Shown here piece by piece: positions 1-64,000 of a stretch of DNA of 64,000 nt (within the stretch, counting starts at the first letter, position 1; the number at the start of each line of letters is the position of its first letter). The translations under genes were made by a program, and so were the position numbers. The stretch is from Gemmobacter sp. (lineage in GTDB: Bacteria > Pseudomonadota > Alphaproteobacteria > Rhodobacterales > Rhodobacteraceae): contig JBAYSY010000005.1 of the NCBI GenBank assembly GCA_041675885.1, positions 7,652 through 71,651 on the forward strand, written 5' to 3'. A model generated the notes under the pieces. It made no database searches, was not told where the DNA came from, and saw only the letters and a list, made by a program, of their open reading frames with translations.

Positions 1-1
1 C

Positions 2-556
2 GCGCTGGGCGGGCTGGTGCTGGCGGCGGCCTACCGGGCGCTGACCTTCGAACGGCTGCGCGAAAGCGTCTATCTCACGGTGCGCACCTCGGCGATGGTC
101 TGCTGGCTGTTCGTCGGCTCCTACACCTTCGCGTCGGTGTTCTCCTACCTCGGGGGCGAGCATCTGATCTCGGAATTCGTGCGCGGCCTCGACATGACGC
201 CGGTGCAGTTCCTGATCATGGCCCAGATCATCATCTTCCTGCTGGGCTGGCCGCTGGAATGGTCGGAGATCATCATCATCTTCGTGCCGATCTTCCTTCC
301 GCTGCTGCCGATGTTCGGCATCGACCCGCTGTTCTTCGGCATCCTGGTGGCGGTGAACCTTCAGACCTCGTTCCTGACACCGCCAATGGCCATGTCGGCC
401 TATTACCTCAAGGGGGTGGCACCGGCCGAGGTCAAGCTGACCTCGATCTTCGCGGGCTCGCTTCCGTTCGTGGGGATGGTGTTCCTGACGATGGTGCTGC
501 TCTACAACGTGCCGGGGATCGTGTATTACCTGCCGGATCTGCTCTATGGCCGGTAA
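2..556 (+). CDS. TRAP transporter large permease subunit (DctM family), C-terminal part; the 5' end lies outside the window
   Basis: The ORF runs off the left edge. The translation is very hydrophobic and multi-TM, with typical DctM C-terminal motifs (LTPPMAMSAYYLKGV, LPFVGMVFLTMVLLY). Confidence 0.85.
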   Translation, partial: ALGGLVLAAAYRALTFERLRESVYLTVRTSAMVCWLFVGSYTFASVFSYLGGEHLISEFVRGLDMTPVQFLIMAQIIIFLLGWPLEWSEIIIIFVPIFLPLLPMFGIDPLFFGILVAVNLQTSFLTPPMAMSAYYLKGVAPAEVKLTSIFAGSLPFVGMVFLTMVLLYNVPGIVYYLPDLLYGR

Positions 557-1934
557 CATGAGAAAACCCGCCGCGGCAAAACAGGCGGAGGCCATTCCCG
601 GCCTCGCCACCCTCGATCTGCGCGACCGTCTGGCCTCGGGCGCGCTGCGCGCGGCCGAGGTGGCGGGCGCGATGCTCCAGCGGATCGAGGCGGTCGAACC
701 CACGGTGCAGGCCTGGGCCTGGCTCGACAGCGACCACGTGATGAAGGAGGCCGCGCGGCTCGACGCGCTGCGGGCCACGGGCCGCCCGGTCGGGCCGCTG
801 CACGGGATGCCGGTCGCGCTGAAGGATGTGATCGACACCAGGGGCATCCCGACCGAATGCGGCACGCCGCTGGAAGCGGGCCGGGTCCCGCGCGAGGATG
901 CGGCGGTGGTGGAACGGCTGCGCGCCGCCGGTGCGCTGATCATGGGCAAGACCGTCACGACCGAGCTTGCCTTCCTCCACCCGTCGAAGACCCGCAACCC
1001 CGCGAACCCCGCGCATACGCCGGGGGGGTCGTCCTCGGGCTCGGCGGCGGCGGTGGCGGCGGGGATGGTGCCGCTGTCCGTGGGCACCCAGACCGGCGGG
1101 TCGGTGATCCGTCCGGCGGCCTATTGCGGCACGGTGGGGTTCAAGCCCAGCTTCGGCATGATCCCGCGCCGGGGCGTGCTGTCGCAGTCGCCCTCGCTCG
1201 ACACCCTGGGCGTGTTCGCCCGCGACATCGAGGGGGCGGCGCTGCTGGCCGACGTGCTGTTCGGCCACGATCCGGGCGACCCGTCCAGCCTTGAGATGGC
1301 CCCGCCCCGGGTGCTGGCCACCGCCACGGCCGGGCCGCCGGTGCGGCCGATGCTGGCGATGGTCACACCCCCGGGGATGGACGAGCACGCGACCGAAGAC
1401 ACCCGCCTCGCGCTCGACGAACTGGTGGACTTCCTCGGCGACGGTGCCTTCGGCGCCCCCCTGCCCAACGCCTTCAACGAGGCGGCGGCGATCCGCGAGC
1501 GGATCAACTTCGCCGAGATGGCCAAATGCTACTACGCCCTTGAAAAGCGCGGCCGTGAGCAACTGTCCGAGGAGATGCGCGCCGCGCTCGACGCGGGCAA
1601 GGCGGTGCCGGCGCGCGACTATCTCGCCGCGCTCGACTGGGCCGATGTGCTTTACGCCGGGCTGGACGAGATCTTCGAACGTTGCGATGCCATCGTGACC
1701 CCCGCGACCCCCGGCCCCGCGCCCGAAGGGTTCGCGACCACCGGCAGCGCGATCTTCAACGGGTTGTGGACGCTGCTGGGCACGCCCGCCGTGACCATCC
1801 CGGTGCTTCAGGCGGCCAACGGCCTGCCGATGGGGCTGCAACTGGTCGGCCGCCGCGGCGACGACGCAAGGCTGTTGCGCACCGCCCGCTGGCTGATGCA
1901 CACTCTCACCCAGACACCCCCCGAGACGGAGTGA
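546..1934 (+). CDS. Amidase-signature family amidase (GatA-like)
   Basis: 462-aa ORF with the amidase signature block GGSSSGSAAAVAAG and a conserved K...S...S context. An alternative ATG at 558 would avoid the overlap with the permease. Confidence 0.85.
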   Translation: MAGNMRKPAAAKQAEAIPGLATLDLRDRLASGALRAAEVAGAMLQRIEAVEPTVQAWAWLDSDHVMKEAARLDALRATGRPVGPLHGMPVALKDVIDTRGIPTECGTPLEAGRVPREDAAVVERLRAAGALIMGKTVTTELAFLHPSKTRNPANPAHTPGGSSSGSAAAVAAGMVPLSVGTQTGGSVIRPAAYCGTVGFKPSFGMIPRRGVLSQSPSLDTLGVFARDIEGAALLADVLFGHDPGDPSSLEMAPPRVLATATAGPPVRPMLAMVTPPGMDEHATEDTRLALDELVDFLGDGAFGAPLPNAFNEAAAIRERINFAEMAKCYYALEKRGREQLSEEMRAALDAGKAVPARDYLAALDWADVLYAGLDEIFERCDAIVTPATPGPAPEGFATTGSAIFNGLWTLLGTPAVTIPVLQAANGLPMGLQLVGRRGDDARLLRTARWLMHTLTQTPPETE

Positions 1935-1937
1935 CCG

Positions 1938-2096
1938 ATGACCGAATTTCTGATGCGCGTTCTGTCCTTTCTGGTCATGCTGGGGTTCCTCGGGATTCTG
2001 GTTTTTGAACTGGGGCGGGTGGACATTACCGTGGTGGTCGGGCTGACGGTGGCGCTGGTGGCCTGGGATTTCTTCGGGCCGAAAAAGAAAAGCTGA
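1938..2096 (+). CDS. Small (52 aa) two-helix membrane protein, hypothetical; below the length cutoff of the ORF track
   Basis: My translation is MTEFLMRVLSFLVMLGFLGILVFELGRVDITVVVGLTVALVAWDFFGPKKKS. The ATG lies 3 nt after the amidase stop with ACGGAG upstream. It has GC-rich third positions and is followed by a terminator hairpin. Confidence 0.45.
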   Translation: MTEFLMRVLSFLVMLGFLGILVFELGRVDITVVVGLTVALVAWDFFGPKKKS

Positions 2097-2132
2097 CCGC
2101 CGCCGCTTTGGCGACCCACGGTTCACGCCCCG

Positions 2133-2165
2133 CAGGCCCGTCCCCCTGGCGGGCCTGTCGTTTTG
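2133..2165 (+). terminator. Rho-independent terminator candidate
   Basis: Perfect 8-bp stem CAGGCCCG / CGGGCCTG with a 9-nt loop, followed by TCGTTTTGC. Confidence 0.6.
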
Positions 2166-2397
2166 CGGGTCTGCGAATCGTTGCGGTCTGGCGGAATGAT
2201 CACAGGTCGGAATTTCAATGTCTGGATGTATTTTCCCGGAAGAATCGGGCAACGCGCGAGTGCGCCACCGAAAGATTCCGGCAAAAGTAAGGAAAACTTC
2301 CGAAATTCATGCGGAATTCCTGATAGTTCTTGACGGGGCACCACCGCCGGTTACGCTTTGTCGGCCCGATATGCCCGCCGCCCATTGATTGAGGGAC

Positions 2398-2419
2398 GGG
2401 AAGGGAAGGGAAGGGAAGG
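2398..2419. repeat. Pentanucleotide microsatellite (GGGAA)x4 plus GG
   Basis: Direct reading gives gggaagggaagggaagggaagg. It lies about 95 bp upstream of the VWA gene ATG. Confidence 0.9.
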
Positions 2420-2514
2420 CGACATTGAAGCCGCTGGCAACAGCGACAAGCCTGGTCGGCCTACACCCCGGCCAGAACCTGATCAACGGTCTGCATTGTA
2501 AGGGGGACCAGAAG

Positions 2515-3312
2515 ATGAGTTTCAGAAACATAGTCGCCGGCGCGGTCGTCGCGTTCGGCATGGCGCTGGGCGGCGGGGCCGTATCGGCCGCGGTGATCGA
2601 CCTCGGCTTCGCGCTGGACAAATCCGGCAGTGTTGGCTCGGCCAACTACAACACCACCAAGGAGGCGCTGGCAACTGCGCTGGGGTTGATACCCACGACA
2701 GGAGACAATCAGTATCGTGTGTCGGTCGTTTCATTCGGGTCGAGTGTTACCGTCGATCTTGCGCCGACCATCGTGACGGCGGATACCATCAGTGCCATTC
2801 AGAATGCGGTTCGGAACAGCAGCTATAGCGGCGGAGGCACCCGCACAGATCTGGCAATCAGCAGTTTGACCAATGCGTTTGTGAATGCCGACGGCGGGCT
2901 TGGCGACCTCACGCTGTTCAACATTTCGACCGATGGCTCTCCAAGCAGCCAAGCCAATACCTTGACGGCCGCCAATGCCGCGCGCACGGCGGGGGTCGAT
3001 GGCATCAGCTTTGAAGCAATCGGCAGCTTTTCCCAGACCCAGTTGAACAACATGGCCGCCCTTGCCTCTCCTGGAACACCGGTGATCGTCCATGATCTGG
3101 ACCAGATCCCCAATCCGACTGAACACGGTTTCGTCATCGCCGTGACGGGGTTCGATGCCTATCAGGCAGCGATCAATGCCAAGGTTGAGCGGATCATCGA
3201 AGACACCGGCGGCGGCACGACGCCGATCCCGCTTCCGGCCTCGCTGCCGCTGCTGCTGGCCGGTCTCGGTCTGGTGGGCGGCCTGCGGCTGCGCAGGAAG
3301 CACGCGGCCTGA
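2515..3312 (+). CDS. Secreted von Willebrand factor A domain protein with a VPLPA-CTERM-type (PEP-CTERM-like) C-terminal sorting tail
   Basis: The ATG at 2515 is preceded by AGGGGGA. The N-terminal signal peptide is MSFRNIVAGAVVAFGMALGGGAVSAA. A VWA MIDAS-like start (DLGFALDKSGSV) is present. The C-terminus is TPIPLPASLPLLLAGLGLVGGLRLRRK, i.e. motif, TM helix and basic cluster. Confidence 0.8.
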   Translation: MSFRNIVAGAVVAFGMALGGGAVSAAVIDLGFALDKSGSVGSANYNTTKEALATALGLIPTTGDNQYRVSVVSFGSSVTVDLAPTIVTADTISAIQNAVRNSSYSGGGTRTDLAISSLTNAFVNADGGLGDLTLFNISTDGSPSSQANTLTAANAARTAGVDGISFEAIGSFSQTQLNNMAALASPGTPVIVHDLDQIPNPTEHGFVIAVTGFDAYQAAINAKVERIIEDTGGGTTPIPLPASLPLLLAGLGLVGGLRLRRKHAA

Positions 3313-3333
3313 ACCGCACAGGACTGACGGCAA

Positions 3334-3364
3334 AGGCCCGCGATCCCGGATCGCGGGCCTTTTG
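3334..3364. terminator. Bidirectional terminator hairpin between convergent genes
   Basis: AGGCCCGCGATCC-CG-GATCGCGGGCCT is a perfect long stem, followed by TTTTG. Confidence 0.75.
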
Positions 3365-3412
3365 CGTTGCGGGATGCGGTGCCCCGAAGGCCGGAGCCCG
3401 GCAGGGCGCCGG

Positions 3413-3829
3413 TCAGTTCCCCTCGCCATCCCCGGCGGTGTCGATCAGGATCAGGTTCTGGTCCTCATGCACCCAGATCGCGCGGGCCGCGGTGACATCC
3501 GCCTCGGTCAGGTCGTCGAAGGCATCCGGCACCGGATCGGGAAGCCTTGTCGGGTCGTCATAGACGAAGGCGGCGCAAAGGGCGTGATCCCCGCAGGCCG
3601 CGCGCCCGGCCTCGGCCCAGACATGCATGTCCGCGCCCGCCTCGCACAGCACCAGCGCCAACTGGCCGCCGCCATGCTCACCGCGACAGATTTCCGCCGC
3701 GCGCCCGGCGGCGTCCGCGCCCTCGGCCAGCGCGGGCGGCGCCCAGAGCCCGAGCGCAAGCACGGCGGCCAGCGCGCGGGCGGGGCGGAGGGTCAGGCGC
3801 GGACGGTCCTTATGCGATCCGTATGTCAT
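3413..3829 (-). CDS. Small secreted Cys-containing hypothetical protein
   Basis: An ATG at 3829 gives MTYGSHKDRPRLTLRPARALAAVLALGLWAPPALAEG (signal peptide). The mature part has 4 Cys. I recognise no family. Confidence 0.5.
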   Translation of the reverse strand: MTYGSHKDRPRLTLRPARALAAVLALGLWAPPALAEGADAAGRAAEICRGEHGGGQLALVLCEAGADMHVWAEAGRAACGDHALCAAFVYDDPTRLPDPVPDAFDDLTEADVTAARAIWVHEDQNLILIDTAGDGEGN

Positions 3830-4074
3830 TTCGAAAAGACCTTTTGAAACCTGCCCGACCTTATGCCCGGGCGGGTGACGGCGCAACCATCCTGCGCCCA
3901 CCCCGCCCACGGCGCCGGGGATTTCCGGCGTCTGGCGGGCACCGAACCGGAACGCCCATTCCCCCTTGCCCGGAACAGCCGCGCAGGCGGCAGGGGCTGC
4001 GGTTCTCCGCTGCCCTCTGTTTCGCCTGTGCGCCTCGATCCGGTCTTCTGACCGGCCCGCCAGAACCCGCCCCG

Positions 4075-7000
4075 CTAGAACTGGGTGGTGATGTTCAGGA
4101 ACGCCCCCGTGCGCGGCAGCCGGACCCGGCGCATGTCGTCATCGACCTGACCCCAGGCATAGCCCGCGCCGATACGCAGGTTGTTGCCCATCAGCCGGTA
4201 AAGCCCGGTCACCGCCCCCAGTTCGGTCGTCTCGGCGCGCGGATAGCGCAGCGCCCGGACCTCGGCCATCAGATCCCAGTTGTGGACCACGTGGTAATCC
4301 ACCCGCAGGATGCCCAGATGCGCCTCGGACCGGGTAGAGGCGGAACCGCTTGCCCGGTCGGAAAGTTCGCGCCAGCGGTAGCCGTATTTCGCCCCCAGCG
4401 TCCATTGCGGGTTCAACTGATAGCTGATCGCCGCGTTCAGGATATGGCTGCGCTGGCGCGGCCCGTTGATATGGCCGTCGATATTGACCTGATCGGCCCC
4501 CGGCATGTCGTAGAGGAAGGTATAGCTGACAAGGCCGTTGATCCGGTCGTTGCTTTCGGGCCGCCAGGCATAGCCGACACGGGCCTCGACATAGCGGCCA
4601 TCGCGGAACGACGACTGGTCCGAATTCGACACCACCGCGTCGATCGCCGAGACGAAACGCCAGTCGGCCGAGGTCTTCTGTTCGTAGAAGCCCGAGACCA
4701 GCCAGGTGTTGCGGTCGAGATCGCGCGCCGGGTTGTCCGAGGACTCGCGCCGCCATTCGCCGCGCAGCCCGGCGGCGACGATATCGGCGTCGGTATAGCG
4801 GACCCCGAAGGACAGCCCGCGCCGTTCCATCGTGGTGTCGTCCTGCAACACGGTGCGGCCGAACTGCAACCCGCCGTCGAAGCGCCAGCGGGCGTCGGGC
4901 GTATAGGTCACCCCGTAGCCCGAGGTCAGCGTCGGCCTTGTGCCGAAGGCGCTGTAGGTGTTTTCGGCGGTGTAGTTCCAGCGGTCGTTCACCCGCGACG
5001 AAGCCCCCAGCACCACCCGGCCCCGGTCGCGCCCGGCGAAATCGGCACTGTCGAAGCGCCGCTGCGGGTCGAGTTCGTAGCCCAGCGTATAGCGGCTGGC
5101 CTCGTCGCGCTGCCAGCCGAGTTCGGCCCGCGCCGCCCAGCCGAGATTGCCGGTCGAGACCTCGCCGGTCATGTCGATCCGGTCGGTCAGCAGCGCCCGC
5201 GCCCCGAAGCCCACCCGGTTGTTCGCCTGCCGCGTGGCATCACGGGTGACGGTCGCCTGACCGAAGGCCCAGATCGCCAGATCCTCGTCGGGCGACCATG
5301 TAAGCCGCACCGCCGCATCGGTCCGTGCCCCGAAATCGGCCCGGGGTCCGGGGGCGGCAAGGGCGGAACGCTCATCGCGCTGCACCTCGCCCTCGACCGT
5401 CCAGACCGGGGTCAGCGCATGGGCAAAGCCCAGCCGCACCCGCCGGTCCTTGCGGCCGTCGGCATCGCTGAAATGCCGCCCGCCGAAGGTCAGCGCGGTG
5501 CGCGCCGTCAGCGCCACCTCGCCGTCGAGGCCCCATGCGGTCTGATCGACCCGGATCTCGTCCGAGGGCGAACTGAAGCCGCCGTCCTTGCGGGTGTAGA
5601 ACCCTTCGACCCTTCCATCGAGGCCGAGCATCGCCAGATCGGTGCGGCCGCGCAGGCTCCAGGCGTCGGCATGCTGACCGGGCAGGCCGAAACTGGGGTT
5701 GCCGGGCAGGATCTCCATCCCCGCGTTGTCCGAGAAGGACGAGCCGAATCCCGGCCCCTCGGACCGGGCGTATTCCACGAGCAATTCGCGGGTTTCGCCC
5801 TGCCGCAGCAGGATATCGGCGCCAAGCAGGGTATTGTCGGCGATGCCGGTGGTCTCGCGCAGGCCCGCCACGCCGAAGCGCAGGTGGTCGTTCGCCCAGC
5901 CTTCGGCCCGCAGGCCGATGGTATGACCGTCGATATCGCCGGTCGTCGGGATATATTCGTATTGCGCGACCAGCCGCACCTCCTGGTCGCCCAGCGGGTT
6001 GGACGTGACCAGCCCGCCCGACGAGGCGTGCGACGACAGCGGTGCGTTCAGGATCACCACACCCTGGATATGGTCGATGCGGTAATCCACCCCCTCGCTC
6101 AGCCGCCGGGCCGACAGGATCGCCCCGGTGGTGGTGTCGCGGACCTCGACCATGATGGTTTCGGTATCGGCAAGCAGATCCTGCCGCGACAGGAAATAGG
6201 CGCTGCCGCCGGTGGCGCTGAACACGTCGCGCTGCATCAGGCTGTCGGCATTGGCGGCGAAGCCGGTGATACGCACCCGCGGCTCGCCCTGCCCGGTCAC
6301 GGCGAGCGAGCGGTATTCCCCCGACAGGCCGTAAAGCGCGCGGTCGCTGCGCACCAGCGCCGCCGCATCGCCCGCGGGCTTGAAGTCGCCCCAGGTCAGG
6401 TGGCTGCCGTCGCGTTCGACCCGCAGGTAGAACTTGCCCGAGGTGGGGGCCAGTTCGGTCATCTGCGAATCGTCGCCATAGGTGTTGAAGATGTCGCGCG
6501 GCTCCAGCTGGCGCAGGGTCTGGTCGGGGTGTTTGCGGCCGAAGTTGCGGAACATGTCGCGCAGTTCTTCTTCCCGCGTGTCCATCGAGGCGGTGACCCG
6601 CACCCCGTTCGCCAGCGTGCCCTGCGCGAAGCCGGCGATGCGGCCCAGTTTCCAGGTCTCGCCCAGCACGTTGTCGCGGCCGATGGTCAGGTCGGCGATG
6701 CCGGTGCGGAACCACTCCGACCGGGCGATCTCGACCGGGCGTTCGGTCTCCTGCCCGTCAACACCGATCCGCACCCCATGGACACCAGGCGGCAGGATGC
6801 GCTGGATCACGAAACTGCCCGAAGGGTCCACCGGCGCGCGTTCGCCCATCACCGTGACCGCGCCCGCCGCACGGGCATGGCCGGTAACGGTCACCGCCCC
6901 GCCCCGCACCGGGATGCCGCGCCGGGCGGTCATGTCCTCGCCCTCGGCGGCGGCGATGACCGGGCCGGGGCGCTCGGCCTCGGGCAGGCGGGTGGCGCTG

Positions 7001-7686
7001 CGCACCAGCCTTGTGGAACGGGTTTCGTCCCGGCGGCCCGCGGTGTCCCAGGCGCGCAGGATATAGTCGTAATCGCCATCGTCGCGCGCGTCGCGGGCGG
7101 CGGGCATGGTCCATTCCGCCGTGCCGTTGGGGGCGATCGGCACCAGTGCCACGGTCTGGCCGCGCCGGTCGCGGATCACCACCTCGGCCCGGTCGATCCA
7201 GGCCGGATAGTTCGAGGTCGCGCGGAAGGTCACCTTTTCGCCCGCGACAAAGCTCTGGCGCAGGTCGGCGGTGGCGACCGCAAGCCGTGGCCGCGCCCCC
7301 AGCCCGTCGTAGCTCAGTTGCAGGCCCATGGCCTCCAGCAGCCGGTCGATATCGCGGATCCGGTCCGGCCGGGCGGGGGCGCCCGCGATGGTGCGGCGCG
7401 GCCCCTCGGCGCCTTCGGCCCCGTCGATCGAGATCGAAAAGCCCAGATCGCCCAGATCGGCGGTCACCGGCGCAGCGGCGATGTTGGGCGGTGCCGGGCG
7501 GGCGACCACGGTGCCCTCGTTGGCGTGGCGGCAGTTCTCGGGCAGGCGGCCGTCCACCAGAACGCAGCCGTCCGCCTGCGCCCCGGCGGGCTGCCCCGCC
7601 CCCAGCGCCAGCGCCGCGGCGCCCGCCATCAGCACCATCCGCATCCCGCGGGCCTGCATCGAGCCGGACATACCAAGCGCCCCCAT
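4075..7686 (-). CDS. Very large (about 1,200 aa) outer-membrane beta-barrel protein with an N-terminal soluble region; uncharacterised family
   Basis: Signal-like N-terminus MRMVLMAGAAALALGAGQPAGAQA. Long runs of alternating amphipathic beta-strand sequence. The C-terminal ...GAFLNITTQF ends in Phe, the classic OMP signature. The start overlaps the stop of the upstream giant (GTGATG). Confidence 0.7.
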   Translation of the reverse strand: MGALGMSGSMQARGMRMVLMAGAAALALGAGQPAGAQADGCVLVDGRLPENCRHANEGTVVARPAPPNIAAAPVTADLGDLGFSISIDGAEGAEGPRRTIAGAPARPDRIRDIDRLLEAMGLQLSYDGLGARPRLAVATADLRQSFVAGEKVTFRATSNYPAWIDRAEVVIRDRRGQTVALVPIAPNGTAEWTMPAARDARDDGDYDYILRAWDTAGRRDETRSTRLVRSATRLPEAERPGPVIAAAEGEDMTARRGIPVRGGAVTVTGHARAAGAVTVMGERAPVDPSGSFVIQRILPPGVHGVRIGVDGQETERPVEIARSEWFRTGIADLTIGRDNVLGETWKLGRIAGFAQGTLANGVRVTASMDTREEELRDMFRNFGRKHPDQTLRQLEPRDIFNTYGDDSQMTELAPTSGKFYLRVERDGSHLTWGDFKPAGDAAALVRSDRALYGLSGEYRSLAVTGQGEPRVRITGFAANADSLMQRDVFSATGGSAYFLSRQDLLADTETIMVEVRDTTTGAILSARRLSEGVDYRIDHIQGVVILNAPLSSHASSGGLVTSNPLGDQEVRLVAQYEYIPTTGDIDGHTIGLRAEGWANDHLRFGVAGLRETTGIADNTLLGADILLRQGETRELLVEYARSEGPGFGSSFSDNAGMEILPGNPSFGLPGQHADAWSLRGRTDLAMLGLDGRVEGFYTRKDGGFSSPSDEIRVDQTAWGLDGEVALTARTALTFGGRHFSDADGRKDRRVRLGFAHALTPVWTVEGEVQRDERSALAAPGPRADFGARTDAAVRLTWSPDEDLAIWAFGQATVTRDATRQANNRVGFGARALLTDRIDMTGEVSTGNLGWAARAELGWQRDEASRYTLGYELDPQRRFDSADFAGRDRGRVVLGASSRVNDRWNYTAENTYSAFGTRPTLTSGYGVTYTPDARWRFDGGLQFGRTVLQDDTTMERRGLSFGVRYTDADIVAAGLRGEWRRESSDNPARDLDRNTWLVSGFYEQKTSADWRFVSAIDAVVSNSDQSSFRDGRYVEARVGYAWRPESNDRINGLVSYTFLYDMPGADQVNIDGHINGPRQRSHILNAAISYQLNPQWTLGAKYGYRWRELSDRASGSASTRSEAHLGILRVDYHVVHNWDLMAEVRALRYPRAETTELGAVTGLYRLMGNNLRIGAGYAWGQVDDDMRRVRLPRTGAFLNITTQF

Positions 7687-10600
7687 CACCGAACCCCCCG
7701 CTCGATCACCGTTTCCACATTCAGCTGATAGCGCCCGTTCGCGGGCCAGAGGCGGCGCAGCTCGCGCTCCACCAGCCGGAGGTGGCGCCGGGCCTCGTCC
7801 ACGGGCTCGGCCCCCTGCCGCCAGGTGATGCGCAGCATGGCGGGCGTGTCGCGCAGTTCGCTGACCATCCGCCGCAGCCCCTCGGCCAGTTCCGGGCGCA
7901 TCCGCCCTTCGGCGAAGGCGTTGGCGGCAAGGTCGATCCGCACCAGCCGCGACAGGGTGGCGCCGAAGTCGAGCCGCGTCACCATCCCCTGCGTGACCCG
8001 CACCACGCGCGGGTTTTCCGTCGTCAGCCGGAAGCCCGCGGGCAGCGTGCGTTCATCGAGCCGCAGCATGAAGTTGCCGCCAATGTTGCGCGGCATCGCC
8101 GCACAGGGCACGCTGAAGCGGCCATGCTCGTCGGTCAGGATGGCGATGCCGTTCGGCGTGACCAGCCGGACGTTCGGCAGGCCCTTCTCGCTACCGCTCC
8201 GGGTCATGTGGCCGTCCTGGTTGCGGTCGTCGAACACCCGGCCAAGCACGGTCGAGCACTGGAACACCCCGTCGGCCTCGACCCGCACGATGGCGGTGGC
8301 CTCGGGGCTGACCGGCGCGCCGGTCTGGCGCGAGTAGAGCCGCGCGCGGTTGGTATGCGCGCCCGGCTGCACCGCCGAAGTCACCAGCGTCTCCAGCGTG
8401 ACCTCGACCGAGGTGCCGGGGGCGACGGAAACCTCGTCGAACGCCAGATTGCGGCTGTTGCCGGTGGGTTCGGTCGCCACACCACCGATCCGCGCGGTGC
8501 CGGAGCGGTAGACGAAGCCCTGCGGCAGCACATCCACCAGCCGCGCCGTCAGCGGCAACCCGCCCGCGGCATTGGTGACGGTGATGGTCCATGGCACCAC
8601 GTCGCCGACCACGGCGCGGCTGACGCCCGCGATTTTCTCAAGCGCGATGCCGCCGGTGCTGACCGGGGTCGAGACCGATGAGAAGTTGCTGTCCACCACC
8701 ACCTCGGAGCCCGCCCTGCCCTGCGCGATCGCTTCCTGCGAGATCGTGCCGGTGGCGACATCGCCCGCCGTCACGATATGCGAGGCGCCGGTGCAGACCA
8801 GCGTGGCCGTCTCGCCCACCGCCAGCGTGACCGGCTGGCAGGAAAGCCCGGGCAACGGCAGGCTCAGGCGGCTTCCGTCGATGTTCACCTCGGTCAGCGG
8901 CAGGGTGCCGGTGTTCTCGACGGTGAAGCGGAACACCACCTCGTCGCCCGGCCCGGTCACGCCGTCGCCGTCATGGTCGATGATCCGGTCGATGCCGATG
9001 GTCAGCGCCAGTTCCGGATGGCCGATATCCACCACGGTGATGTCGTGATTGCCGGACCCGGTGCCCGAAACCGCCTCGGCCGTCGCGGGGGTGCCGTCGC
9101 CGGTCGTGTAATGGCCCTGCGCCAGCGCCTGGTTCTCGACCCGGGTGCGGGCGATGTCCTCGGCGGTGATCGCATAGCTGGCGGTGAAGCTGTCGCTGTC
9201 CGCCGCGCCCGGCGCAAGCGACGGGATCGGCCCGCCGCTCATCACCAGCCCCGGCAGGTCGTCGATGACGGTCACATCGGTCAGCGTCACGTTGCCGGTG
9301 TTGGTCACCGTGAAGGCATAGGTGATGATGTCGCCCGGCTCCGGCGGGATCTGCACGCCGGAATCGTCGGCGGTCTTGACCAGTGCGATTCCCGGCGTCT
9401 GGTCGATCCCGACCACGGTCGGCCCGTCCACGCCCTGATCGGTGAAGGAATCGGCGGTGACGGTTCCCGGATTGTCCGGATCACCATGGCTGGCCGAGAC
9501 CAGCGCGCGATTCTCGACCTGCCCGGCGTCCAGATCCTCCTGCGTCAGGCTGTAGGTGGCACTGAAGCTGTCGGTGTCGGTCTCGCCCGGCGCAAGTTCC
9601 GGGATCGGGGCACCCGAAAGCTGGATCCCCGGCAGGGCGTCGGTCAGTTCGACGTTGAACAGCGTCACCGTGCCGCTGTTGGTGATGGCGAATGCATAGC
9701 GGATTTCGTCACCCACCTGCGGCGGGCCTTGCAGCCCGGTGGCATCGGCCGCCTTGACCAGTTCGATGGTCGCCGCCTGCGGCAGATCAACCCGCGTCGG
9801 GTCGTCGTCGTCCACCGTCGCGCCCGAGATATCGGTTACTTCGACCGGAACCCCGCCCGCATCGGTATATTGTCCGGTGACCGTGGCGGTATTCTCGACA
9901 TGCCCGCGGTCGATATCCGCCTGGGTAATGACGTAGCTCGCGGTGAAGGTGTCGCTGTCGGTCTCGCCGGGGTCGAGCACGTCGAGCGGCCCGCCCGCAA
10001 GCACGATGCCCGGCAGGTCGTCGGCAATGACCAGATCGGTCAGCGGCACGTTGCCGGTATTGGTGACCGCAAAGGCGTAGCTGATGGTGTCGCCCACCGC
10101 GAGATCGCCCGCAGGCACCGAGGTGCTGGCGGTCTTGACCAGCGCCACGGCCGGGCTGGACGCCACCGGCACCTCGACCCCGGATTCGTCCCCGACCTGT
10201 CGCGGCTCACCCGTTGCCAGGTCGGTGCCCCAGGTGCCGGTGACACTGGCAAGGTTCTCGACCCGCCCGGCGGTGATGTCGTCCTGGGTGATCGCATAGC
10301 GCGCGGTGAAGGTGTCGTCGTCCGTCACCCCCGGTGCAAGCGCCGGGATCGGCCCGCCGTCCAGCACCAGCCCCGGCAGATCGTCGGCAAGGGTCACATC
10401 CGTCAGCGTCACGTTGCCGGTGTTGGTCACGGCGAAGCTGTAGATGATTTCCTGCCCGATCACCGCCGGATCGGTCAGCGCCAAGGCATTGGCGTCCTTC
10501 ACCAGTTCGATGCCCGGAAGCTGGGTCAGCGGCGTCACGGTCGGGTCGTCGTCCTCCTCGGTCTCGCCCGACAGGTCGGTGACCGGCACCGGCGATCCGC

Positions 10601-13600
10601 CGCCATCGTCGAACACGGCGTCGCCGGTGGCCTGGTTCACCACCTCGCCCGCATCAAGATCATCCTGCGTGACCGGATAGGTCGCGGTGAAATCCGCGCT
10701 CTCGCCGGGCAGGAGCGTGCCTGCGTCAAAGCTCGACTCCGACAGGCCCGGCAGCGGATCGGTCACGGTCACATCGGTCAGCGTCACGTTGCCGGTGTTC
10801 CGCACCGTGAAGCTGTAGGTGATCAGGCCGCCGACCTCGGACGGGCTGCCCTCGGCCGACTTGACCACGGCAAGCGCCGGGGTCCGGCCGAGACCGACCA
10901 CGGTCTCGTCGTCGTTCGGCACGTCGGGGTCGTTGCCCGACAGTTCCTCGACCGGGGTCAAGCCGCCCTCGCCGTCGTCCCACGTGCTGCGGGCGGTGGC
11001 CTGGTTCACCACCTGACCACGGTTGATATCATCCTGCGTGACCACATATTCCACCACGAACGTCTCGTCCGCACCGGGGGCGAGTTCGGCCACGGCGAAA
11101 CTGCCCGGCGTGATGCCGTCCAGCGGGTCGGTAATCGCGATATCGTAGAGGGTCACGTTGCCGGTATTGGTCAGCACCAGCGTATAGGTGATGCTGTCGC
11201 CCGCCTCGGCATCGTCGATCTGCGCCGGGTCGGCGGTCTTGACCAGTTGCATCGCCGGCACCCGGGCAAGCGGCACCACGGTCGGCCCCTCGTCGCCGGT
11301 CTCGGTCTCGGACTCATCCGATACCTCCTGCGGCTCGCCGTCCTCGTCGGTATAGCCGCCGGTGACCGTGGCGCGGTTCTCGACATGGCCGCGTTCGATA
11401 TCGTCCTGCGTCAGCGTGTAGGCGGCGGTGAAGCTGGTGTCGTCCAGCGCGCCGGGCGCCAGTTCGTCGATACTGCCCGAGATCGCCACACCGGGGATGA
11501 AATCGTCGGTCAGAACCAGATCGGTCAGGGTGACGTTGCCGGTATTCCGCACCTCGAACCTGTAGCGCAGCACCTCGCCCGCGACCGGGGGCGACGACAG
11601 GTCCGTCGCCGTGGTGTCGAGCGCCTTGACCAGCGAGATCCCGGGCGCGATCACCAGATCGGTCACCTCGGTATCCTCGGCCCGCACCTCCTGCGGATCA
11701 TCCTCGCTGTCGCGCCATATGGCCACGACCTCGGCGGTGTTCGTCACCCCGCCCTCGTTGATTTCCGCCTGGGTCAGCGCATGGGTGCCGGCGAAGTCCC
11801 CGCCGCGTTCCATGTCCGGCAGCAGGTCGAAAGCCTGCGTCTCGTCCGTGGTGAACACCAGCATCCCGTCGATCATGGTGAAGCTTTCCAGCACCACGTT
11901 GCCGGTGTTGCGGATGGTGAAGTGATAGACCACCTCTTCGCCAGCCAGCGGCGGGTTCGACAGGCCGGTGATACCGGCGGTCTTGACCAGTTCCACGCCG
12001 GGCACCTGCGGCACCGGCAGCACGGTATCGCCGGGCGTGGTCGGATCGCCGGGCTCCGGGCTCGACTCCACCGGGGTCAGCGGGCCCGCGGGATCGCCGG
12101 GGGTGCCGCCGAAATCGCCGGTCAGACCGGCGCGGTTGCGCACCTCACCCGCCTGGATGTCGTCCTGCGTGAGTTCGTAACTCGCGGTCAGCACCTCGAT
12201 CCCGCCGGGGGCAAGCTCGGCAATCGAGAAGCTGGCCGGGTCGATCCCCGGCAGCGGGTCCGCGACCTCCAGATCGCGCAGCGTGACGTTGCCGGTGTTG
12301 GTGACGGTGAAGGTGAACTCGATCACCTCGCCCGGCAGTGGCATTTCCGGCAGGCTGTCGGCCACGGTCTTGACCAGCGTGACCGCCGGATTCCGGCCAA
12401 GGCCGACCACGGTCGGGTCGTCGTTCGGCACATCGGGGTCGTTGCCCGACGGCACGTCGAGCGGGTCGCCGGTCGGCGTATCGGCGCGGGCGGTGGCCTG
12501 GTTCACCACCTCGCCGTTATCGATATCCTCCTGCGTGACGGTATAGGTCGCGACCCACGTTTCGGCCGCACCGGGGGCAAGCGTGGCGAGGGTGTAACCG
12601 GCCGGGTCGAGGGCCAGCTTCGGGTCGCTCAGCACCAGGTCGGTCAGGGTGACGTTGCCGGTGTTCTCGACCACGAAGGTATAGGTGATGGTGTCGCCCA
12701 CCTCGGCCGGGTCGATCATGTCCTGATCGGCGGTCTTGAGCAGGGTCATCCCCGGCACCCGGTCGAGCGGCACCGTCACGTCGGAGGTGGCGGGATCGGC
12801 GGTCAGCACCTCGGTCGGGTCGTCCGGGTTGGTCCAGTCGCCGGTAACCTCGGCGGTGTTGTCCCGCTGGCCGTTGTCGATATCCTCCTGCGTGAGGGTA
12901 TAGCTGCCGGTAAAGCTGGTATTGTCGGTCTGGTCCACCTCAAGCGGGGTATCGCGGCTGCCGGTGATCGTCACACCGGGCAGCAGGTCGGTCAGCGCAA
13001 GGTTCGACAACGGCACGTTGCCGGTATTGGTGATCGCGAACGTATAGGTGATCTCGTCCCCGGCCTGCGGCGGCGTCTGCAATCCGGTGGTGACCGCCTC
13101 CTTGACCAGATCGAGCGCCGGATTGCGCAGAAGCGGCGCCACGGTCGGCTCGTCATTGTCGAAATCGCTGCCGGAATCGTCCGTCACCGTGGGCGTGGTG
13201 GTCGAGCCGGTGTCGGCGGTGACCGTGGCATGGTTCTCCACTTCGCCCGCTTCGATATCGGCCTGCGTCAGCAGGTAATGCCCGGTCAGGCTGTATTCGG
13301 TGGTCCCGCCGCTACCCGGCGCATCGAGCGTGAGGCCCGAGATATCCTCGTCGAAGACGAAACCCGGCAGGATGTCGGTCAGCACGAGGTTGGTCAGCGG
13401 CAGGTTGCCGGTGTTGCGGATGGTGAAGCCGTAGTCGATCCGGTCGCCCGGCATCAGCGGGCCCGAGGTATCGGTCGTCAGCGTCTTGACCAGCGCGATT
13501 GCGGGGTGATGCGGCAGCGGTGTCACCGTGTCGCCCGGCGTCGGGTCGGAAGGATCGGGGCCCGAGGGAACCGGATCGCTCGGCGTGCCCGAGGGGCTTT

Positions 13601-16484
13601 CGCCCTCGATCGCCGCCTGGTTGACGACCTCTCCCGCCACGATGTCGGCGACGGTCAGGACATAGGTGATCCACAGGCCGTCCGTATCCACGCTACCGAC
13701 CGGCAGGCTGACGATGCCGCCATGCACCACCGCGCCGGGCAGCGGATCGGTCAGCACGATGTTTTCCAGCGTGACGTTGCCGATGTTCTCGACCCGGATG
13801 TTCCAGCGGATCTCGTCGCCGGGGAAGGCCGGTTCCGGCAGGCTCGCGGGGTCCAGCTCCTTGTGCAGCAGGAAGTCGGGGTTCTGGTGCAGCGGGGTTT
13901 CCACCGATTGTTCGTCCGAGGAAATCGGCGTGTTGCCCGGACCGAAGACGGCTTCGGCATGGGCGAGGTTCTCGACCCGGCCCGCGTCGATATCGTCCTG
14001 CGTCACCGGATAGGTGGCCTGGAAGGTGTGGTCAGCGCCGGGTTCCAGGGTGCCGATGGTAAAGGCTCCCGCCGGCGTCATCGTGCCGCCCAGCACATCC
14101 TCCACCACCACTTCGCGCAGCGTGGTGTTGCCGGTGTTGGTGACGGTGAACCCGTAGGTGATGGTCTCGTCCACCTCGGTGGCCGGGTCGGAGATCGTGT
14201 TCGCGATCTCGGTCTTGACCAGCTCCAGCTCCGGCTCGGACAGGGTGTCGATCCGCACCGTGTCGGTATCGCTGACCGTATCGGCGGGGTCGCCGCCCCA
14301 GAGGCCGGTCGTCGTCGCGGTGTTTTCGACAAGGCCGCTGTCGATATCGTCCTGCGTCAGCGTGTAGGCGGCGTTCAGGGTGATCGAGTCGCCGGGCGCC
14401 AGTTCCGGGTGCGGCAGTGACGGATTCCCGGCATCCCATACAAAGCCGGAGAGGCTGTCCATCGGATCGTCGAGCGTCACATCGACCAGCACCGAATTGC
14501 CGGTATTGGTGATCTCGAAGGTGTAGGTGACCACATCCCCCGGCGCGGCCGCGCCGCCGCCCGCGGGCGTCAGCTCGTAGGTCTTGGCCAGATCGATCCC
14601 GTCGGTGAAGGCGGGCGTGACCGTGGCGGAGTCGCTGTCATCCACGTCCTCGCCGGAATACCGGCCCTCTGCCTCGACCGTGGCGGTGTTGTCATGGGTC
14701 AGCGACGCCGCGCGCGGAACTTCGGGCCAGACGCGCAACTGAAGCCTCACCGTCGTGTCGGCACCGGCCGCAAGCGTGCCACCGCTGATGATCCGGCCCG
14801 GCGCGAAGGGGTTGGCCTCGAACCCCGGGTCGAGGGTCAGCCCGCCCGCATTCACCGGGACGATACTGAAACTGCCGGGCGCATCGCTGGTGTCGTAGGT
14901 GCCGAAGGACGCCTCCAGCGGGTCGTCGATCACGATATTCGTCACCGGCTCCAGGCTCGGGTTGGTCACCAGCAGTTCGTAGGTCACCATATAGGAGCCG
15001 TTGGTCTGCACCACATGTTCGACGCTTTTGTCCAGCCCGATGCGCGGCTCGTGGTGTTTCGAGAAGTCGAGGTTGCCGATCTCGTCGGGCCCGGTCACGG
15101 CGATCGAGCCGATGGTGTGCTCATCAACCGCAGTGCCGTAGCCGCCGGTGGGCAGCGCCGCGGCAGGGGTCAGGAAGTCCTCGCTCGGCGAGGCATAGCT
15201 GACCTGATACGCGCCCTCGGGCAGCAGCGGGAAGCTGTAGTTGCCGGTGCCGTCCGTGGTGGTGGTCATCGTGATCGGCGTGCCGTCCTCGGCCGTTCCG
15301 GTCAGTTGCACGGTCACGCCCGCGACGCCGGTATCCTCGGCATCCCAGGCATCATTACGGTCGAAGTCGCGGAAAATCCCGCCCGACAGCGTGGCGGTTT
15401 GCACGGTGACCGTATCGGTGCTGGTCATGGTGCCGGGGTCGTCCGGGAAAGATTCCGTGGTGACACTCGCGGTGTTCGACACCACCTCGTTATCGGCATC
15501 AACCGAGACCACCTTGACCGGGATCGACACGCTCACCACGTCGCCCGGCGCCATCTCACCGATGAAGCACGACAGTTCGCGGCCGGAAATATCGCAACTG
15601 CCGATGTCGCCGGTCGTCACCGGGGCGCCGGTCACCTCGACATTCGCGGGCAGGATATCGGTCAGTTCCACCCCTTCGGCGGTGCCCATCTGGTTCTCGA
15701 CCGTAATCTCCCAGTTGAAACCCTCGCGCAGCATCAGCGGTGTCGGCGCGTCGTTGGTCTTGCTCACGACCAGATCGACCCGCTCACGCACGGTGGTGGA
15801 TTCGGTCACGCTGTTGTTGCCGGCGAACTCGTGGCCCGCTGTGGTCTCGCGCGACTTGACGACGGCGCTGTTGATCCAGGTGCCGCGCTCAAGCGCCTTC
15901 ATCTCGACCCCGATCACCCGCGTCTCGTTCGCGGGCATGTAGCCGAGCGTGCAGGTCAGCGTGCCGCCCGCCGTGTCCGCCACGGTGCCTGCGGTCTCAC
16001 AGACCATCCCCGCCCTGTCGGTGATCGAAACAAAGCTCAGCCCATCGGTCGGGAAGGTATCGAGCAGTTCGACCTCAAAGGCGGCCGAGGGGCCGCGGTT
16101 GGTCACGGTGATGCGATAGGCGGTGTTCTGGCCGCTTTCCACCGGGTCGGTGTCGTCGGTCTTGTTGATGACGAGATCGAGCACCGGCTCCCGCACGACA
16201 AGCAGCAGGTCGTCGGTATTGTCGGCCTGATCCTCGGCGCGTTCCTCGGTCGTGGTCGAGACCGCGGCGGTGTTGAGCAGCTCCTGCCCGGCCTGAAGGT
16301 CGGTCGGGATCACCCGGATGGTGACCGTCTGCTGCGAGCCGTTGGCGATGCGGCCGAGGTTGCATTCCACCGTATCGCCGGAGGCGGTGATGGCACCCGG
16401 GGCAGGCATGGCGGAACAACTGCCGCTGCTGGACGTGGCGGAGACAAAGCGCACGCCTGCGGGCAGGGTGTCGATCACCGTCAC
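7686..16484 (-). CDS. Giant DUF11/TIGR01451 conserved-repeat surface protein, C-terminal 2,932+ codons. Homology continues upstream of the nominal GTG to 16637 (see findings)
   Basis: About 19 tandem modules of roughly 115-120 aa carry the T(V/I)TNTGNVTLTD...LPG...L.PG....F.A.Y..TQ.DID.G.V.N.A motif. The C-terminus has an SdrD-B/Cna-B-like segment (GRVFDDRNQDGHMTRSGSEKGLPNVRLVTPNG...TDEHGRFSV). Confidence 0.9.
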   Translation of the reverse strand: MTVIDTLPAGVRFVSATSSSGSCSAMPAPGAITASGDTVECNLGRIANGSQQTVTIRVIPTDLQAGQELLNTAAVSTTTEERAEDQADNTDDLLLVVREPVLDLVINKTDDTDPVESGQNTAYRITVTNRGPSAAFEVELLDTFPTDGLSFVSITDRAGMVCETAGTVADTAGGTLTCTLGYMPANETRVIGVEMKALERGTWINSAVVKSRETTAGHEFAGNNSVTESTTVRERVDLVVSKTNDAPTPLMLREGFNWEITVENQMGTAEGVELTDILPANVEVTGAPVTTGDIGSCDISGRELSCFIGEMAPGDVVSVSIPVKVVSVDADNEVVSNTASVTTESFPDDPGTMTSTDTVTVQTATLSGGIFRDFDRNDAWDAEDTGVAGVTVQLTGTAEDGTPITMTTTTDGTGNYSFPLLPEGAYQVSYASPSEDFLTPAAALPTGGYGTAVDEHTIGSIAVTGPDEIGNLDFSKHHEPRIGLDKSVEHVVQTNGSYMVTYELLVTNPSLEPVTNIVIDDPLEASFGTYDTSDAPGSFSIVPVNAGGLTLDPGFEANPFAPGRIISGGTLAAGADTTVRLQLRVWPEVPRAASLTHDNTATVEAEGRYSGEDVDDSDSATVTPAFTDGIDLAKTYELTPAGGGAAAPGDVVTYTFEITNTGNSVLVDVTLDDPMDSLSGFVWDAGNPSLPHPELAPGDSITLNAAYTLTQDDIDSGLVENTATTTGLWGGDPADTVSDTDTVRIDTLSEPELELVKTEIANTISDPATEVDETITYGFTVTNTGNTTLREVVVEDVLGGTMTPAGAFTIGTLEPGADHTFQATYPVTQDDIDAGRVENLAHAEAVFGPGNTPISSDEQSVETPLHQNPDFLLHKELDPASLPEPAFPGDEIRWNIRVENIGNVTLENIVLTDPLPGAVVHGGIVSLPVGSVDTDGLWITYVLTVADIVAGEVVNQAAIEGESPSGTPSDPVPSGPDPSDPTPGDTVTPLPHHPAIALVKTLTTDTSGPLMPGDRIDYGFTIRNTGNLPLTNLVLTDILPGFVFDEDISGLTLDAPGSGGTTEYSLTGHYLLTQADIEAGEVENHATVTADTGSTTTPTVTDDSGSDFDNDEPTVAPLLRNPALDLVKEAVTTGLQTPPQAGDEITYTFAITNTGNVPLSNLALTDLLPGVTITGSRDTPLEVDQTDNTSFTGSYTLTQEDIDNGQRDNTAEVTGDWTNPDDPTEVLTADPATSDVTVPLDRVPGMTLLKTADQDMIDPAEVGDTITYTFVVENTGNVTLTDLVLSDPKLALDPAGYTLATLAPGAAETWVATYTVTQEDIDNGEVVNQATARADTPTGDPLDVPSGNDPDVPNDDPTVVGLGRNPAVTLVKTVADSLPEMPLPGEVIEFTFTVTNTGNVTLRDLEVADPLPGIDPASFSIAELAPGGIEVLTASYELTQDDIQAGEVRNRAGLTGDFGGTPGDPAGPLTPVESSPEPGDPTTPGDTVLPVPQVPGVELVKTAGITGLSNPPLAGEEVVYHFTIRNTGNVVLESFTMIDGMLVFTTDETQAFDLLPDMERGGDFAGTHALTQAEINEGGVTNTAEVVAIWRDSEDDPQEVRAEDTEVTDLVIAPGISLVKALDTTATDLSSPPVAGEVLRYRFEVRNTGNVTLTDLVLTDDFIPGVAISGSIDELAPGALDDTSFTAAYTLTQDDIERGHVENRATVTGGYTDEDGEPQEVSDESETETGDEGPTVVPLARVPAMQLVKTADPAQIDDAEAGDSITYTLVLTNTGNVTLYDIAITDPLDGITPGSFAVAELAPGADETFVVEYVVTQDDINRGQVVNQATARSTWDDGEGGLTPVEELSGNDPDVPNDDETVVGLGRTPALAVVKSAEGSPSEVGGLITYSFTVRNTGNVTLTDVTVTDPLPGLSESSFDAGTLLPGESADFTATYPVTQDDLDAGEVVNQATGDAVFDDGGGSPVPVTDLSGETEEDDDPTVTPLTQLPGIELVKDANALALTDPAVIGQEIIYSFAVTNTGNVTLTDVTLADDLPGLVLDGGPIPALAPGVTDDDTFTARYAITQDDITAGRVENLASVTGTWGTDLATGEPRQVGDESGVEVPVASSPAVALVKTASTSVPAGDLAVGDTISYAFAVTNTGNVPLTDLVIADDLPGIVLAGGPLDVLDPGETDSDTFTASYVITQADIDRGHVENTATVTGQYTDAGGVPVEVTDISGATVDDDDPTRVDLPQAATIELVKAADATGLQGPPQVGDEIRYAFAITNSGTVTLFNVELTDALPGIQLSGAPIPELAPGETDTDSFSATYSLTQEDLDAGQVENRALVSASHGDPDNPGTVTADSFTDQGVDGPTVVGIDQTPGIALVKTADDSGVQIPPEPGDIITYAFTVTNTGNVTLTDVTVIDDLPGLVMSGGPIPSLAPGAADSDSFTASYAITAEDIARTRVENQALAQGHYTTGDGTPATAEAVSGTGSGNHDITVVDIGHPELALTIGIDRIIDHDGDGVTGPGDEVVFRFTVENTGTLPLTEVNIDGSRLSLPLPGLSCQPVTLAVGETATLVCTGASHIVTAGDVATGTISQEAIAQGRAGSEVVVDSNFSSVSTPVSTGGIALEKIAGVSRAVVGDVVPWTITVTNAAGGLPLTARLVDVLPQGFVYRSGTARIGGVATEPTGNSRNLAFDEVSVAPGTSVEVTLETLVTSAVQPGAHTNRARLYSRQTGAPVSPEATAIVRVEADGVFQCSTVLGRVFDDRNQDGHMTRSGSEKGLPNVRLVTPNGIAILTDEHGRFSVPCAAMPRNIGGNFMLRLDERTLPAGFRLTTENPRVVRVTQGMVTRLDFGATLSRLVRIDLAANAFAEGRMRPELAEGLRRMVSELRDTPAMLRITWRQGAEPVDEARRHLRLVERELRRLWPANGRYQLNVETVIERGVR

Positions 16485-16637
16485 GTCGTCGGCGCCGCTG
16501 CGGCCGTCGCGCCTTACCCCGGCGGCAAGCGTGTAGATCAGTTCCTGCCCGGCGACGGGTTCGCTGTGCGGGCTGGTCTTGGTGATGAAGACGTCGGTGA
16601 CCGGCTCGACCGCGTAGGGGACCGAAGCGGCATTGTT

Positions 16638-18668
16638 CTACACGTCCGGATCGGGGGTCGTCGTCGAGAAGGCTTCGGCGGTGTTGGTCCGGTCGGCCGC
16701 ATCGCCACCCGCCAGAACCTCGACGGTGATCTCGGGGCAATCCGTGGTGCAGACCGGCAGGTTCGCAGCATCGCAGCGCAGGTTGGCGGCGAAATCACCA
16801 TCGGGGTTCACGGTGCAGACGAAGCCAGCGGGGGCAGAGACACTGACGGCAGCGGGGTCCACGATGGGCGCAAGCCGGTCGGTCAGCACCACGTTCAACG
16901 CCTCGGCAGGCCCCACGTTCTGCAAGCCGATGGTGAAGATCACGGGCTCGCCCGATTCGAAGCTGGCGCCATTGACCGATTTGCTTACGCTGACATCGGC
17001 CCAGTTTTCGCCCGCCGCGCTGGTCACGTTGGTCGTGGTGGTGTTGTTGCCAAGGTCTTCGTCGTCGATGTTGTAGGCGGGCGAGCCGACCGTCATCCCG
17101 TTCGAGATCGCGCCTTCTTCCGTCACCAGCGCGGTCAGCGTGATGTTGCCGGTGGCACCGCCGGGCGCAAGCGGGCTTGCTTCCGTGTAAAGCGACGGGG
17201 CCTCGCAGACGACATCCATCGGGCCGACCAGCGGGGACGCCTCGCTCGCGATCGGGCAGGTCCAGCCCGAGGGTGCGTTGATGCTGGTCACCGACAGCCC
17301 GGCGGGCAGGTGGTCGGTCATGGTCATCGGGCCGTAAAAACCCGCCGTGCCCGCGTTGCTTGCCCGGATGGTGAAATCGTAGCTGTTGCCCACCGTCACC
17401 AGCCCGCGCGCCGGGCCGGACTTGTTCGCGACCAGATCGACCGTGGGTTCGACGATCGACACCGGCGTGTCGCTGGCGGTGTTGTTGTTCGGGTTGACGT
17501 CGTTCGCGGCCGTAATCGCCGCCTCGTTCCGGACACCCGCGCCGGTGGCCACGGCCTCGGCCACGATCTGGATCGGCGTGGCGTAGCCGCCGGGCGAGCC
17601 GCCTTCGGGATAGGTGCAGGTGACGGTGCCGCCGATGGCCTCGCAGCTCCAGCCGCCCGGCTCGGTCACGCTGACGAACTCGTAGTTCGCGGGCAGCGTG
17701 TCGGTGATGGTGGCCGCCCCCGGCGGGCTGCCCACGTAACCCGGGGTCAGCGTGAAGGTGACCTGATCGCCCCGCAGGATCTGCGCGCCCGAGGGGCTGC
17801 GGCTTTTCGACAGCACATAGTCGGTGCCGGGCAGAATCTCGATGTCCTGCACCGCGCTGTCGTTGCTGTTGTCCGGGTCTTCGGGGTTTGAGCCGCTCAG
17901 CGCCGCGGCGATGACCACATTCGACGCATCCGCCGTGGTGACCTGCGTCGAGAAGTCGAGCGTGACGGAATCGCCCACCGGGATCTCGTCGGTGACCGTG
18001 CAGGTGACATTGCCGCCCGCGACCTCGCAGATACCGGGCAGCGTGACGAAAGAGGGCGAAAGGCCGGTCGGCAGCGGGAAGGTCAGCACCGTGCCCTGCG
18101 ACGGATAAGGGCCGTTGTTGGTGACGGTGGCGCTGAAGCTGGCGAAATCGCCGGACTGGACCGGGCTGACCCCGGCCAGCGTGAGTTCGAGATCGGTGCC
18201 CAGATAGACGGTGGTGGATTCCGAGTTCGACGGCCCGTCGTCCCCCATCTGCCCGGCGACGGTGAAGGTCTGGCTGGCCCCCATCGGCCGCACCAGGATC
18301 GCACCCTCGATCCCCTGGGTCGCCGCCAGCGCCGGCACGTCGCAGGTGACGGTCAGCGGCCCGTCGAGCGGCGGCTCCCCCGCCGGATCGGGCAGACAGT
18401 TCAGAAGACCGCCGGTGAATCCCTCGTATCGCGAGGCGCCGGGGATGGTGAAACTTACCGTCGTGGCCGGGGCGCCGGAACTGCTGCTCGCATTGCTGAT
18501 GCGCGTGGTATAAGGCACGAGGCCCCCGGCCGCGATCGGGTCGTAATCGGCGCCGCCAATGCCGGTGTCGCGCAGATCGAAGGTCCAGCTCTGGGCATGA
18601 ACGGGTGCCGCGGCGAACATGGCAAGGCAGAACAACGAGACTTTAAGCCCCCAAGCCGACTGGCGCAT
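16638..18668 (-). CDS. N-terminal segment (676 aa) of the same DUF11-repeat surface protein, with a Sec signal peptide; ends at an in-frame TAG
   Basis: An ATG at 18668 gives MRQSAWGLKVSLFCLAMFAAAPVHAQS, with GAAGGG upstream. About 5-6 DUF11-type modules follow. It is in the same reading frame as 7686..16484. Confidence 0.85.
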   Translation of the reverse strand: MRQSAWGLKVSLFCLAMFAAAPVHAQSWTFDLRDTGIGGADYDPIAAGGLVPYTTRISNASSSSGAPATTVSFTIPGASRYEGFTGGLLNCLPDPAGEPPLDGPLTVTCDVPALAATQGIEGAILVRPMGASQTFTVAGQMGDDGPSNSESTTVYLGTDLELTLAGVSPVQSGDFASFSATVTNNGPYPSQGTVLTFPLPTGLSPSFVTLPGICEVAGGNVTCTVTDEIPVGDSVTLDFSTQVTTADASNVVIAAALSGSNPEDPDNSNDSAVQDIEILPGTDYVLSKSRSPSGAQILRGDQVTFTLTPGYVGSPPGAATITDTLPANYEFVSVTEPGGWSCEAIGGTVTCTYPEGGSPGGYATPIQIVAEAVATGAGVRNEAAITAANDVNPNNNTASDTPVSIVEPTVDLVANKSGPARGLVTVGNSYDFTIRASNAGTAGFYGPMTMTDHLPAGLSVTSINAPSGWTCPIASEASPLVGPMDVVCEAPSLYTEASPLAPGGATGNITLTALVTEEGAISNGMTVGSPAYNIDDEDLGNNTTTTNVTSAAGENWADVSVSKSVNGASFESGEPVIFTIGLQNVGPAEALNVVLTDRLAPIVDPAAVSVSAPAGFVCTVNPDGDFAANLRCDAANLPVCTTDCPEITVEVLAGGDAADRTNTAEAFSTTTPDPDV

Positions 18669-18906
18669 CACAATACCCTTCAGTCCCCCGACGACCTTTT
18701 CCGGCCGCCAAATTCTTGTTTCCCGCGTCGGCGCCCGCAGGCACCGGACTACCGGCAATCAGATCGGTCAAATGACTCGCACCGCACCCGAATGCAACCT
18801 ATGGCTGCGCTTCGGCAGCCTGATTCATGTCGTGGATAGCGAAATGCCCTCCCGATGCAATGCCCTGCGGCCCTGTTGCGCAGAAACAGTCGGGGTGTGA
18901 TTCTGA

Positions 18907-20355
<1,449 letters not shown>

Positions 20356-20356
20356 C

Positions 20357-21370
20357 ATGGCCCGCATGACGATGATCGAGGCAATCCGCGACGCGCTGGA
20401 CGTGGCGATGGGGGCCGATGCCCGCGTCGTGGTGTTCGGCGAGGACGTGGGCTATTTCGGCGGGGTGTTCCGCTGCACCGCCGGGCTTCAGGCGAAATAC
20501 GGCACCACCCGCTGCTTCGACACGCCGATCAACGAATCCGGCATCGTCGGCGCCGGGATCGGCATGGCCGCCTACGGGCTGCGCCCGGTGGTCGAGATCC
20601 AGTTCGCCGATTACGTCTATCCGGCCTATGACCAGATCGTGTCCGAAGCGGCCCGGCTGCGTTACCGTTCGGCCGGGGGGTTCACCTGCCCGATGGTGAT
20701 CCGCATGCCCACGGGCGGCGGCATCTTCGGCGGCCAGACCCACAGCCAGTCGCCCGAGGCGCTGTTCACCCATGTGACCGGCCTCAAGGTCGTGGTACCC
20801 TCGAACCCGCGGGACGCCAAGGGCCTGCTGCTTGCCGCCATCGAAGACCCGGATCCGGTGATTTTCCTTGAGCCCAAGCGGCTTTACAACGGCCCGTTCG
20901 ACGGCCACCCCGAACGCCCGGCGACAGCGTGGAAATCGCATGATCTGGGCGAGGTGCCCGAGGGGCATTTCACCGTGCCGCTGGGCCGGGCCGCGATACG
21001 GCGCGAGGGCCGCGCCGTCACCGTGCTGGCCTGGGGCACGATGGTGCATGTCGCGCTGGCCGCCGCCGCCGAGACCGGGATCGACGCCGAGGTGATCGAC
21101 CTGCGCACGCTGCTGCCGCTCGATCTCGACGCGGTGGTGGCCTCGGTCCGCAAGACCGGCCGTTGCCTCGTGCTGCACGAGGCGACGCTGACCTCGGGCT
21201 TCGGCGCGGAACTCACGGCGCTGGTGCAGGCGGAATGTTTCTACCACCTGGAAGTGCCGATCCGGCGGGTGGCGGGCTGGGACACGCCCTATCCCCATGT
21301 TCATGAGTGGAGCTATTTCCCCGGTCCCGCCCGCATCGGCGAGGCGCTGCGCGAATTGATGGAGGTCTGA
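20357..21370 (+). CDS. bkdA2: Branched-chain 2-oxoacid dehydrogenase E1 beta subunit
   Basis: MARMTMIEAIRDALDVAM..., typical of E1 beta. The start is 1 nt after the E1 alpha stop. Confidence 0.9.
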   Translation: MARMTMIEAIRDALDVAMGADARVVVFGEDVGYFGGVFRCTAGLQAKYGTTRCFDTPINESGIVGAGIGMAAYGLRPVVEIQFADYVYPAYDQIVSEAARLRYRSAGGFTCPMVIRMPTGGGIFGGQTHSQSPEALFTHVTGLKVVVPSNPRDAKGLLLAAIEDPDPVIFLEPKRLYNGPFDGHPERPATAWKSHDLGEVPEGHFTVPLGRAAIRREGRAVTVLAWGTMVHVALAAAAETGIDAEVIDLRTLLPLDLDAVVASVRKTGRCLVLHEATLTSGFGAELTALVQAECFYHLEVPIRRVAGWDTPYPHVHEWSYFPGPARIGEALRELMEV

Positions 21371-21371
21371 A

Positions 21372-22625
21372 ATGGGTGTCCATTCGATCCGCATGCCCGA
21401 TATCGGCGAAGGCATCGCCGAGGCCGAGATCGCCGAATGGCTGGTCTCACCCGGCCAGATGGTCCGCGAGGACGAGCCGCTGGCCGCGGTGATGACCGAC
21501 AAGGCCACGGTCGAAATCCCCTCGCCGGTGGCGGGCAAGGTGCTGTGGCTTGCCGGAGAGCCGGGCGACATCCTGGCGGTGGGGGCCGAACTGATCCGGC
21601 TGGAGGTCGAGGGCGACGGCAACCTCGCCCCCGGCGCGGCAGAGGAGACAGAGCCGGAAGCGGAGAAAGAGCCGGAACCGCAGCCGCAGCCGCAACCACA
21701 GGCCCGCCCCCCCGCCGCGCCGCCGCCGCCGCGCCCGGCACCCGCCGCCGCCCTGCGGCCCGAGGGCGAACGGCCGGTCGCGCCCCCCTCGGTGCGCAGG
21801 CGCGCACGCGAGGCCGGGGTGGACCTGCGGCAGGTTCGCGGCTCCGGCCCCTTCGGGCGGATCACCCAGGACGACCTGTCGGCCTTCATCGCCTCGGGCG
21901 GGGTCGCCGCCGCGCCGGGGCCGCGGCCCGACACCTCGGTCGAGGAGATCCGCGTCATCGGGCTGCGGCGGAAAATCTCGGAAAACATGGCCCGCGCCGC
22001 CACGATCCCGCATATCACCATCGTGGAGGAGGTGGACGCAAGCGCGGTGGAAGACCTGCGGGCCCGGATGAATGCCGACAGCCGGGGCGAAAAGCTGACA
22101 CCGCTTGCCTTCATTGCCCGCGCGCTGGTCCGCGCCCTGCGCGAACAGCCGATGCTCAACGCCCATCACCTGCCTGATGACGGGCTGGTCCGCCGCTTCG
22201 GCGCGGTGCACCTGGGCATCGCGACCCAGACGCCCGGCGGGCTGATGGTGCCGGTGCTGCGCCATGCCGAGGCGCTGACCCTGCGCGAGACCGCGGCCGA
22301 GATCGCCAGGCTGGCGCAGGCCGCCCGCGACGGCGGCGCCCGGCGCGAGGAACTGACCGGCTCGACCGTCACCATCACCTCGCTCGGGCCGCTTGGCGCC
22401 ATTGCCACCACGCCGATCCTGAACGCGCCCGAGGTGGCCATCGTCGGCGTCAACCGGATGGCGGTGCGGCCCCACTGGAACGGCTCTGCGTTCGAGCCCC
22501 GGCGGATGATGAACCTGTCGTGCAGCTTCGACCACCGGGTGATCGACGGCTGGGACGCGGCGGTCTTCGTGCAGCGGCTCAGGCAACTGCTGGAAACCCC
22601 GGCGCTGATTTTCATGGAGGGCTGA
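21372..22625 (+). CDS. bkdB: Lipoamide acyltransferase E2 component
   Basis: Lipoyl domain (IRMPDIGEGIAEAEI...VMTDKATVEIPS), a Pro/Ala linker, a subunit-binding domain, and a catalytic domain with DHRVIDG. Confidence 0.9.
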   Translation: MGVHSIRMPDIGEGIAEAEIAEWLVSPGQMVREDEPLAAVMTDKATVEIPSPVAGKVLWLAGEPGDILAVGAELIRLEVEGDGNLAPGAAEETEPEAEKEPEPQPQPQPQARPPAAPPPPRPAPAAALRPEGERPVAPPSVRRRAREAGVDLRQVRGSGPFGRITQDDLSAFIASGGVAAAPGPRPDTSVEEIRVIGLRRKISENMARAATIPHITIVEEVDASAVEDLRARMNADSRGEKLTPLAFIARALVRALREQPMLNAHHLPDDGLVRRFGAVHLGIATQTPGGLMVPVLRHAEALTLRETAAEIARLAQAARDGGARREELTGSTVTITSLGPLGAIATTPILNAPEVAIVGVNRMAVRPHWNGSAFEPRRMMNLSCSFDHRVIDGWDAAVFVQRLRQLLETPALIFMEG

Positions 22626-22626
22626 G

Positions 22627-24015
22627 ATGCGCGAGATGTCATGCAGGCTTCTGGTGATCGGCGCGGGCCCGGGCGGCTATGTCTGCGCGATCCGGGCCGG
22701 GCAACTTGGCGTGGATACCATCGTCGTGGACCCCGAGCCGCCGGGGGGCACCTGCCTCAACGTCGGCTGCATCCCGTCGAAGGCGCTGATCCACGCGGCG
22801 GACGAATTCCACCGTATCGCCAGGCTTGCCGCCGCCCCGGCGATGGGGATCGCCGCCACCGGCGCCACCATCGACCTTGCCGCCACCACCGCCTGGAAGG
22901 ACGGGATCGTCTCGAAGCTGACCGGGGGCGTGGCGGGGCTGCTGCGCAAGGCCGGGGCCCGGCTGGTCGCGGGCGAAGCGCGCCTGCGCGACGGCAAGAC
23001 CGCCGTGGTCTCCACCCCCGAAGGGCCGGTGATGATCCATGCCGAACTGCTGGTCATCGCCACCGGGTCCGAGCCGGTGGAGCTTCCCTCGCTGCCGTTC
23101 GGCGGCCGGGTGATCTCGTCGAACGACGCGCTGGCGCTGACCGGACTGCCCGAAAGCCTCGCCGTGGTCGGCGGCGGCTATATCGGGCTTGAGCTTGGAA
23201 CCGCCTTCGCCAAGCTGGGCAGCCGGGTGACGGTGATCGAAGCCGCGCCGCGCATCCTGCCGCAATATGACGCCGAACTGACCCGGCCGGTCATGCAGCG
23301 CCTTGCCGCGCTGGGGGTCCGGGTGCTGACCGGGGCACGGGCGGGGGGCATGTCGGCCACCGGCGCGCTGCGGGTGGCGCTTGCCGACGGGGCCGAGGAC
23401 ATCGTGGCGGAAAAGGTGCTGGTCACCGTCGGGCGCCGCCCGCGCGGCGCCGGTGCCGGTATCGCGGAACTGCGGCTGGAGATGGACGGCCCCTTCCTGA
23501 AGATCGACGACCGCTGCCGCACCTCGATGCGCGGCGTCCATGCCATCGGCGACGTGACCGGGGAACCGATGCTGGCGCACCGGGCCATGGCGCAGGGCGC
23601 GATGGTCGCCGAAATCGCCGCGGGCAAGCCCCGCGCCTGGGACCACCGCGCCATTCCGGCGGTGTGCTTCACCGACCCCGAGATCGTCTCGGCCGGTCTC
23701 TCGCCCGAGGAGGCGCAGCGGCAGGGGGTCGAGGTGGTCACGGGGCTGTTTCCCTTCTCGGCCAGCGGCCGGGCGATGACCTCCGGGCGCGAGGACGGCT
23801 TTGTCCGCGTCACCGCCCGCAAGGACAGCGGCGAGGTGCTGGGCATTCATGCCGTCGGGGCCGGGGTGTCGGAACTGGCCGCGGGCTTCGCGCTTGCGCT
23901 TGAGATGGGCGCGGGGCTTGAGGACGTGGCGGGCACGATCCACGCCCACCCCACCCGGGGCGAGGCCCTGCACGAGGCCGGCCTGCGCGCGATGGGGCGG
24001 GCGCTGCATATCTGA
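22627..24015 (+). CDS. lpdV: Dihydrolipoyl dehydrogenase E3
   Basis: GAGPGGY FAD fold, the redox disulfide GGTCLNVGCIPSK, and a C-terminal HAHPT motif. Confidence 0.9.
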   Translation: MREMSCRLLVIGAGPGGYVCAIRAGQLGVDTIVVDPEPPGGTCLNVGCIPSKALIHAADEFHRIARLAAAPAMGIAATGATIDLAATTAWKDGIVSKLTGGVAGLLRKAGARLVAGEARLRDGKTAVVSTPEGPVMIHAELLVIATGSEPVELPSLPFGGRVISSNDALALTGLPESLAVVGGGYIGLELGTAFAKLGSRVTVIEAAPRILPQYDAELTRPVMQRLAALGVRVLTGARAGGMSATGALRVALADGAEDIVAEKVLVTVGRRPRGAGAGIAELRLEMDGPFLKIDDRCRTSMRGVHAIGDVTGEPMLAHRAMAQGAMVAEIAAGKPRAWDHRAIPAVCFTDPEIVSAGLSPEEAQRQGVEVVTGLFPFSASGRAMTSGREDGFVRVTARKDSGEVLGIHAVGAGVSELAAGFALALEMGAGLEDVAGTIHAHPTRGEALHEAGLRAMGRALHI

Positions 24016-24113
24016 CCGGGGGCCACCACGTCACGGCCCGCCGCCATGCCGTTCCGCACCCGCCGGGCGACTCTGTTCCGGACAGCCGGGGGCAGGACGT
24101 GCTATAGGATACC

Positions 24114-25607
24114 ATGCACAGGACGGATGATACCGGGACATCTTCCGGCCCGATGCCACCGGGTGGCACGGCGGGCGGGGGGACGCTTGCCCGGCAGGTG
24201 GCCGGGGCGGGGCCGCCGTCGCGCCGCCCTGCCGCCATGCGCCACTGGAAGGCGATCGGCCTCGGCACCCCGGTCTTTGCCGCCATCGTGCTGATCGTCT
24301 GCGGCCTCATGGCCGGGCTGGGCATCTGGATCAACGCCAATGCCCGCGCCGTGGGGGTGCAGGCGGCGGCCGAGACCAACGCCTTTTACATGGACCTTCT
24401 GTTCGAGCCGCTGCTTGAGGGCCTGCCGCGCGACCGGGTGCTGCCGCCGCAGATCGAAGGGCAGCTTGACATGGTGCTGTCCGAGGGGTTTCAGGATCGC
24501 TCGATCGACACCGCGATCATCTGGTGGCCCGACGGAACCATCGCCTACAGCACCGACAAGAGCCTGACCGGAACCCGGATCCTGTCCGGGAACCTCGAAC
24601 GCGCGCTTCAGGACGTCATCGTGGCCAAGCTGATCGAAGGCGGGCCGGAGAGCGGGCACAACCAGTCCGGGCACGGGACCACCTTTCTGGAAATCTACGC
24701 GCCGCTGCACGACAGCCGGACCGGCCAGGTCATTGCCGTTGGCGAGTTCTATCAGGACGCGGGTCATTTCGCCGCCGGGCTGCGGCGGCAGGGCTATGCG
24801 ATCTGGGGCGTCGTCGGCACCACCACCGCGCTGCTGCTGGCGCTGCTGTTCGCGACCGCGATCCGGGCCGGGGCGGTGGTGGGTGCGCAGCAGGACGAAT
24901 TGCGGCGGCACCTGCGCGCCTCGCAGGAACTGGCGGAACAGAACGCCACCCTGCGCCGGGCTGCCGATTCCGCGCGGCTCGACGCCTTCCGCATCAACGA
25001 GGACATGCTGAACCGGATCGGCGCCGATCTTCATGACGGGCCGCTGCAACTGATGAGCCTGATCGTGCTGCGCCTCCGGGGGATCGCGCCGGACCGGGAC
25101 AAGACCCCGGCCGAACTGGCCGAGGAGGACAAGACCATCGGGCTTGCGACCCAGACCATCCAGGAATTGCGCGAACTCTCGCACGGGCTGGTGCTGCCGG
25201 AACTCGGGACGCTCGGCGTTACCGAAACGCTGGCGCTTGCCGCCGCGCGCCACGAGAACCGCACCGGCACCCCGGTCGAGACCCGGTTCGGCGACCTGCC
25301 GCACGACCTGCCCGCCGCGCTGAAGATCTGCCTTTACCGCATCGTGCAGGAGGCGCTGAACAACGCCTTCCGCCATGCCGGGGGCCTTGGCCAGTCGGTC
25401 CACGCCCGGGCCGACGGCGGGCGGATCGAGGTCGTCGTCAGCGACGAGGGGCCGGGGATGGACCCGGCGGAGGCCGGGATCGGGCTGGGAATGCCGGGGC
25501 TGGCCCGGCGGCTCCAGTCCTTCGGCGGCAGTCTCGGGGTGGTGTCGCACCCGGGCGGGGGCACGCGGATCACCGCGTATCTGCCGCTGGACACGCCGGG
25601 GCCGTGA
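24114..25607 (+). CDS. Membrane sensor histidine kinase (HisKA_3 / NarX-like class)
   Basis: Two TM segments flank a periplasmic region of about 190 aa. H-box RIGADLHDGPLQ. HATPase_c motifs (EALNNAFRHA, DEGPGMD, GLGMPGL). An alternative start lies at 24237. Confidence 0.8.
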   Translation: MHRTDDTGTSSGPMPPGGTAGGGTLARQVAGAGPPSRRPAAMRHWKAIGLGTPVFAAIVLIVCGLMAGLGIWINANARAVGVQAAAETNAFYMDLLFEPLLEGLPRDRVLPPQIEGQLDMVLSEGFQDRSIDTAIIWWPDGTIAYSTDKSLTGTRILSGNLERALQDVIVAKLIEGGPESGHNQSGHGTTFLEIYAPLHDSRTGQVIAVGEFYQDAGHFAAGLRRQGYAIWGVVGTTTALLLALLFATAIRAGAVVGAQQDELRRHLRASQELAEQNATLRRAADSARLDAFRINEDMLNRIGADLHDGPLQLMSLIVLRLRGIAPDRDKTPAELAEEDKTIGLATQTIQELRELSHGLVLPELGTLGVTETLALAAARHENRTGTPVETRFGDLPHDLPAALKICLYRIVQEALNNAFRHAGGLGQSVHARADGGRIEVVVSDEGPGMDPAEAGIGLGMPGLARRLQSFGGSLGVVSHPGGGTRITAYLPLDTPGP

Positions 25608-25619
25608 CGGCGCCGCGCC

Positions 25620-26288
25620 TCAGTGCAGCCGGGGGCCGCCCTGCGGCTCACCCGCACCGGCCGCAAGTTTCTGCGCCGCGAGAACCACCTCGATCCGGTT
25701 GCGGACGTTCATCTTCTGCATCAGGATCGTCATATAGTGTTTGACGGTCTTTTCGCTGATGTCCAGATGGCTTGCGATTTCCCTGTTGGTCTTGCCCTTG
25801 AGCAGATGCCGCACGATCTGTTCCTCGCGCAGGCTCAGCGACAGGGCCTGCAACGCCGCCCGGCGCATCGACGCGTTCCGAAGCGCCGAGATCACCTTTG
25901 CCGCAAGGCTCTGGGTGACGTAGGTCTCGCCCTTCGCGACGGAACGGATTGCCGCCGCCAGTTCCGACGCCGTGCTGCCCTTGATGACATAGCCATGCGC
26001 CCCGGCCTCCAGCGCGCGCACCGCATGTTCGATCGCCGAGGATGCGGTGAAGACCAGGATCCGGATGCCGGGGGCCTGCTGGCGGATCGCCGGAATCGCC
26101 TTGAAGGCGTTTCCCGGCATGTCGAGATCGAGCAGGACCACATCGACCTTGCCCGGTTTCGACAGCGCGACGGCCTCGGTCGCCGATGTGCCCTTTGCCG
26201 TCACCGTGAAATCCCGCGACCCGGCGAATACACCGGCCAGACCTTCCAGAAAAATCGGGTGGTCGTCGAAAAGCCCCAGTTTCATCAT
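25620..26288 (-). CDS. NarL/FixJ (LuxR-type HTH) response regulator
   Basis: MMKLGLFDDHPIFLEGL..., receiver Asp in VVLLDLDMPG, and a C-terminal LuxR HTH (LSLREEQIVRHLLKGKTNREIASHLDISEKTVKHYM). Confidence 0.9.
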   Translation of the reverse strand: MMKLGLFDDHPIFLEGLAGVFAGSRDFTVTAKGTSATEAVALSKPGKVDVVLLDLDMPGNAFKAIPAIRQQAPGIRILVFTASSAIEHAVRALEAGAHGYVIKGSTASELAAAIRSVAKGETYVTQSLAAKVISALRNASMRRAALQALSLSLREEQIVRHLLKGKTNREIASHLDISEKTVKHYMTILMQKMNVRNRIEVVLAAQKLAAGAGEPQGGPRLH

Positions 26289-26780
26289 GAAAAACAACCT
26301 CTTGGAACGGCGGAATGACAGCACGACTGCAAGTCGTCCAGAATGGACCATGCCCCTTTCGCAACCTGTGGGACTCCGGCACCGCCCTGCCTGTTGCAGG
26401 AAGGCCCCGCCGCCACCGATTCGAGACGGTTCCGCGCCTCGAATGCCTGCATCATTGCAGGCGCCCGGACAGGCGCCCCGGAACGGGGCCGACGACTGTC
26501 CGGCCGGGAATCAGACCGATCCGGCTGGATTTCCCCCTGTGTCCGCAGCATTTCGTTGCATTTTGTTGTGAACCTGAATTTAAGCACGATTCCGCCGATT
26601 CATCAAGAAACAACGTGCCGGAAACAGGTTGCATGAGGCGGATGCGCCCTGAAAAGCCGCCGGATTGCCGGGCCGGACCCATTCACCGACACATTCAGGG
26701 CGGAAAACACCCGATTCGGCTGTCAAGCGGAATATTCCCGTCGGCGGCGCGGCGCGCATCGGCCGGGTCGGCATTCGTGG

Positions 26781-28106
26781 TCAGCGTTCGCGGAAGGCGC
26801 GCGCGAACTGGTCGGTGACCGGGCGGACAAGGTATTCAAGCGCGGTGCGGTCGTCGGTGGTGACGAAGACCTCGACCGGCATCCCCGGCAGCAAGGCCAG
26901 ATCGCCGAGCATGTCGCGCCCCGCATCGGTCAGGTCGAGGGTGGCGATATAATACGCCTCGGCCGCGCCGGACTCGCGCGTTGTCGCGGCCGAGACGTGC
27001 CGCACCGTGCCCGGTATCTCGGGCGTGGTGCGGTGGTTGAAGGCGGAGAACCGCAGCCGCGCCTCCTGCCCGACCCGCACCTGGTCGATACTGGCGGGCG
27101 GGATGCGCGCCTCGATCCGCAGCGCGGCATCGACGGGCACGATGGAGACCACGACTTCGGCCGCCGAGATCACGCCGCCGATCGTATGAACCATGATTTC
27201 ATTGACCACCCCGTCGCTCGGGGTGCGCAGATCGGTGCGCGACAGCCGGTCTTCAAGCACGTGGCCACGTTCGACCAGTTCACCCAGCCGGGCCTCGACA
27301 TGGCTCAGCTCGCGCTGGGCCTCGGTGCGGGCAAAGTCGTCGATCGCCATGATCTGGATGTTGATTTCGTTGATCCGGGTGCGGGCGCGGGCGATGGCGG
27401 CGTCGATCTCGCCGCGTTCGCCGGCAAGCCGCGCCACGTCGCGGCCGATGGCATAGACCCGCGCCGTCTCGATCAGGTTCTGTTCGGCCAGTTGCCGGAT
27501 ACGCGCCTGTTCGGCCCCCACCAGAACGATTTCCTCATGCTTCGAGTCGCGCTGCGCCTTGAGCCCGGCGATCTCGTCCTCGATCTGCTCGATCCCGAGG
27601 CGGAGCTGTTCCTTCTGCGCCTCGCGGTGCAGCCGGTTGCCGCGGAACAGGTTGCGCTCACCCTCCATGGTCACGGCGATCTCGGCGCCTGCCTGAAGCA
27701 GCACGGCGGGGAAGGCCAGGGCCTCGTGGCCGTCGCGCTCGGCGATCAGCCGCGCCCGCCGGGCGCCGAGTTCAAGGATCTGCGTGCGCACGATCGTCAG
27801 TTCCGCCCGCGTCGCCGCATCGTCGAGCCGCAGCAGGATCTGCCCCTCCCGCACCGTATCGCCTTCGCGCACGGCGATTTCCGAGACGATGCCGCCGTCG
27901 CGGTGCTGCACGGTCTTGAGGTTGCCGTCGACCACCACCGCGCCATTGGCGATCACCGCGCCCGAAAGCCGCGCGGTCGCGGCCCAGCCGCCCACCCCGG
28001 CAATCAGCGCAAGCCCGGCCACCAGCCCGAACAGCACCCGCCCGCCGAAGCGGTAGGGGCCGGGATCATCGCCCCGGGGGGCCGCGGGAAGAGGGGTCGT
28101 CTTCAT
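26781..28106 (-). CDS. HlyD-family type I secretion membrane fusion protein
   Basis: N-terminal TM, then LSGAVIANGAVVVDGNLKTVQHRDGGIVSEIAVREGD, a coiled-coil middle region, and a C-terminal beta-barrel domain. ATGA overlap with the upstream gene. Confidence 0.9.
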   Translation of the reverse strand: MKTTPLPAAPRGDDPGPYRFGGRVLFGLVAGLALIAGVGGWAATARLSGAVIANGAVVVDGNLKTVQHRDGGIVSEIAVREGDTVREGQILLRLDDAATRAELTIVRTQILELGARRARLIAERDGHEALAFPAVLLQAGAEIAVTMEGERNLFRGNRLHREAQKEQLRLGIEQIEDEIAGLKAQRDSKHEEIVLVGAEQARIRQLAEQNLIETARVYAIGRDVARLAGERGEIDAAIARARTRINEINIQIMAIDDFARTEAQRELSHVEARLGELVERGHVLEDRLSRTDLRTPSDGVVNEIMVHTIGGVISAAEVVVSIVPVDAALRIEARIPPASIDQVRVGQEARLRFSAFNHRTTPEIPGTVRHVSAATTRESGAAEAYYIATLDLTDAGRDMLGDLALLPGMPVEVFVTTDDRTALEYLVRPVTDQFARAFRER

Positions 28107-30163
28107 GCCGTCACCTCGGTGATGGTCAGCACATGGCTGCCCTGGACGAGAATGATGGTCTCGAACGAGTCATCGCGGTTGAGGTCGGCCTCGATCACGG
28201 TTCTGCGGATCCCGTCCAGCTCGTCGTGGCGGACGACGAAGGGCACCTTGTCGTCGTCGAAAGCCTTGCCGTAGATTTTCTTGAAGTCGGATTCCAGCTC
28301 GTCGATGATTTCCTTGAACAGCTTGTATTCGGATATCCTTATCCTGTCGCCGTATTTGAAGTTGTGGATTTCGTGGACCACGGTTTCGCCGCCGCCGGTG
28401 AATTCGAACAGGCTGGAGCCGCCGCCCGCGACAAGCACCACCGGGTCGTCGCCGATGACGAAATGATCGTCGCCATCGCCGCCGGCGATCTCTTCGAAAC
28501 CGTCGAAACCGTCCTCGCCGATCTCGGCGCCCGAGGCGATGCCGTTCACCAGATCGACATGCACCCCTTCGGCGGTTTCCGAAAAGTCGAGCGTGTCCCA
28601 GCCCGCACCGCCATGGAAGATGTCGTTCTCGCCGTCGGGGCTGACCAGCAGGTGATCGCCGCCCGTGCCGCCCAGCACCAGATCCCGCCCCGGCCCGTCG
28701 GTGATGAAGGCGCTGCCAGAGCCGGAAACGATGGTATCGTCGCCCGCCCCTGCGTGGATCGTGTCGCTGCCGGACCCGCCGACAAGCAGATCGTCGCCGT
28801 CACCCCCGAGGATCAGGTCGTCACCATCGCCGCCTTCGATGGTATCATCGCCTTCGCCACCGTGGATCGTGTCGTCGCCCGCATCGCCCGTCAGGATATC
28901 GTTGCCCGCGCCGCCACGGATCAGGTCGTCGCCGTCGCCGCCAAGGATCACGTCGTCGCCCGCCCCGCCATGGATCGTGTCATCGCCCGCATCGCCCATC
29001 AGGATATCGTTGCCCGCGCCGCCACGGATCAGGTCGCCGCCGTCGCCGCCGTGGATCACATCGTCGCCCGCGCCCCCGAAGATGGTGTCGTTGCCGGGGC
29101 CGCCGAAGATCGTGTCGTTGCCCCCGCCGCCGTGGATCAGGTCGTCGCCCTCACCGCCCATGATCACGTCGGCGCGGCCGCGGCCGAGGATGTTGTCGTC
29201 GCCCGCGCCGCCGTCGATCTCGTTGCGCCAGATGCTGCCGATCAGCAGGTCGCGGGCCTCGGTGCCCTCGATCCGCACGAAGGGGCGGGCCTCGAAACTG
29301 GCGAATTGCTCGACCGCGAATTCGCCGTCGCTGACCAGATAACGCAGGGTGACGGTGTGGGAGTGCGGGTCGTCGGTGGCATAGTCCCAGACCTCGCCGC
29401 GGCGGGTCAGGGTGCCGTTGCCCGAAACCAGCGTCAGCCCGGTCACCGAAAGCGGATCGCCGTCCGGATCCCGACTGTTGCGCAGCAGATGCGCCAGCCA
29501 GATCACCCCGACCGCGCCACCGGCGATATCGGCAAGCTGCACCGGCCCGCTGTGGCGCGGGGCGCGATTTGTCCCCCGGTCCGGATCATCCTGTTCCGGC
29601 CCGTCTTCCGGTCCGTCTTTCAGGTGGTCCCCGGCGCCGGGGCCGGGCCGGGTTCCCGGCGGGCCGGGGGTCAGCGGCATGGCGGCGCCGGGGCCGGTGG
29701 CCCAGGGGCTGTTGGCCGGAAACGGCACCGCCCAGCCGCTGACCGCCCCGAGGAAGGGCATCGGCAGCTTGCCGAAATCCTCACCCGTCGCGATGGTGGT
29801 GACTTGCAGGAACGGCGGCCCGCCATGGCCGGGTATCGTGCTGCGATGCGTCAGCAGGCTGCCCCAGTCCTCATCGGCCAGCCAGTGGCCTGGCCCGGAT
29901 TCGCGCCCTTCGGCCCCGGAGGGGGCAGGCCGGGCCGCCCGTGGCGCCGGATCCGGCGCGGCCCCGGCTTCGCCCCCTGCCTCGTCCCCGGGCACCTGTG
30001 CGGCCCCGGCCGGCACAAGGGACTTGAGCCATGCCGCCACCGCGACCAGCAGCATCGCGATCACATGCGGCTTGCGCGATGCCCCGGGGTCGTGCCGGTC
30101 GGCATAGGCTTCGGCCGGATCGGCGGGCTTCGTTCCGGTTCGGGCGCCCTTGACCTCGATCAT
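28103..30163 (-). CDS. RTX (haemolysin-type Ca-binding repeat) protein with a cadherin-like segment and an N-terminal hydrophobic helix; probable second T1SS substrate or accessory
   Basis: More than 15 GGxGxD nonapeptide repeats. A DPDGDPLSVTGLTLVSGNGTL segment. An N-terminal HVIAMLLVAVAAWLKSLV helix. The C-terminal GDRIRIS...ADLNRDDSFETIILVQGSHVL resembles a T1SS C-terminal target domain. ATGA overlaps on both sides. Confidence 0.85.
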   Translation of the reverse strand: MIEVKGARTGTKPADPAEAYADRHDPGASRKPHVIAMLLVAVAAWLKSLVPAGAAQVPGDEAGGEAGAAPDPAPRAARPAPSGAEGRESGPGHWLADEDWGSLLTHRSTIPGHGGPPFLQVTTIATGEDFGKLPMPFLGAVSGWAVPFPANSPWATGPGAAMPLTPGPPGTRPGPGAGDHLKDGPEDGPEQDDPDRGTNRAPRHSGPVQLADIAGGAVGVIWLAHLLRNSRDPDGDPLSVTGLTLVSGNGTLTRRGEVWDYATDDPHSHTVTLRYLVSDGEFAVEQFASFEARPFVRIEGTEARDLLIGSIWRNEIDGGAGDDNILGRGRADVIMGGEGDDLIHGGGGNDTIFGGPGNDTIFGGAGDDVIHGGDGGDLIRGGAGNDILMGDAGDDTIHGGAGDDVILGGDGDDLIRGGAGNDILTGDAGDDTIHGGEGDDTIEGGDGDDLILGGDGDDLLVGGSGSDTIHAGAGDDTIVSGSGSAFITDGPGRDLVLGGTGGDHLLVSPDGENDIFHGGAGWDTLDFSETAEGVHVDLVNGIASGAEIGEDGFDGFEEIAGGDGDDHFVIGDDPVVLVAGGGSSLFEFTGGGETVVHEIHNFKYGDRIRISEYKLFKEIIDELESDFKKIYGKAFDDDKVPFVVRHDELDGIRRTVIEADLNRDDSFETIILVQGSHVLTITEVTA
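28863..29078. repeat. Tandem 2 x 108-bp duplication inside the RTX gene
   Basis: Hand alignment of 28863-28970 against 28971-29078 gives about 92% identity. Both encode DLIRGGAGNDIL(M/T)GDAGDDTIHGG. Confidence 0.85.
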
Positions 30164-31986
30164 GCCTCGCCCCCCATCATCCTGGCCCGCTGCACCCGGT
30201 CAGGCAGCACCTGATGCGCCGCCCCGGGAACAGGGTCGGCGGCGGCGGGATCGACGGCGGGCGGCGCGGATTCGGCCGCGGGGCGCATGACCTTGGTGCG
30301 GATGATCTCGTCCCTTGGCCCGAACGCGGTCAGCCGCCCGCTCTGGATCACCGCGACATGATCGACGGCGGCAAGCGCGCTTGGCCGGTGCGCGACCAGC
30401 ACCACGATGGCGCCGCGGGCCTTGGCGGCCCCGATCGCGGCGGTCAGCGCCGCCTCGCCCTCACCGTCGAGGTTGGAATTGGGCTCGTCCAGCACCACGA
30501 GGAACGGATCACCGTAAAGCGCGCGGGCCAGACCGATCCGCTGGCGCTGCCCGCCCGACAGCGCGGTGCCCATGGGGCCGAGCATGGTGCCGTAGCCTTC
30601 GGGCAGGCGCAGCACCATTTCGTGGACCCCGGCGGCGGTGGCGGCGGCAATGATGCGTTTCGGATCGGGCACGGGATCGAGCCGGGCGATATTGTCGCCG
30701 ATGCTCGCGTCAAGCAGCGCCACCTCCTGCGGCAGGTAGCCGATATGCTGCCCGAGCACTTCTTCGGACCAGTGCGGCAGTTCGGCACCGTCAAGCCGGA
30801 TGCCGCCGCGCAGCACCGGCCAGATCCCGGTCAGCGCGCGCAGAAGCGTGGTCTTGCCGCCGCCACTCGGGCCGATGATCCCCAAAGCCTCGCCTGCGCG
30901 CAGGTTGAGGCTCAGATCGCTCAGCAGCACGGCCCCGGTGCCCGGCGCGGCCACGGTCACGTTCTCGACCTTGAGGCTGCGGCACGGCGCGGGCAGCGGC
31001 ATGGGCTGGTCCTGCTCGGCCAGCACCTGCGCGGTTTCCTTCAGCCGACCGTAGGCACCGCGCGCCTGCACGACATGCTTCCAGTTGCCGATCGCCATGT
31101 CGATCGGCGCCATCGCCCGGGTCGCCGCGACCGAGGCGGCGATGATCGCGCCGGGCGACAGCTCGCCCCGGATGGTCAGGAAGGCCCCGAGCCCGAGGAT
31201 CGACGATTGCAGGATCATCCGCAGCACCCGCGACAGCGCGCCGAAGGTGCCGCTGATGTCGCTGGTACGGGAATGGACCTTCAGATGTTCGTCATTGGCG
31301 GCGGTGAAGCGGTGGATGGCGCGGCGGCTCATGCCCATCGCCCTGAGGATCTCGGAGTTGCGCGCGTTCGAATCCGCCACCCGGTTGCGGGCGATGCCGG
31401 TCTGCTGCACCGCCTTGCTCCAGCGCCGGGTCAGGAGTTCCGCGACCACGGTCAGCACCGTCAGCACCAGCGCCCCCGCGATGGTCACCGCACCCAGCAG
31501 CGGGTGCAGGACATAGACGAAGGCGAGAAACAGCGGCATCCAGGGCAGGTCGAACAGCGCGACCGGCCCCTGGCTGCCCATGAAGCCGCGCAGCGTGTCC
31601 ACGTCGCGGCCCCGTTCCAGTGCCTCGGCGGTGGAAAAGCCGTAGCGCGGCATGTCGATGGTGATCTCATGCGCCACCGGCGCCAGGCGGCGGTCGAAGC
31701 GCGAGCCGACCCGGACCAGAAGCTGCGAGCGGATCACGTCGAACACGCCCTGAAAGCCGTAAAGACCAAGTGCCAGCACCGAAAGCGCCAGCAGGGTGGG
31801 CACGTTGCCGCTGCCCAGCACCCGGTCGTAGATCTGCAACATGTAGAAGGCGCCGGTCAGCGCCAGCACGCTGATGATCCCCGAAAGGATCAGCACGAAC
31901 AGGAAGATGCCGCGAAACCCGCGCATCAGGCTTCCGGCTTCTCGGCCTCTGGCTCCGGGTTCGATCCTGTTCACGCGCGCCCCCAT
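30160..31986 (-). CDS. Type I secretion ABC permease/ATPase (PrtD family)
   Basis: FYMLQIYDRVLGSGN motif, 6-TM domain, Walker A GPSGGGKTT, signature LSGGQRQR, Walker B VVLDEP. The start is uncertain: ATG at 31986 is preferred, with GTG at 32040 or ATG at 31926 as alternatives. Confidence 0.85.
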   Translation of the reverse strand: MGARVNRIEPGARGREAGSLMRGFRGIFLFVLILSGIISVLALTGAFYMLQIYDRVLGSGNVPTLLALSVLALGLYGFQGVFDVIRSQLLVRVGSRFDRRLAPVAHEITIDMPRYGFSTAEALERGRDVDTLRGFMGSQGPVALFDLPWMPLFLAFVYVLHPLLGAVTIAGALVLTVLTVVAELLTRRWSKAVQQTGIARNRVADSNARNSEILRAMGMSRRAIHRFTAANDEHLKVHSRTSDISGTFGALSRVLRMILQSSILGLGAFLTIRGELSPGAIIAASVAATRAMAPIDMAIGNWKHVVQARGAYGRLKETAQVLAEQDQPMPLPAPCRSLKVENVTVAAPGTGAVLLSDLSLNLRAGEALGIIGPSGGGKTTLLRALTGIWPVLRGGIRLDGAELPHWSEEVLGQHIGYLPQEVALLDASIGDNIARLDPVPDPKRIIAAATAAGVHEMVLRLPEGYGTMLGPMGTALSGGQRQRIGLARALYGDPFLVVLDEPNSNLDGEGEAALTAAIGAAKARGAIVVLVAHRPSALAAVDHVAVIQSGRLTAFGPRDEIIRTKVMRPAAESAPPAVDPAAADPVPGAAHQVLPDRVQRARMMGGEA

Positions 31987-32044
31987 CGTTCCGCACCGGT
32001 CCGGGGGCGGGGCGAAACACCCCGCCCCCGCTGTTGTCACGGGT

Positions 32045-35000
32045 TCACAGGATGAAGTTGTCCTGTGTCAGGTCGTGCGACCCCTTGATGCTGATCCTGA
32101 AGTCGGCCCCCGCACCGTCCGAGACATTGCCCTCGACCACGGTCCAGGTGTCGCCGTCGCGGAACTCCTCGCTGATCATGAGTTGCCCCTTGCCGGTGAA
32201 GCCGTCCGAAACGATGGTGAACGACTGCCTGCCCGCGGTGCCCGCATCGGCGTCCATATGGCTCAGGTCGATGCGGTCGCCGGGGGTAAAGCCCAGGATC
32301 ATGTCGCCGTCGGCATCCCCCGCCGAGTGGAAGCGGAACACGTCGTCGCCGCTGCCGCCGTCCATGATGTTGACGGCCCCGCTGGCGATGATCAGGTCGT
32401 TGCCCGATCCGGTGACGATGTTCTCGATGCTCCAGATCGTGTCGGTGCCGGTCTGGACACTGGTCACCGTGCCGCGGCCGCCAAGGCCCGATCCCAGGTC
32501 GGCGGTGATACCGGCGCTGATCGCCGACATGTCGAGCGTGTCGCTGCCCTCGCCGCCGTCGTAGAAATCGTCGCCGTCGCCGGTCCCGGCCATGATCACG
32601 TCGTCGCCACCGCCGCCGAACACGGTGTCGCTGCCCGAACCCGCGTCGATCAGGTCGTTCCCGTCGCCGCCGAAGATGCGGTCGTCACCGGCGTCGCCGA
32701 ACAGCATGTCGTCGCCCGCGCCGCCGAACAGGTCGTCGTTGCCCGCGCCGCCCAGCGCGATGTCGCGCCCGTCGCCGCCGATGAAGACATCGGTCCCGGC
32801 CGTGCCGATGAACACCCCGCCATCGGCCCCGCCCACGGTGACGCCGGTTCCGGACGGCGGGGCGGGGTCGGCCGGCGGTTCCGGGGCCGTGGTCAGCACC
32901 GGCTCGCCGTCTTCGATCAGCCGCAGTTGCGATACTTCACCGAAGAAGGTGATGCTGTTGCCGCCGCCCGAAACGGTGACCGAGCCATCGGCATTGAGCA
33001 CCGCCGAATAGTCCCCGTCCTGCGCACCTTCAGGCAACAGGATCTGGTCCTGCGGCCGCAGTTCCCCGGCCAGCATGTCGTGGCCGCCGCCGGACTGGAA
33101 CACCACCCGGTGCGAGGATTGCAGCCCGGTGATGTCGATCCCGGTGCCGTTCTCGCTGCCGAAGACACGGATGGTGTTCTGGCTGAGCCCCGATCCGGTG
33201 AAGTTGCCGTGGAACGAGAAGGTGTCGCCGCCAGCCGTGCCCGAGGTGCCGCCGGTCAGCGCGCTGCTGTTGAGGACCAGTTCCTCGACCCCGCGCAACT
33301 CACCGATGATCGAATCGAAACCCTCGCCGTTGCGGGTGACGATGATCGTGGTGCCGCTGTGCAGGTTGGCCGCGTTGAAGGCGTTGTCGGTCGATTGCGT
33401 GATCCAGGCGCTGCGGGTCCAGATCTGGAAATGCTCCGCGCTGTCATCGCCGTTGACGATGAAAGTATCGGTGCCGTTGCCGCCGTTGATCACGTCATGG
33501 CCATCGCCGACATTCCAGATGATCGCATCGTTACCGTTGCCGCCGTCGATCACGTCATCGCCCGGCCCGCCGATCAGCGTATCGGCGCCGTTGCCGCCGA
33601 GCAGCGTGTCGTTCCCCTCGCCGCCCGACAGGCTGTCGTTGCCGGTGCCGCCGGTCAGAGAGTCGTCACCGCCGTTACCGAAGATCGTATCGGCCCCGTT
33701 GCCGCCGTCGATTCTGTCGGCCCCTTCGGTCCCCATGATCAGATCCGGGCCGTTGCCCCCGGCAGAGACCATCCCCACCACCCCGGTCACGTCCGAGATC
33801 ACCTGTTCGGTGGTGCCGCCCTCATCCTCGAAGGTCACGACCACCCGCAACGGGCTGTTGACCTGCGCCGCGCCCGGCGTGAAGTTCGTGCCGTTGGCGC
33901 CCGGAATGTCGGTCCAGTCGCCGCCGGTCAGCACCTGCCACTGAATGGCCATGCTGCCCGGCACGATCCCGTCGGCATCCTCGATCTGGCCCAGCGCGAC
34001 CGCAAGCGCGATGCCCTGTGTGGGCGCCATGCTGCTGAGGACAGGCTGGCCGGTGGCCGGGGTGTTCTCCGGTTCGGGGTCCGGGTCATCCGGGAACAGG
34101 TCCGCGACCGCAACGGTCTGGTCGCCGAATTGCAGCATCTCGATATTGTAAAGCGTGTCGGTCCCGTCCGAGACCCGGTTGCGCCCGGTGGTCGGGTTGA
34201 CCGAGTTGGGCGTCATCGTGTGGTGATCCACGGTGAGGCTGCCGTTCGCGTTCAGGGTGATGGTGTAGTTCTCGAACACATCCCAATAGACGGCGGTGTC
34301 GATGCCGCTGTCGTCCCACAGGACTTCCCGCACGATCCTGAGCTGGCCGGGGTTGAGCACCCCTTCGACCATCCAGCTTGTCAGGGGCCTGGTCACGCCG
34401 CCGATCGTCACGTCGCCCTGAAGGCTGTCCACCGTGGCGATCTGGCTTCCGGTGCCGTCCGGCCCGCTCATGATCGCGACCCGCACGTTCAGCCAGGCGT
34501 CGCCGTCGATCACGTCGTCGCCGCCCCGGCCCTCGATCAGGTCGCCGCCGCCGCCGCCGAGCAGGATGTTGCCCGCGTCGAACACCAGCCTCATGTCGCC
34601 CGAGCCGTCGGCCCAGTATTCGGCTTCCTCCATCAGGTCTTCGGTGATGATCTGGTCCAGCCCGGCGATCCGCGCGATCCCTTCAAGGTCCAGTTCGTTG
34701 AACATGAAGTTGCCTTCGGGCGTCGGGTCGGGGATCTGGGTGGGAAGCAGTTCGTCGATCTCGTTGGTGCGGTCGTCGCCCCGGATCACGTCGTCGTAGA
34801 CCCAGCCCGAGACCGCCTCGACCTGGCTGTAGCGGTCGCGCAGCACCTCGATCGGCAGCGAGGTGAAGACCTCGATGTTCATGTCGGCGTCGGCCGGGGT
34901 CATCTGCCCCTTGTGGATCACCCAGTCGAAGCCCCACATGCCGATGAACTTCTGGATGCCCTCGCCCGCGAACATGATGTCGTCGCCCGAGTCGGCGTCG

Positions 35001-38000
35001 TAGTCGGTATCGCCGCTGCCGCCGTTCAGCACGTCATGGCCGATGATGGCCGAGTTGAAGAACAGGTCGCCGGTATCGCCCGCGATGTAGTCGAACCGGC
35101 CGCCCGCCTCGACCCAGTCGTCGCCGGGGCCGCCGAACAGGATGTCGATCCCGTCGCCGCTGATGATGAAATCATCGCCGTTGCCGCCGAAGATCTCGTT
35201 GCCGTCCTTGCCGCCGATCAGGAAGTCGTTGCCGTCGTCGCCGAACATCACCGCAAGGCCGGTGCCGCCGTGGATCACGTCGTTGCCGTCGCCGCCCTTC
35301 AGCACCGAGACATCGCCGATCGGCGTGCCGGTGTTGATGATGATGTCGTCGCCCGCGCCGCCCTCGGCCTGATCGACGCCCTCGCCGGTCTCGATCCGGT
35401 CGTTGCCGGGGCCGCCCCAGATCATGTCATCGCCGCCGCCGCCGATGATGTGGTTTGGGCCCTCGCCCCCCCGGATCACCGTATGGTCGAAGCCGTTGTA
35501 GCGAAGGTAGGCCACGCCGTCGTTGTCCTCGGGTGCGATCCGCTCCACCAGCGGCGACACCGCGTCGAGGAACGGATCGTCATGGGTCGGGTCGTCCTGA
35601 CCGGTCAGCATGATCTGCTTGGCCAGATCGACGTAGAACGAATGATCCGGCGCGAAGAACACGTTGTCGGGCAGGGCAAAGCCGGTCTCGCCCAGGTCGG
35701 TGGTGCGCAGCATCATCTTGCCAAGCGAGTTGGTCTCGATCTCGTTCAGCAGGTTCAGCCCCTGCAAGCGCGCCAGATAGTAGAAACGGTCGCCGTCCTG
35801 AAGGTTCTCCAGCTGAAGCTCGAACACGAAGGCGAAGGTCGAACCGAGCATCCCGCCGAAGGGCATCTTGCGCTCGGCCAGCCCGCCGATCCACAGGTCG
35901 ATACTGTCCACCCCGGTTTGCGAGGCCGGGCCGTTCAGGAAATCCACCCGGTCGGCGGGCGCATCATCGTTGCCGAACACCAGCGCGATGGCGGCGTCGC
36001 GCTTGTCCTCGATGCTGCTGACGCCGGTGATGGTCTCATGCGTGCCGTAGGCCGCGATGAAATTGACGATCGAGGCCGGGTTGGCCAGATGCAGCGCGAA
36101 ATCCGACCAGCTTTCATAGGGCCGCAGCCGACCGTCGCCATGCGACATTTCCATGAACTGCGCCCGCGCCTCGTTCAGCGTCGGCATCCCGGTATCGCGG
36201 CCGCGGGCAAGGTTGATCGTCGCAAGGTCGAGCGGCAGCCCGACCAGTTCGTTGCGCAGCACGTCGGTCACGAATTCGTCGATCTCGTTGCCGACCTGGC
36301 CCGACATGCCGCGGATGATCGCGCCCGAGACCTCGGCCTGGCCCATGTCGCCCAGCGCGTTGTCGAGATTGCCGAAGCGGACCGGGTTCAGGAAGGCGTC
36401 GAACAGGTCGATGCTGACGCTGTTGCCTTGCGCGTCGATCGTGTCGATGGTCTGGTTCAGCATCGAATGGCCGAAGCGATAGATCGCATGGGCGAATTCG
36501 GCGAAGATCGCCGGGTCGATCTCGGGGTCCGGCATCACGTCGAAGATGTCGATGTCGGGCTGGATCGAGCGGGCGAACTCCTCGAACACCAGATGCTGGT
36601 ATTCCATTTCGGTGACGAATCGCGCGGTCTGGAACAGCCGCTCGCCGTGCCATGCCACGTCATCCACGCTTGCGGGCAGGCTGTCCGCCGGGGCCGCCAG
36701 CCATTCGTTGATGAAGTCGAGATCGCCGGTGGCCAGCACCACCTGCTTGACGTGATCGACCAGCCGGTTGTGCTCGGCGTGGAACACGAAATGGATCGCG
36801 CTCAGGCCGATGTTCTCGTTGCCGCGCCCGTCGCCGGTGATGTAATGCGCGTCGAGAAGCTCATCGTCGTAGTCGGGAAGCTGGCCCATCACGGCCGGGC
36901 CGCCGTTATAGCCGATCTCGTCGTCATCGTCGGGCCGCAGGTTGCCGTTCGCGTCAGTTTTCGGCGCCGCCGTATGGGCGATGTCGTCGAGGAAGGCGAT
37001 GCCGGTGCGGGCCGCACCTTCCGCGCTCGGGTCGATCGGGGCGGCCGGGTTGCCTTCAAGATAGACCGGCGCGCCTTCGCCATCGACGCCCACCATCAGT
37101 TGCGGAAAACCGTTCGGCCCGGGAATGAACGCGCCGTAGGGATCGACCGCCACCACCGGCACGTTGAGCACATCGAGGTCGGTCAGCGCGATCCCCAGCA
37201 TCTCCCTCACATGGGTCTTGAGGTCGCCCCAGGTGACAAGGCCGCCCCCGGTTTCCAGCAGCCGCCCGGTGTTCACCGGCCCGTCGGGCGTCATCTCGTA
37301 CTCGCGCAGGAACACCTGATGCGACGGGTGCGAGGTATAGGTCTGGTTCTGATCGACCCAGGGCGTCACCACGTTGCGGGCGTCGTCGCCGGTGGTGGCG
37401 CGGGTCAGAACCATGAAGTTGGTGTGCGGGCTGTCGGGGTCGTAAAGCGGGTCGTCCTCCATCAGCGGGATATACACCGTGCCGTTGCCGCCCTTGGCCA
37501 CGAGGTCGAGCCCGTGGTCGAAGAACTGGCCGAACAGCGTCAGCAGCGCGTTGAACGACGCCGAAAGCCCCTCATCCGGCGCGGTATTGGGAATCCGCAC
37601 CGTCGGCCCGTCCATCTCGATCCCGTGTTGGTCGAGCAGGTCGCCCAGCGTCGTTTCCGCTGTGTCCAGGGCGGTCTGGGCGGCATCGACCTGCCCTTGG
37701 GCAAGCTCGATAAAGGCCGGAATCCCGCTGGTCTCGGCCTGTGCAAGCAGCGCCTCCGCCACGGCAAGCGCCGCCGCCGCCGTCCCGACCCCGGCATGGG
37801 CGCCGGAAATCCCGGCGATGGTGTCGAGCAGCTCCTGCCCCTCAAGCTCCAGCGGCTTCAGCGCGGTGGCGATGGCGGCCGGGTTGTTCAGGGTCTGATC
37901 GACGATCAGGTTCGAGATCAGCCGCGGCTCGTAATCCACCACGCCGCCCGGCAGGCCGTAATCGTTGTTGTTGCCGCCGGTCGCCCCGTCATACATCGCG

Positions 38001-38242
38001 GGCATCGCGCCGTTGCCCGACCGGAAATCCACATCGGTCAGTTGCGGGAACGGCTCGCCCGAGGCGCCGAACTGCTCGCGCCCCGGCACGAAGTTGTTGT
38101 AGCTGCCATCGACCGTCCGCAGCCCCCAGGGCAGCAGCGAACTGCCCACGAGCGCGTCGAGCGATTCGCCGCCCGCGTGGCGTTCCGCGATGATGATCTG
38201 TTGCAGGATGAATTCGAGGTCGTTCCGGATCAGCTTGACCAT
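32045..38242 (-). CDS. Giant animal-haem-peroxidase-domain protein fused to multiple RTX blocks and a T1SS C-terminal target domain
   Basis: The ATG at 38242 ([16 protein letters not shown]) is preceded by GGGGGA. Distal-His motif [10 protein letters not shown] (His codon 37514-37516). Proximal-His motif [10 protein letters not shown] (His codon 36467-36469). Many GGxGxD repeats. The C-terminus is ...[17 protein letters not shown]...[19 protein letters not shown]. Confidence 0.9.
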
Positions 38243-38333
38243 GGTATCCCCCAGATGTCCGAAAGGCCGCACAGGACGGCGTGTCAATCCGACCTCAGGG
38301 TGCCGTGGACCGGCCCGGCGCGATATCTCCGGT

Positions 38334-38400
38334 GGTCCGGTGAATTGATGGCCGAAAGGTCCGGAATTCACCGGACCAAGGTCCGAACATTTCCCGGACC
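38334..38400. repeat. Array of five GGTCCG(G/A)/CCGGACC heptamers, including a 13-bp perfect inverted repeat
   Basis: GGTCCGG at 38334 and 38358, CCGGACC at 38371 and 38394, GGTCCGA at 38380. GGTCCGGTGAATT (38334-38346) is the exact reverse complement of AATTCACCGGACC (38365-38377). Confidence 0.85.
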
Positions 38401-38485
38401 GAAGTCCCGGCCAGGGTCGGCGGCGGGCATGGCGCGGGGGCGCCGTCGGGCCGGTTGATCCTGCCAGACGGCCTGTGTATTTTCC

Positions 38486-38495
38486 GTGTCCACAA
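38486..38495. promoter_or_regulatory. Candidate GntR/FadR-type half-palindrome (GTGTCCACAA) just upstream of the GntR gene
   Basis: 9/10 match to the reverse complement of the TTGTGGACAA core found at 39259-39268. It lies 14-23 nt upstream of the ATG at 38509. Confidence 0.35.
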
Positions 38496-38508
38496 TGGAG
38501 TGGCGCGA

Positions 38509-39243
38509 ATGGCGAAACAGGACACCGGCACTGGCTCTGGCACCGGCACTGGTTCCAGCATCGGGACGGAACGCAAGCGCGGCTCCGGGGTGAAGACGGT
38601 CTTCACCATGTTGCGCGACGAGATTCTCGACCTCACCCTGCCGCCGGGCAGCCCGCTGGACGAGGTGCAGCTTGCCGAGCGTTTCGCCATGTCGCGCACC
38701 CCGATCCGCGAGGCGCTGGCCCGGCTTGCCGGGGAGGGGCTGGTCGAGACGCTGCCGAACCGCTCGACCATGGTGGCGCGGATCGACTTTCTGAACATGC
38801 ACACCTTTTTCGACGCGCTGACGCTGATGTATCGGGTCACCACCCGGCTTGCCGCGCAGCATCACCGGCCCGCCGATCTGCACATCATCCGCGCCCGGCA
38901 GGCGGAATTCGCCGCGGCGGTGGCGGCCGAGGACGCGCTGGCGATGATCTCGGCCAACCGCGAGTTCCACGCCGCGATCGCCGAGGCCGGGCGCAACCCC
39001 TATTTCACCGCGCTGTTCTGCCGACTGCTGGACGAGGGGCGGCGGATCCTGCGGCTTTACTACCAGTCGTTCAACGACCGGCTGCCGGAACGCTATGTGA
39101 CCGAACACGAGGAAATCATCGCCGCCGTCGAGGCGCGCGATATCGGGCTGTGCGACCGGCTGGCGCGGGCCCATGCCGACCAGATCGTGCGCCAGATCCA
39201 GGACCTGTTTTCCCGCGACCGGCGGCAGGATGTGCCGCTCTGA
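38509..39243 (+). CDS. GntR-family (FadR/FCD subfamily) transcriptional regulator, probable hydroxyproline-cluster regulator
   Basis: Winged-HTH [25 protein letters not shown] with a helical FCD-type C-terminal domain. It has a low-complexity [11 protein letters not shown]-terminus. Confidence 0.85.
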
Positions 39244-39255
39244 CATCCTGCACAG

Positions 39256-39271
39256 TTCTTGTGGACAAGAA
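39256..39271. promoter_or_regulatory. Candidate GntR operator: TTCTTGT-GG-ACAAGAA
   Basis: Perfect 7-bp inverted arms fitting the FadR-type t.GT.nn.AC.a pattern. It lies between the regulator and the DHDPS-like gene. Confidence 0.5.
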
Positions 39272-39349
39272 TTATGCAATGCACGATGATACGGGCAAAG
39301 GGACGGATTCGCCCCTGTAGCCCATACCCCAGCCCGCAAAGGAAAGCCG

Positions 39350-40315
39350 ATGGATACCGAGATCTTCACCGGGGTGATCCCGGCCCTGATGACGCCCTGC
39401 AAGGCAGACCGCAGCCCCGATTTCGACGCGCTGGTGCGCAAGGGCCGCGAACTTGTCGCCATCGGCATGTCGGCGGTGGTCTATTGCGGCTCGATGGGGG
39501 ATTGGCCGCTTCTGACCGACGCGCAGCGGATGGAGGGGGTGGAACATCTCGTCAAGGCCGGGCTTCGGGTGATCGTCGGCACCGGCGCGATCAACACCGC
39601 CTCCGCCGTCGCACTTGCCCGCCACGCGCAGGAGGCGGGCGCGCATGGGCTGATGGTGATCCCGCGGGTTCTGTCGCGCGGCCCCTCTCCGGTGGCGCAG
39701 CGAGCGCATTTCAAGGCAATCCTGACCGCCGCGCCCAAACTGCCCGCGATCATCTACAACAGCCCGCAATACGGCTTTGCGACCCGCGCCGACCTGTTCT
39801 TCGCGCTGCGGGCCGAACATCCGAACCTGGTCGGGTTCAAGGAGTTCGGCGGCAAGGACGACATGCGCTACGCGGCCGAGTTCATCACCTCGGCCGATGA
39901 CGGGGTGATCCTGATGGTCGGGGTCGATACCTGCGTGCTGGACGGTTTCGTCAACTGCGGCGCGACCGGCACGATCACCGGAATCGGCTGCTGCCTCCCG
40001 CGCGAGGTGCTGCATCTGTGCAACCTCAGCCGGGCGGCGGCGGCGGGCGACCCCGAGGCCCGCCAGCGGGCGCAGGAGCTGGAGCAGGCGCTGGCGGTGC
40101 TGTCGTCGTTCGACGAGGGGCCGGACCTGGTGCTTTACTACAAGTACCTGCTGGAGATGGAGGGCGAAGCCGAATACCGGCTGCATTTCAACGAATTCGA
40201 CGCCCTGACCGAAAGCCAGCGCGGCTATGCGACGGCGCAATACCGGCTGTTCAAGGCCTGGTATGAGGAGTGGAGCCGCTTGCCCGGCGCGGTGCAAAGC
40301 TGCAAGGTGGCCTGA
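39350..40315 (+). CDS. Dihydrodipicolinate synthase-family enzyme, probable delta1-pyrroline-4-hydroxy-2-carboxylate deaminase
   Basis: DHDPS/NAL-family fold (GVIPALMTPC..., GTGAINT..., FKEFGGK with the Schiff-base Lys context). The specific function is assigned from hydroxyproline-cluster context only. Confidence 0.7.
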   Translation: MDTEIFTGVIPALMTPCKADRSPDFDALVRKGRELVAIGMSAVVYCGSMGDWPLLTDAQRMEGVEHLVKAGLRVIVGTGAINTASAVALARHAQEAGAHGLMVIPRVLSRGPSPVAQRAHFKAILTAAPKLPAIIYNSPQYGFATRADLFFALRAEHPNLVGFKEFGGKDDMRYAAEFITSADDGVILMVGVDTCVLDGFVNCGATGTITGIGCCLPREVLHLCNLSRAAAAGDPEARQRAQELEQALAVLSSFDEGPDLVLYYKYLLEMEGEAEYRLHFNEFDALTESQRGYATAQYRLFKAWYEEWSRLPGAVQSCKVA

Positions 40316-40399
40316 GCGGGGTCAACACTCTGCGCAACAAAGGGCGGCGGCCGACACGATCAACAGACGCCACCCTTCGCCGTTCCGGGGCCACGGAGA

Positions 40400-41437
40400 T
40401 CAGTTCACCGCGTCAAGGCCCAGTTCGAACAGCCGGTCAAGCTGGGCCGTCTCGGCCGCGGCAAGGGTCACGCCCCCGGCCTCGGACGTCGCGCGCGCGG
40501 CAAAGCGACGTTGCGAGGGAAGCCGCGCGCCCTGCCCGAGGATCGCGTCGAACAGCACCTCGGCCCGGGCGAAAGGATCACCGGGACGGCCCGCCGCGAA
40601 CCGCGCGGGATCGAAGGCCAGCACCAACTCGCCATGGAACGGCGCAAGCGCGGTGCTGCCGAGATAGTCCAGCACCTCGGGGCTGGTGCGGTCGCCGATC
40701 ATCACCCCTGCCAGCAGTTCGATCATCGTGCCGATGGCGGAACCCTTGTGGCCGCCGAACGGCAGCATCGCCCCGGCAAGCGCCGCTTCGGGGTCGGTGG
40801 TGGGGTTGCCGTCCGCATCCATCGCCCAGCCCTCGGGCAGGGGCTTGCCGGCGCGGCGGTGCAACTCGATCTCGCCCCGGGCGGCGACCGAGGTGGCGAA
40901 GTCGAAGACATAGGGCAGCGCCCCCGGCCGGGGCCAGCCGAAAGCAAAGGGGTTGGTGCCCAGGAGCGGCCGGTTGCCGCCCGCCGGGGCCACGGTGGCA
41001 TAGCTTGGGCACATCACCATGGCGGCGAGACCCTCGGCCGCGACGGCCTCGACCTCGGGCCAGAGCGCGGCGAAATGGGTGCAGTCGTTGATCACCATCG
41101 CGGCAAGACCAAGTGAACGGGCGCGCGCGGCCAGATGCGGCAGGCCCAGTTCGAAGGCAGCGTTGGAAAAGCCGCCCTGCGCATCCACCCGGACGATCGC
41201 CGAACCGTCGTCGGGAAGCAGCGCGGGCTGCGCGTCGGGGCGGACCTTGCCCGCCTTCACGGTGCGCAACACCCCCTCGATCCGGTAGACGCCATGCGAC
41301 TTGCAGGCGTCGCGTTCGCCTGCGGTGATCACCCGCGCCAGCGCCCCGGCCTGCACCGGAACCAACCCGGCCCGGGCAAAGATCTCCTCTACCCGGTCTT
41401 GCAGGGCCGGGATCGTTACTGTGGTGGTCTCGGTCAT
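40400..41437 (-). CDS. Ldh_2 (malate/L-lactate dehydrogenase type 2) family oxidoreductase, probable delta1-pyrroline-2-carboxylate reductase
   Basis: The ATG at 41437 is preceded by GAGGA. Ldh_2-family motifs are present (GKVRPD, HFAALWPEVE, LPFGGHKGSAIG). The function comes from context. Confidence 0.7.
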   Translation of the reverse strand: MTETTTVTIPALQDRVEEIFARAGLVPVQAGALARVITAGERDACKSHGVYRIEGVLRTVKAGKVRPDAQPALLPDDGSAIVRVDAQGGFSNAAFELGLPHLAARARSLGLAAMVINDCTHFAALWPEVEAVAAEGLAAMVMCPSYATVAPAGGNRPLLGTNPFAFGWPRPGALPYVFDFATSVAARGEIELHRRAGKPLPEGWAMDADGNPTTDPEAALAGAMLPFGGHKGSAIGTMIELLAGVMIGDRTSPEVLDYLGSTALAPFHGELVLAFDPARFAAGRPGDPFARAEVLFDAILGQGARLPSQRRFAARATSEAGGVTLAAAETAQLDRLFELGLDAVN

Positions 41438-41476
41438 CGGATCCTCGCTGGTTGTAACCGCCTCGCTGCATGCACA

Positions 41477-41486
41477 AAGTATACAT
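41477..41486. promoter_or_regulatory. Weak candidate GntR-type site AAGTATACAT
   Basis: GT-N2-AC palindromic core 40-50 nt upstream of the Ldh_2 gene start. It matches only by pattern. Confidence 0.2.
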
Positions 41487-41808
41487 AATACCGCCGCGCG
41501 CAACCGCGGGGATGGTCAAGCATCACAACCGATTCTGCCACCGCCCCCGGCAGGCCCTGCTCCGGAAAGGTGACGCAAAGGCAACCGGCCCCGCCGCGCC
41601 GGAAAACCCCGCCACCCGCGAAAGCCCGCCCGAAACCCCGCGGGACGTTCGCCCGAACCGGCCGTTTTCGCAGCCGATCCGCCTTTCAGATGCAGGTGAT
41701 TCAGGTCTTTTGTGCGCCAATTGTATTTGTGATTGCGTCGCTGCGTTTGACGCAGGATAGTGAGGCCAGAAGAACGAATAATCCGCATCAACTCAGGGAG
41801 AAAGTGGA

Positions 41809-42618
41809 ATGAAAACCGGAATCCTTGCCTTTGGCCTGTCGGCTGCCGCCCTGGCGGCAAGCCCCGCAATGGCGGACAAACTTGAAGATATCATCTCCGC
41901 AGGAACGCTGCGCTGCGCCGTGGTGCTGGACTTCCCGCCGATGGGGATGCGCGACGCCGACAACACCCCGATCGGCTTCGATGTCGATTACTGCAACGAT
42001 CTGGCCGCCGCGCTTGGCGTCAATGCCGAGATCATCGAGACCACCTTCCCCGAACGTATCCCCGCGCTGATGTCGAACCGGGTCGATGTCGCCGTCGCCT
42101 CGACCTCGGACACGCTGGAACGTGCCAAGACCGCCGGTTTCTCGATCCCCTACTATGCCTTTGAAAACGCCGTCGTCGCCCGCCCGGGCCTTGAGATGGA
42201 GTCGTGGGAGGACATGAAGGGCAAGACCGTCGGCGCCACCGCCGGCACCTATGAGGCGATCTGGCTGGAAGGCCAGGTGCAGGAATGGGGCGAGGGCACC
42301 TTCCGCCCGTTCCAGAACCAGGCCGATGTGTTCCTTGCGCTGTCGCAGGGCCAGCTTGATGTCACCGTCTCGACCATGGAAGTGGCGAATGCCAACGTCG
42401 CCTCGGGCAATTTCGGCGATATCCGGGTCGTGGACAAGGCGCCGATGGTGCCCGATTACGTCGCGCTGATCACGCTGCGCGAGGAATACGGCATGATCAA
42501 CTACATGGATCTGTTCATCAACCAGCAGGTCCGCACCGGCCGCTACGCCGAACTTTACAAGAAATGGGTCGGCGACGGCGAGCCCGCCGACCTGACCATT
42601 CCCGGCGTCTATCGCTGA
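41809..42618 (+). CDS. Polar amino-acid ABC transporter substrate-binding protein
   Basis: Signal peptide MKTGILAFGLSAAALAASPAMA and family-3 SBP motifs (GFDVDYCNDLA). Confidence 0.85.
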   Translation: MKTGILAFGLSAAALAASPAMADKLEDIISAGTLRCAVVLDFPPMGMRDADNTPIGFDVDYCNDLAAALGVNAEIIETTFPERIPALMSNRVDVAVASTSDTLERAKTAGFSIPYYAFENAVVARPGLEMESWEDMKGKTVGATAGTYEAIWLEGQVQEWGEGTFRPFQNQADVFLALSQGQLDVTVSTMEVANANVASGNFGDIRVVDKAPMVPDYVALITLREEYGMINYMDLFINQQVRTGRYAELYKKWVGDGEPADLTIPGVYR

Positions 42619-42693
42619 TCCTTCCGCCTGACAGGCGGCGCGGGGGCTCCGGCCATACCCCGCGCCGCCGCTCCATCGAGATGTGAGGCGGAC

Positions 42694-43407
42694 ATGTTCA
42701 ACTACAGCTTTCGCTGGAATCAGGCGCTGAACTCGTTGCCCGACATGTTGCGGGCCGCGCTTGTCACGCTTGAGGTGGCGATCCTGTCGATGATCCTCGG
42801 CATCCTGATCGCCATCCTGCTGACCGGCTTCCGCCTGAGCGGCAACCGCTTTCTGTCGGGCTTCACCACGGTCTGGGTCGAGATCGCCCGCAACACCCCG
42901 GCGCTGTTCCAGATCTACATGGCCTTCTTCGGCCTTGCGGGTCTTGGCATCGTCATCACGAAATTCACCCTGCCGAACCTCGGCTTCACGGTGAACCTGC
43001 GGCTCTCGCCCTATGTGGCGCTGCTGGCCGGGATCACCTTCAACAATGTCGGCTACCTGACCGAGAACTTCCGCGGCGCGCTGAAGGCGATCCCCGATAC
43101 CCAGGCCCGGGCCGCGCGCTCGCTGGGGATGAGCGGGCCTGCCGCCTTCCGTTACGTGGTGCTGCCGCAGATGCTGCGGATCTCCTTCCTGCCGATGACC
43201 AATCAGTTCGTCTGGGCGATCCTGATGACCTCGCTCGGCGCGGTGATCTCGATGAATACCGACCTGTTCGGCGTCACAAACGATCTGGTGAACCGCACCT
43301 TCCGCACCTTCGAGTTCTTCTTCATCGCCGCGGTGATCTTCTACCTGATCACCAAGGCCGTCACCCTGTCCGCCCGGCTGATCGCCACGCGGCTGTTCAG
43401 ATACTGA
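42694..43407 (+). CDS. Amino-acid ABC transporter permease
   Basis: HisMQ-type permease with an EAA-like loop (AIPDTQARAARSLGMSG). Confidence 0.85.
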   Translation: MFNYSFRWNQALNSLPDMLRAALVTLEVAILSMILGILIAILLTGFRLSGNRFLSGFTTVWVEIARNTPALFQIYMAFFGLAGLGIVITKFTLPNLGFTVNLRLSPYVALLAGITFNNVGYLTENFRGALKAIPDTQARAARSLGMSGPAAFRYVVLPQMLRISFLPMTNQFVWAILMTSLGAVISMNTDLFGVTNDLVNRTFRTFEFFFIAAVIFYLITKAVTLSARLIATRLFRY

Positions 43408-43419
43408 AGGAGGCGCGGG

Positions 43420-44073
43420 ATGTTCGATACGGCAATGACCGTCCGGGATTTCTGGCTTCTGGTGCAGGGGGCGGGGATGACGCTGCTTGTCACCCTGATC
43501 GCGGTCTCCATCGGCACGGTGCTTGGCATCATCTTCGGCATTTTCCGCTTTCAGGTCGGCCCATGGTGGGCGGCGCCCGTCACCTTCGTGCTGGACGTGT
43601 TCCGCTCGATCCCGCTCCTGATCCAGCTTTCGCTGGCCTTTGCCTTCGTCACGATGGTGATGCAGCTTCGGATCTCGGGCTTTGCGGTGGCCTGCGGGGT
43701 GCTCTCGCTCTACACCGCCGCCTATTGCGCCGAGATCGTGCGCGGCGGGATCGAGGCGGTGCCATCGAACACCCGGCGGGCCGCGCGTTCGCTGGGGATG
43801 ACCTGGGCGCAGGACATGCGCCATATCGTGCTGCCCCTGGCGACGCGGGTGGCGCTGCCGTCCTGGATCGGGCTGGCGCTTGGCGTGATGAAGGATACCG
43901 CGCTGGTCTATGTCATCAACGTGACCGAGCTTCTGAAATCGACCCGGAGCCTGATCGACCGCTTGCAGGAGCCCCTGTTCCTGCTGATGCTCTGCGGGTT
44001 GTTCTACTTCATGATCAGCTTCCCCATCGCCCGCTTCGGCGGCTATCTCGAAAGACGGTGGTCCAATGATTGA
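43420..44073 (+). CDS. Amino-acid ABC transporter permease
   Basis: HisMQ-type permease with an EAA loop (AVPSNTRRAARSLGMTW). Confidence 0.85.
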   Translation: MFDTAMTVRDFWLLVQGAGMTLLVTLIAVSIGTVLGIIFGIFRFQVGPWWAAPVTFVLDVFRSIPLLIQLSLAFAFVTMVMQLRISGFAVACGVLSLYTAAYCAEIVRGGIEAVPSNTRRAARSLGMTWAQDMRHIVLPLATRVALPSWIGLALGVMKDTALVYVINVTELLKSTRSLIDRLQEPLFLLMLCGLFYFMISFPIARFGGYLERRWSND

Positions 44074-44788
44074 GATCGAGAACGTCCGGAAATCCTTTGG
44101 CCAGCTGGAGGTGCTGAAAGGCATCGACCTGACCGTGGCCAAGGGCGAGGTGCTGACGGTGATCGGCGGCTCGGGTTCGGGCAAATCGACACTGCTGACC
44201 TGCATCAACGGGCTGGAGCCGATCGATTCCGGCCGTATCCTTGTCGACGGGACCGAGGTTCACGCAAGATCGACCAACCTCAACCGGCTGCGGCAGAAGA
44301 TCGGCATCGTCTTTCAGCAATGGAACGCCTTTCCGCATCTGACCGTGCTGGAGAACGTCATGCTGGCCCCGCGCAAGGTGCTGGGCCGCTCCAGGGCCGA
44401 GGCCGCGGCCGAGGCGGAAAAGCAGCTCAAGCATGTGGGGCTGGGCGACAAGCTGACGGTCTATCCCTCGCGCCTGTCGGGGGGGCAGCAACAGCGGATG
44501 GCGATTGCGCGGGCGCTGGCCATGAGCCCGAAATACATGCTGTTCGACGAGGTGACATCGGCGCTTGACCCGACGCTGGTGGGCGAGGTGCTCGACACGC
44601 TGCGGCTCCTGGCCTCGGACGGGATGACGATGATCTGTGTCACGCACGAGATGAAATTCGCGCGCGAGGTCTCGGACCGGGTGGCCTTCTTCCATCAGGG
44701 CATCATCGCCGAGATCGCCCCGCCCGAGCAGATCTTCGCCGCGCCCCGGCACCCCGAGACGCAGAAGTTCCTTGCGGCCACGCATTAA
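44066..44788 (+). CDS. Amino-acid ABC transporter ATP-binding protein
   Basis: Walker A GGSGSGKST, signature LSGGQQQR, Walker B MLFDEVTSALD. Confidence 0.9.
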   Translation: MIEIENVRKSFGQLEVLKGIDLTVAKGEVLTVIGGSGSGKSTLLTCINGLEPIDSGRILVDGTEVHARSTNLNRLRQKIGIVFQQWNAFPHLTVLENVMLAPRKVLGRSRAEAAAEAEKQLKHVGLGDKLTVYPSRLSGGQQQRMAIARALAMSPKYMLFDEVTSALDPTLVGEVLDTLRLLASDGMTMICVTHEMKFAREVSDRVAFFHQGIIAEIAPPEQIFAAPRHPETQKFLAATH

Positions 44789-44797
44789 GGCCGGGCC

Positions 44798-46078
44798 GTG
44801 GTTGCGCAGGTGGAAATATCCGTTGACGTGATCGTGGTCGGCGCCGGGGTCGTGGGCCTTTCGGCGGCGCTTGCGGCGCAGGGGCGGGGGCTGTCGGTGG
44901 CGGTGATCGACCGCGAAGGCCCGGCCGCCGGGGCCTCGGCCGGAAATGCCGGGGCCTTCGCCTTCACCGATATCCTGCCGCTTGCCTCGCCGGGGATCCT
45001 GCGCAAGGCGCCACGCTGGCTGCTCGACCCGCTCGGGCCGCTGTCGGTGCCGCCGGCCTATGCGCTGAGGATCACGCCCTGGATGCTGCGGTTCTGGCGG
45101 GCCTGCGCGCCGTCGCGGGTGGCGGCATCGACCACGGCGCAGACCGCGCTGATGGACCTTTCGAAGGCCGAACTCGACCCGTTCCTTGCCGCGACCGGCA
45201 CCGGGGCGATGCTGCGGCGCAAGGGCAACCTCCAGGTCTATGAGGGCGAGGCGGAGTTCCGCGCCTCGCTGCCCGGCTGGCGGGCGCGCAAGGAACACGG
45301 GATCGAGTTCCGGCACATGTCGGCGGCAGAGATGGCGGGGCTGCAACCCGGCCTCGCGCCGCGCTTCACCCATGGCACCTTCACGCCGGGCTGGTATTCG
45401 ATTGCCGACCCAAGGCTTTTCACGCTGGCGCTGGCCGAACGCCTTGTCGCGCAGGGCGGCGTGCTGCACACGGCCGAGGTCACGGCGCTGCGGCCGGTGC
45501 CGGGCGGGGTGGAGGCGGTGACGGCGGCGGGGGGCGGCCCGCGCGGCCGCAAGGCGGTGATCGCCGCCGGGGCCTTTTCGCACCGGATCGCCCGCGGTCT
45601 GGGCGACCGGATTCCGCTGGAGACCGAACGCGGCTACAACACCACCCTGCCGCCGGATGCCTTCGACCTGCGCACGCAGGTCACCTTTGGCGGGCACGGT
45701 TTCGTCGTCTCCCGGCTTTCGACCGGCATCCGGGTCGGCGGCGCGGTCGAGCTTGGCGGGCTGGACCTGCCGCCGAACTGGCGCCGGTCCGAGGCGATGT
45801 TGCGCAAGGCGCAAGGCTTTCTGCCCGGGCTGAAGGGCGAAGGGGGCGTGCAGTGGATGGGCTTTCGCCCCTCGCTGCCGGATTCGCTTCCCGTGATCGG
45901 GTTCTCGCGCGCAAGCCGGGACGTGATCCATGCCTTCGGCCACGGGCATCTCGGCCTGACGCAGGCTGCGGGCACCGCGCGGCTGGTGGCCGATCTCCTG
46001 ACCGGGCAACCGCCCGCCATTGACCTGACCCCCTTCTCGCCGCAACGCTTTCAGGGACGCCGGGAGGCAGGGCCGTGA
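44798..46078 (+). CDS. FAD-dependent oxidoreductase (DAO family), probable D-hydroxyproline dehydrogenase
   Basis: VIVVGAGVVGLSAALAAQGRG dinucleotide fold and DAO-family length. The function comes from context next to the epimerase. Confidence 0.75.
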   Translation: MVAQVEISVDVIVVGAGVVGLSAALAAQGRGLSVAVIDREGPAAGASAGNAGAFAFTDILPLASPGILRKAPRWLLDPLGPLSVPPAYALRITPWMLRFWRACAPSRVAASTTAQTALMDLSKAELDPFLAATGTGAMLRRKGNLQVYEGEAEFRASLPGWRARKEHGIEFRHMSAAEMAGLQPGLAPRFTHGTFTPGWYSIADPRLFTLALAERLVAQGGVLHTAEVTALRPVPGGVEAVTAAGGGPRGRKAVIAAGAFSHRIARGLGDRIPLETERGYNTTLPPDAFDLRTQVTFGGHGFVVSRLSTGIRVGGAVELGGLDLPPNWRRSEAMLRKAQGFLPGLKGEGGVQWMGFRPSLPDSLPVIGFSRASRDVIHAFGHGHLGLTQAAGTARLVADLLTGQPPAIDLTPFSPQRFQGRREAGP

Positions 46079-46199
46079 GGAGCGCGCAACTTTCGCCCGA
46101 AGCACTCCGCCCGGAACAGCGGCGCCAGCGGCCCGGGCAGCGGCCGACCAACATGAAATACAGGCTCCGCAACGTTTCCAGGCGGGCCGGAGGCACCGG

Positions 46200-47201
46200 A
46201 TGACCACCCATACCTTTTCCTGCATCGACGGGCATACCTGCGGCAACCCGGTGCGGCTGGTCTCGGGCGGCGGCCCCCGGCTGGAAGGCGCGACCATGCT
46301 GGAAAGGCGCGCCCATTTCCTGCGCGACTTCGACTGGATCCGCACCGGGCTGATGTATGAGCCGCGCGGCCATGACATGATGTCCGGCTCGATCCTCTAT
46401 CCGCCGACGCGGGGGGATTGCGACGTGGCGGTGCTGTTCATCGAGACCTCGGGCTGTCTGCCGATGTGCGGCCACGGGCTGATCGGCACGGTCACGATGG
46501 GGATCGAGAACGGCCTCATCACCCCGCGCGAACCCGGGCGCCTGTCCATCGACACCCCCGCCGGGCGGGTGGACGTGACATACCGGCAGGAAGGCCGCTT
46601 TGTCGAGGAGGTGCGGCTGACCAACGTCCCCGGCTTTCTTCACGCCGAAGGGCTGACCGCCGAGGTCGCGGGACTGGGCGAGATCGTGGTGGACGTGGCC
46701 TATGGCGGCAATTTCTACGCCATCGTCGAGCCGCAGAAGAATTTCCGCGACATGGCCGACCATACGGCGGGCGAGTTGGTCGGCTGGTCGCCGAAACTGC
46801 GGGCGGCGCTGAACGAGAAATACGACTTCACCCACCCCGAGCACCCGGAAATCCGCGGGCTTTCGCATATCCTCTGGACCGGGGCGCCGACCGTGCCGGG
46901 CGCCCATGCCCGCAACGCGGTATTCTATGGCGAAAAGGCCATCGACCGCTCGCCCTGCGGCACCGGCACCTCGGCCCGCATGGCGCAGCTTGCTGCCAGG
47001 GGGCGGTTGAAGCCCGGCGACGGGTTCTGGCACGAATCCATCATCGGCTCGATCTTCAAGGGCCGGGTCGAGGCGTCGGCGACGGTGGGCGGGCGCGCGG
47101 CGATCATCCCCTCGGTTTCCGGCTGGGCGCGGATGACCGGCTACAACACGATCTTCATCGACGACCGCGACCCCTTCGCGCATGGCTTTGTCGTCAGATG
47201 A
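46200..47201 (+). CDS. Proline-racemase-family enzyme with a Cys/Cys catalytic pair, probable 4-hydroxyproline 2-epimerase
   Basis: PMCGHG (Cys codon 46467-46469) and DRSPCGTG (Cys codon 46956-46958). Confidence 0.85.
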
Positions 47202-48886
47202 CCCCCGCAATGCCCCTCACCGCGCACGGCATCCTTTCCGGCAGCGCCGAGGGCCCGATCCTTGCCACCGGCGAGGCGCTGAGCTTCTGGGGCGGGGTCG
47301 ATCCCGCCACCGGCCGGATCATCGACGTCCACCACCCGCTGCACGGGGCCTGCATCACCGGAACGGTGCTGATGATGCCGACGACGCGCGGTTCCTGCAC
47401 CGGCTCGGGCGTGCTGCTGGACCTCGCGCTGTCGGGCAAGGCCCCGGCGGCGCTGGTCTTTTCCGAGGCCGAAGACGTGGTGACGCTTGGCGCGCTGATC
47501 GCGGCCGGGATGTTCGGCCACAAGCTGCCGGTGCTGCGGCTTTCGCCCGGGGCCTTCGCGGCGCTGGCACGCGAGCCCGGGGCCCGGATCACCGATGCGG
47601 CGGTCACGGCGGGGGCGCTCCGGCTTGCGGTCACGCCCCCGGCGGCCCCGGCACTGGAACTGGAGCCGGGGGACCGGGCGCTTCTTGACGGCAAGGGGGG
47701 CGTCGCGGCGCAGCTCGCGATGCGGATCATCTGCGCGATGGCGGCGGCGCAGGGGGCCGGGCGGCTGATCGACGTGACCCGCGCCCATATCGACGGCTGC
47801 ATCTACGCCAGCCCCGCGAACCTCACCTTCGCCGAGCGGATGGCGGGGATGGGGGCCCGGGTGAAGGTGCCCACCACGATGAACGCGATCTCGGTTGACC
47901 GGCGGAACTGGCAGGCACAGGGGGTGCCGCCAGCCTTCGGCGGACCGGCGGCGCGGCTGGCGGATGCCTATCTGCGGATGGGCTGCGCGGCGACCTTCAC
48001 CTGTGCGCCCTATCTTCTCGACGACGCGCCGGAACAGGGCGAGGCCATCGGCTGGGCGGAATCGAACGCGGTGATCTATGCCAACTCGGTCCTTGGCGCG
48101 CGCACCGCGAAACACCCGGACTTCCTGGACCTGTGCATCGCGCTGACCGGGCGGGCGCCGCTGGCCGGGGTCTATCTGGACGCGCAGCGGGTGGCGCAAC
48201 GGATCATCGAGGTGGAATTGCCCGAACAGGTGGACGACGCCTTCTGGCCGCTGGCGGGCTACATGGCCGGGCTTGCCGCGCCGGACCGGATTCCGCTGCT
48301 GCGCGGGCTGGCCCCGGCGCGACCGGGGCCGGACGACCTGAAGGCGCTCTGCGCGGCCTTCGGCACCACCTCCGCCGCGCCGATGCTGCATATCGAGGGG
48401 GTGACGCCCGAGGCCGGTGCCCCGGCCGCCGATGCCGACCGCACCCGGATCACACGCGGGGCGATGCGCGAGGCATGGGCCCGGCTCAACGAAGGGCCGG
48501 AGGCGGTGGAACTGGTGGCATTCGGCAGCCCCCATGCCTCGCTTGCCGAATGCCGGGCGCTTGCGGCGGCGCTGGACGGGCGCCGGGTGAAGGTGGCCAC
48601 CATCGTCACCGCCGGGCGGGCGGTGATCGCGGCGGCAGGGGCCGAGGGCACGCTGGACCGTCTGGAAGCCAGCGGCGTGCAGGTGCTGCCCGACCTCTGC
48701 TGGTGCTCGATCTCCGAGCCGGTGTTCCCGGCGGCGACCCGGACGCTGATGACCAATTCGGGCAAATATGCCCATTACGGGCCGGGTCTGTCGGGCCGCG
48801 CGGTCCGCTTTGGCGGGCTTGCCGCCTGTGTGGCGGCGGCGCTGGACGGGCGCGCGGCCCGCGACCTGCCGCACTGGCTGGAGTAA
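47198..48886 (+). CDS. Fused aconitase-X (DUF126 swivel plus DUF521 catalytic) protein, probable cis-3-hydroxy-L-proline dehydratase
   Basis: ATGA overlap with the epimerase stop. The N-terminal part of about 130 aa is DUF126-like ([15 protein letters not shown]...HPL.G). The remainder is DUF521-like (HIDGCIY..., [15 protein letters not shown]). Confidence 0.75.
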
Positions 48887-48895
48887 GGGGGAAAG

Positions 48896-49936
48896 ATGCG
48901 CAGCACCAGAACCATCCATGTGATCTCCGCCCATGCCGAGGGCGAGGTGGGCGACGTGATCGTCGGCGGCGTCGCCCCGCCGCCGGGCGATACGATCTGG
49001 GAACAAAGCCGCTGGATCGCCCGCGACGGGGCGCTGCGCGACCTCGTTCTGAACGAGCCGCGCGGCGGGGTGTTCCGCCATGTGAACCTGCTGGTGCCGC
49101 CAAAACACCCCGACGCCGACGCCGCCTTCATCATCATGGAGCCCGAGGACACGCCGCCGATGTCGGGCTCGAACTCGATCTGCGTGGCCACCGTGCTTCT
49201 GGATGCGGGTATCCTGCCGATGACCGGGCCGGTGACCGAATTCACCATGGAGGCGCCGGGCGGGCTGGTCAGGGTGCGGGCGGAATGCCGGGACGGCAAG
49301 GCCGAACGGATCAATGTCGCCAACCTGCCAAGCTTTGCCGAACGGCTTGACGCGCCGCTGGAGGTCGAGGGGCTGGGAACGCTCACGGTCGATACCGCCT
49401 ATGGCGGCGACAGTTTCGTGATCGTCGATGCCCCGGCACTCGGCTTTGCGCTGACGCCGGACGAGGCGCGCGACATCGCCGGGCTTGGGGTGCGGATCAC
49501 CGATGCGGCCAATGCGGCGCTTGGCTTCCGCCACCCGGAGAACCCGGACTGGCGGCACTTTTCCTTCTGCCTCTTCGCCGGGGCGGTCACGCGCGAGGGG
49601 GCCGCGCTGCGGGCCGGGGCGGCGGTGGCGATCCAGCCCGGCAAGGTGGATCGCTCGCCCACCGGCACCGCGCTTTCGGCCCGGATGGCGGTGCTGCATG
49701 CGCGCGGCGAGATGCAGGAAGGCGAGACGCTGACCACGGTCTCGCTGATCGGCTCGACCTTCACCGGCCGAATCCTCGGGCAGACCCGGGTCGGCGACCT
49801 GCCCGCGATCCGCCCCGAAATATCGGGGCGCGGCTGGATCACCGGCATCCACCAGCACATGCTCGACCCCTCGGACCCATGGCCACGGGGCTATCGCCTG
49901 TCCGACACCTGGGGCGCAGGCCGGGCCCGGCGCTGA
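48896..49936 (+). CDS. Proline-racemase-family paralogue with Ser/Thr at the two catalytic positions (candidate trans-3-hydroxy-L-proline dehydratase or other non-racemase)
   Basis: PMSGSN (Ser codon 49163-49165) and DRSPTGTA (Thr codon 49661-49663) align with the Cys positions of the neighbouring paralogue. Confidence 0.8.
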
Positions 49937-50048
49937 CCGGCGCAGGGCGGGACAGCAGGCGGCAGGCAACACGGCGGCGGATCGGAAGGGAAATCAACAA
50001 TGGAAAGCCCACCGGGCGATCCTCAAGGCGTTTCCGCAACTCCGAACC

Positions 50049-50093
50049 GAAAAAGTCTGTCAACTTTTTCTGAAATTGCTTTATGATTCAGAA
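50049..50093. promoter_or_regulatory. AT-rich island with two adjacent perfect inverted repeats
   Basis: GAAAAAGT-ctgtca-ACTTTTTC (50049-50070) and TTCTGAA-N12-TTCAGAA (50068-50093). It lies about 155-200 nt upstream of the second T1SS ABC gene and 110 nt downstream of the preceding gene. Confidence 0.4.
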
Positions 50094-50246
50094 AACTTGA
50101 ATGGCTCCGCGGTTGCCCCCGCAGGCTGCCGTCCGTATTCAGATGGCGGTGCGATGGCAACCCGCAAGCGGAGGTGGCGCACCGGGGGCACAGGGTCATA
50201 AGGTAACGCTTCGGGGGCATTCGGGGGCAAGGGACGGTCGGGACGG

Positions 50247-51983
50247 ATGAGTGACAAGGCATCAGCCCGCGGTCGGGCCGAGTTGCGCGCGGCACGCGGC
50301 GAAAGCCGCAGGCTGTTCGCGGCGATCTTCCTGTTCAGCATCTTCGTCAACCTGCTGATGCTGACCGGCCCGATCTACATGTTGCAGATCTACGACCGGG
50401 TGCTCGGCTCCCGGTCCGAGGAAACGCTGGTGGCGCTGACCGTGCTGGTGGCGTTCCTGTTCCTTGCCATGGGGCTGCTGGACCATTCCCGCAGCCGGAT
50501 CGCGGCGCGGATCGGCGCGCGGTTTCAGGACCGGCTTGACCGGCGGGTGTTCTCGGCCTCGCTGCGGGCGATGGCGGTGCAGCCGGAAAACACGGCGGCG
50601 GCGGCCGGGCAGCGCGATCTCGAAGCAATCCAGCGGCTGCTGGCCTCGCCCGCGCTGATGGCGCTGGCCGACATTCCCTGGACGCCCCTGTTCATCGGCG
50701 CGATCTTCATCTTCCACCCGTGGCTTGGCCTGCTGGCGCTGGCCGGCGCGGCGGTGCTGATCCTGACCACGATCCTCAATCAGGCGTTCAGCGCCGGGCC
50801 GTTGCAGCGCGCCAACATGGCCGCCATGCACGCCGAACGGATGGCCGACCAGATCAAGGCCGAGGCCGAGATCGTCCAGAGCCTCGGGATGCGCGGGGCC
50901 GCCTTCGCCCGCTGGCAAAAGGCACGGGGCGCGGCACTGGCGGCGACGATGAGGGCGGGCGACCTGGGCGGCGGCTTCACCGCCACCTCCAAGACCTTCC
51001 GGCTGTTCCTGCAATCGGCGATCCTCGGCCTTGGCGCATATCTGGTGTTGCAGCACGAGCTGACGGCGGGGGCGATGATCGCCGCCTCGATCCTGCTCGG
51101 GCGGGCACTGGCCCCCATCGAACTGGCCATCGGCCAGTGGGGTCTGGTGCAGCGCGCGCAGGAGGGTTGGGGGCGGCTGGCGGAACTGCTGTCCCGCGTC
51201 CCGCCCGAACCCACGCTTACCGCCCTTCCCCGCCCGCGCGCCATCCTGGAGGCGCAAAGCCTGACCGTGGTCCCCCCCGGCGAACAGTTCGCGGCGCTGC
51301 GCATGGTCTCGTTCCGGCTGGAGCCGGGGCAGGCCATGGGGGTGATCGGCCCTTCCGGGGCGGGGAAATCGACGCTGGCCCGCGCGGTGACCGGGGTGTG
51401 GCATCCGGCCGGGGGCAAGGTGCGGCTCGACGGGGCCGCGCTCGACCAATACGACCCCGACGTGCTGGGCAGCCATATCGGCCACCTGCCGCAGCGGGTG
51501 ACGCTGTTCGACGGCACCATCGCCGAGAACATCGCCCGGCTGCGCGGCGACGCCGACCCCGAGGCGGTGGTCGAGGCCGCGAAAAAGGCGGCGGCGCATG
51601 AGATGATCCTGCAATTCCCCGACGGCTACGACACCCGCGTCTCGGCGATCGGCGGGCGGCTGTCGGGCGGGCAGATGCAGCGCATCGGGCTGGCGCGGGC
51701 GATGTATGGCAACCCGGTGATCCTCGTGCTGGACGAGCCGAACTCGAACCTCGACAACGAGGGTTCCGCCGCGCTCAACATCGCGATCCGACAGATGAAG
51801 GAGGCGGGCAAGGCGGTGATGATCATGGCGCACCGCCCGGCGGCGATCCAGGAATGCGAGGTGCTCTTGGTGCTGGAAAACGGCGTCCGCACGGCCTTCG
51901 GTCCGCGCGACACGGTGCTGCGCGACATGGTGAAGAACCATACCGAGATCATCCGCAGCGCCGGGCCGGGGGGTGTGTCGTGA
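50247..51983 (+). CDS. Type I secretion ABC permease/ATPase (PrtD family), second copy
   Basis: IYMLQIYDRVLGSRS motif, Walker A GPSGAGKST, LSGGQMQR, LVLDEP. Confidence 0.9.
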   Translation: MSDKASARGRAELRAARGESRRLFAAIFLFSIFVNLLMLTGPIYMLQIYDRVLGSRSEETLVALTVLVAFLFLAMGLLDHSRSRIAARIGARFQDRLDRRVFSASLRAMAVQPENTAAAAGQRDLEAIQRLLASPALMALADIPWTPLFIGAIFIFHPWLGLLALAGAAVLILTTILNQAFSAGPLQRANMAAMHAERMADQIKAEAEIVQSLGMRGAAFARWQKARGAALAATMRAGDLGGGFTATSKTFRLFLQSAILGLGAYLVLQHELTAGAMIAASILLGRALAPIELAIGQWGLVQRAQEGWGRLAELLSRVPPEPTLTALPRPRAILEAQSLTVVPPGEQFAALRMVSFRLEPGQAMGVIGPSGAGKSTLARAVTGVWHPAGGKVRLDGAALDQYDPDVLGSHIGHLPQRVTLFDGTIAENIARLRGDADPEAVVEAAKKAAAHEMILQFPDGYDTRVSAIGGRLSGGQMQRIGLARAMYGNPVILVLDEPNSNLDNEGSAALNIAIRQMKEAGKAVMIMAHRPAAIQECEVLLVLENGVRTAFGPRDTVLRDMVKNHTEIIRSAGPGGVS

Positions 51984-53293
51984 AATCCGCGGGGAACGGC
52001 AACGCCGGATGGTCGGTCTCGCGCCCGGTGGGGATCGGGCTTCTGACCGTGGCGGCGCTGGTCGGCGGTCTCGGCGGCTGGGGGGCGACGGCGGAAATCT
52101 CGGGCGCCGTGGTGGCCACCGGACAGGTCGAGGTCGAGCAGAACCGTCAGGTCGTGCAGCATTCCGACGGCGGCATCGTGTCGGAGATTTTCGTCACCGA
52201 AGGCGCCACCGTCACGGCGGGCGATGTGGTGATGCGGCTCGACGGGGCGTTGCTGCGCTCGGAACTTGTCATCGTCGAAAGCCAGTTGTTCGAGTTGCAG
52301 GCCCGCCGTGGCCGGCTGGAGGCCGAGCGCGACGGCAACGACACCCCGACCTTCCCCGAAGAACTGGTCGGCACCGCCGCCGCCCGCCCCGAGGTGGCCG
52401 AACTGATGGAAGGCCAGGTCCGCCTGTTCGAGGCCCGGCGCGAGACCATCGACCAGCAGCTTGAGCAACTGGCGAAGCGGGTCGAGCAGACCGAAAGCCT
52501 GATCGTCGGCGTCGATGCCCAGCGCGATGCGCTGGGGGTGCAACTCGACCTGATCGGGCAGGAACTGGCCAGCCAGCAGGAGTTGCTGGACAAGGGGCTT
52601 GCGCAGGTGTCGCGGGTGCTGGCGCTGCAACGCGAACAGGCCCGGCTCAGCGGCATCGTCGGCGAACTGACCGCCTCGCGCGCGCAGGCCGAGGGCCGGA
52701 TCACCGAGACCGAGATCGAGCGGCTGCGCCTGATCTCCGCCCGGCGCGAGGAAGCAAGCGTCCAGCTCCGCGACCTCGGCTTCCGTGAACTGGAACTGGC
52801 CGAACGCCGCCGTGCCCTGCTGGAACGGATCGCCCGGCTCGACATCCGCGCCCCGGTCTCGGGCGTGGTGCTGGGGCTGCGGGTCACGACGCCACAGGCG
52901 GTGGTGCGGGCGGCCGATCCGGTGATGCACCTGATCCCGCAGGACCGCCCGCTGGTGATCGCCGCCCGGATACCGACGATCCACATCGACCAGGTGCGGG
53001 TGGGACAGGAGGCCAAGCTGATGTTCACCTCCTTCTCGATCCGCAGCACGCCCGAGGTCTCGGGCATGGTCTCGGTGGTCTCGGCCGACGTGTTCACCGA
53101 CGATCTGACCGGCGCACCCTACTACCGGGCCGAGATCATGATCGGCGAGGGCGAACTGGCCCGGCTGGGCGAGGTGACGTTGCTGCCGGGGATGCCGGTC
53201 GAGGCGTTCATCCGCACCGACGACCGCACACCGCTGGAGTTTCTGGTCAAGCCGCTGACGGATTACTTCACCCGCGCCTTCCGCGAGACCTGA
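51980..53293 (+). CDS. HlyD-family type I secretion membrane fusion protein, second copy
   Basis: GTG start overlapping the ABC stop (GTGA). TM segment, then ISGAVVATGQVEVEQNRQVVQHSDGGIVSEIFVTEG. Confidence 0.85.
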   Translation: MKSAGNGNAGWSVSRPVGIGLLTVAALVGGLGGWGATAEISGAVVATGQVEVEQNRQVVQHSDGGIVSEIFVTEGATVTAGDVVMRLDGALLRSELVIVESQLFELQARRGRLEAERDGNDTPTFPEELVGTAAARPEVAELMEGQVRLFEARRETIDQQLEQLAKRVEQTESLIVGVDAQRDALGVQLDLIGQELASQQELLDKGLAQVSRVLALQREQARLSGIVGELTASRAQAEGRITETEIERLRLISARREEASVQLRDLGFRELELAERRRALLERIARLDIRAPVSGVVLGLRVTTPQAVVRAADPVMHLIPQDRPLVIAARIPTIHIDQVRVGQEAKLMFTSFSIRSTPEVSGMVSVVSADVFTDDLTGAPYYRAEIMIGEGELARLGEVTLLPGMPVEAFIRTDDRTPLEFLVKPLTDYFTRAFRET

Positions 53294-53375
53294 CCCCCCT
53301 TGCCCGCCCCGGCGCGGGCGGTTAGCGTCCGGCCCGGACCTGCGGCCCCGGAAACCTGTGTCAAGGAGACACCTC

Positions 53376-53840
53376 ATGAGCGGAAAGATCGAAGCACGGC
53401 TGGCGGAACTCGGCGCGGTGCTGCCCGACGCCCCGGCCCCGGCGGCGAATTACGTGCCCTTCGTGAAATCGGGCAATACCGTCTATGTCTCGGGCCAGAT
53501 CAGCGCCGATGAAAACGGCCTCATCACCGGCAAGCTCGGGGCCGACCTCGACGTGGCGGCGGGCGCGGCGGCGGCGAAACGTTGCGCGCTGTCGCTGCTG
53601 GCGCAGCTGCGCGCCGCCTGCGACGGCGACCTCGACCGGCTGGTGCGGGTGGTGAAACTGGTGGGCTTCGTCAACTCGACCGCCGATTTCACCGACCAGC
53701 CCAAGGTGGTCAACGGCGCCTCGGATTTCCTGGTCGAGGCACTGGGCGACGCCGGGCGCCATGCCCGTTCGGCGGTCTCGGCGGCCTCGCTGCCGTTCGG
53801 CGTCGCGGTCGAGATTGAAGCGATCTTCGAGATCGCCTGA
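53376..53840 (+). CDS. RidA/YjgF/UK114-family protein
   Basis: The ATG is preceded by AAGGAGA. The fold signature is typical of the family (VYVSGQIS..., ARSAVSAASLPFGVAVEIEAIFEI). Confidence 0.8.
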   Translation: MSGKIEARLAELGAVLPDAPAPAANYVPFVKSGNTVYVSGQISADENGLITGKLGADLDVAAGAAAAKRCALSLLAQLRAACDGDLDRLVRVVKLVGFVNSTADFTDQPKVVNGASDFLVEALGDAGRHARSAVSAASLPFGVAVEIEAIFEIA

Positions 53841-54613
53841 TGGTCGGCCGCCCCCCCGCGCCGCCGCTGCCCGACGCCTTCCTGGCCGCGCCGATCGCCC
53901 ATCGCGGCTACCACGACCGCGCCGCCGGCCGGATCGAGAACTCGCGCGCCGCCTTCCGGGCGGCGATCGACGCGGGCTACGGGATCGAGCTTGACCTGCA
54001 ACTGTCGGCCGACGGCCGCGCGATGGTGTTCCACGACCATGCGCTGGAACGGCTGACCGGGCTCGGCGGCACGGTGCATACCTCGACCGCCGCCGAACTC
54101 GGGGCGATCCGGCTTCTGGACAGCGAGGAGGGCATCCCCACCTTCCGCGAGGTGCTGGACCTAGTGGCGGGCCGGGTGCCGCTGCTGGTCGAGATCAAGG
54201 ACCAGGACGGGGCGATGGGGCCGAACGTGGGCGCGCTGGAGGCCGCCGCCTGCGCCGACCTCGCGGGCTACGACGGCCCGGTGGCGCTGATGTCCTTCAA
54301 CCCACATTCGGTCGCGGCACTGGCCCGCCACGCGCCCGGCATCCCGCGCGGCCTGACCACATCGGGTTTCGCGCCGGAACAGTCGAAGCCGCTCAGCCCC
54401 GCCGTCTGCGAGCGGCTGCGCGGCATCCCCGACTACGACCGGGTGGGGGCCTCGTTCATCTCGCACCACTGGCAGGATCTTTCCCGGCCCCGGGTGGCGG
54501 AACTGAAGGCCGCGGGCGCGGCGCTGCTGTGCTGGACCATACGCAGGCCGGAAGAAGAGACCGAGGCACGGCGGATCGCGCAGAACATCACCTTCGAGGG
54601 CTACGCCGCCTGA
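53840..54613 (+). CDS. Glycerophosphodiester phosphodiesterase family protein
   Basis: IAHRGY...ENS..AF..A...G..IELDLQLSADG..VVFHD motif set. Confidence 0.8.
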   Translation: MVGRPPAPPLPDAFLAAPIAHRGYHDRAAGRIENSRAAFRAAIDAGYGIELDLQLSADGRAMVFHDHALERLTGLGGTVHTSTAAELGAIRLLDSEEGIPTFREVLDLVAGRVPLLVEIKDQDGAMGPNVGALEAAACADLAGYDGPVALMSFNPHSVAALARHAPGIPRGLTTSGFAPEQSKPLSPAVCERLRGIPDYDRVGASFISHHWQDLSRPRVAELKAAGAALLCWTIRRPEEETEARRIAQNITFEGYAA

Positions 54614-54624
54614 ACCGTCGCGGA

Positions 54625-54661
54625 AGGGGGCTTTCCGCCCCCTCTTGGCCTTCGGCCAATT
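54625..54661. terminator. Tandem hairpins after the GDPD gene
   Basis: AGGGGGC-tttcc-GCCCCCT, then TTGGCC-ttc-GGCCAA followed by TT. Confidence 0.5.
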
Positions 54662-54885
54662 CACCCCCGAGAGTATTTTTGGCAAGATGAAGATTAACAA
54701 GAGTTTTTATTCTTCTTCTGTCTGAAAATATCCCCGCCGGAGGCTCCCGCACTCTCCGTCAGCGCAGTGCGGGGCTGTAGCGCACCATCCCCGGCCGCAG
54801 CCCCGCGCCCGAAGGGCGCGCCGGGCCCAACGCCTTGTCGCGCGCCAAAGCGCGCCACAAGGGGGCGGGAGCCTCCCCGCCCGGC

Positions 54886-55704
54886 TCAATCCCCCAGCTT
54901 GGCGTGCACCTCGTCGAGATCGACCTCGCCCTTGGGCATCTTGTTGTCGGGATCGTCGAAATCGTATCTGAACAACTGGAAGTCGCGCTTGTAGATTTCC
55001 CACATCAGGTGTTTCGACAGGTCGTCGAAATAGGCGCCGACCGGGTGGGCGCGTTTCGGCCCGTGGCCCTCGCTTTCGTTGAACCTCGGCACCGTGGAAA
55101 GGTCCACCTTCACCGGCGTCTCGATCCGGTCGAGCACATGCTGCAACCCTTCGTTGAACTTTTCGGTGAAGAAGATGTGGTCGTAGCGCCCGCCGTTGGC
55201 GATGAAGGTCGAGATATGGCCCGACATCGCCGACCAGTGGATATCGGGTTCCATCGGCTTGCGGAAGCGGATCGTGTCGCGCGCGAACAGGAGGAACCGG
55301 CGGAAGCTGGCGATCTGGTCGAACTCCTGCTTGCCGTCGGGGCCGCCGACCTCGATCCCGTATTTCCGGGTCAGCATCGGCACCAGGTTGCCGCGATAGC
55401 GTTTGCCGTTGCGCTGGATGCCGCAGATCTTGTCGAAGAACGACGACAGGATCCTCGTGTAGGGGTTGCGCACGCAGGTGAAGGCGAAGGAGGCGTGGCT
55501 GCGCACATTCGCCTCGATCTTCGGCTGGCTGCCCGGCTGCGCCCATTTGTGCAACCCTTCGGCCGCGTCATGGATATCGCCGTCGAAGAAGCGGCCGTGG
55601 TCGGAATAGAACATCACCTGCCCGATGGTCGAACAGGCGCATTTCGGAACGACGCGATAGACGACGCTTTCGCTCTCGGTCATCCAGGTACCGGGGAACC
55701 CCAT
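54886..55704 (-). CDS. Sulfotransferase family 2 protein
   Basis: A 5'-PSB-like VVPKCACSTIGQ motif near the N-terminus. The start is uncertain (55704, 55683 or 55773). Confidence 0.7.
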   Translation of the reverse strand: MGFPGTWMTESESVVYRVVPKCACSTIGQVMFYSDHGRFFDGDIHDAAEGLHKWAQPGSQPKIEANVRSHASFAFTCVRNPYTRILSSFFDKICGIQRNGKRYRGNLVPMLTRKYGIEVGGPDGKQEFDQIASFRRFLLFARDTIRFRKPMEPDIHWSAMSGHISTFIANGGRYDHIFFTEKFNEGLQHVLDRIETPVKVDLSTVPRFNESEGHGPKRAHPVGAYFDDLSKHLMWEIYKRDFQLFRYDFDDPDNKMPKGEVDLDEVHAKLGD

Positions 55705-55860
55705 GAAATCATCTCTCTCCGTCTGCCGCGCGCCGCCATGGTGGCGCTGGCGCATCGCGGCACAAAGAAGCAAACAATCCCCGGCTTTTCAACGGGGAAC
55801 AAAGCCCGCTATTGAATTATCGGGACGGTATCCGCCTGTTGCGGGCAAATCGGGTCGAGT

Positions 55861-57438
55861 ATGGCGAAGATCGCGTATATCCTTTTGTGTCACAAGGATC
55901 CCGAGGGGATCGTCGCCCAGGCCCTGCGGCTGACCGCGGCGGGCGACTTCATGGCGATCCATTTCGACGCCCGCGCCCGGCGCGCCGACCACGACCGCAT
56001 CCGCACCGCGCTTGCCGACAACCCCTCGGTGGTCTTCGCCCCCCGCCGGGTCAAATGCGGCTGGGGCGAGTGGAGCCTGGTCGAGGCCACGCTGCTCGCC
56101 GTCGAGGCCGCCGAGGCCGCCTTCCCCGAGGCCACGCATTTCTACATGCTTTCGGGCGACTGCATGTGCATCAAGTCGGCCGAATACGCCCATGCCTTCC
56201 TCGACGCAGAGGATGTCGATTACATCGAAAGCTTCGACTATTTCGCCTCGGACTGGATCAAGACCGGCATCAAGGAAGAACGGCTGATCTACCGCCACTT
56301 CCTCAACGAGCGCAGGCACAAGCGGCTGTTCTACGCCTCGATGGCGGTGCAGCAGCGGCTGGGCCTGACCCGGCGGATACCGGCCGATCTCCAGATGATG
56401 ATCGGCTCGCAATGGTGGTGCCTGCGGCGGCGCACCATCGAGCATGTGTTGGACTTCTGCCGCAAGCGGCGCGACGTGATGCGGTTCTTCCGCACCACCT
56501 GGATCCCGGACGAGACCTTCTTCCAGACCATCGTCGCCCATCTGGTGCCCGAGGCCGAGATCAGGGCCCGCACGCTCACCTTCCTGATGTTCACCGACTA
56601 CGGGATGCCGGTCACCTTCTACAACGACCATTTCGACCTGCTCATCAGCCAGGACTACCTGTTCGCCCGCAAGATCTCGCCCGAGGCGGTGGCGCTCCGG
56701 GCCGCGCTCGGGGCGCTCTACACCCGGAAGGGCGCGAGTTTCCCGATCTCCGGCGGCGGGCGCGAGCTGTTCCGGTTCCTCACCGGCCGGGGCCGGATCG
56801 GGCGGCGCTTCGCCCCCCGGTTCTGGGAACGCGAGGCCAGCCTGGGGCGCGAGCGCACGCTGATGATCGTCGCCTGCAAGAAGTGGCACGTGGCCAAGCG
56901 GCTGGTCGAGCGGGTGCGCCAGGTCACCGGCATCACCGCGGTCGATTACCTGTTCAACGAGGCGGAAACGCCGCTTCCCGACCTCGGCGGCATCCAGACC
57001 ACGCTGGAAAAACGCGCCCGTCACCGGCGCGCATTGCTGCGGATGCTGTTCGACTACTGGCAGACCGACCGGCTGATCGTCTGCATGGACACCGCCAATC
57101 TCGACCTGATGCAGGATTTCGACACCGACCGCTGCACCACGCGCATCCTTGAGGTCGAATGTGCCTTTTCCGACGAATACCTGATCGGCCATGCCGTGCG
57201 GGTCGGCCTTGCGGGCGAGCAGACGCCGGAGGAGGTGATCGACCGGCTGCTGCCCACCATCCGCTACGACGTGACCTTCGAAAGCGACCGGCTGCGCGAT
57301 GCCGGGCTCAAAGGCTTCCATCGGCTGCGCGAAACTGCCACTCTGGACCGGAACGCACCCGTGCTTGCCGCGTTTCTGGACGTGCCCGAGCCGCAGGCGC
57401 ATGAGATACTGACAACCGACCACCTGTTCGTGGACTGA
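55861..57438 (+). CDS. GT14 (core-2/I-branching type) glycosyltransferase with a C-terminal extension
   Basis: IAYILLCHKDP..., FYMLSGDCMCI, GSQWWCLRR and DETFFQT motifs of the Branch family, plus about 250 extra C-terminal residues. Confidence 0.75.
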   Translation: MAKIAYILLCHKDPEGIVAQALRLTAAGDFMAIHFDARARRADHDRIRTALADNPSVVFAPRRVKCGWGEWSLVEATLLAVEAAEAAFPEATHFYMLSGDCMCIKSAEYAHAFLDAEDVDYIESFDYFASDWIKTGIKEERLIYRHFLNERRHKRLFYASMAVQQRLGLTRRIPADLQMMIGSQWWCLRRRTIEHVLDFCRKRRDVMRFFRTTWIPDETFFQTIVAHLVPEAEIRARTLTFLMFTDYGMPVTFYNDHFDLLISQDYLFARKISPEAVALRAALGALYTRKGASFPISGGGRELFRFLTGRGRIGRRFAPRFWEREASLGRERTLMIVACKKWHVAKRLVERVRQVTGITAVDYLFNEAETPLPDLGGIQTTLEKRARHRRALLRMLFDYWQTDRLIVCMDTANLDLMQDFDTDRCTTRILEVECAFSDEYLIGHAVRVGLAGEQTPEEVIDRLLPTIRYDVTFESDRLRDAGLKGFHRLRETATLDRNAPVLAAFLDVPEPQAHEILTTDHLFVD

Positions 57439-57456
57439 GAACCGGGACCGAAACCG

Positions 57457-57840
57457 ATGCCCTATACCTATGACGACCAGAACATCTTCGCCCGCATCCT
57501 GCGCGGGGAAATCCCCTGCACGAAGGTGCTGGAGACCGAGCATTCGCTTGCGTTCCGCGATATCCAGCCCAAGGCGCCCGAGCATGTGCTGGTGATCCCC
57601 AAGGGGCCTTATGCCTGCTTCGACCATTTCGCCGAAGCCGCGTCGGATGCGGAAATCGTCGATTACACCCGCGCCATCGGCAGGGTCTGCGCCGAACTGG
57701 GTGTCAGCCCGGGCGACGGCGGCAAGGGCTACCGGATGATCGCCAACACCGGCAACGACGGGGTGCAGGAGGTGCCGCACCTGCATGTCCACATCCTCGG
57801 CGGGCGGGTGATCGGCCCGATGGTGATCCGCCGGGACTGA
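57457..57840 (+). CDS. HIT-family (histidine triad) protein
   Basis: Histidine triad HLHVHILGG. Confidence 0.9.
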   Translation: MPYTYDDQNIFARILRGEIPCTKVLETEHSLAFRDIQPKAPEHVLVIPKGPYACFDHFAEAASDAEIVDYTRAIGRVCAELGVSPGDGGKGYRMIANTGNDGVQEVPHLHVHILGGRVIGPMVIRRD

Positions 57841-57885
57841 GGCGTTACGGACGGCGCCGGGGCCTGCCGCGCGCAGGGCCGACCA

Positions 57886-58821
57886 TCAGCCCCCCGGCCG
57901 GGCGGTGAGGGCAAGGAACACGTCTTCAAGCGAGGGTTCCTCGACCGCGATATCGGCGATGCCCACCCCGGCCGTGGTCAGCGCCGCCAGCACCGCCCCC
58001 GCCGGAACCTGCCCGCGCGGATAGCTGAACGCCAGACGCCCGTCGCGGCGGCGGTCCAGCGCCACGCCTTCGGGCAGCGGCAGCGCCTCGGGCGCCGCGC
58101 CCACGGGCGTCACCACCAGCGTCTTGCGATCGAGCCGCGCGACCAGCGCCGCGGTGCGGTCGCGGGCGATCACCTCGCCCCGGTCGATGATGGCGATCTC
58201 GTCGCACATCGCCTCGGCTTCTTCGAGGTAATGGGTGGTCAGGATGATGGTCATCCCCTGCTCGTTCAGCCGCCGCACGTTGGCCCAGAGCATCTGGCGC
58301 AGTTCGATATCCACCCCGGCGGTGGGTTCGTCCAGCACCAGCACATGCGGGTGATGCACCAGCGCCTTGCCCAGCAGGAGCCGCCGTTTCATCCCGCCCG
58401 AAAGGGTGCGGGTATAGGCTTCGGCCTGATCCTCAAGCCCCACCAGCCGCAGGATTTCCGCCGTGCGCCGTGCGCGGCGCGGCACGCCGTACAGCCCGGC
58501 CTGCACCTCCAGCGTGGCGCGCGGGGTCATGAACGGGTCGATGTTCAGTTCCTGCGGCATGACCCCGATGGCGGCGCGCGACTGGCGCGGGTTCACGTCC
58601 TGGTCGAAGCCCCAGATGCGCACGCGGCCCGAGGTCTTGACCACCAGCCCGGCAAGGATGTTGATCATCGTCGATTTCCCGGCGCCGTTCGGGCCGAGCA
58701 GCCCGAAGATCGACCCGCGCGGGATCGCCAGATCGACGCCCTTCAGCGCCTCCTTGCTGCGGCCGCCGCGGGTGGCATAGGTCTTGCGCAGCCCCTCGAC
58801 CCCGATCGCCTCGCGCTCCAT
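57886..58821 (-). CDS. ABC-2-type transporter ATP-binding protein (no cognate permease adjacent)
   Basis: Walker A GPNGAGKST, LSGGMKRR, LVLDEPTAGVD, plus a C-terminal extension. Confidence 0.85.
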   Translation of the reverse strand: MEREAIGVEGLRKTYATRGGRSKEALKGVDLAIPRGSIFGLLGPNGAGKSTMINILAGLVVKTSGRVRIWGFDQDVNPRQSRAAIGVMPQELNIDPFMTPRATLEVQAGLYGVPRRARRTAEILRLVGLEDQAEAYTRTLSGGMKRRLLLGKALVHHPHVLVLDEPTAGVDIELRQMLWANVRRLNEQGMTIILTTHYLEEAEAMCDEIAIIDRGEVIARDRTAALVARLDRKTLVVTPVGAAPEALPLPEGVALDRRRDGRLAFSYPRGQVPAGAVLAALTTAGVGIADIAVEEPSLEDVFLALTARPGG

Positions 58822-59001
58822 TCCCCGGCCTTTCCCGCCTGTTTCCGCCCCGCGCAGGCTTCACCCGCCCGGCCCCCGGGGTCAAGCCCCGCCGGTCCTG
58901 CGGCGACCCTCACAAGCGAAACGGAGGACAGCGGCCAAGACCGCTGCCCGGCGGCGCTGAAGCCGCTGTTCCGGGCAAGGGGGAAGGTGCACCGTCCCGG
59001 C

Positions 59002-59526
59002 CTATTCCGCCCGCGTGATCCGCCGCATCGTCCCGTCGCGCAGCACGAAGGCGTGCCACAGCGCGCCCACGACATGCAGCAGGATCAGCAGCAAAAGCAC
59101 CGCGCGCAGCGCGCCATGCACCCCGGCCGCCGGACCGAAACCGACGAACCACGCCATGCCCCCGCTCAGCACCAGCAGGGCCAGCACCCCGTAAAGCGCC
59201 GCATGGGTCAGCGCCGCCACCCGGTGCAGCACCGGACGGTCGCCAAGCGGCGCGGGCGCGGGCCGCACCGCCCGCAGCCGAAGCCGCCAGATCACCAGCA
59301 GCAGGATGGCGATGCCGCCGAACACATGCCCCATGACCAGCGGATCGGGCGAGATTTCCATCCCCCGGCCCAGCGCGTTCCAGGCTTCGACGATCGGTCC
59401 GTTGAAAAGATACTGGGCCAGGACCAGCAGGGCCACCACCCAGTGCAGGACGATCTGGGCGCGGGACCAGGTGGCGGGGCGGGCGGTTCCGGACAAATCC
59501 GGGCTGGGCGCGGTGGGGGCAGACAT
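59002..59526 (-). CDS. Cytochrome b561 family protein
   Basis: Four TM helices with conserved His (IVLHWVVALLVL..., GHVFGG..., VLLLLILLHVVGALWH). Confidence 0.8.
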   Translation of the reverse strand: MSAPTAPSPDLSGTARPATWSRAQIVLHWVVALLVLAQYLFNGPIVEAWNALGRGMEISPDPLVMGHVFGGIAILLLVIWRLRLRAVRPAPAPLGDRPVLHRVAALTHAALYGVLALLVLSGGMAWFVGFGPAAGVHGALRAVLLLLILLHVVGALWHAFVLRDGTMRRITRAE

Positions 59527-59625
59527 GGCAGGACTCCGTGGTTATGTTCCGCCCTTGATACGGTTCTCCCGGCCACTCCCGTCGCGGCAGGATGCCGCAG
59601 GGCCGCACCCGCGCTTCCGGTGCCG

Positions 59626-59916
59626 TCAGACCTGTGCCGCCCGGACCTGTTCCACCCTTCGTGGCGCGATGTCGAAGCTTGAGCGTTTGAGGATGTCCCC
59701 GTCCGGCCCGACGATCAGCCGGAACGCCCGGCCTTCAAGAAAGAAGGTCAGCCGGTGGCGGCCGTCGTCCTCGCCCACGCCTTCCTCGCAGCGGCTGGTG
59801 ATAATGCCGCGGCGCATCAGCCCCGGCACGGTTTCAGGTTCGATCCCGAAACCGGCGCCAAGGATTTCCGCCTCGACCAGAAAGCCCTCGTCGGTCCTGA
59901 CAACGTCCTGTGTCAT
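59626..59916 (-). CDS. Small hypothetical protein (96 aa from MTQDVV)
   Basis: The ATG at 59916 overlaps the upstream stop (ATGA) and is preceded by GGAGGA. I recognise no family with confidence. Confidence 0.5.
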   Translation of the reverse strand: MTQDVVRTDEGFLVEAEILGAGFGIEPETVPGLMRRGIITSRCEEGVGEDDGRHRLTFFLEGRAFRLIVGPDGDILKRSSFDIAPRRVEQVRAAQV

Positions 59917-60143
59917 CGGTTCCTCCAATAGCCGTTCGCTGCGGCCACCGTGGCGAAATGGGTCGCGACAACCTGGCTGGAGGCGATCAGCGCATCGGCG
60001 TCGGACGCATAGCCGGGCCGCAGCTTGTCGCGCACGGTCGCGTCGGGCTGGGTCATTTTCACCGCGACCCGGGCGAGTTTCACCGCAAGTTCATATCCCT
60101 GTTGCGGCGTGTCGGTGATCAGGGTGGGAAGCCATGTTTCCAT
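59913..60143 (-). CDS. Small hypothetical protein (76 aa)
   Basis: ORF with coding-like composition, translationally coupled to the next small ORF. It lies 54 nt downstream of nsrR. Confidence 0.45.
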   Translation of the reverse strand: METWLPTLITDTPQQGYELAVKLARVAVKMTQPDATVRDKLRPGYASDADALIASSQVVATHFATVAAANGYWRNR

Positions 60144-60197
60144 GTCGGTGCCTTTCCTGTGTCAGTGGGTCAATGGGTCAATGGGTCGGGGTCCGGT

Positions 60198-60611
60198 TCA
60201 GATCGGCTCCAGTTGCGGCAGTGCGATATCGGCCAGGGTCGAGCGGTCGAGATCGGCCAGAAAGGCCGCCTCGGCCCGGTGCAGCCGCGCCCGGAGACGG
60301 CAACAGCCGAGGATGGTGCAGCCGCTTTCAGGGCCGAAACATTCAACCAGCGCCTGCCCGTCTTCCAGAAGCCGCACCACCTCGCCCAGCTTGATTTCCC
60401 CGGCGGGCCGGGACAGCATGGCCCCGCCACCGCTGCCGCGCCGGGTGGTGACGATGCCGCCCTGCGCCAGCCGCTGGACGATCTTGCTCAGGTGATGGCG
60501 CGACAGGCCGAATTCCGCGGCCAGTTCGGCGGTCGAAAACCCCCGGCCGGGGTCCGATGCGATCCGCATCAGCGCACGCAGGCCGTAATCGGTAAACGAA
60601 GTAAGACGCAT
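60198..60611 (-). CDS. nsrR: Rrf2-family transcriptional regulator, NsrR-like (NO-sensing Fe-S repressor)
   Basis: MRLTSFTDYGLRALMRIA..., an Rrf2 wHTH, and a C-terminal Cys cluster (CFGPESGCTILGCC). Only the 3' 414 nt of the track ORF 60198..61316 are coding. Confidence 0.85.
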   Translation of the reverse strand: MRLTSFTDYGLRALMRIASDPGRGFSTAELAAEFGLSRHHLSKIVQRLAQGGIVTTRRGSGGGAMLSRPAGEIKLGEVVRLLEDGQALVECFGPESGCTILGCCRLRARLHRAEAAFLADLDRSTLADIALPQLEPI

Positions 60612-60636
60612 GGGTGTTTCCCGTCCGGGGCTTTTG

Positions 60637-60659
60637 AATAGGTATTTACAATACTTATT
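60637..60659. promoter_or_regulatory. Candidate NsrR/Rrf2 operator: AATAGGTATT-TAC-AATACTTATT
   Basis: AT-rich imperfect (9/10) inverted repeat centred in the nsrR / truncated-globin divergent intergenic region. Confidence 0.55.
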
Positions 60660-60716
60660 AACTGGATTAGTCGGGAAGGCAAGTCCGAACGACCCCGAAC
60701 CGCAAAGAACCCCGCA

Positions 60717-61202
60717 ATGTCCGACCCGCTGCCCGACCCCGCCACCCTGCCGCCGATCCGCTCGGCCCGGCCCGCGCAGACCGCGGCGCTGATGGCCGAA
60801 ACCGGCCTGACCGAGGCGATGCTGAGCGAACTGGTCCATTCCTTCTACGCCAGGGTCCGGGCCGACCCTATGCTTGCCCCGGTCTTCGACGCGCGCATCC
60901 GCGACTGGGGCCCGCACCTGGAACAGATGGTGGAATTCTGGTCCTCGGTCGCGCTGATGACCGGGCGCTATCACGGCGCGCCGATGCCCGCGCATATCGA
61001 CCTGCCGGTGACGTGGGAACATTTCGGCCGCTGGCTTTCGCTGTTCCGTGCCACCGCGCATGAGGTCTGCCCGCCCGAGGGCGCCGCGCATGTGATCGAA
61101 CGCGCCGAGCGGATCGCCCGCGCGCTGCATATGGCGATCGAGGATCACGCGGGCAATGCGCGGGGGGCGGCGCCGGTGCTGCGTCCGGGCCATGCGCCAT
61201 GA
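60717..61202 (+). CDS. Group III truncated haemoglobin-like protein
   Basis: SFYARVRADPMLAPVF...DWGPHLEQMVEFWSSVALMTGRYHGAPMPAH...WLSLF pattern, typical of group III trHb. Confidence 0.75.
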   Translation: MSDPLPDPATLPPIRSARPAQTAALMAETGLTEAMLSELVHSFYARVRADPMLAPVFDARIRDWGPHLEQMVEFWSSVALMTGRYHGAPMPAHIDLPVTWEHFGRWLSLFRATAHEVCPPEGAAHVIERAERIARALHMAIEDHAGNARGAAPVLRPGHAP

Positions 61203-61567
61203 CCCGCCATCCGATCCACCTCGCCCGCGCCTATGATCCGCCCGAAGTGACCGAAGGCGCGCGGCTGCTGATCGACCGGCTCTGGCCGCGCGGGGTGACG
61301 CGGGCAGCGCTGGCACCGGATGCCTGGCTCAAGGCGGCCGCGCCAAGCGATGAGCTGCGCCGCTGGCTCCATGCCGACCCCTCCCGCTGGGAGGATTTCG
61401 TGGTGCAGTATCGCGCCGAACTCGACTCGGGCAACGGGGCGGAGGAATGTCTCGACTGGTGCCGCCGGGGTCCGGTGGTGCTGCTTTACGCCGCGCGCGA
61501 CCGGGAGCGGAATCATGCGATGGTGCTGCGCGACTGGCTGACGGAACGGCTGGAGGAAGAGGCATGA
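61199..61567 (+). CDS. DUF488-family protein
   Basis: LIDRLWPRGV...WLK.AAPS.ELRRW...F...Y..EL... pattern. ATGA overlap with the globin stop. Confidence 0.75.
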   Translation: MTRHPIHLARAYDPPEVTEGARLLIDRLWPRGVTRAALAPDAWLKAAAPSDELRRWLHADPSRWEDFVVQYRAELDSGNGAEECLDWCRRGPVVLLYAARDRERNHAMVLRDWLTERLEEEA

Positions 61568-62265
61568 GCGTGAAGGATACCCGCACCGGGGATGGCGGAG
61601 GCTACGCCTCGCCCCCCTGCATGGCGGGCGAGATCGCGCCGGATTACTTCGACCCGCTGGCGGTCGATCCGCGGCAGGCCGCCGACGTGGCCCGCTGGCG
61701 CAAAGCCGAACGCACCCGGCTGCTGGCCGAACGCGCCGCGCTGGGCGTCACGGCCCTGCGCGAGGTGGCCGAAGCCTTGGCCGGACATCTCGACGCGCTG
61801 CTGGCCCGCCGGTTCGGCAGCGTTGAGGGCCGGGTGGTCTCGGGTTACTGGCCGATCAAATCGGAGCCCGACCTGCGCCCCTGGCTTGCCCGCCTGCACG
61901 CGGCGGGCGCGCGGATCGCGCTGCCGGTGGTCGCCACACCGCGCGCGCCGCTGGAATTCCGCCCCTGGGCACCCGGTGCGGCGATGGAGCGCGGGCACTG
62001 GAACATCCCCGTCCCCGCCACCGCCGAAACCGTGCAGCCCGAAATCACGCTGGCGCCGCTTGTCGGCTGGGACGGCGCCGGGTTCCGGCTGGGCTACGGT
62101 GGCGGCTATTTCGACCGGACGCTGGCGGCGGCGACCCCCCGGCCCTTCGTGATCGGCACCGGGGCCCAGACCGCACGTCTTGCCACCATCTTTCCGCAAC
62201 CGCATGACATCCGCCTGGACACCATCGTGACCGAGGCGGGACTGCAATGGGACGACGCCACATGA
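61564..62265 (+). CDS. 5-formyltetrahydrofolate cyclo-ligase family protein
   Basis: ATGA overlap with DUF488. C-terminal motifs ...APLVGWDGAGFRLGYGGGYFDRTL. Confidence 0.75.
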   Translation: MSVKDTRTGDGGGYASPPCMAGEIAPDYFDPLAVDPRQAADVARWRKAERTRLLAERAALGVTALREVAEALAGHLDALLARRFGSVEGRVVSGYWPIKSEPDLRPWLARLHAAGARIALPVVATPRAPLEFRPWAPGAAMERGHWNIPVPATAETVQPEITLAPLVGWDGAGFRLGYGGGYFDRTLAAATPRPFVIGTGAQTARLATIFPQPHDIRLDTIVTEAGLQWDDAT

Positions 62266-63473
62266 GAACTTCCGCCGAGCGGATCCGGAGCTGGGACGGC
62301 CCCGCGATCCTCAGTTTCGGTTTCCGCCCCTTCTTCCTGCTTGCCGGGCTCTGGGCCGCGCTGGCGATGTTCCTGTGGCTGTTCATGCTTACGGGCCGAC
62401 AGGTGCTGCCGACCGCTTTTGATCCCACGGGCTGGCATTCGCATGAATTCGTGTTCGGATACCTTGGCGCGGTGATCGCCGGGTTCCTGCTTACGGCGGT
62501 GCCGAACTGGACCGGGCGGTTGCCTGTGGTGGGCTGGTCGCTTGGCGGGCTGGTGCTGTTGTGGCTGCTGGGACGGGCCGCGGTGCTGGTCTCGGGGCAT
62601 CTGCCCGCGGTGCTGGTGGCGGTGGCCGACCTGGCGCTTCCGGTGGCGCTGGCGCTGTTCCTGCTGCGCGAGATCATGGCCGGCAAGAACTGGCGCAACC
62701 TGCCGGTTCTGGGGCTGCTGCTGCTGTTCGCGCTGGCGAACGCGGGGTTTCATATCGAGGCCGCGGCGGGCCGCATCATCCATGACGGCTACGGACTGCG
62801 GCTGGGGCTGGCGGCGGTTGTGATGCTGATCGCGCTGATCGGCGGGCGGATCATACCCAGTTTCACCCGCAACTGGCTGGCCCAGCGCGGGGCGGAACGG
62901 ATGCCGGTTCCGTTCAGCCGGGCCGATACCGTCGTACTGGCGGTGACGGGGCTTGCGCTCCTGTCCTTTGTCGCGGCGCCCGAGGGCCGGCCCACCGCGC
63001 TCGCCTGCACGCTGGCCGGGGTGGCGAACCTGTGGCGGCTGATCCGCTGGCAGGGGGTGCAGACCGGGGCAGAGCCGCTGCTGTGGGTGCTGCATGTGGC
63101 CTATGCCCTGCTCGGCCTCGGCTTTCTTGCGGTGGCGGCCGCGGCGGCGGGGCTGATGCCCGCGTCGGCGGCGCGGCATGTCTGGTTCGCGGGTGCGATC
63201 GGGCTGATGACGCTGGCGGTGATGTCCCGCGCCAGCCTCGGCCATGCCGGGCGGCCGCTCCATGCGGGGCCCGGGGTGACGGCGGTCTATCTTGCGCTGA
63301 TCCTTGCGGTGGTGGCGCGGGTCGCGGCGGGGTTCGCACCGGGGGCGGTGTGGCTTCTGCACCTGTCGGCGCTGGCGTGGATCATCAGCTTCGGCGGTTT
63401 CACGGCGATCTACTGGCCGATTCTCACCCGCCCGCGCACCGCGCGCAAACAGCCGATGCGGGCGCCGGTCTGA
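62262..63473 (+). CDS. nnrS: NnrS-family haem/copper membrane protein (NO-stress associated)
   Basis: FGFRPFFLLAGLWA..., 12 predicted TM helices, and conserved His residues. The ATG at 62262 overlaps the upstream stop (ATGA); an alternative ATG lies at 62247. Confidence 0.85.
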   Translation: MRTSAERIRSWDGPAILSFGFRPFFLLAGLWAALAMFLWLFMLTGRQVLPTAFDPTGWHSHEFVFGYLGAVIAGFLLTAVPNWTGRLPVVGWSLGGLVLLWLLGRAAVLVSGHLPAVLVAVADLALPVALALFLLREIMAGKNWRNLPVLGLLLLFALANAGFHIEAAAGRIIHDGYGLRLGLAAVVMLIALIGGRIIPSFTRNWLAQRGAERMPVPFSRADTVVLAVTGLALLSFVAAPEGRPTALACTLAGVANLWRLIRWQGVQTGAEPLLWVLHVAYALLGLGFLAVAAAAAGLMPASAARHVWFAGAIGLMTLAVMSRASLGHAGRPLHAGPGVTAVYLALILAVVARVAAGFAPGAVWLLHLSALAWIISFGGFTAIYWPILTRPRTARKQPMRAPV

Positions 63474-63592
63474 ACGGAACGGGGCACGGCACCCCGCCCG
63501 GAATAAAGGCGCGGCACGCGCTGCCGCTGCCCTCGGTTGCAAGAAGCCAGTCCGGGTGGCGGGGGCCAGGTCGCCCGGCCCGCCGGGGCCTG

Positions 63593-64000
63593 TCACCCCA
63601 GATGCACGATCCGGGCGGAAGGGAAGGCCGCAAGCGCCGTCTCGATCTGGTCCCGTTCCATCAGACAGAACGCGGTGCCCAGCGCGTCGGCCACCCCGGC
63701 TTGCGGCGCGGCAACCGAAACCAGCCGCCAGCGCGCCGGCGCGGGCCGTCCGGTCGTGGGGTCGATCACGTGGCTTTCCCGCCCGTCCGCGTCGAAGGTG
63801 ATCCCGTGCGGCGCCGAGCTTGCCACCGCCATGTCGCGCAGCGAAATGGCGTCGGGGATCAGCCGCTCTCCGTCGCTCAGCGTCACCGGCCAGCCGCCCC
63901 CCGCCGGATGCCCGCCCAGCGCGCGATATTCGCCGGTGTTGACAAGGATGTCGGTCAGCCCCTGTGCCGCCAGCATCTCCACCACCCGGTCGGCGACGAA
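63593..64000 (-). CDS. ApbE-family FAD:protein FMN transferase, C-terminal part; the 5' end lies outside the window
   Basis: HVIDPTTGRP and ADALGTAF motifs. The ORF stays open to the right edge of the window. Confidence 0.75.
   Translation of the reverse strand, partial: FVADRVVEMLAAQGLTDILVNTGEYRALGGHPAGGGWPVTLSDGERLIPDAISLRDMAVASSAPHGITFDADGRESHVIDPTTGRPAPARWRLVSVAAPQAGVADALGTAFCLMERDQIETALAAFPSARIVHLG

What the first reader, a model, noticed from the sequence alone, without database searches (positions are those of the whole stretch)
4075..18668. Sec-signal DUF11 giant translationally coupled to a 1,200-aa beta-barrel: a candidate dedicated export or anchoring pair
The giant repeat protein has an ordinary Sec signal peptide and no T1SS C-terminal signal, autotransporter barrel or TPS domain that I can see.

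Its stop overlaps the start region of a very large protein (GTGATG at 7684-7689). That protein has a signal sequence, an N-terminal soluble region of about 450 aa (including a CarboxypepD_reg-like stretch) and an amphipathic-strand region of about 750 aa ending in ...NITTQF.

A barrel this size, co-translated with a 380-kDa passenger-like protein, suggests a two-gene surface-display module. The barrel could act as a dedicated translocator or anchor, analogous in logic to two-partner secretion or inverse autotransporters. I recognise neither family signature.

Nothing else in the cluster supplies an export route. The functional link is inference.
Basis: partly seen in the sequence, partly recalled or inferred. 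Interest (0 to 1): 0.65.

Follow-up and report, generated by a model that had tools for sequence, protein, structure and literature searches.

The report
Giant adhesin paired with 40-strand barrel
A gene for a huge fibre-like surface protein overlaps by four bases the gene for an exceptionally large outer-membrane barrel; the pair is conserved in many alphaproteobacterial species and fused into one protein in others, which points to an undescribed way of exporting or anchoring adhesins, although here the fibre gene carries a premature stop.

Summary
Both genes are real and lie on the minus strand. The giant's TGA overlaps the barrel's GTG/ATG start.

The functional link is strongly supported.
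- In 74 of 75 related loci with upstream DNA, a gene ending in the giant's conserved ~280-aa tail sits directly upstream of the barrel. Forty-one of these have a 4-nt ATGA/GTGA overlap.
- No third gene is conserved.
- In other lineages passenger, tail and barrel form one polypeptide of 1,700 to 6,900 aa. Some have OmpA domains between tail and barrel.

The barrel matches no Pfam or NCBIfam family above threshold and no PDB sequence. Fold matches are only generic. An AlphaFold model and my coevolution analysis indicate one closed barrel of about 40 strands, two N-terminal Ig-like domains and a conserved inserted domain.

Best explanation: a split member of an undescribed autotransporter-like family. 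The barrel would be the conduit and anchor for a CLIPPER (DUF11) fibrillar adhesin held by its C-terminal tail. Export itself is inferred, not shown. In this genome the system may be inactive.

The parts
16641..18668 (-). N-terminal part of the giant adhesin frame (676 codons): probable Sec signal peptide (about 25 aa, MRQSAWGLKVSLFCLAMFAAAPVHA, 18594-18668), then four DUF11/CLIPPER domains
   Evidence: Translation. Pfam DUF11 E = 1.5e-43 with 4 stretches. The signal peptide was read by eye.
16638..16640 (-). In-frame TAG that interrupts the giant
   Evidence: Homologues carry T, G or S here and align on both sides. The next possible restart, GTG 16484, would lack a signal peptide.
7686..16637 (-). 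Remainder of the giant frame (2983 codons plus TGA): 16 DUF7507/CLIPPER_2, 10 DUF11/CLIPPER and one SdrD_B domain
7689..8540 (-). Conserved C-terminal tail of the giant (284 aa). It has a CLIPPER-like Ig domain (8262-8540), a highly conserved SdrD_B-like Ig domain with two conserved Cys (7950-8261), and a terminal beta-alpha-beta-alpha-beta domain (7689-7949).
   Evidence: Alignment A2. AlphaFold model with pLDDT 92.6. Found upstream of the barrel in 74 of 75 loci and just N-terminal of the barrel in the fused proteins.
7684..7689 (-). Overlapping stop and start (GTGATG): giant TGA 7688-7686, barrel GTG 7689-7687 or ATG 7686-7684
   Evidence: The same 4-nt ATGA/GTGA overlap is present in 41 of 74 related loci.
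4075..7689 (-). Gene for the giant outer-membrane barrel protein (1203/1204 aa, C-terminal ...NITTQF)
   Evidence: Model with pLDDT 82.4 and pTM 0.78.
6718..7686 (-). Barrel protein signal peptide (7573-7686) and N-terminal soluble region (mature residues 1-285: a Cys-bracketed N-terminal segment and two small Ig-like beta domains), inferred to be periplasmic
   Evidence: DSSP of the model. Only weak Ig-like Pfam hits. Relatives carry OmpA domains N-terminal of this region.
6250..6717 (-). Barrel wall strands 1-7 (mature residues 286-441)
   Evidence: Model DSSP. Coevolution ladders; strand 1 pairs with the last strand at Z 4.8.
5926..6249 (-). Inserted conserved domain (mature residues 442-549) carrying the family's best-conserved motifs (TGGSAYFLS, VAQYEYxP). 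It is looped out between wall strands 7 and 8, on the extracellular-side parity.
   Evidence: Strand 433-441 pairs with 550-559 at Z 10.4. Conservation, and the motifs were used as scan patterns. No Pfam match.
4078..5925 (-). Barrel wall strands 8-40 (mature residues 550-1165), ending in the C-terminal aromatic residue
   Evidence: Model DSSP. Consecutive strands are mutual best coevolving partners, Z 3-12.

Best explanation
The two genes form a split version of an undescribed, autotransporter-like surface-display system.

Shown:
- The pair is conserved.
- The two genes are translationally coupled.
- The two parts are fused into one protein in other lineages.
- The barrel belongs to no described family.
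- It is predicted to be one closed barrel of about 40 strands.

Inferred mechanism:
- The giant is a Sec-exported fibrillar adhesin stalk of about 31 CLIPPER/CLIPPER_2 Ig-like domains.
- Its conserved C-terminal tail (CLIPPER-like Ig, SdrD_B-like Ig, small alpha/beta domain) is the coupling module for the downstream outer-membrane protein.
- The partner's N-terminal domains sit in the periplasm. The stalk threads through the very wide barrel lumen to the surface, and the tail stays bound at or inside the barrel as plug and anchor.
- The barrel therefore acts as both conduit and anchor.

In this particular genome the TAG in the giant probably inactivates the system, unless it is a sequencing error.
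For: - Synteny: 74 of 75 related loci with more than 1 kb of upstream DNA carry a tail-bearing gene directly upstream on the same strand. The loci span Paracoccaceae, the roseobacter group and many Rhizobiales genera.
- Coupling: 41 of 74 have a 4-nt ATGA/GTGA overlap, 44 overlap in some way, and 24 more have gaps of 0-20 nt.
- No third partner: an all-vs-all ORF clustering of the 80 loci finds only these two genes conserved.
- The tail is the constant part. Passengers vary from 1,130 to over 3,300 aa and in repeat type, including CshA repeats.
- Fusions: among the best 150 family representatives, 15 proteins of 2,134-6,889 aa carry the barrel at their C-terminus. A tail homologue (36-42% identity, E 1e-35 to 1e-61) lies N-terminal of the barrel part, directly adjacent in most and about 550 aa upstream in three, and most start with what look like signal peptides (read by eye).
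- One fusion is a continuous 14-kb ORF on a 348-kb contig.
- Phyllobacterium isolates have a minimal 1,702-aa fused form with no separate giant.
- Topology: OmpA (PF00691) domains lie N-terminal of the barrel in a distant split pair. They lie between tail and barrel in the three fused forms tested (P0262, P0282, P0313), and P0272 shows the same motifs by eye. This places the giant's C-terminus and the barrel's N-terminus in the periplasm.
- Barrel size and closure: the model has pLDDT 82.4 and pTM 0.78. Coevolution shows the first core strand pairing with the last (mutual best, Z 4.8) and 40 wall strands. Loop-length parity is consistent from both ends.
- The most conserved parts are the barrel's soluble and inserted domains and the tail's SdrD_B-like domain. 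That is what one expects of an interface.
- CLIPPER domains are documented stalk domains of surface fibrillar adhesins (PMC12617251).
Against: - There is no direct evidence that the giant reaches the surface or contacts the barrel.
- The strand count rests on the DSSP string and coevolution, not on coordinates.
- A ~40-strand pore would need tight plugging, and no energy source is evident.
- One locus (L056, a MAG contig) has the barrel without the giant.
- The genomic context of most of the about 214 stand-alone representatives was not examined.
- The terminal alpha/beta domain could not be assigned: hhalign against OmpA gives probability 3.8% and Foldseek gives no match.
- In this window the giant is interrupted.
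Confidence: 0.6

Rival explanations
1. Anchor only. The barrel protein docks the giant's tail at the outer membrane or peptidoglycan but is not the export conduit. The giant would cross the outer membrane by another machine, or be held at the periplasmic face.
For: OmpA domains in relatives point to a load-bearing wall anchor. A published CLIPPER adhesin from Acinetobacter is described as having an OmpA-like anchoring domain. No energy source is encoded in the pair.
Against: No other export component is conserved near the pair in 80 loci. A simple dock would not need a ~40-strand barrel. The fused forms have the passenger-then-barrel order of autotransporters.
Confidence: 0.15
2. Envelope tether or scaffold. 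The giant stays under or in the outer membrane, and the complex links the outer membrane to the cell wall, functionally like Deinococcus SlpA or OmpM-type connectors, rather than displaying an adhesin.
For: Foldseek lists D. radiodurans SlpA (30-strand barrel) among the generic hits. Relatives carry OmpA domains.
Against: TM-scores to SlpA are only 0.20-0.25. There is no SLH or coiled coil. CLIPPER/SdrD_B/CshA repeat stalks are hallmarks of extracellular adhesins. Passenger length and composition vary greatly between close relatives, which is typical of surface proteins. The giant is disrupted in this and several other genomes, which argues against an essential envelope role.
Confidence: 0.1
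3. Unrelated neighbours. The barrel is a nutrient channel or TonB-dependent-type transporter, as some database names say, and its position next to the giant has no functional meaning.
For: Source annotations read 'TonB-dependent receptor' and 'transporter'. There are weak sub-threshold hits to generic barrel families.
Against: No Plug or TonB_dep_Rec domain was found. Synteny holds in 74 of 75 loci, with conserved start/stop overlap and repeated gene fusions.
Confidence: 0.03
4. Whatever the family does, the copy in this window is a recently inactivated pseudogene. The TAG ends translation after 676 codons, the remaining 9 kb is untranslated, and barrel expression is lost through polarity and loss of coupling.
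For: In-frame TAG where homologues have sense codons. The nearest restart would lack a signal peptide. Fragmented giants recur in other genomes, for example Mesorhizobium amorphae with three pieces.
Against: It is a single-base difference in a repeat-rich gene and could be a sequencing or assembly error. Both flanks and the barrel ORF are otherwise intact, and the barrel is 100% identical in independent Logan contigs. No independent read of the TAG site was found.
Confidence: 0.5

Closest known systems
Classical autotransporters (type Va secretion)
   Same: The fused relatives have the same order: signal peptide, long passenger, C-terminal outer-membrane barrel. The passenger's C-terminal end is held at the barrel. 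No ATPase or other accessory gene is conserved next to the pair.
   Different: The barrel has about 40 strands, not 12. There is no PF03797 match and no helical linker evident. Periplasmic Ig-like or OmpA domains lie between passenger and barrel. Here the system is split into two genes. The lumen is wide enough that, by barrel geometry, folded Ig domains could pass (inference).
Inverse autotransporters (intimin/invasin, type Ve)
   Same: Both combine a peptidoglycan-binding periplasmic domain (OmpA in relatives here), a barrel and a stalk of Ig-like repeats.
   Different: The order is mirrored: the passenger is N-terminal here. The barrel is unrelated and more than three times larger. No IAT_beta or LysM domain is present.
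Two-partner secretion (type Vb, TpsA/TpsB)
   Same: Two adjacent genes encode a large Sec-dependent exoprotein and a dedicated outer-membrane barrel.
   Different: There is no N-terminal TPS domain and no POTRA or Omp85 barrel. The recognition module is C-terminal. The gene order is cargo first, with overlapping stop and start.
LapA/LapE-type RTX adhesin retention
   Same: A giant repeat adhesin is kept on the cell by a folded terminal module lodged at its outer-membrane channel.
   Different: LapA is a T1SS substrate with no Sec signal. Its retention module is N-terminal, and the channel is a TolC-like trimer.
SprA/Sov translocon of the type IX secretion system
   Same: It is a very large single-chain barrel (36 strands, the largest solved according to the preprint read) that passes folded Sec-exported proteins.
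   Different: There is no detectable homology: no SprA among the top Foldseek hits and no PDB sequence hit. The phylum differs, the cargo has no T9SS CTD signal, and no PorV or Plug partners are present.
Plug-and-barrel complexes (LptD-LptE, MtrB-MtrA) and chaperone-usher pores
   Same: A large barrel has its lumen occupied by a partner protein or by an inserted domain. These appear as generic fold hits.
   Different: TM-scores are at most 0.36. There is no usher Pfam match and no chaperone gene. The strand number is far larger.

Membership tests
Classical autotransporter (T5aSS) | C-terminal 12-strand Autotransporter barrel (PF03797) in the same polypeptide as the passenger | tested here: not met
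   Neither protein has a PF03797 hit. The barrel is encoded separately and has about 40 strands.
Two-partner secretion (T5bSS) | N-terminal TPS domain in the cargo, and an Omp85-type TpsB with POTRA domains | tested here: not met
   No Haemagg_act/TPS, POTRA or ShlB hits in Pfam or NCBIfam.
Inverse autotransporter (T5eSS) | N-terminal IAT_beta 12-strand barrel followed by a C-terminal Ig-like passenger | tested here: not met
   No IAT_beta hit. The domain order is the reverse.
TonB-dependent receptor (name given by some sources) | N-terminal Plug domain (PF07715) and a 22-strand TonB_dep_Rec barrel (PF00593) | tested here: not met
   Neither family was hit. Foldseek to Cir and BtuB gives TM 0.15-0.29 with rmsd above 23 A.
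Chaperone-usher pathway | Usher (PF00577, 24 strands with plug) plus a periplasmic chaperone gene and pilin subunits | tested here: not met
   No usher Pfam hit. No conserved third gene. TM to PapC and FimD is 0.14-0.36.
Type I secretion RTX adhesin | No Sec signal, C-terminal RTX repeats and secretion signal, ABC/MFP/TolC partners | tested here: not met
   The giant has an N-terminal signal-like sequence and no HemolysinCabind hit. The T1SS genes at 26.8-32 kb sit with their own RTX proteins.
Type IX secretion (SprA translocon and CTD cargo) | Por_Secre_tail/CTD on the cargo and a SprA/Sov homologue | tested here: not met
   No CTD family hit. No sequence hit to any PDB chain.
CLIPPER (DUF11) / CLIPPER_2 (DUF7507) fibrillar adhesin stalk | Tandem DUF11/DUF7507 Ig-like domains in a long signal-peptide-bearing protein | tested here: met
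   DUF11 E = 3e-123 and 1.5e-43, DUF7507 E = 0 with 16 stretches. Family description in PMC12617251.
CLIPPER (DUF11) / CLIPPER_2 (DUF7507) fibrillar adhesin stalk | Intramolecular isopeptide bonds (Lys-Asp-Asn triad) in the domains | not tested
   The triad positions were not examined in this protein.
OmpA-like C-terminal anchor (as proposed for the Acinetobacter CLIPPER adhesin) | OmpA family domain (PF00691) at the adhesin's C-terminus | tested here: not met
   The window tail has no PF00691 hit at E <= 1. hhalign of its terminal domain against OmpA domains of relatives gives probability 3.8%. True OmpA domains do occur in relatives, but next to the barrel.

The most novel reading that the evidence does not exclude
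This family would be a new outer-membrane secretion and anchoring system, built on the largest single-chain beta-barrel yet seen (about 40 strands, against 36 for SprA). Its lumen is wide enough to pass already folded, isopeptide-locked Ig domains of giant adhesins, with the adhesin's own C-terminal tail acting as plug and anchor. It would have arisen independently of type V secretion, and it exists in fused and split forms across Pseudomonadota.
Probability: 0.4. Interest if true: 0.85.

Novelty: new variant of a known kind. Interest (0 to 1): 0.75.

Why it matters
- How Gram-negative bacteria move Sec-dependent giant Ig-repeat adhesins with no known secretion signal across the outer membrane is unresolved. 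The CLIPPER survey (PMC12617251) lists only T9SS tails and an OmpA-like domain as Gram-negative sorting or anchoring options.
- This finding gives that question a concrete, testable candidate: a large family (1,706 clusters at 50% identity with E <= 1e-30) of unannotated giant barrels, genetically coupled or fused to such adhesins.
- The family sits in environmentally and agriculturally important alphaproteobacteria such as Paracoccus, roseobacters, Mesorhizobium and Phyllobacterium.
- If the ~40-strand count holds, it also extends the known size range of single-chain beta-barrels. A large strand-count survey of AlphaFold models dropped counts above 26 (27 to 40) as labelling errors or evolutionarily unlikely.

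Tried and rejected
- Pfam and NCBIfam on the barrel gave only sub-threshold generic barrel hits. Pfam on its N-terminal and inserted domains from several members gave nothing significant.
- A profile search against PDB sequences gave 0 hits. Foldseek of the barrel model gave only generic large barrels with TM at most 0.39.
- I suspected the tail's last ~85 aa were a degenerate OmpA-like domain. Pfam, Foldseek and hhalign (probability 3.8%) do not support this.
- A small ORF downstream of the barrel (about 3413-3910, called as 138 aa in Logan contigs) looked like a third operon gene. It has no homologue in any of the 80 loci.
- The search for any third conserved gene within +-10 kb found none.
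- The T11SS cargo paper that mentions 'DUF11' turned out to concern DUF1194. A Brucella paper was likewise a false text match.
- Literature searches for DUF11/DUF7507 with outer-membrane barrels, large-barrel strand counts, SdrD_B and new autotransporter classes found nothing on this family.
- Attempts to find an independent copy of the TAG site failed: exact-protein look-up and a metagenome DNA scan.
- Promoter and terminator consensus scans at both ends of the operon were uninformative.
- The first DCA run was dominated by gap artefacts and was redone on gap-free sequences.

Full report
**What is in the sequence**

The region holds two minus-strand reading frames in about 68% G+C DNA.

The downstream ORF (4075-7689) encodes 1203/1204 aa. 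It has a signal-like N-terminus (...AGAQA|DGC...) and ends in ...NITTQF.

The upstream frame runs from ATG 18668 to TGA 7688-7686. That TGA overlaps the downstream GTG (7689) by 4 nt and the ATG (7686) by 1 nt.

The upstream frame is not intact. A TAG at 16638-16640 divides it into 676 and 2983 codons. In more than a dozen homologues the aligned position is T, G or S, and similarity continues on both sides. This is a point nonsense change or a sequencing error. It is not a gene boundary.

Long shadow ORFs exist on the opposite strand. Homology shows that the minus-strand frames are the real genes.

**The two proteins**

The giant has about 31 Ig-like domains: 14 DUF11, 16 DUF7507 and one SdrD_B. 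It has no autotransporter, TPS or RTX domain. DUF11 and DUF7507 were recently renamed CLIPPER and CLIPPER_2. [quoted passage not shown]

The barrel protein reaches no curated threshold convincingly in Pfam or NCBIfam. Its hits are generic barrel families at about threshold or below:
- OMP_b-brl, 25.1 bits against a cutoff of 28.7.
- Phenol_MetA_deg, 22.8 bits against a cutoff of 22, covering only residues 993-1106.
- A trace of MtrB/PioB.

A family profile hits nothing among PDB sequences.

**Neighbourhood**

The pair stands alone. Upstream and divergent lies a branched-chain 2-oxoacid dehydrogenase operon. Downstream and convergent lie a VWA/PEP-CTERM protein and an amidase. A T1SS cluster with its own RTX substrates lies at 26.8-38.4 kb. 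It is not plausibly the route for a Sec-signal protein that lacks RTX repeats.

**Is the pairing real?**

The barrel has full-length homologues (40-68% identity) in Paracoccus, Gemmobacter, Thioclava, Rhodobacter, Tabrizicola, Mesorhizobium, Pseudorhizobium and others. Their names are 'hypothetical', 'transporter' or 'TonB-dependent receptor'.

A scan of one genome per species found at least 573 relatives. I examined the best 80 loci.
- In 74 of the 75 loci with more than 1 kb of upstream DNA, a homologue of the giant's last ~380 aa lies directly upstream on the same strand.
- In 41 of these the stop and start overlap as ATGA, GTGA or TTGA. Forty-four overlap in some way, 24 have gaps of 0-20 nt and 6 have larger gaps.
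- The single exception is a MAG contig (L056).
- Clustering all ORFs of the 80 loci shows that only these two genes are conserved. There is no chaperone, ATPase or other partner.

Upstream proteins range from about 1,130 to over 3,300 aa and differ in repeat content, including CshA repeats. All end with the same tail. The tail, not the repeats, is therefore what goes with the barrel. Several relatives also have fragmented giants, for example Mesorhizobium amorphae with 1224 + 1658 + 330 aa.

**Fusions**

An exhaustive profile search found 1,706 cluster representatives at E <= 1e-30.

Among the best 150, fifteen are proteins of 2,134-6,889 aa with the barrel at the C-terminus, and several more are shorter fusions.
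- Their N-terminal parts are DUF11/SdrD_B repeat passengers.
- A homologue of the window's tail (36-42% identity, E down to 1e-61) sits N-terminal of the barrel part. In most it is directly adjacent; in three it lies about 550 aa upstream.
- Most begin with signal-like sequences, read by eye.

One fusion (4,674 aa) is a continuous ORF on a 348-kb contig. Phyllobacterium isolates carry a minimal 1,702-aa form with signal peptide, two CLIPPER-type domains, tail and barrel core, and no giant upstream. The closest non-fused relative of that form is a split Phyllobacterium locus. Fusion or fission has therefore happened within lineages. This Rosetta-stone evidence makes an accidental neighbourhood untenable.

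**Topology**

In a distant split pair, the barrel protein starts with OmpA (PF00691) domains. Its upstream, 1-nt-overlapping neighbour is again a DUF11/DUF7507/SdrD_B protein.

In the three fused forms tested (P0262, P0282, P0313), OmpA domains lie between the tail and the barrel. P0272 shows the same motifs by eye. OmpA domains bind peptidoglycan, which is established knowledge.

The barrel's N-terminus and the passenger's C-terminus are therefore periplasmic. If the passenger is extracellular, the chain must pass through the barrel lumen. This is the logic of a classical autotransporter with extra periplasmic domains, or a mirror image of intimin.

**The barrel**

An AlphaFold2 model built on 60 homologues is confident (pLDDT 82.4, pTM 0.78). 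Foldseek finds only generic large barrels: TonB-dependent transporters, SlpA, LptD, MtrB and ushers. Query-normalised TM-scores are at most 0.21 and target-normalised at most 0.39, and the large-barrel alignments have rmsd above 20 A.

I therefore tested the topology with my own mean-field DCA on 328 homologues (Neff 244), summing couplings along antiparallel ladders between the model's DSSP strands.
- Consecutive strands are mutual best partners (Z 3-12), which validates the method.
- The first core strand (mature 286-300) and the C-terminal strand (1156-1164) are mutual best non-neighbours (Z 4.8). That means one closed barrel.
- Strand 433-441 pairs with 550-559 (Z 10.4). Residues ~442-549 are therefore a domain looped out of the wall.

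This gives 7 + 33 = 40 wall strands, or 38-40 allowing for DSSP breaks.

Counting back from the C-terminal Phe, every loop of 14 aa or more falls on the extracellular parity. Strand 1 starts in the periplasm, which agrees with the OmpA evidence. The inserted domain sits on the extracellular-side parity and may fold into the lumen.

That inserted domain, the first N-terminal Ig-like domain and the start of the following barrel strand carry the family's best-conserved motifs. In the tail, the SdrD_B-like domain with its two conserved cysteines is nearly invariant. By standard barrel geometry, about 40 strands imply a Calpha diameter near 8 nm. That is wide enough for a folded Ig domain (inference).

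The largest solved single-chain barrel is SprA with 36 strands. A 2026 survey of AlphaFold barrels dropped counts above 26 (27 to 40) as labelling errors or evolutionarily unlikely.

**The tail**

The model of the last 284 aa is very confident (pLDDT 92.6). It shows a CLIPPER-like Ig domain, an SdrD_B-like Ig domain and a terminal beta-alpha-beta-alpha-beta domain. Foldseek matches only the Ig domains, to SdrD, UafA and pilins. The terminal domain is not demonstrably OmpA-like.

**Interpretation**

Shown:
- A conserved, translationally coupled and sometimes fused adhesin-barrel module.
- A barrel family outside all described families.
- A predicted single barrel of about 40 strands.
- Periplasmic placement of the junction between the two parts.

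Inferred:
- The barrel is the conduit and anchor for the adhesin.
- The tail is lodged at or in the lumen.

The rivals are less well supported: anchor only, envelope tether, or unrelated transporter. They are listed with their tests in the rival-explanations section.

The copy in this window may be inactive because of the TAG.

I found no paper on this family in the searchable library. That library omits most subscription journals.

**Verdict**

The system works like an autotransporter split in two but is a member of none of the known families. The possibility that it is a mechanistically new translocon remains open.

Noticed in passing
window 26784-38371 (minus strand): A type I secretion cluster: HlyD-family MFP (26784-28106), a 686-aa cadherin-like RTX protein (28106-30163), an ABC exporter (30163-32040) and a 2108-aa protein combining an animal-haem-peroxidase domain with RTX repeats (32048-38371).
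   Followed up: partly
window 2389-3312 (plus strand): A 307-aa protein with a VWA domain and a C-terminal PEP-CTERM sorting motif, convergent with the barrel gene. It is not conserved next to the pair in other genomes.
   Followed up: partly
window 3413-3910 (minus strand): A small ORF just downstream of the barrel, called as a 138-aa gene in Logan contigs, with a signal-like hydrophobic stretch. It has no Pfam hit and no homologue in the 80 related loci.
   Followed up: yes
L081 (Mesorhizobium amorphae) 1387-10993; also L064, L077, L025, L062: Giants of this family are often broken into several ORFs by stops or frameshifts in other genomes too. This could be pseudogenisation, on/off switching or assembly error in repeats. 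The frequency, roughly 8-10 of about 50 loci, is my estimate from comparing hit coordinates.
   Followed up: partly
L012 and L017 (Paracoccus sp. IB05); L023 16414-20859; L052 4827-5780: Some genomes carry two giant-barrel pairs, or a second tail-bearing giant on the opposite strand near the first.
   Followed up: no
L056 1533-8071: This is the one barrel without an upstream giant. It lies about 900 nt downstream of a LuxR-type response regulator and two small proteins with weak Secretin_N and YscD-like/Y4YQ hits, on a MAG contig.
   Followed up: partly
P0159 (metagenome fragment); L078 and L044 upstream ORFs: The same C-terminal tail is attached to CshA-type fibril repeats or to long stretches with no Pfam match. 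The tail therefore behaves as a portable sorting module.
   Followed up: partly
P0249 / L086 5264-10390: A branch of the barrel family (about 1,700 aa) carries up to three OmpA domains at its N-terminus. Other ~1,300-1,700-aa members have 200-600-aa N-terminal extensions with no tail hit, whose content I did not determine.
   Followed up: partly
window 18937-22625 (plus strand): A branched-chain 2-oxoacid dehydrogenase operon (E1 alpha, E1 beta, E2) is transcribed divergently from the giant. The shared intergenic region is about 270 nt.
   Followed up: no

Follow-up and report, generated by a model that had tools for sequence, protein, structure and literature searches.

Two long ORFs lie next to each other on the minus strand of a 64-kb stretch of Gemmobacter DNA (the window, hereafter), and are separated by 153 nt of apparently intergenic sequence. 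They may be viewed as two genes, or as one gene split by a stop codon; the stop, in turn, may be a mutation, an error of the consensus sequence, or a codon which is leaky or suppressed. The initial annotation favoured a single gene, and listed these three options. The data presented here point to a real and recent nonsense allele, which arose by a C>A change in the gene for a giant fibrillar adhesin and can be classed as a truncation variant or pseudogene; we assign to this reading a probability of roughly 0.87. The features of the locus are listed in Table 1.

Table 1. Coordinates of the features of the interrupted adhesin locus within the window.
Feature	Position	Strand	Remarks
Outer-membrane beta-barrel-like protein (OMP), 1,203 aa	4075..7686	-	weak OMP_b-brl Pfam match; ends with Phe followed by TAG
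Interrupted adhesin gene, complete	7686..18668	-	3,660 codons, the internal TAG being counted; CLIPPER/CLIPPER_2 repeats
Nominal downstream ORF	7686..16484	-	GTG start, 2,932 aa
CLIPPER domain directly after the TAG	16209..16595	-	Pfam DUF11, E=2.6e-19, 70.1 bits, profile positions 1-111 of 114; straddles the nominal GTG start
153-nt "intergenic gap"	16485..16637	-	51 codons; last residues of one CLIPPER domain, then beta-strands 1 and 2 in its successor
Lys20 codon after the TAG (VFITKT)	16578..16580	-	conserved putative isopeptide lysine; 5' of the nominal GTG start
CLIPPER domain containing the TAG	16620..16997	-	Pfam; the stop removes approximately the last 8 profile positions
Premature TAG, codon 677	16638..16640	-	TCG (Ser) in intact conspecific alleles
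Upstream fragment	16641..18668	-	676 codons, 68 kDa; NCBI hypothetical protein MFA7432565.1 (exact protein match); four DUF11 stretches by Pfam
Signal-peptide-like N-terminus, 25 aa	18594..18668	-	MRQSAWGLKVSLFCLAMFAAAPVHA; read by eye
Shine-Dalgarno-like GAAGGG	18676..18681	-	7 nt 5' of the ATG at 18668; sequence read directly

As read directly, the minus strand around 16640..16638 is GAC GTG TAG AAC AAT GCC. Translation from the ATG at 18668 to the TGA at 7686 covers 3,660 codons, and the TAG at codon 677 is the sole internal stop; the two remaining minus-strand frames feature 133 and 36 stops in the same interval. The claim that ORFs 16638..18758(-) and 7686..16484(-) share one frame of ~3,660 codons, interrupted by a single TAG, is thus borne out. 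Were codon 677 read as serine, the predicted mass of the protein would be 378.6 kDa. The frequency of G or C in third codon position (GC3) is 0.88 in the gap, and 0.86 and 0.88 in the coding sequences flanking it. In a genome with a GC content of 68%, a long open frame is by itself little proof of coding, and the case therefore rests on the continuity of protein domains across the gap and on the existence of intact orthologues.

The CLIPPER domain hosting the TAG matches positions 1-104 of the 114-position Pfam profile, with a score of 49 bits, when no read-through is assumed, and positions 1-112, with a score of 60.6 bits, when a serine and the 13 residues following it are added. The initial annotation had placed the TAG at a complete DUF11 module boundary. 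The stop is indeed near a domain end, but does not mark it exactly, as the upstream CLIPPER domain would extend for another ~8 profile positions past it. The next CLIPPER domain starts 15 residues past the TAG, and the nominal GTG start corresponds to its profile position 36. Both the GC3 value and the Pfam domain continuing through the 153 nt confirm that the gap encodes repeat sequence, as had been proposed.

An AlphaFold2 model of the domain following the TAG (mean pLDDT 96, pTM 0.87) features strands at residues 16-21 and 33-41, both encoded in the gap. The top PDB match retrieved by Foldseek with the predicted domain is 9IFR, a solved CLIPPER domain (E=1.2e-8; TM 0.74, target-normalised), and the modelled fold is a CnaA-like Ig beta-sandwich resembling 9IFR. 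No match was found by phmmer when the junction region was compared with PDB sequences, and a profile built from six repeats was needed to reach 9IFR at the sequence level (E=4.3e-6). CLIPPER domains feature a triad made by a Lys in the first strand, a catalytic Asp, and an Asn in a late strand (PMC12617251). Counting residues from the TAG, the triad corresponds to K20, D56 and N122, and conservation at these positions is 90% or higher in a set of 25 homologues; the K and D residues are invariant across the six N-terminal repeats. The K residue aligns with the lysine of the DVVK motif, the D residue with the aspartate of the NDTL motif of 9IFR. The CLIPPER triad is thus present by alignment, whereas the isopeptide bond is putative.

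The upstream ORF had been listed as starting at a TTG at 18758. The ATG at 18668 is a likelier start, being preceded by GAAGGG and followed by a signal-peptide-like N-terminus, and the earlier assignment should be corrected. On inspection, this N-terminus, which is followed by QSW, features basic residues (R2 and K9), then a hydrophobic core and a VHA|Q motif, and resembles a Sec signal peptide; export of the protein is suggested by this resemblance.

The downstream piece has no comparable features. Three gene callers have placed its start at as many different sites, an ATC at 16586 (PGAP), the GTG at 16484, and an ATG at 16409 (IMG), none of which precedes a signal-peptide-like sequence. No Shine-Dalgarno-like motif was found before any in-frame ATG, GTG or TTG within 330 nt after the TAG, and promoter-like sites were not found in the 16200-19000 interval; an internal promoter or a re-initiation site was rejected on these grounds. 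ORF 7686..16484(-) is not an independent gene, and its GTG start, located in the middle of a domain, is an internal Val codon. The initial annotation had argued that this ORF has no real start or signal peptide of its own, and had anticipated that automated annotation would report two unrelated-looking proteins. Both views proved correct, as the database entries are MFA7432565.1, a "hypothetical" protein of 676 aa, and MFA7432564.1, an "SdrD B-like" protein of 2,966 aa. Both entries derive from one and the same gene, each covering a fragment of it, and a disrupted gene should be indicated in their annotation; MFA7432564.1 begins at an artificial, non-canonical start within a domain. The main value of the present observations lies in annotation.

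Taken as one gene, the locus would encode a giant (~379 kDa) Sec-exported fibrillar adhesin. The protein would consist of an N-terminal signal peptide, ~27 tandem Ig-like domains measuring 120-148 aa (CLIPPER/DUF11, CLIPPER_2/DUF7507 and SdrD_B-like), and a C-terminal region with no family match. Pfam DUF11 (PF01345; cut-off 24.6 bits) scores 148.2 bits in the upstream part, in which four stretches are matched, and 404.9 bits in the downstream part, in which ten are matched; 16 DUF7507/CLIPPER_2 stretches were also identified, and SdrD_B was matched as well. The repeats match both PF01345 and PF24346 well over threshold. Motifs corresponding to the lysine strand are spaced by 118-148 aa, or multiples thereof, and the repeats make up a long stalk of tandem Ig-like domains. 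When the C-terminal 200-400 aa were compared with Pfam and NCBIfam, only a DUF11-type repeat was matched, and the last 200 aa match no family.

The ATG of the OMP gene overlaps the TGA of the adhesin gene (TGATG), so that the OMP gene is a probable co-transcribed, translationally coupled partner. A full-length homologue of the OMP, 41% identical, is found at the same position in the distant locus L001 (CP138918.1), and an OMP gene occupies this position also in the loci L003 and L004 described below. The conserved downstream OMP may supply the adhesin with anchoring or export.

The window matches a Gemmobacter sp. metagenome-assembled genome (locus tags WCZ72_). Two assemblies of the same species, L003 (GCA_964645425.1) and L004 (ERZ27247346), carry a TCG (Ser) codon in place of the TAG, and feature unbroken ORFs of 3,644 and 3,643 aa, respectively. 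The two proteins belong to the same 90% cluster, and their genes reside in the same neighbourhood, preceded by 2-oxoacid dehydrogenase E1 genes and followed by the gene for the 1,203-aa OMP. Over 16.9 kb the loci are ~99.5-99.7% identical to the window (54 and 79 differences in 16,935 aligned positions). The alleles are told apart by base 16639, which on the coding strand is A in the window and C in the intact alleles (T and G, respectively, on the plus strand), and the occurrence of TCG in intact conspecific alleles indicates that the TAG arose via one C>A change. Within the gap, the window and the intact alleles differ at one site, 16593, and the change is synonymous; the TAG/TCG base is located just outside the gap. 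The initial annotation had suggested comparing the codon in orthologues of related strains; the serine codon found in both conspecific assemblies, and the single-base nature of the difference, support a nonsense mutation among the options listed. A conserved stop, accompanied by an independent downstream start and a signal peptide, was looked for in the orthologues and not found. In each of five more remote homologues a sense codon occupies the TAG column, the residues being D, T, G, S and G. Distant loci also look disrupted, as four frameshifts were observed in L001 and one in L002 (SRR28201033); these frameshifts may be assembly errors, and one is located in a run of nine C.

The intact alleles were found only by exact look-up. 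A homology search carried out with a 661-aa query spanning the junction retrieved only distant homologues, measuring at most 1,156 aa and at most 49% identical to the query; the near-identical cluster escaped it, possibly owing to the absence of long proteins from the index. No relative of the junction protein was found in GTDB species-representative genomes. An exact 32-mer junction pattern, with N at the variable base, gave 0 matches in genome contigs and 0 in JGI metagenome contigs, and the 676-aa product, when looked up exactly among gene positions, gave no record.

Downstream of the TAG, synonymous and non-synonymous differences are in the ratio of 25:6 in the comparison with L003, and of 26:12 in the comparison with L004. 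Neither further stops nor frameshifts are found in the 2,983 codons which follow the TAG. Since differences are mostly synonymous and the frame is otherwise intact, most of the divergence must have accumulated while purifying selection was acting, which makes the break a recent one.

Should the true genome carry TCG, the TAG would be an error of sequencing or assembly. The window derives from a metagenome-assembled genome, and both alleles are found under neighbouring ENA accessions (ERZ27247346 and ERZ27247376), which makes mixed populations plausible. However, three assemblies of different source share this TAG, namely the 85.8-kb NCBI/JGI contig, a k141 contig in ENA ERZ27247376, and a Logan contig from SRR6484323. 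The only other difference between the latter two and the window is at base 14858. Recurrence in two further assemblies makes a random base-call error unlikely; the three assemblies may come from the same or related libraries, and all that can be read from the difference at 14858 is that the consensus sequences are distinct. In addition, dozens of other positions set the TAG haplotype apart from the intact alleles, and the lesion itself, located outside homopolymers and repeats, consists of a substitution rather than an indel. A consensus error seems, on the whole, extremely improbable. Phase variation by slipped-strand mispairing was also considered, and rejected, the lesion being a substitution in the non-repetitive sequence GACGTGT[C/A]GAACAAT.

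The stop may also be real and yet not terminate translation, the full-length adhesin being still made by UAG read-through, by a suppressor such as a tRNA-Ser with a CUA anticodon, or following reassignment of TAG. All the codons downstream of the TAG are open, and mostly synonymous changes separate them from the intact alleles, as expected if they were translated; a recent mutation, however, predicts an open frame and a synonymous bias equally well. In the GC3-supported ORFs of the window the stops are TGA (28), TAG (4, one being the premature stop itself) and TAA (2), and TAG terminates other genes of the window at conserved C-termini, as in the OMP gene, at a conserved C-terminal Phe. Sense codons are found in the TAG column in homologues, and TCG in conspecific strains. 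No tRNA gene is located within the 64-kb window, and no other interrupted gene was seen in it. The sequence flanking the TAG is essentially identical to that of the intact allele, and hence no co-evolved read-through signal accompanies the stop. Programmed read-through or codon reassignment is not indicated, as the stop is not conserved in orthologues and TAG appears to be a working terminator in the window; production of the full-length adhesin from this allele must be regarded as very unlikely.

In the preferred interpretation, a nonsense allele of recent origin, a single C>A transversion in the lineage of the window turned the serine codon 677 (TCG) into TAG. Translation would stop after 676 residues, to yield a 65-kDa exported N-terminal fragment, the last domain of which would miss its final strand. 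The 2,983 codons past the stop, which lack a start, a ribosome-binding site and a signal peptide proper to them, should go untranslated. Polarity would probably lower the expression of the coupled downstream OMP gene.

The same mutation may have been kept as an adaptive truncation, rather than as a neutral or deleterious pseudogene. Possible gains would be the release from biofilms, the escape from phages or predators, the saving of the cost of a 379-kDa protein, or a role for the secreted 65-kDa fragment. At least two or three assemblies show the TAG as their consensus, and both alleles occur under neighbouring ENA accessions; the apparent disruption of the distant loci L001 and L002 hints at recurrent loss, and natural truncations of a similar kind have been described for inlA (PMC5131979). 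A single occurrence on one haplotype, however, fits drift or hitch-hiking equally well, and the frameshifts in the distant loci may stem from assembly, so that selection for the truncation, and any of the gains mentioned, are judged unlikely. More doubtful still is the notion of a maintained strain variant, in which the 379-kDa anchored adhesin is replaced by a secreted 65-kDa fragment, or is made in full by means of a UAG-reading tRNA-Ser suppressor. If this were true, the disruptions of the adhesin-OMP module in L001 and L002 would denote recurrent selection for on/off giant adhesins in environmental alphaproteobacteria. A recent nonsense allele, as favoured here, is an ordinary gene-breaking mutation, and the mechanism is not new. 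Should the organism be brought into culture, the TAG allele may prove useful as a natural knockout.

The Gemmobacter protein resembles fibrillar adhesins made by CLIPPER (DUF11, PF01345) domains in the long tandem stalk, the Lys/Asp/Asn residues, and the predicted fold matching 9IFR; its signal-peptide-like start, if it acts as a signal peptide, would also fit the architecture described for these adhesins. 9IFR is the CLIPPER domain of Acinetobacter silvestris B9T28_05395, a protein named OmpA-like domain-containing, whereas the C-terminal 200 aa of the Gemmobacter adhesin have no counterpart among known families. Unlike described fibrillar adhesins, the Gemmobacter protein features no adhesive tip, and no known sorting or anchor domain, recognised by Pfam or NCBIfam. 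Natural single-nucleotide nonsense alleles of the inlA gene segregate among strains of Listeria monocytogenes (PMC5131979), and encode N-terminal fragments devoid of the C-terminal part. The locus described here is similarly a strain-level nonsense allele of a surface-protein gene, which would leave an N-terminal fragment; phenotype and ecological distribution have been measured for inlA, whereas the Gemmobacter allele was characterised by sequence analysis. In Staphylococcus aureus Mu50 and N315, the giant Ebh gene is split by a frameshift into two annotated ORFs, ebhA and ebhB (PMC3868527). Both ebh and the gene analyzed here encode giant repetitive surface proteins, and each is interrupted by a single mutation in part of the strains, while others retain the unbroken gene. 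The Gemmobacter locus is thus another case of strain-level presence/absence of a very costly surface adhesin, but differs from ebh, a Gram-positive gene with other repeat types, because the break is a nonsense substitution, and the product an alphaproteobacterial CLIPPER-repeat adhesin.

The minus strand around the stop reads CCG GAC GTG TAG AAC AAT GCC, with TAG at 16640..16638. The initial annotation, according to which one in-frame TAG splits a giant gene, is borne out: the ORFs 16638..18758(-) and 7686..16484(-) of the mechanical ORF list lie in one common frame, and translation from ATG 18668 to TGA 7686 gives 3,660 codons, with codon 677 as the sole internal stop. The remaining two frames of the minus strand contain 133 and 36 stops over the adhesin gene. 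Because chance alone often yields long open frames at 68% GC, as in this genome, the open frame by itself was not counted as evidence. GC3 measures 0.86 before TAG, 0.88 within the 153-nt gap (16485..16637) between the ORFs, and 0.88 after it, and Pfam domains are uninterrupted across both TAG and gap.

The hexanucleotide GAAGGG is found 7 nt before ATG 18668, and the encoded N-terminus, MRQSAWGLKVSLFCLAMFAAAPVHA/QSW, looks by inspection like a Sec signal peptide. The adhesin is a chain of Ig-like modules, sorted by Pfam into DUF11 (4 + 10 stretches), DUF7507 (16 stretches) and SdrD_B-like domains. DUF11 and DUF7507 are currently named CLIPPER and CLIPPER_2. Costa et al. (PMC12617251; PDB 9IFR) describe these domains as CnaA-like units of fibrillar-adhesin stalks, with an intramolecular isopeptide bond that involves a first-strand Lys, a catalytic Asp and an Asn. 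TAG was placed within the domains by Pfam scan of short pieces. The CLIPPER domain preceding it matches profile positions 1-104 (49 bits) if cut at the stop, and 1-112 (60.6 bits) if read through, so that the stop would take away the last strand; TAG, initially placed at a complete DUF11 module boundary, lies near the boundary, not exactly on it. The next CLIPPER domain begins 15 residues past TAG, and the nominal GTG start 16484 falls on its profile position 36. Modelled with AlphaFold2 and 24 homologues, the 152 residues after TAG reach a mean pLDDT of 96; strands predicted at residues 16-21 (VFITKT) and 33-41 after TAG are both gap-encoded, and the best PDB match of the predicted domain is the CLIPPER structure 9IFR (E=1.2e-8). 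Residues K20, D56 and N122 (numbered from TAG) are nearly invariant among homologues, and the K20 codon resides within the gap, upstream of the nominal GTG start. The adhesin can be placed among the CLIPPER fibrillar adhesins, although neither a tip nor an anchor domain was recognised in it.

As anticipated, NCBI lists two separate proteins. The 676-aa product is MFA7432565.1, "hypothetical protein WCZ72_02510 [Gemmobacter sp.]" (exact look-up; MAG, 85.8-kb contig), the downstream piece MFA7432564.1, a 2,966-aa "SdrD B-like domain-containing protein". The longest match in the homologue search measured 1,156 aa; the near-identical cluster of 2,966-3,644 aa was reached by exact look-up instead. 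Uninterrupted proteins in the same 90% cluster are P0074 (3,644 aa, GCA_964645425.1) and P0073 (3,643 aa, ENA ERZ27247346). Both read TTTPDPDV-S-NNAASVPYAV at the codon 677 site, and their genes have the same neighbourhood as in the window, in which divergent 2-oxoacid dehydrogenase E1 genes lie upstream and an OMP gene for 1,203 aa downstream. The near-identical cluster of P0067 and P0068 includes P0070 (WP_372944108.1), a partial 1,413-aa protein on a 4.2-kb contig labelled Mycolicibacterium sp., probably a mis-binned Gemmobacter contig.

Comparison of orthologous codons, proposed initially as a test, supports one gene carrying a nonsense mutation. Codon 677 is TCG in GCA_964645425.1 and ERZ27247346, TAG in the window, ERZ27247376 (64.3-kb contig) and a Logan SRR6484323 contig; in coding-strand terms the change is a C>A transversion, seen as G>T at 16639 of the plus strand. 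Alignment over 16,935 bases shows 54 and 79 differences between the window and the intact alleles, and a single one (14858) that separates it from the other two TAG contigs; TAG therefore belongs to a distinct strain haplotype. An artefactual TAG is disfavoured, and most improbable: TAG is a substitution in non-repetitive sequence, on a haplotype of its own, and is the consensus in three assemblies from different pipelines, the read sets of which are not necessarily independent. The SNP at 14858 is found in the window alone: codon 1271 is CCG (Pro) there, and TCG (Ser) in 4/4 other assemblies, of TAG and TCG alleles alike. The change is non-synonymous, lies downstream of the premature stop, and sets the window consensus apart from the other two TAG contigs.

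Read-through, suppression or reassignment of TAG has no positive evidence and is very unlikely. TAG ends other genes of the window, one of them being the OMP gene, where it falls at the conserved C-terminus; no tRNA gene is found within the 64 kb, and the sequence flanking TAG is the same as in the intact allele. Orthologues have sense codons at this position, and more distant homologues (39-49% identity) feature D, T, G, S and G.

The nonsense mutation itself is recent relative to the between-strain divergence of ~0.3-0.5%. Synonymous to non-synonymous differences after TAG are 25:6 and 26:12 against the GCA_964645425.1 and ERZ27247346 alleles, respectively, and no second stop or frameshift interrupts the 2,983 codons after TAG, which shows that the downstream part has not been drifting for long. 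Three gene callers made three different choices for the start of the downstream piece. MFA7432564.1 begins MTKTSP, its start being an ATC (Ile) codon that precedes the conserved isopeptide Lys by two residues, apparently picked merely to maximise ORF length. No Shine-Dalgarno-like motif precedes in-frame starts within 330 nt after TAG, and no promoter-like site was found in the region 16200-19000. The TAG allele would direct a 68-kDa precursor, matured to a 65-kDa N-terminal fragment in which the last domain is damaged, and the 310-kDa remainder would not be made. That the truncation is adaptive, instead of a neutral loss, is doubtful.

Features of the window and alternative starts of the downstream piece
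Feature	Position	Strand	Remarks
vWA protein	2389-3312	+	307 aa; von Willebrand factor A domain, C-terminal PEP-CTERM sorting motif
OMP gene	4075-7686	-	1,203 aa; signal-peptide-like N-terminus, C-terminal beta-barrel-like domain, terminal Phe
Downstream-piece start, IMG	16409	-	ATG
Downstream-piece start, ENA	16484	-	GTG
Downstream-piece start, PGAP	16586 (codon 16584-16586)	-	ATC, non-canonical
HlyD-family adaptor	26781-28106	-
RTX-repeat protein	28103-30163	-	686 aa
PrtD-type ABC permease/ATPase	30160-32040	-
RTX-repeat giant protein	32045-38371	-	2,108 aa

The adhesin TGA overlaps the ATG of the OMP gene (TGATG). The OMP includes a large uncharacterised region in its N-terminal part, and no family assignment for it was above threshold. 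It also follows the adhesin in the two intact-allele assemblies, and in CP138918.1, a distant genome, an equally long homologue (41% identity, full-length) occupies the same position (18600-22211 of the locus). The OMP may serve the adhesin as a dedicated partner for export or anchoring. The premature stop, 9 kb upstream, would likely lower OMP-gene expression through lost coupling and polarity. The window has a second large locus for secreted proteins, a type I secretion cluster (26781-38371). The PEP-CTERM motif of the 307-aa protein implies an exosortase system somewhere in the genome.

Homologous loci elsewhere look disrupted as well. The homologous adhesin locus of CP138918.1 (10001-18589, 39% identity) is broken by four frame changes, one adjoining nine consecutive C, and is called as five separate ORFs (1136, 571, 453, 164, 540 aa); flanking genes look intact, and the locus is either a real pseudogene or reflects homopolymer/indel errors of the assembly. 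The closest non-conspecific homologue (49% identity; Logan SRR28201033 contig, 6094-12269) is interrupted by a frameshift after ~950 aa. The second ORF overlaps the first by 30 nt and carries the repeats onward, and a LuxR-type regulator (Autoind_bind + GerE) is encoded directly upstream.

The data support an ordinary strain-level nonsense allele, one gene mis-annotated as two proteins, of significance for annotation and of low general interest. A close analogue is the giant ebh of S. aureus, intact in other strains, and annotated as two ORFs, ebhA and ebhB, in Mu50 and N315, although the ebh lesion is a frameshift (PMC3868527). A further resemblance is to Listeria inlA and its premature stop codons (PMC5131979).

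Follow-up and report, generated by a model that had tools for sequence, protein, structure and literature searches.

An RTX protein with a predicted membrane anchor is encoded inside the export genes of a haem-peroxidase locus of the MopA/PehA type

Pseudomonas putida KT2440 encodes, beside type I secretion system (T1SS) genes, the giant animal-type haem peroxidase PehA, which carries C-terminal RTX repeats, is extracellular and detected on the cell surface, and has been proposed to be exported by the flanking pehBCD (PMC9518985; PehA appears as PepA in PMC3396595). The MopA proteins of Erythrobacter sp. SD-21, Aurantimonas manganoxydans, and P. putida GB-1 are Mn(II)-oxidising peroxidases (PMC6247904). 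Among cadherin-like T1SS substrates, the Rap (Ra/CHDL) proteins of Rhizobium leguminosarum are exported by PrsDE (PMC9298526, PMC2275737) and, unlike the RTX protein described below, are without typical RTX repeats (PMC3557214). We analysed a stretch of 64,000 nucleotides from Gemmobacter sp. (GenBank GCA_041675885.1, contig JBAYSY010000005.1; hereafter the window); a sequence-only reading of its peroxidase export locus had held the domain families to be known and the combined system and its biology to be, to its knowledge, uncharacterised. For the cargo and its biology, that view gives way to the literature: MopA/PehA "long peroxicins" are known (PMC6247904, PMC3396595), and peroxidase export by flanking T1SS genes had already been proposed for PehA/pehBCD (PMC9518985). 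What is new at this locus is RTX2, an unstudied protein encoded inside the genes of the export machinery.

All four minus-strand open reading frames were confirmed (positions are those of the window, minus strand unless stated): the peroxidase-RTX cargo (32045..38242; 2,065 aa from its ATG), a PrtD-type ABC permease/ATPase (30160..31986), RTX2 (28103..30163; 686 aa, a putatively bitopic cadherin/RTX protein as judged from its ORF, domains, alignments, and AF2 model), and a HlyD-family periplasmic adaptor, or MFP (26781..28106; 441 aa). The ABC scores 653.6 bits on the PrtD-type NCBIfam model TIGR01842 (cut-off 510) and has no C39/CLD domain, and against TIGR01843 the MFP reaches 347.3 bits (cut-off 208.7). 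Read directly in the sequence, an ATGA overlap joins the ABC stop to the RTX2 start (30160-30163) and another joins the RTX2 stop to the MFP start (28103-28106). As had been noted from the sequence, no TolC-like gene is present: a domain scan of 42 window ORFs returned no member of the OEP/TolC family, and the TolC partner is encoded outside the window.

The cargo matches the Pfam families An_peroxidase (201.3 bits) and HemolysinCabind (160.9 bits) and has more than 1,830 homologues, the best at 63% identity. Its peroxidase region occupies residues 1 to about 900 (35543..38242), and motif spacing places RTX blocks at about residues 934-1045, 1495-1600, and 1822-1905. The haem-site motifs are intact, namely FGQFFDHG (Asp242, His243), GDGRGNEN (Arg473, Glu476), and YRFGHS (His592); an alignment of 20 sequences shows no variation at these five residues, the motifs align with their counterparts in the solved lactoperoxidase 8s6c_A (E 2e-34), and we take the residues to have the roles established for lactoperoxidase. 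The C-terminal domain of about 160 aa (32048..32527), a presumed RTX cap and T1SS secretion signal, keeps its pattern in orthologues, and the cargo contains no strict PERCAL motif. On its sequence the cargo is thus placed with the MopA/PehA-type long peroxicins, haem peroxidases that oxidise Mn(II) or lie at the surface, rather than in a new enzyme class, and the locus is by the same token assigned as a secreted haem-peroxidase locus of the MopA/PehA type.

Between the peroxidase stop and the ABC ATG lies a 58-nt spacer holding a 13-bp GC hairpin, CGGGGGCGGGGTG-TTT-CGCCCCGCCCCCG (32002..32030; fold dG -33.4 kcal/mol), which is presumably an attenuator or a 3'-end stabiliser. A GTG 5 nt past the peroxidase stop was considered as the ABC start and rejected, as the coding sequence would then cross the hairpin; orthologous ABCs are 574-613 aa long, so we place the start at the ATG at 31986, which gives 608 aa and the 58-nt spacer. 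Almost all related loci have a strong hairpin directly 3' of the peroxidase stop, with a median best dG of -30.1 versus -19.6 in segments taken at random from those loci, and in 33 of 44 loci it is stronger than all 12 controls. The locus had been described as a four-gene, translationally coupled operon; the four genes and both ATGA overlaps stand, and the hairpin-bearing spacer removes the peroxidase gene from the coupled unit. Tight coupling is confined to ABC, RTX2, and MFP, and the export module is these three packed genes, downstream of the peroxidase gene and its hairpin. The hairpin may let cargo mRNA build up, with read-through holding the export genes low.

An adjacent two-component pair probably governs expression of the locus. 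It consists of a NarL/LuxR-type response regulator with Response_reg and GerE domains (25620..26351), the likely locus regulator, and a HisKA_3 histidine kinase with HisKA_3 and HATPase_c domains (24114..25607, plus strand). In 46 of 79 loci a homologous regulator is encoded no more than 10 kb from the peroxidase, and in most of these a homologous kinase adjoins it; the regulator is also present in L082, L083, and L084.

The order peroxidase-ABC-RTX2-MFP recurs in 33 of 58 informative related loci, from Rhizobiales, Rhodobacterales, Halomonas/Vreelandella, and a Pseudomonas. The ABCs linked to RTX2 form one clade, apart from the peroxidase-linked ABCs that adjoin their own MFP, and the ABC stop overlaps the start of the next gene as ATGA in 24 of the 35 loci of this clade. 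The window ABC shares 57-71% identity with ABCs from cassettes that contain RTX2 versus 36-50% with others, and the window MFP shares 43-62% identity with its counterparts in such cassettes elsewhere. Each of five look-ups begun from an RTX2 relative led to the same cassette, as did an annotated Paracoccus plasmid hit, six independent checks in all. Absence of the inserted gene from most orthologous operons had been set beforehand as the finding that would speak against a functional tie; it is present in 33 of 58, and the earlier view that the wedged RTX gene is no passenger is borne out by gene order, overlap, ABC clade, and context alike. RTX2 is a constant component of this subclass of T1SS, and the RTX2-bearing peroxidase export cassette occurs in hundreds of bacteria. 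RTX2 is not required for peroxidase export as such, because 15 related loci with similar or larger peroxidases use an ordinary ABC-MFP pair and have no RTX2. In the Pseudomonas-type loci L050, L068, L072, and L074, the peroxidase is only 37-44% identical and the ABCs fall in another clade.

RTX2 matches Cadherin_5 (43.8 bits) and HemolysinCabind (174.9 bits) in Pfam, and annotation pipelines name it only "cadherin-like domain-containing protein". It begins with a tail (residues 1-32, MIEVKG...Y...SRKP, 30068..30163; family consensus MIxVKGTK...RY...S.TP) that is predicted to be cytoplasmic, followed by a putative transmembrane helix (residues 33-52, HVIAMLLVAVAAWLKSLVPA, 30008..30067) with a Kyte-Doolittle 19-residue mean of 2.12; residues 31-49 are helical in the AF2 model, and each of the 24 orthologues checked has an equivalent hydrophobic segment. 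The K+R count is 3.4 before the helix versus 1.3 after it, and 94 of 111 members show a positive-inside bias. From hydropathy, charge bias, and the AF2 model, RTX2 is predicted to have one transmembrane helix with N-in topology. A subclade (L005, L014, L017, L018, L020) keeps the helix and not the tail sequence.

Beyond the helix runs a disordered, acidic, Pro/Gly-rich linker (residues 53-197, 29573..30007; pLDDT below 50) with a family median of 154 aa and a 5-95% range of 130-200. It includes a semi-conserved element (about residues 113-155, 29699-29827) that ends in a degenerate ANDN motif, reading ANS (N151) in the window and lying a median of 97 aa past the helix (range 84-110). The predicted anchor and long linker were overlooked in the sequence-only reading, and they alter the type of "partner" that RTX2 could be. 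Next come a cadherin-like Ig domain (residues 198-295, 29279..29572; the Cadherin_5 match, pLDDT about 85-93), for which a fold search turned up cadherin and Ig folds, and a beta-roll of 19 nonapeptide motifs (residues ~296-600, 28364..29278; the HemolysinCabind match), modelled with high confidence, whose best PDB matches are the CyaA RTX blocks. The C-terminal domain covers about residues 520-686, and its distal part, the last ~86 residues (601-686, 28106..28363), is a presumed cap and secretion signal. The C-terminal domains of RTX2 and the cargo are 25% identical (BLASTP, E 9e-9) and have the pattern T.I.......DF...I.L.G.H.L in common; co-variation between them is weak (permutation p about 0.03).

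Our preferred reading of the cassette as a whole, which we put forward tentatively from the sequence and structure model, is that RTX2 is an inner-membrane-anchored, envelope-spanning protein exported by the T1SS C-terminus first. RTX2 would be made in amounts similar to the ABC, because read-through of the hairpin is proposed to keep the export genes low. The tail of RTX2 would stay cytoplasmic, and its single helix would lodge in the inner membrane next to the translocon; the same ABC, MFP, and TolC would engage its beta-roll and C-terminal domain, as these are homologous to those of the cargo, and export would proceed from the C-terminus. Calcium-driven folding outside the cell would draw the chain out until the anchor halted export. 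The acidic, Pro-rich linker of 130-200 aa would then cross the envelope with the ANDN element at a fixed depth, and the exposed cadherin-like, calcium-binding head would hold or organise the peroxidase, along with any Mn oxide or matrix polysaccharide, at the cell surface. Against the anchored model, an RTX2 chain left in the channel would block the translocon for the cargo, AxA-like sites follow the helix in some orthologues, and we know of no case in which an inner-membrane helix holds back a T1SS substrate; the peroxidase loci that lack RTX2, the weak C-terminal co-variation, and the subclade without the tail sequence likewise speak against it.

A real if minor chance belongs to RTX2 being an ordinary, fully released second substrate, a calcium-binding adhesin or lectin whose helix acts only after secretion, for example in outer-membrane insertion, in another cell's membrane, or in oligomerisation. 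Pore-forming RTX toxins pass N-terminal hydrophobic segments through their T1SS, which would agree with such a route, as would the RTX repeats and cargo-like C-terminal domain of RTX2 and the precedent of rhizobial Rap proteins, cadherin-like T1SS substrates that bind exopolysaccharide (PMC9298526). However, a gene that follows the ABC and overlaps it by ATGA is predicted to have low, transporter-like expression, which would be odd for a cargo; the conserved, positively charged tail and single helix suit an N-in membrane anchor, and a free protein would have no obvious need of the fixed distance from helix to ANDN.

Unlikely, in our judgement, is a type II inner-membrane protein inserted by Sec/YidC that spans the periplasm like TonB or TolA, is never a T1SS substrate, and acts on export of the giant cargo as a chaperone, gate, or stabiliser. 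Tail, helix, and long Pro-rich linker do resemble periplasm-spanning anchors, and the coupling of RTX2 to the ABC is stoichiometric. At L032 and L066, two loci of the same ABC clade, the RTX2 position is taken by a protein of 364-366 aa with a tail, helix, and Gly-rich linker, without RTX and without a cargo-like C-terminus, which would fit an accessory of this kind; yet searches do not establish it as a homologue of the RTX2 N-terminal module, as the N-terminal profile gives 12 bits (E 0.04) for the L032 protein and no match for the L066 protein, which also has no BLASTP match to window RTX2. An RTX beta-roll with a cargo-like C-terminal domain is moreover a hallmark of T1SS substrates, and we know of no Sec-exported RTX proteins.

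A cleavable Sec signal peptide with a long n-region, leaving RTX2 as a soluble periplasmic calcium-binding protein, is a highly improbable reading of the N-terminal hydrophobic segment. In some orthologues small residues in an AxA-like array do follow that segment (L002, PASA|R; window, AGA|A), but the site is missing in many members; conservation extends to the n-region (median 33 aa; I2, K5, and Y20 at 90% or more), and the N-terminal module is specific enough for a 57-position profile to recover 225 cluster representatives among 1.84e9 proteins, matching at or near the N-terminus among the 150 matches listed. A passenger adhesin gene inserted by chance, with no functional tie, could account for generic cadherin-like and RTX domains and generic pipeline names, and is barely credible given the same position in the 33 loci from the groups named above, a monophyletic ABC clade, a conserved 4-nt overlap, and a cassette setting for every family member with context examined.

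Set against known systems, the locus resembles PehA-PehBCD in that a giant haem peroxidase-RTX gene adjoins T1SS genes. PehA, however, has two peroxidase domains and 373 kDa, whereas the window cargo has one peroxidase region, and PehBCD (OMP, MFP, ABC) is contiguous, outer-membrane factor included, with nothing between ABC and MFP where the window has RTX2. MopA, likened by architecture, shares with the cargo the N-terminal animal haem peroxidase and haemolysin-type calcium-binding region of a long peroxicin; the Erythrobacter protein, with a single peroxidase domain, is 2,138 aa long versus 2,065 aa here, and neither export genes nor an RTX2-like partner for MopA are described in the literature searched.

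In the E. coli haemolysin operon hlyCABD, a stem-loop stands between the cargo gene and the ABC gene downstream of it and lowers transporter-gene expression, and TolC is unlinked. The window likewise has the cargo-hairpin-ABC order, an ABC and an MFP, and TolC elsewhere; in contrast, hlyB is directly followed by hlyD, a C39-like domain stands at the N-terminus of HlyB, and the operon includes an acyltransferase gene and no anchored RTX partner. The RTX adhesin LapA is exported C-terminus first, and an N-terminal element keeps its chain threaded through the channel (LapBCE, LapD/LapG): a folded retention module sits in the outer-membrane channel until LapG releases it at a di-alanine site. RTX2 as proposed would also be a T1SS substrate retained on the cell by its N-terminus, but through a tail and one transmembrane helix rather than a folded retention module; LapD and LapG are not present at the window locus, and its ABC is PrtD-type without a CLD. 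Rap proteins share with RTX2 calcium-binding cadherin-like domains and are alphaproteobacterial T1SS substrates that act on surface or matrix polysaccharide. They are not known to have a membrane anchor or to be encoded within the transporter operon. Vibrio MARTX rtxBDE is a T1SS subclass marked by an extra conserved gene, and the window cassette, too, has an extra conserved gene in its ABC/MFP operon, which encodes a repeat protein where MARTX has a second ABC ATPase.

The cassette consists of four minus-strand genes encoding the peroxidase-RTX cargo, an ABC transporter, the 686-aa cadherin-like/RTX protein that we call RTX2, and a membrane fusion protein (MFP), in a window of ~68% G+C. The cargo ORF (32045-38371) has its most likely start codon in the ATG at 38242, giving 2,065 aa, and matches the Pfam families An_peroxidase (PF03098; 201.3 bits, cut-off 25) and HemolysinCabind (161 bits). 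The ABC ORF (30160-32040 in its longest form) has ABC_membrane and ABC_tran domains and is of the PrtD type (NCBIfam TIGR01842; 653.6 bits, cut-off 510.15), its 608-aa product having no C39/CLD N-terminal domain, and the MFP ORF (26781-28106) has HlyD domains and matches TIGR01843 (347.3 bits, cut-off 208.65). RTX2 is encoded between these two at 28103-30163, with Pfam matches to Cadherin_5 (43.8 bits, cut-off 26.5) and to RTX repeats (175 bits). We found no TolC-family/OEP gene among the 42 window ORFs scanned or in the gene tables of six related loci from other genomes (L080-L085); the TolC-family outer-membrane factor is often unlinked in type I secretion systems (T1SS), so its absence from the window is still compatible with T1SS membership.

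The sequence-only reading described all four genes as translationally coupled. The gene order stands, as do the ATGA overlaps of ABC with RTX2 (30160-30163) and of RTX2 with MFP (28103-28106), but the first junction is of another kind: the spacer from the peroxidase stop (32047-32045) to the ATG at 31986 contains a perfect 13-bp GC hairpin (32002-32030; dG -33 kcal/mol). If the ABC started at the alternative GTG at 32040, its coding sequence would include the hairpin; orthologues of this ABC have lengths of 574-613 aa, which fits the 608-aa product started at 31986 and speaks against coupling of peroxidase and ABC. Nearly all related loci in which an ABC gene follows the peroxidase gene have a strong hairpin no more than ~130 nt after the peroxidase stop, differing in sequence from locus to locus and constant in position. 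Its median best dG is -30.1, compared with -19.6 for random segments of the same loci, and in 33 of 44 loci it is stronger than every one of the 12 control segments. Some of these hairpins are followed by a T-run (L030, L057, and L067); that of the window is not, and for this reason a consensus promoter/terminator scan was uninformative. We infer that the element acts as a terminator-like attenuator or as a 3'-end stabiliser. There is a comparable element between hlyA and hlyB.

Over 1,830 homologues of the window peroxidase were found, the best of them 63% identical. Alignment of 20 sequences shows D242/H243 (FGQFFDHG), R473/E476 (GDGRGNEN), and H592 (YRFGHS) to be invariant, and these haem-site motifs align with GQF.DH, GD.R.NE, and YR.GH of lactoperoxidase, the best relative of solved structure in the PDB (E 2e-34). 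We take these residues to be the distal His and Arg, the proximal His, and the haem-linking Asp and Glu. C-terminal to the peroxidase lies a calcium-binding region with nine HemolysinCabind stretches and 25 nonapeptide motifs; the PERCAL motif G-x-D-G-x-x-[GN]-[TN]-x-D-D was not found in the cargo in strict or relaxed form, the nearest being one loosely similar 13-residue stretch. By sequence the cargo belongs to the MopA/PehA long peroxicins, with a predicted activity. It had been put forward as a system of uncharacterised biology, which does not hold for the cargo at the family level, because such peroxidases have already been described (PMC6247904, PMC9518985, PMC3396595). MopA-type proteins, or 'long peroxicins', combine an animal haem peroxidase region with a haemolysin-type calcium-binding region, and they oxidise Mn(II) in Erythrobacter sp. 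SD-21, whose MopA has one peroxidase domain and 2,138 aa, as well as in Aurantimonas manganoxydans, Roseobacter AzwK-3b, and P. putida GB-1 (PMC6247904). PehA (PepA) of P. putida KT2440 is an extracellular two-domain peroxidase of 373 kDa (PMC9518985; PMC3396595). It was detected at the surface of cells, and the T1SS genes pehBCD that flank its gene are its proposed exporter (PMC9518985). MopA-type enzymes are reported to be hard to express and purify, and their exit route is described as unclear (PMC6247904).

A scan limited to one genome per species yielded 79 loci around peroxidase relatives; we matched these to the window proteins with tblastn and mechanical ORF calling. In this sample, which is biased to close relatives of the window peroxidase, 33 loci have the order peroxidase-ABC-RTX2 homologue-MFP, 2 have a different gene of 364-366 aa between ABC and MFP (L032 and L066), 9 have ABC and MFP adjacent and downstream of the peroxidase, 6 have them adjacent, upstream, and divergent (the two-domain type of Pseudomonas among them), 8 lack a T1SS in their flanks, and 21 are too short to judge. 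The inserted gene had been proposed as a true partner rather than a passenger, and the loci support and strengthen this proposal, the four-gene order recurring in 33 loci instead of being absent from most operons. Identity to the window ABC is 57-71% in the RTX2 and L032/L066 classes and 36-50% in the others, and a neighbour-joining tree places all 35 ABCs of the former two classes in one clade, with those of Halomonas/Vreelandella nested among the alphaproteobacterial ones. In 24 of these 35 loci the ABC gene shares an ATGA stop/start overlap with the gene that follows, and the spacing from RTX2 to MFP is short (-4 to ~+42 nt). A reverse look-up of five RTX2 relatives from protein databases found all of them in the same cassette (the L084 contig ends within the upstream gene). 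There is also a plasmid copy of the cassette, genes EQ718_RS17870-17885 on pTAV3 of Paracoccus versutus; no near-identical record was found in the plasmid collection, where the best DNA matches are Paracoccus plasmids at ~76% identity, which points to a probable origin of the window in the Rhodobacterales. The RTX2 gene of Rhizobium sp. Root482 (L010) is split into two ORFs (19179-20777 and 21455-22348), by a frameshift or a repeat assembly error.

Just beyond the MFP gene lie a HisKA_3 kinase (24114-25607, plus strand) and a NarL/GerE response regulator (25620-26351, minus strand). In 46 of the 79 loci, homologues of this pair are found no farther than 10 kb from the peroxidase gene, usually divergent and immediately upstream, independently of the presence of RTX2, and they are also found in L082, L083, and L084, the last with a MetOD1-domain gene between MFP and kinase (7873-8445). 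Regulation of the locus is probably the role of this pair. A divergent GntR/FCD regulator upstream of the peroxidase heads a hydroxyproline-type catabolic cluster (38455-49936) not conserved with the cassette, which further includes a DHDPS-family enzyme, an Ldh_2 dehydrogenase, an amino-acid ABC importer, a D-amino-acid oxidase, two proline-racemase-family genes, and aconitase X. Beyond it is a second T1SS pair of the ordinary kind, its two genes side by side (50247-53293, plus strand), formed by an ABC (50247-51983) that falls outside the RTX2-linked clade of the ABC tree and an HlyD-family adaptor (~51854-53293), with no obvious RTX substrate alongside. The minus strand of the window also encodes two large DUF11/DUF7507 repeat proteins of 2,932 aa (7686-16484) and 706 aa (16638-18758), followed by a 1,204-aa protein whose C-terminal part is an outer-membrane beta-barrel (4075-7689), all within 4075-18758, which may form a separate surface-protein system. 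A von Willebrand factor A protein with a PEP-CTERM sorting motif is encoded at 2389-3312 (plus strand), and at 54886-57438 a sulfotransferase gene adjoins a Branch/DUF5928 glycosyltransferase-like gene, a pair that may serve sulfated surface polysaccharide synthesis. Some genomes have biofilm-matrix genes by the cassette, namely Fap amyloid in Pseudomonas sp. NyZ704 (L080, 13930-17290) and curli CsgG/CsgF in a metagenome contig (L085, 20375-22818).

Alignments of 24 orthologues, and separately of 27 database members, give RTX2 a constant order of N-terminal tail, one hydrophobic helix, acidic linker, cadherin-like domain, RTX repeats, and C-terminal domain. The N-terminus is conserved as MI(I)xVKGTK...RY...S.TP, and the helix, which ends in AAYLKS.FP and spans residues 33-52 in the window protein (mean Kyte-Doolittle value 2.12), has an equivalent segment in 24 of 24 orthologues. 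Lys and Arg number 3.4 per 15 residues before the helix and 1.3 after it, with an excess before the helix in 94 of 111 members; this bias, together with a tail net charge of +2, predicts an N-in topology. The AlphaFold2 model (27 sequences; mean pLDDT 67.9) has a helix at residues 31-49, leaves residues 51-196 unstructured (pLDDT <50), and is confident for the Ig domain and the beta-roll and less so for the C-terminus; a PDB fold search with it returned generic matches only, to CyaA RTX blocks and to cadherins/Ig. An N-in anchor is thus predicted from hydropathy, charge bias, and AlphaFold2. The family is widespread: a 57-position profile of tail and helix retrieves (E <=0.001) the representatives of 225 clusters, built at 50% identity, among 1.84 billion proteins, a lower bound on their number; the match lies at or near the N-terminus among the 150 matches listed, and 65 of the 73 matched proteins of at least 300 aa have at least five RTX motifs. 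The N-terminal 196 residues lie outside every Pfam and NCBIfam model, and source annotations go no further than 'cadherin-like domain-containing protein' or 'Ca2+-binding RTX toxin-like protein'.

The linker, measured between the helix end and the cadherin domain, has a median length of 154 aa (5-95% range 130-200), and its residues are 18% acidic, 7% basic, 14% Pro, and 12% Gly; AlphaFold2 confidence and the family alignments predict it to be disordered and constrained in length. Within its otherwise variable sequence lies a semi-conserved element, PxxFxxxDSP...(A/P)ANDNxxGG (window 29699-29827, minus strand; residues ~113-155). Its terminal N[DG][ND] motif is present in 63 of 97 RTX2 members at a median of 97 aa after the helix (range 84-110), and its distance to the cadherin domain is more variable (36-111 aa); in the window protein the motif is degenerate (ANS, N151) and stands 99 aa after the helix. 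This nearly fixed helix-motif spacing suggests docking or processing at a constant depth in the envelope.

The cadherin-like domain starts with NRAPR..GPV.L.D and contains DPDGD.LS, and 19 RTX motifs are found in the window protein. RTX repeats occur in both cargo and RTX2, and the two C-terminal domains are related (25% identity over the final ~170 residues of each protein, E 9e-9), with a pattern T.(V/I)......DF.I.(I/L).G.H.L near the C-terminus common to both families and a putative role as secretion signal; RTX2 of the L014/L017/L018/L020 subclade has a cargo-like H.LT..DFIL motif. The C-terminal half of RTX2 looks like a T1SS substrate by sequence. Co-variation of the RTX2 and cargo C-termini within loci was weak (p ~0.03) and was set aside as evidence.

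It is quite possible, if still short of probable, that RTX2 is an inner-membrane-anchored, T1SS-exported tether that spans the envelope. RTX2 would be produced in transporter-like amounts and exported C-terminus first by the same ABC/MFP/TolC while its N-terminus remains anchored in the inner membrane, so that the cadherin and beta-roll head would end outside, where it might retain the peroxidase, polysaccharide of the matrix, or Mn oxide. PehA of P. putida is attached to the surface (PMC9518985), and exopolysaccharide of rhizobia is bound by cadherin-like Rap proteins (PMC9298526). More tentatively, and on balance doubtful, RTX2 may define a so far unrecognised four-component T1SS subclass in which the tether stays in its own ABC/MFP/TolC conduit, the linker is measured to the envelope with the ANDN element ~97 residues from the anchor, and the head on the surface captures or activates a MopA-type peroxidase and thereby sites Mn-oxide formation. 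Against a tether, the threaded chain would occupy the channel, and we know of no T1SS substrate that is retained in the inner membrane. A further point against it is that peroxidases of 15 related loci use ordinary ABC-MFP pairs, so that export as such does not require RTX2.

Full release of RTX2 as a co-substrate we consider unlikely. Less likely still is a Sec-inserted accessory that spans the periplasm. An accessory role of the anchor is favoured by the L032/L066 proteins, which have in the same position a ~30-aa tail, a helix, and a Gly-rich linker without RTX, but these proteins show no demonstrable homology to RTX2. As carriers of its N-terminal module they were rejected, since the profile scores just 12 bits (E 0.04) on L032 and does not match L066, and the L066 protein has no BLASTP match to the window RTX2; we therefore claim for them only a common layout and position. 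Both are encoded in Rhodobacteraceae of the same ABC clade (L032, 20930-22030; L066, 17310-18404), with a C-terminal domain that has no cadherin or RTX part, and no Pfam or NCBIfam model matches them. Cleavage of the N-terminus as a signal peptide is very improbable, and a passenger gene repeated in this position across so many loci is scarcely credible.

Our search, with many subscription-journal papers beyond its reach, found no literature on this gene order or on an anchored RTX partner. The family would combine a predicted inner-membrane anchor with a substrate-like RTX body between ABC and MFP genes, and would represent a new mode of T1SS-product retention or a new translocon accessory. 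The oxidation of Mn(II) by bacteria with MopA-type peroxidases is of biogeochemical importance, and an export module that is conserved and dedicated and includes an obligate additional partner would name concrete genes for co-expression or deletion.

RTX2 was also compared with three known families. Retained RTX adhesins of the LapA type have a folded N-terminal retention module and a LapG site, whereas RTX2 has a 32-aa tail, one helix, and a disordered linker, and LapD/LapG families were not found in the window scans. Pore-forming RTX toxins have a multi-helix hydrophobic domain, in contrast to the single helix of RTX2, which scores 107 bits with NF033943 against a cut-off of 1000; no HlyC-type acyltransferase gene was found at the locus. 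With the Ra/CHDL cadherin-like T1SS proteins, RTX2 shares a cadherin-like calcium-binding domain, recognised in it by Cadherin_5 and modelled confidently as an Ig fold.
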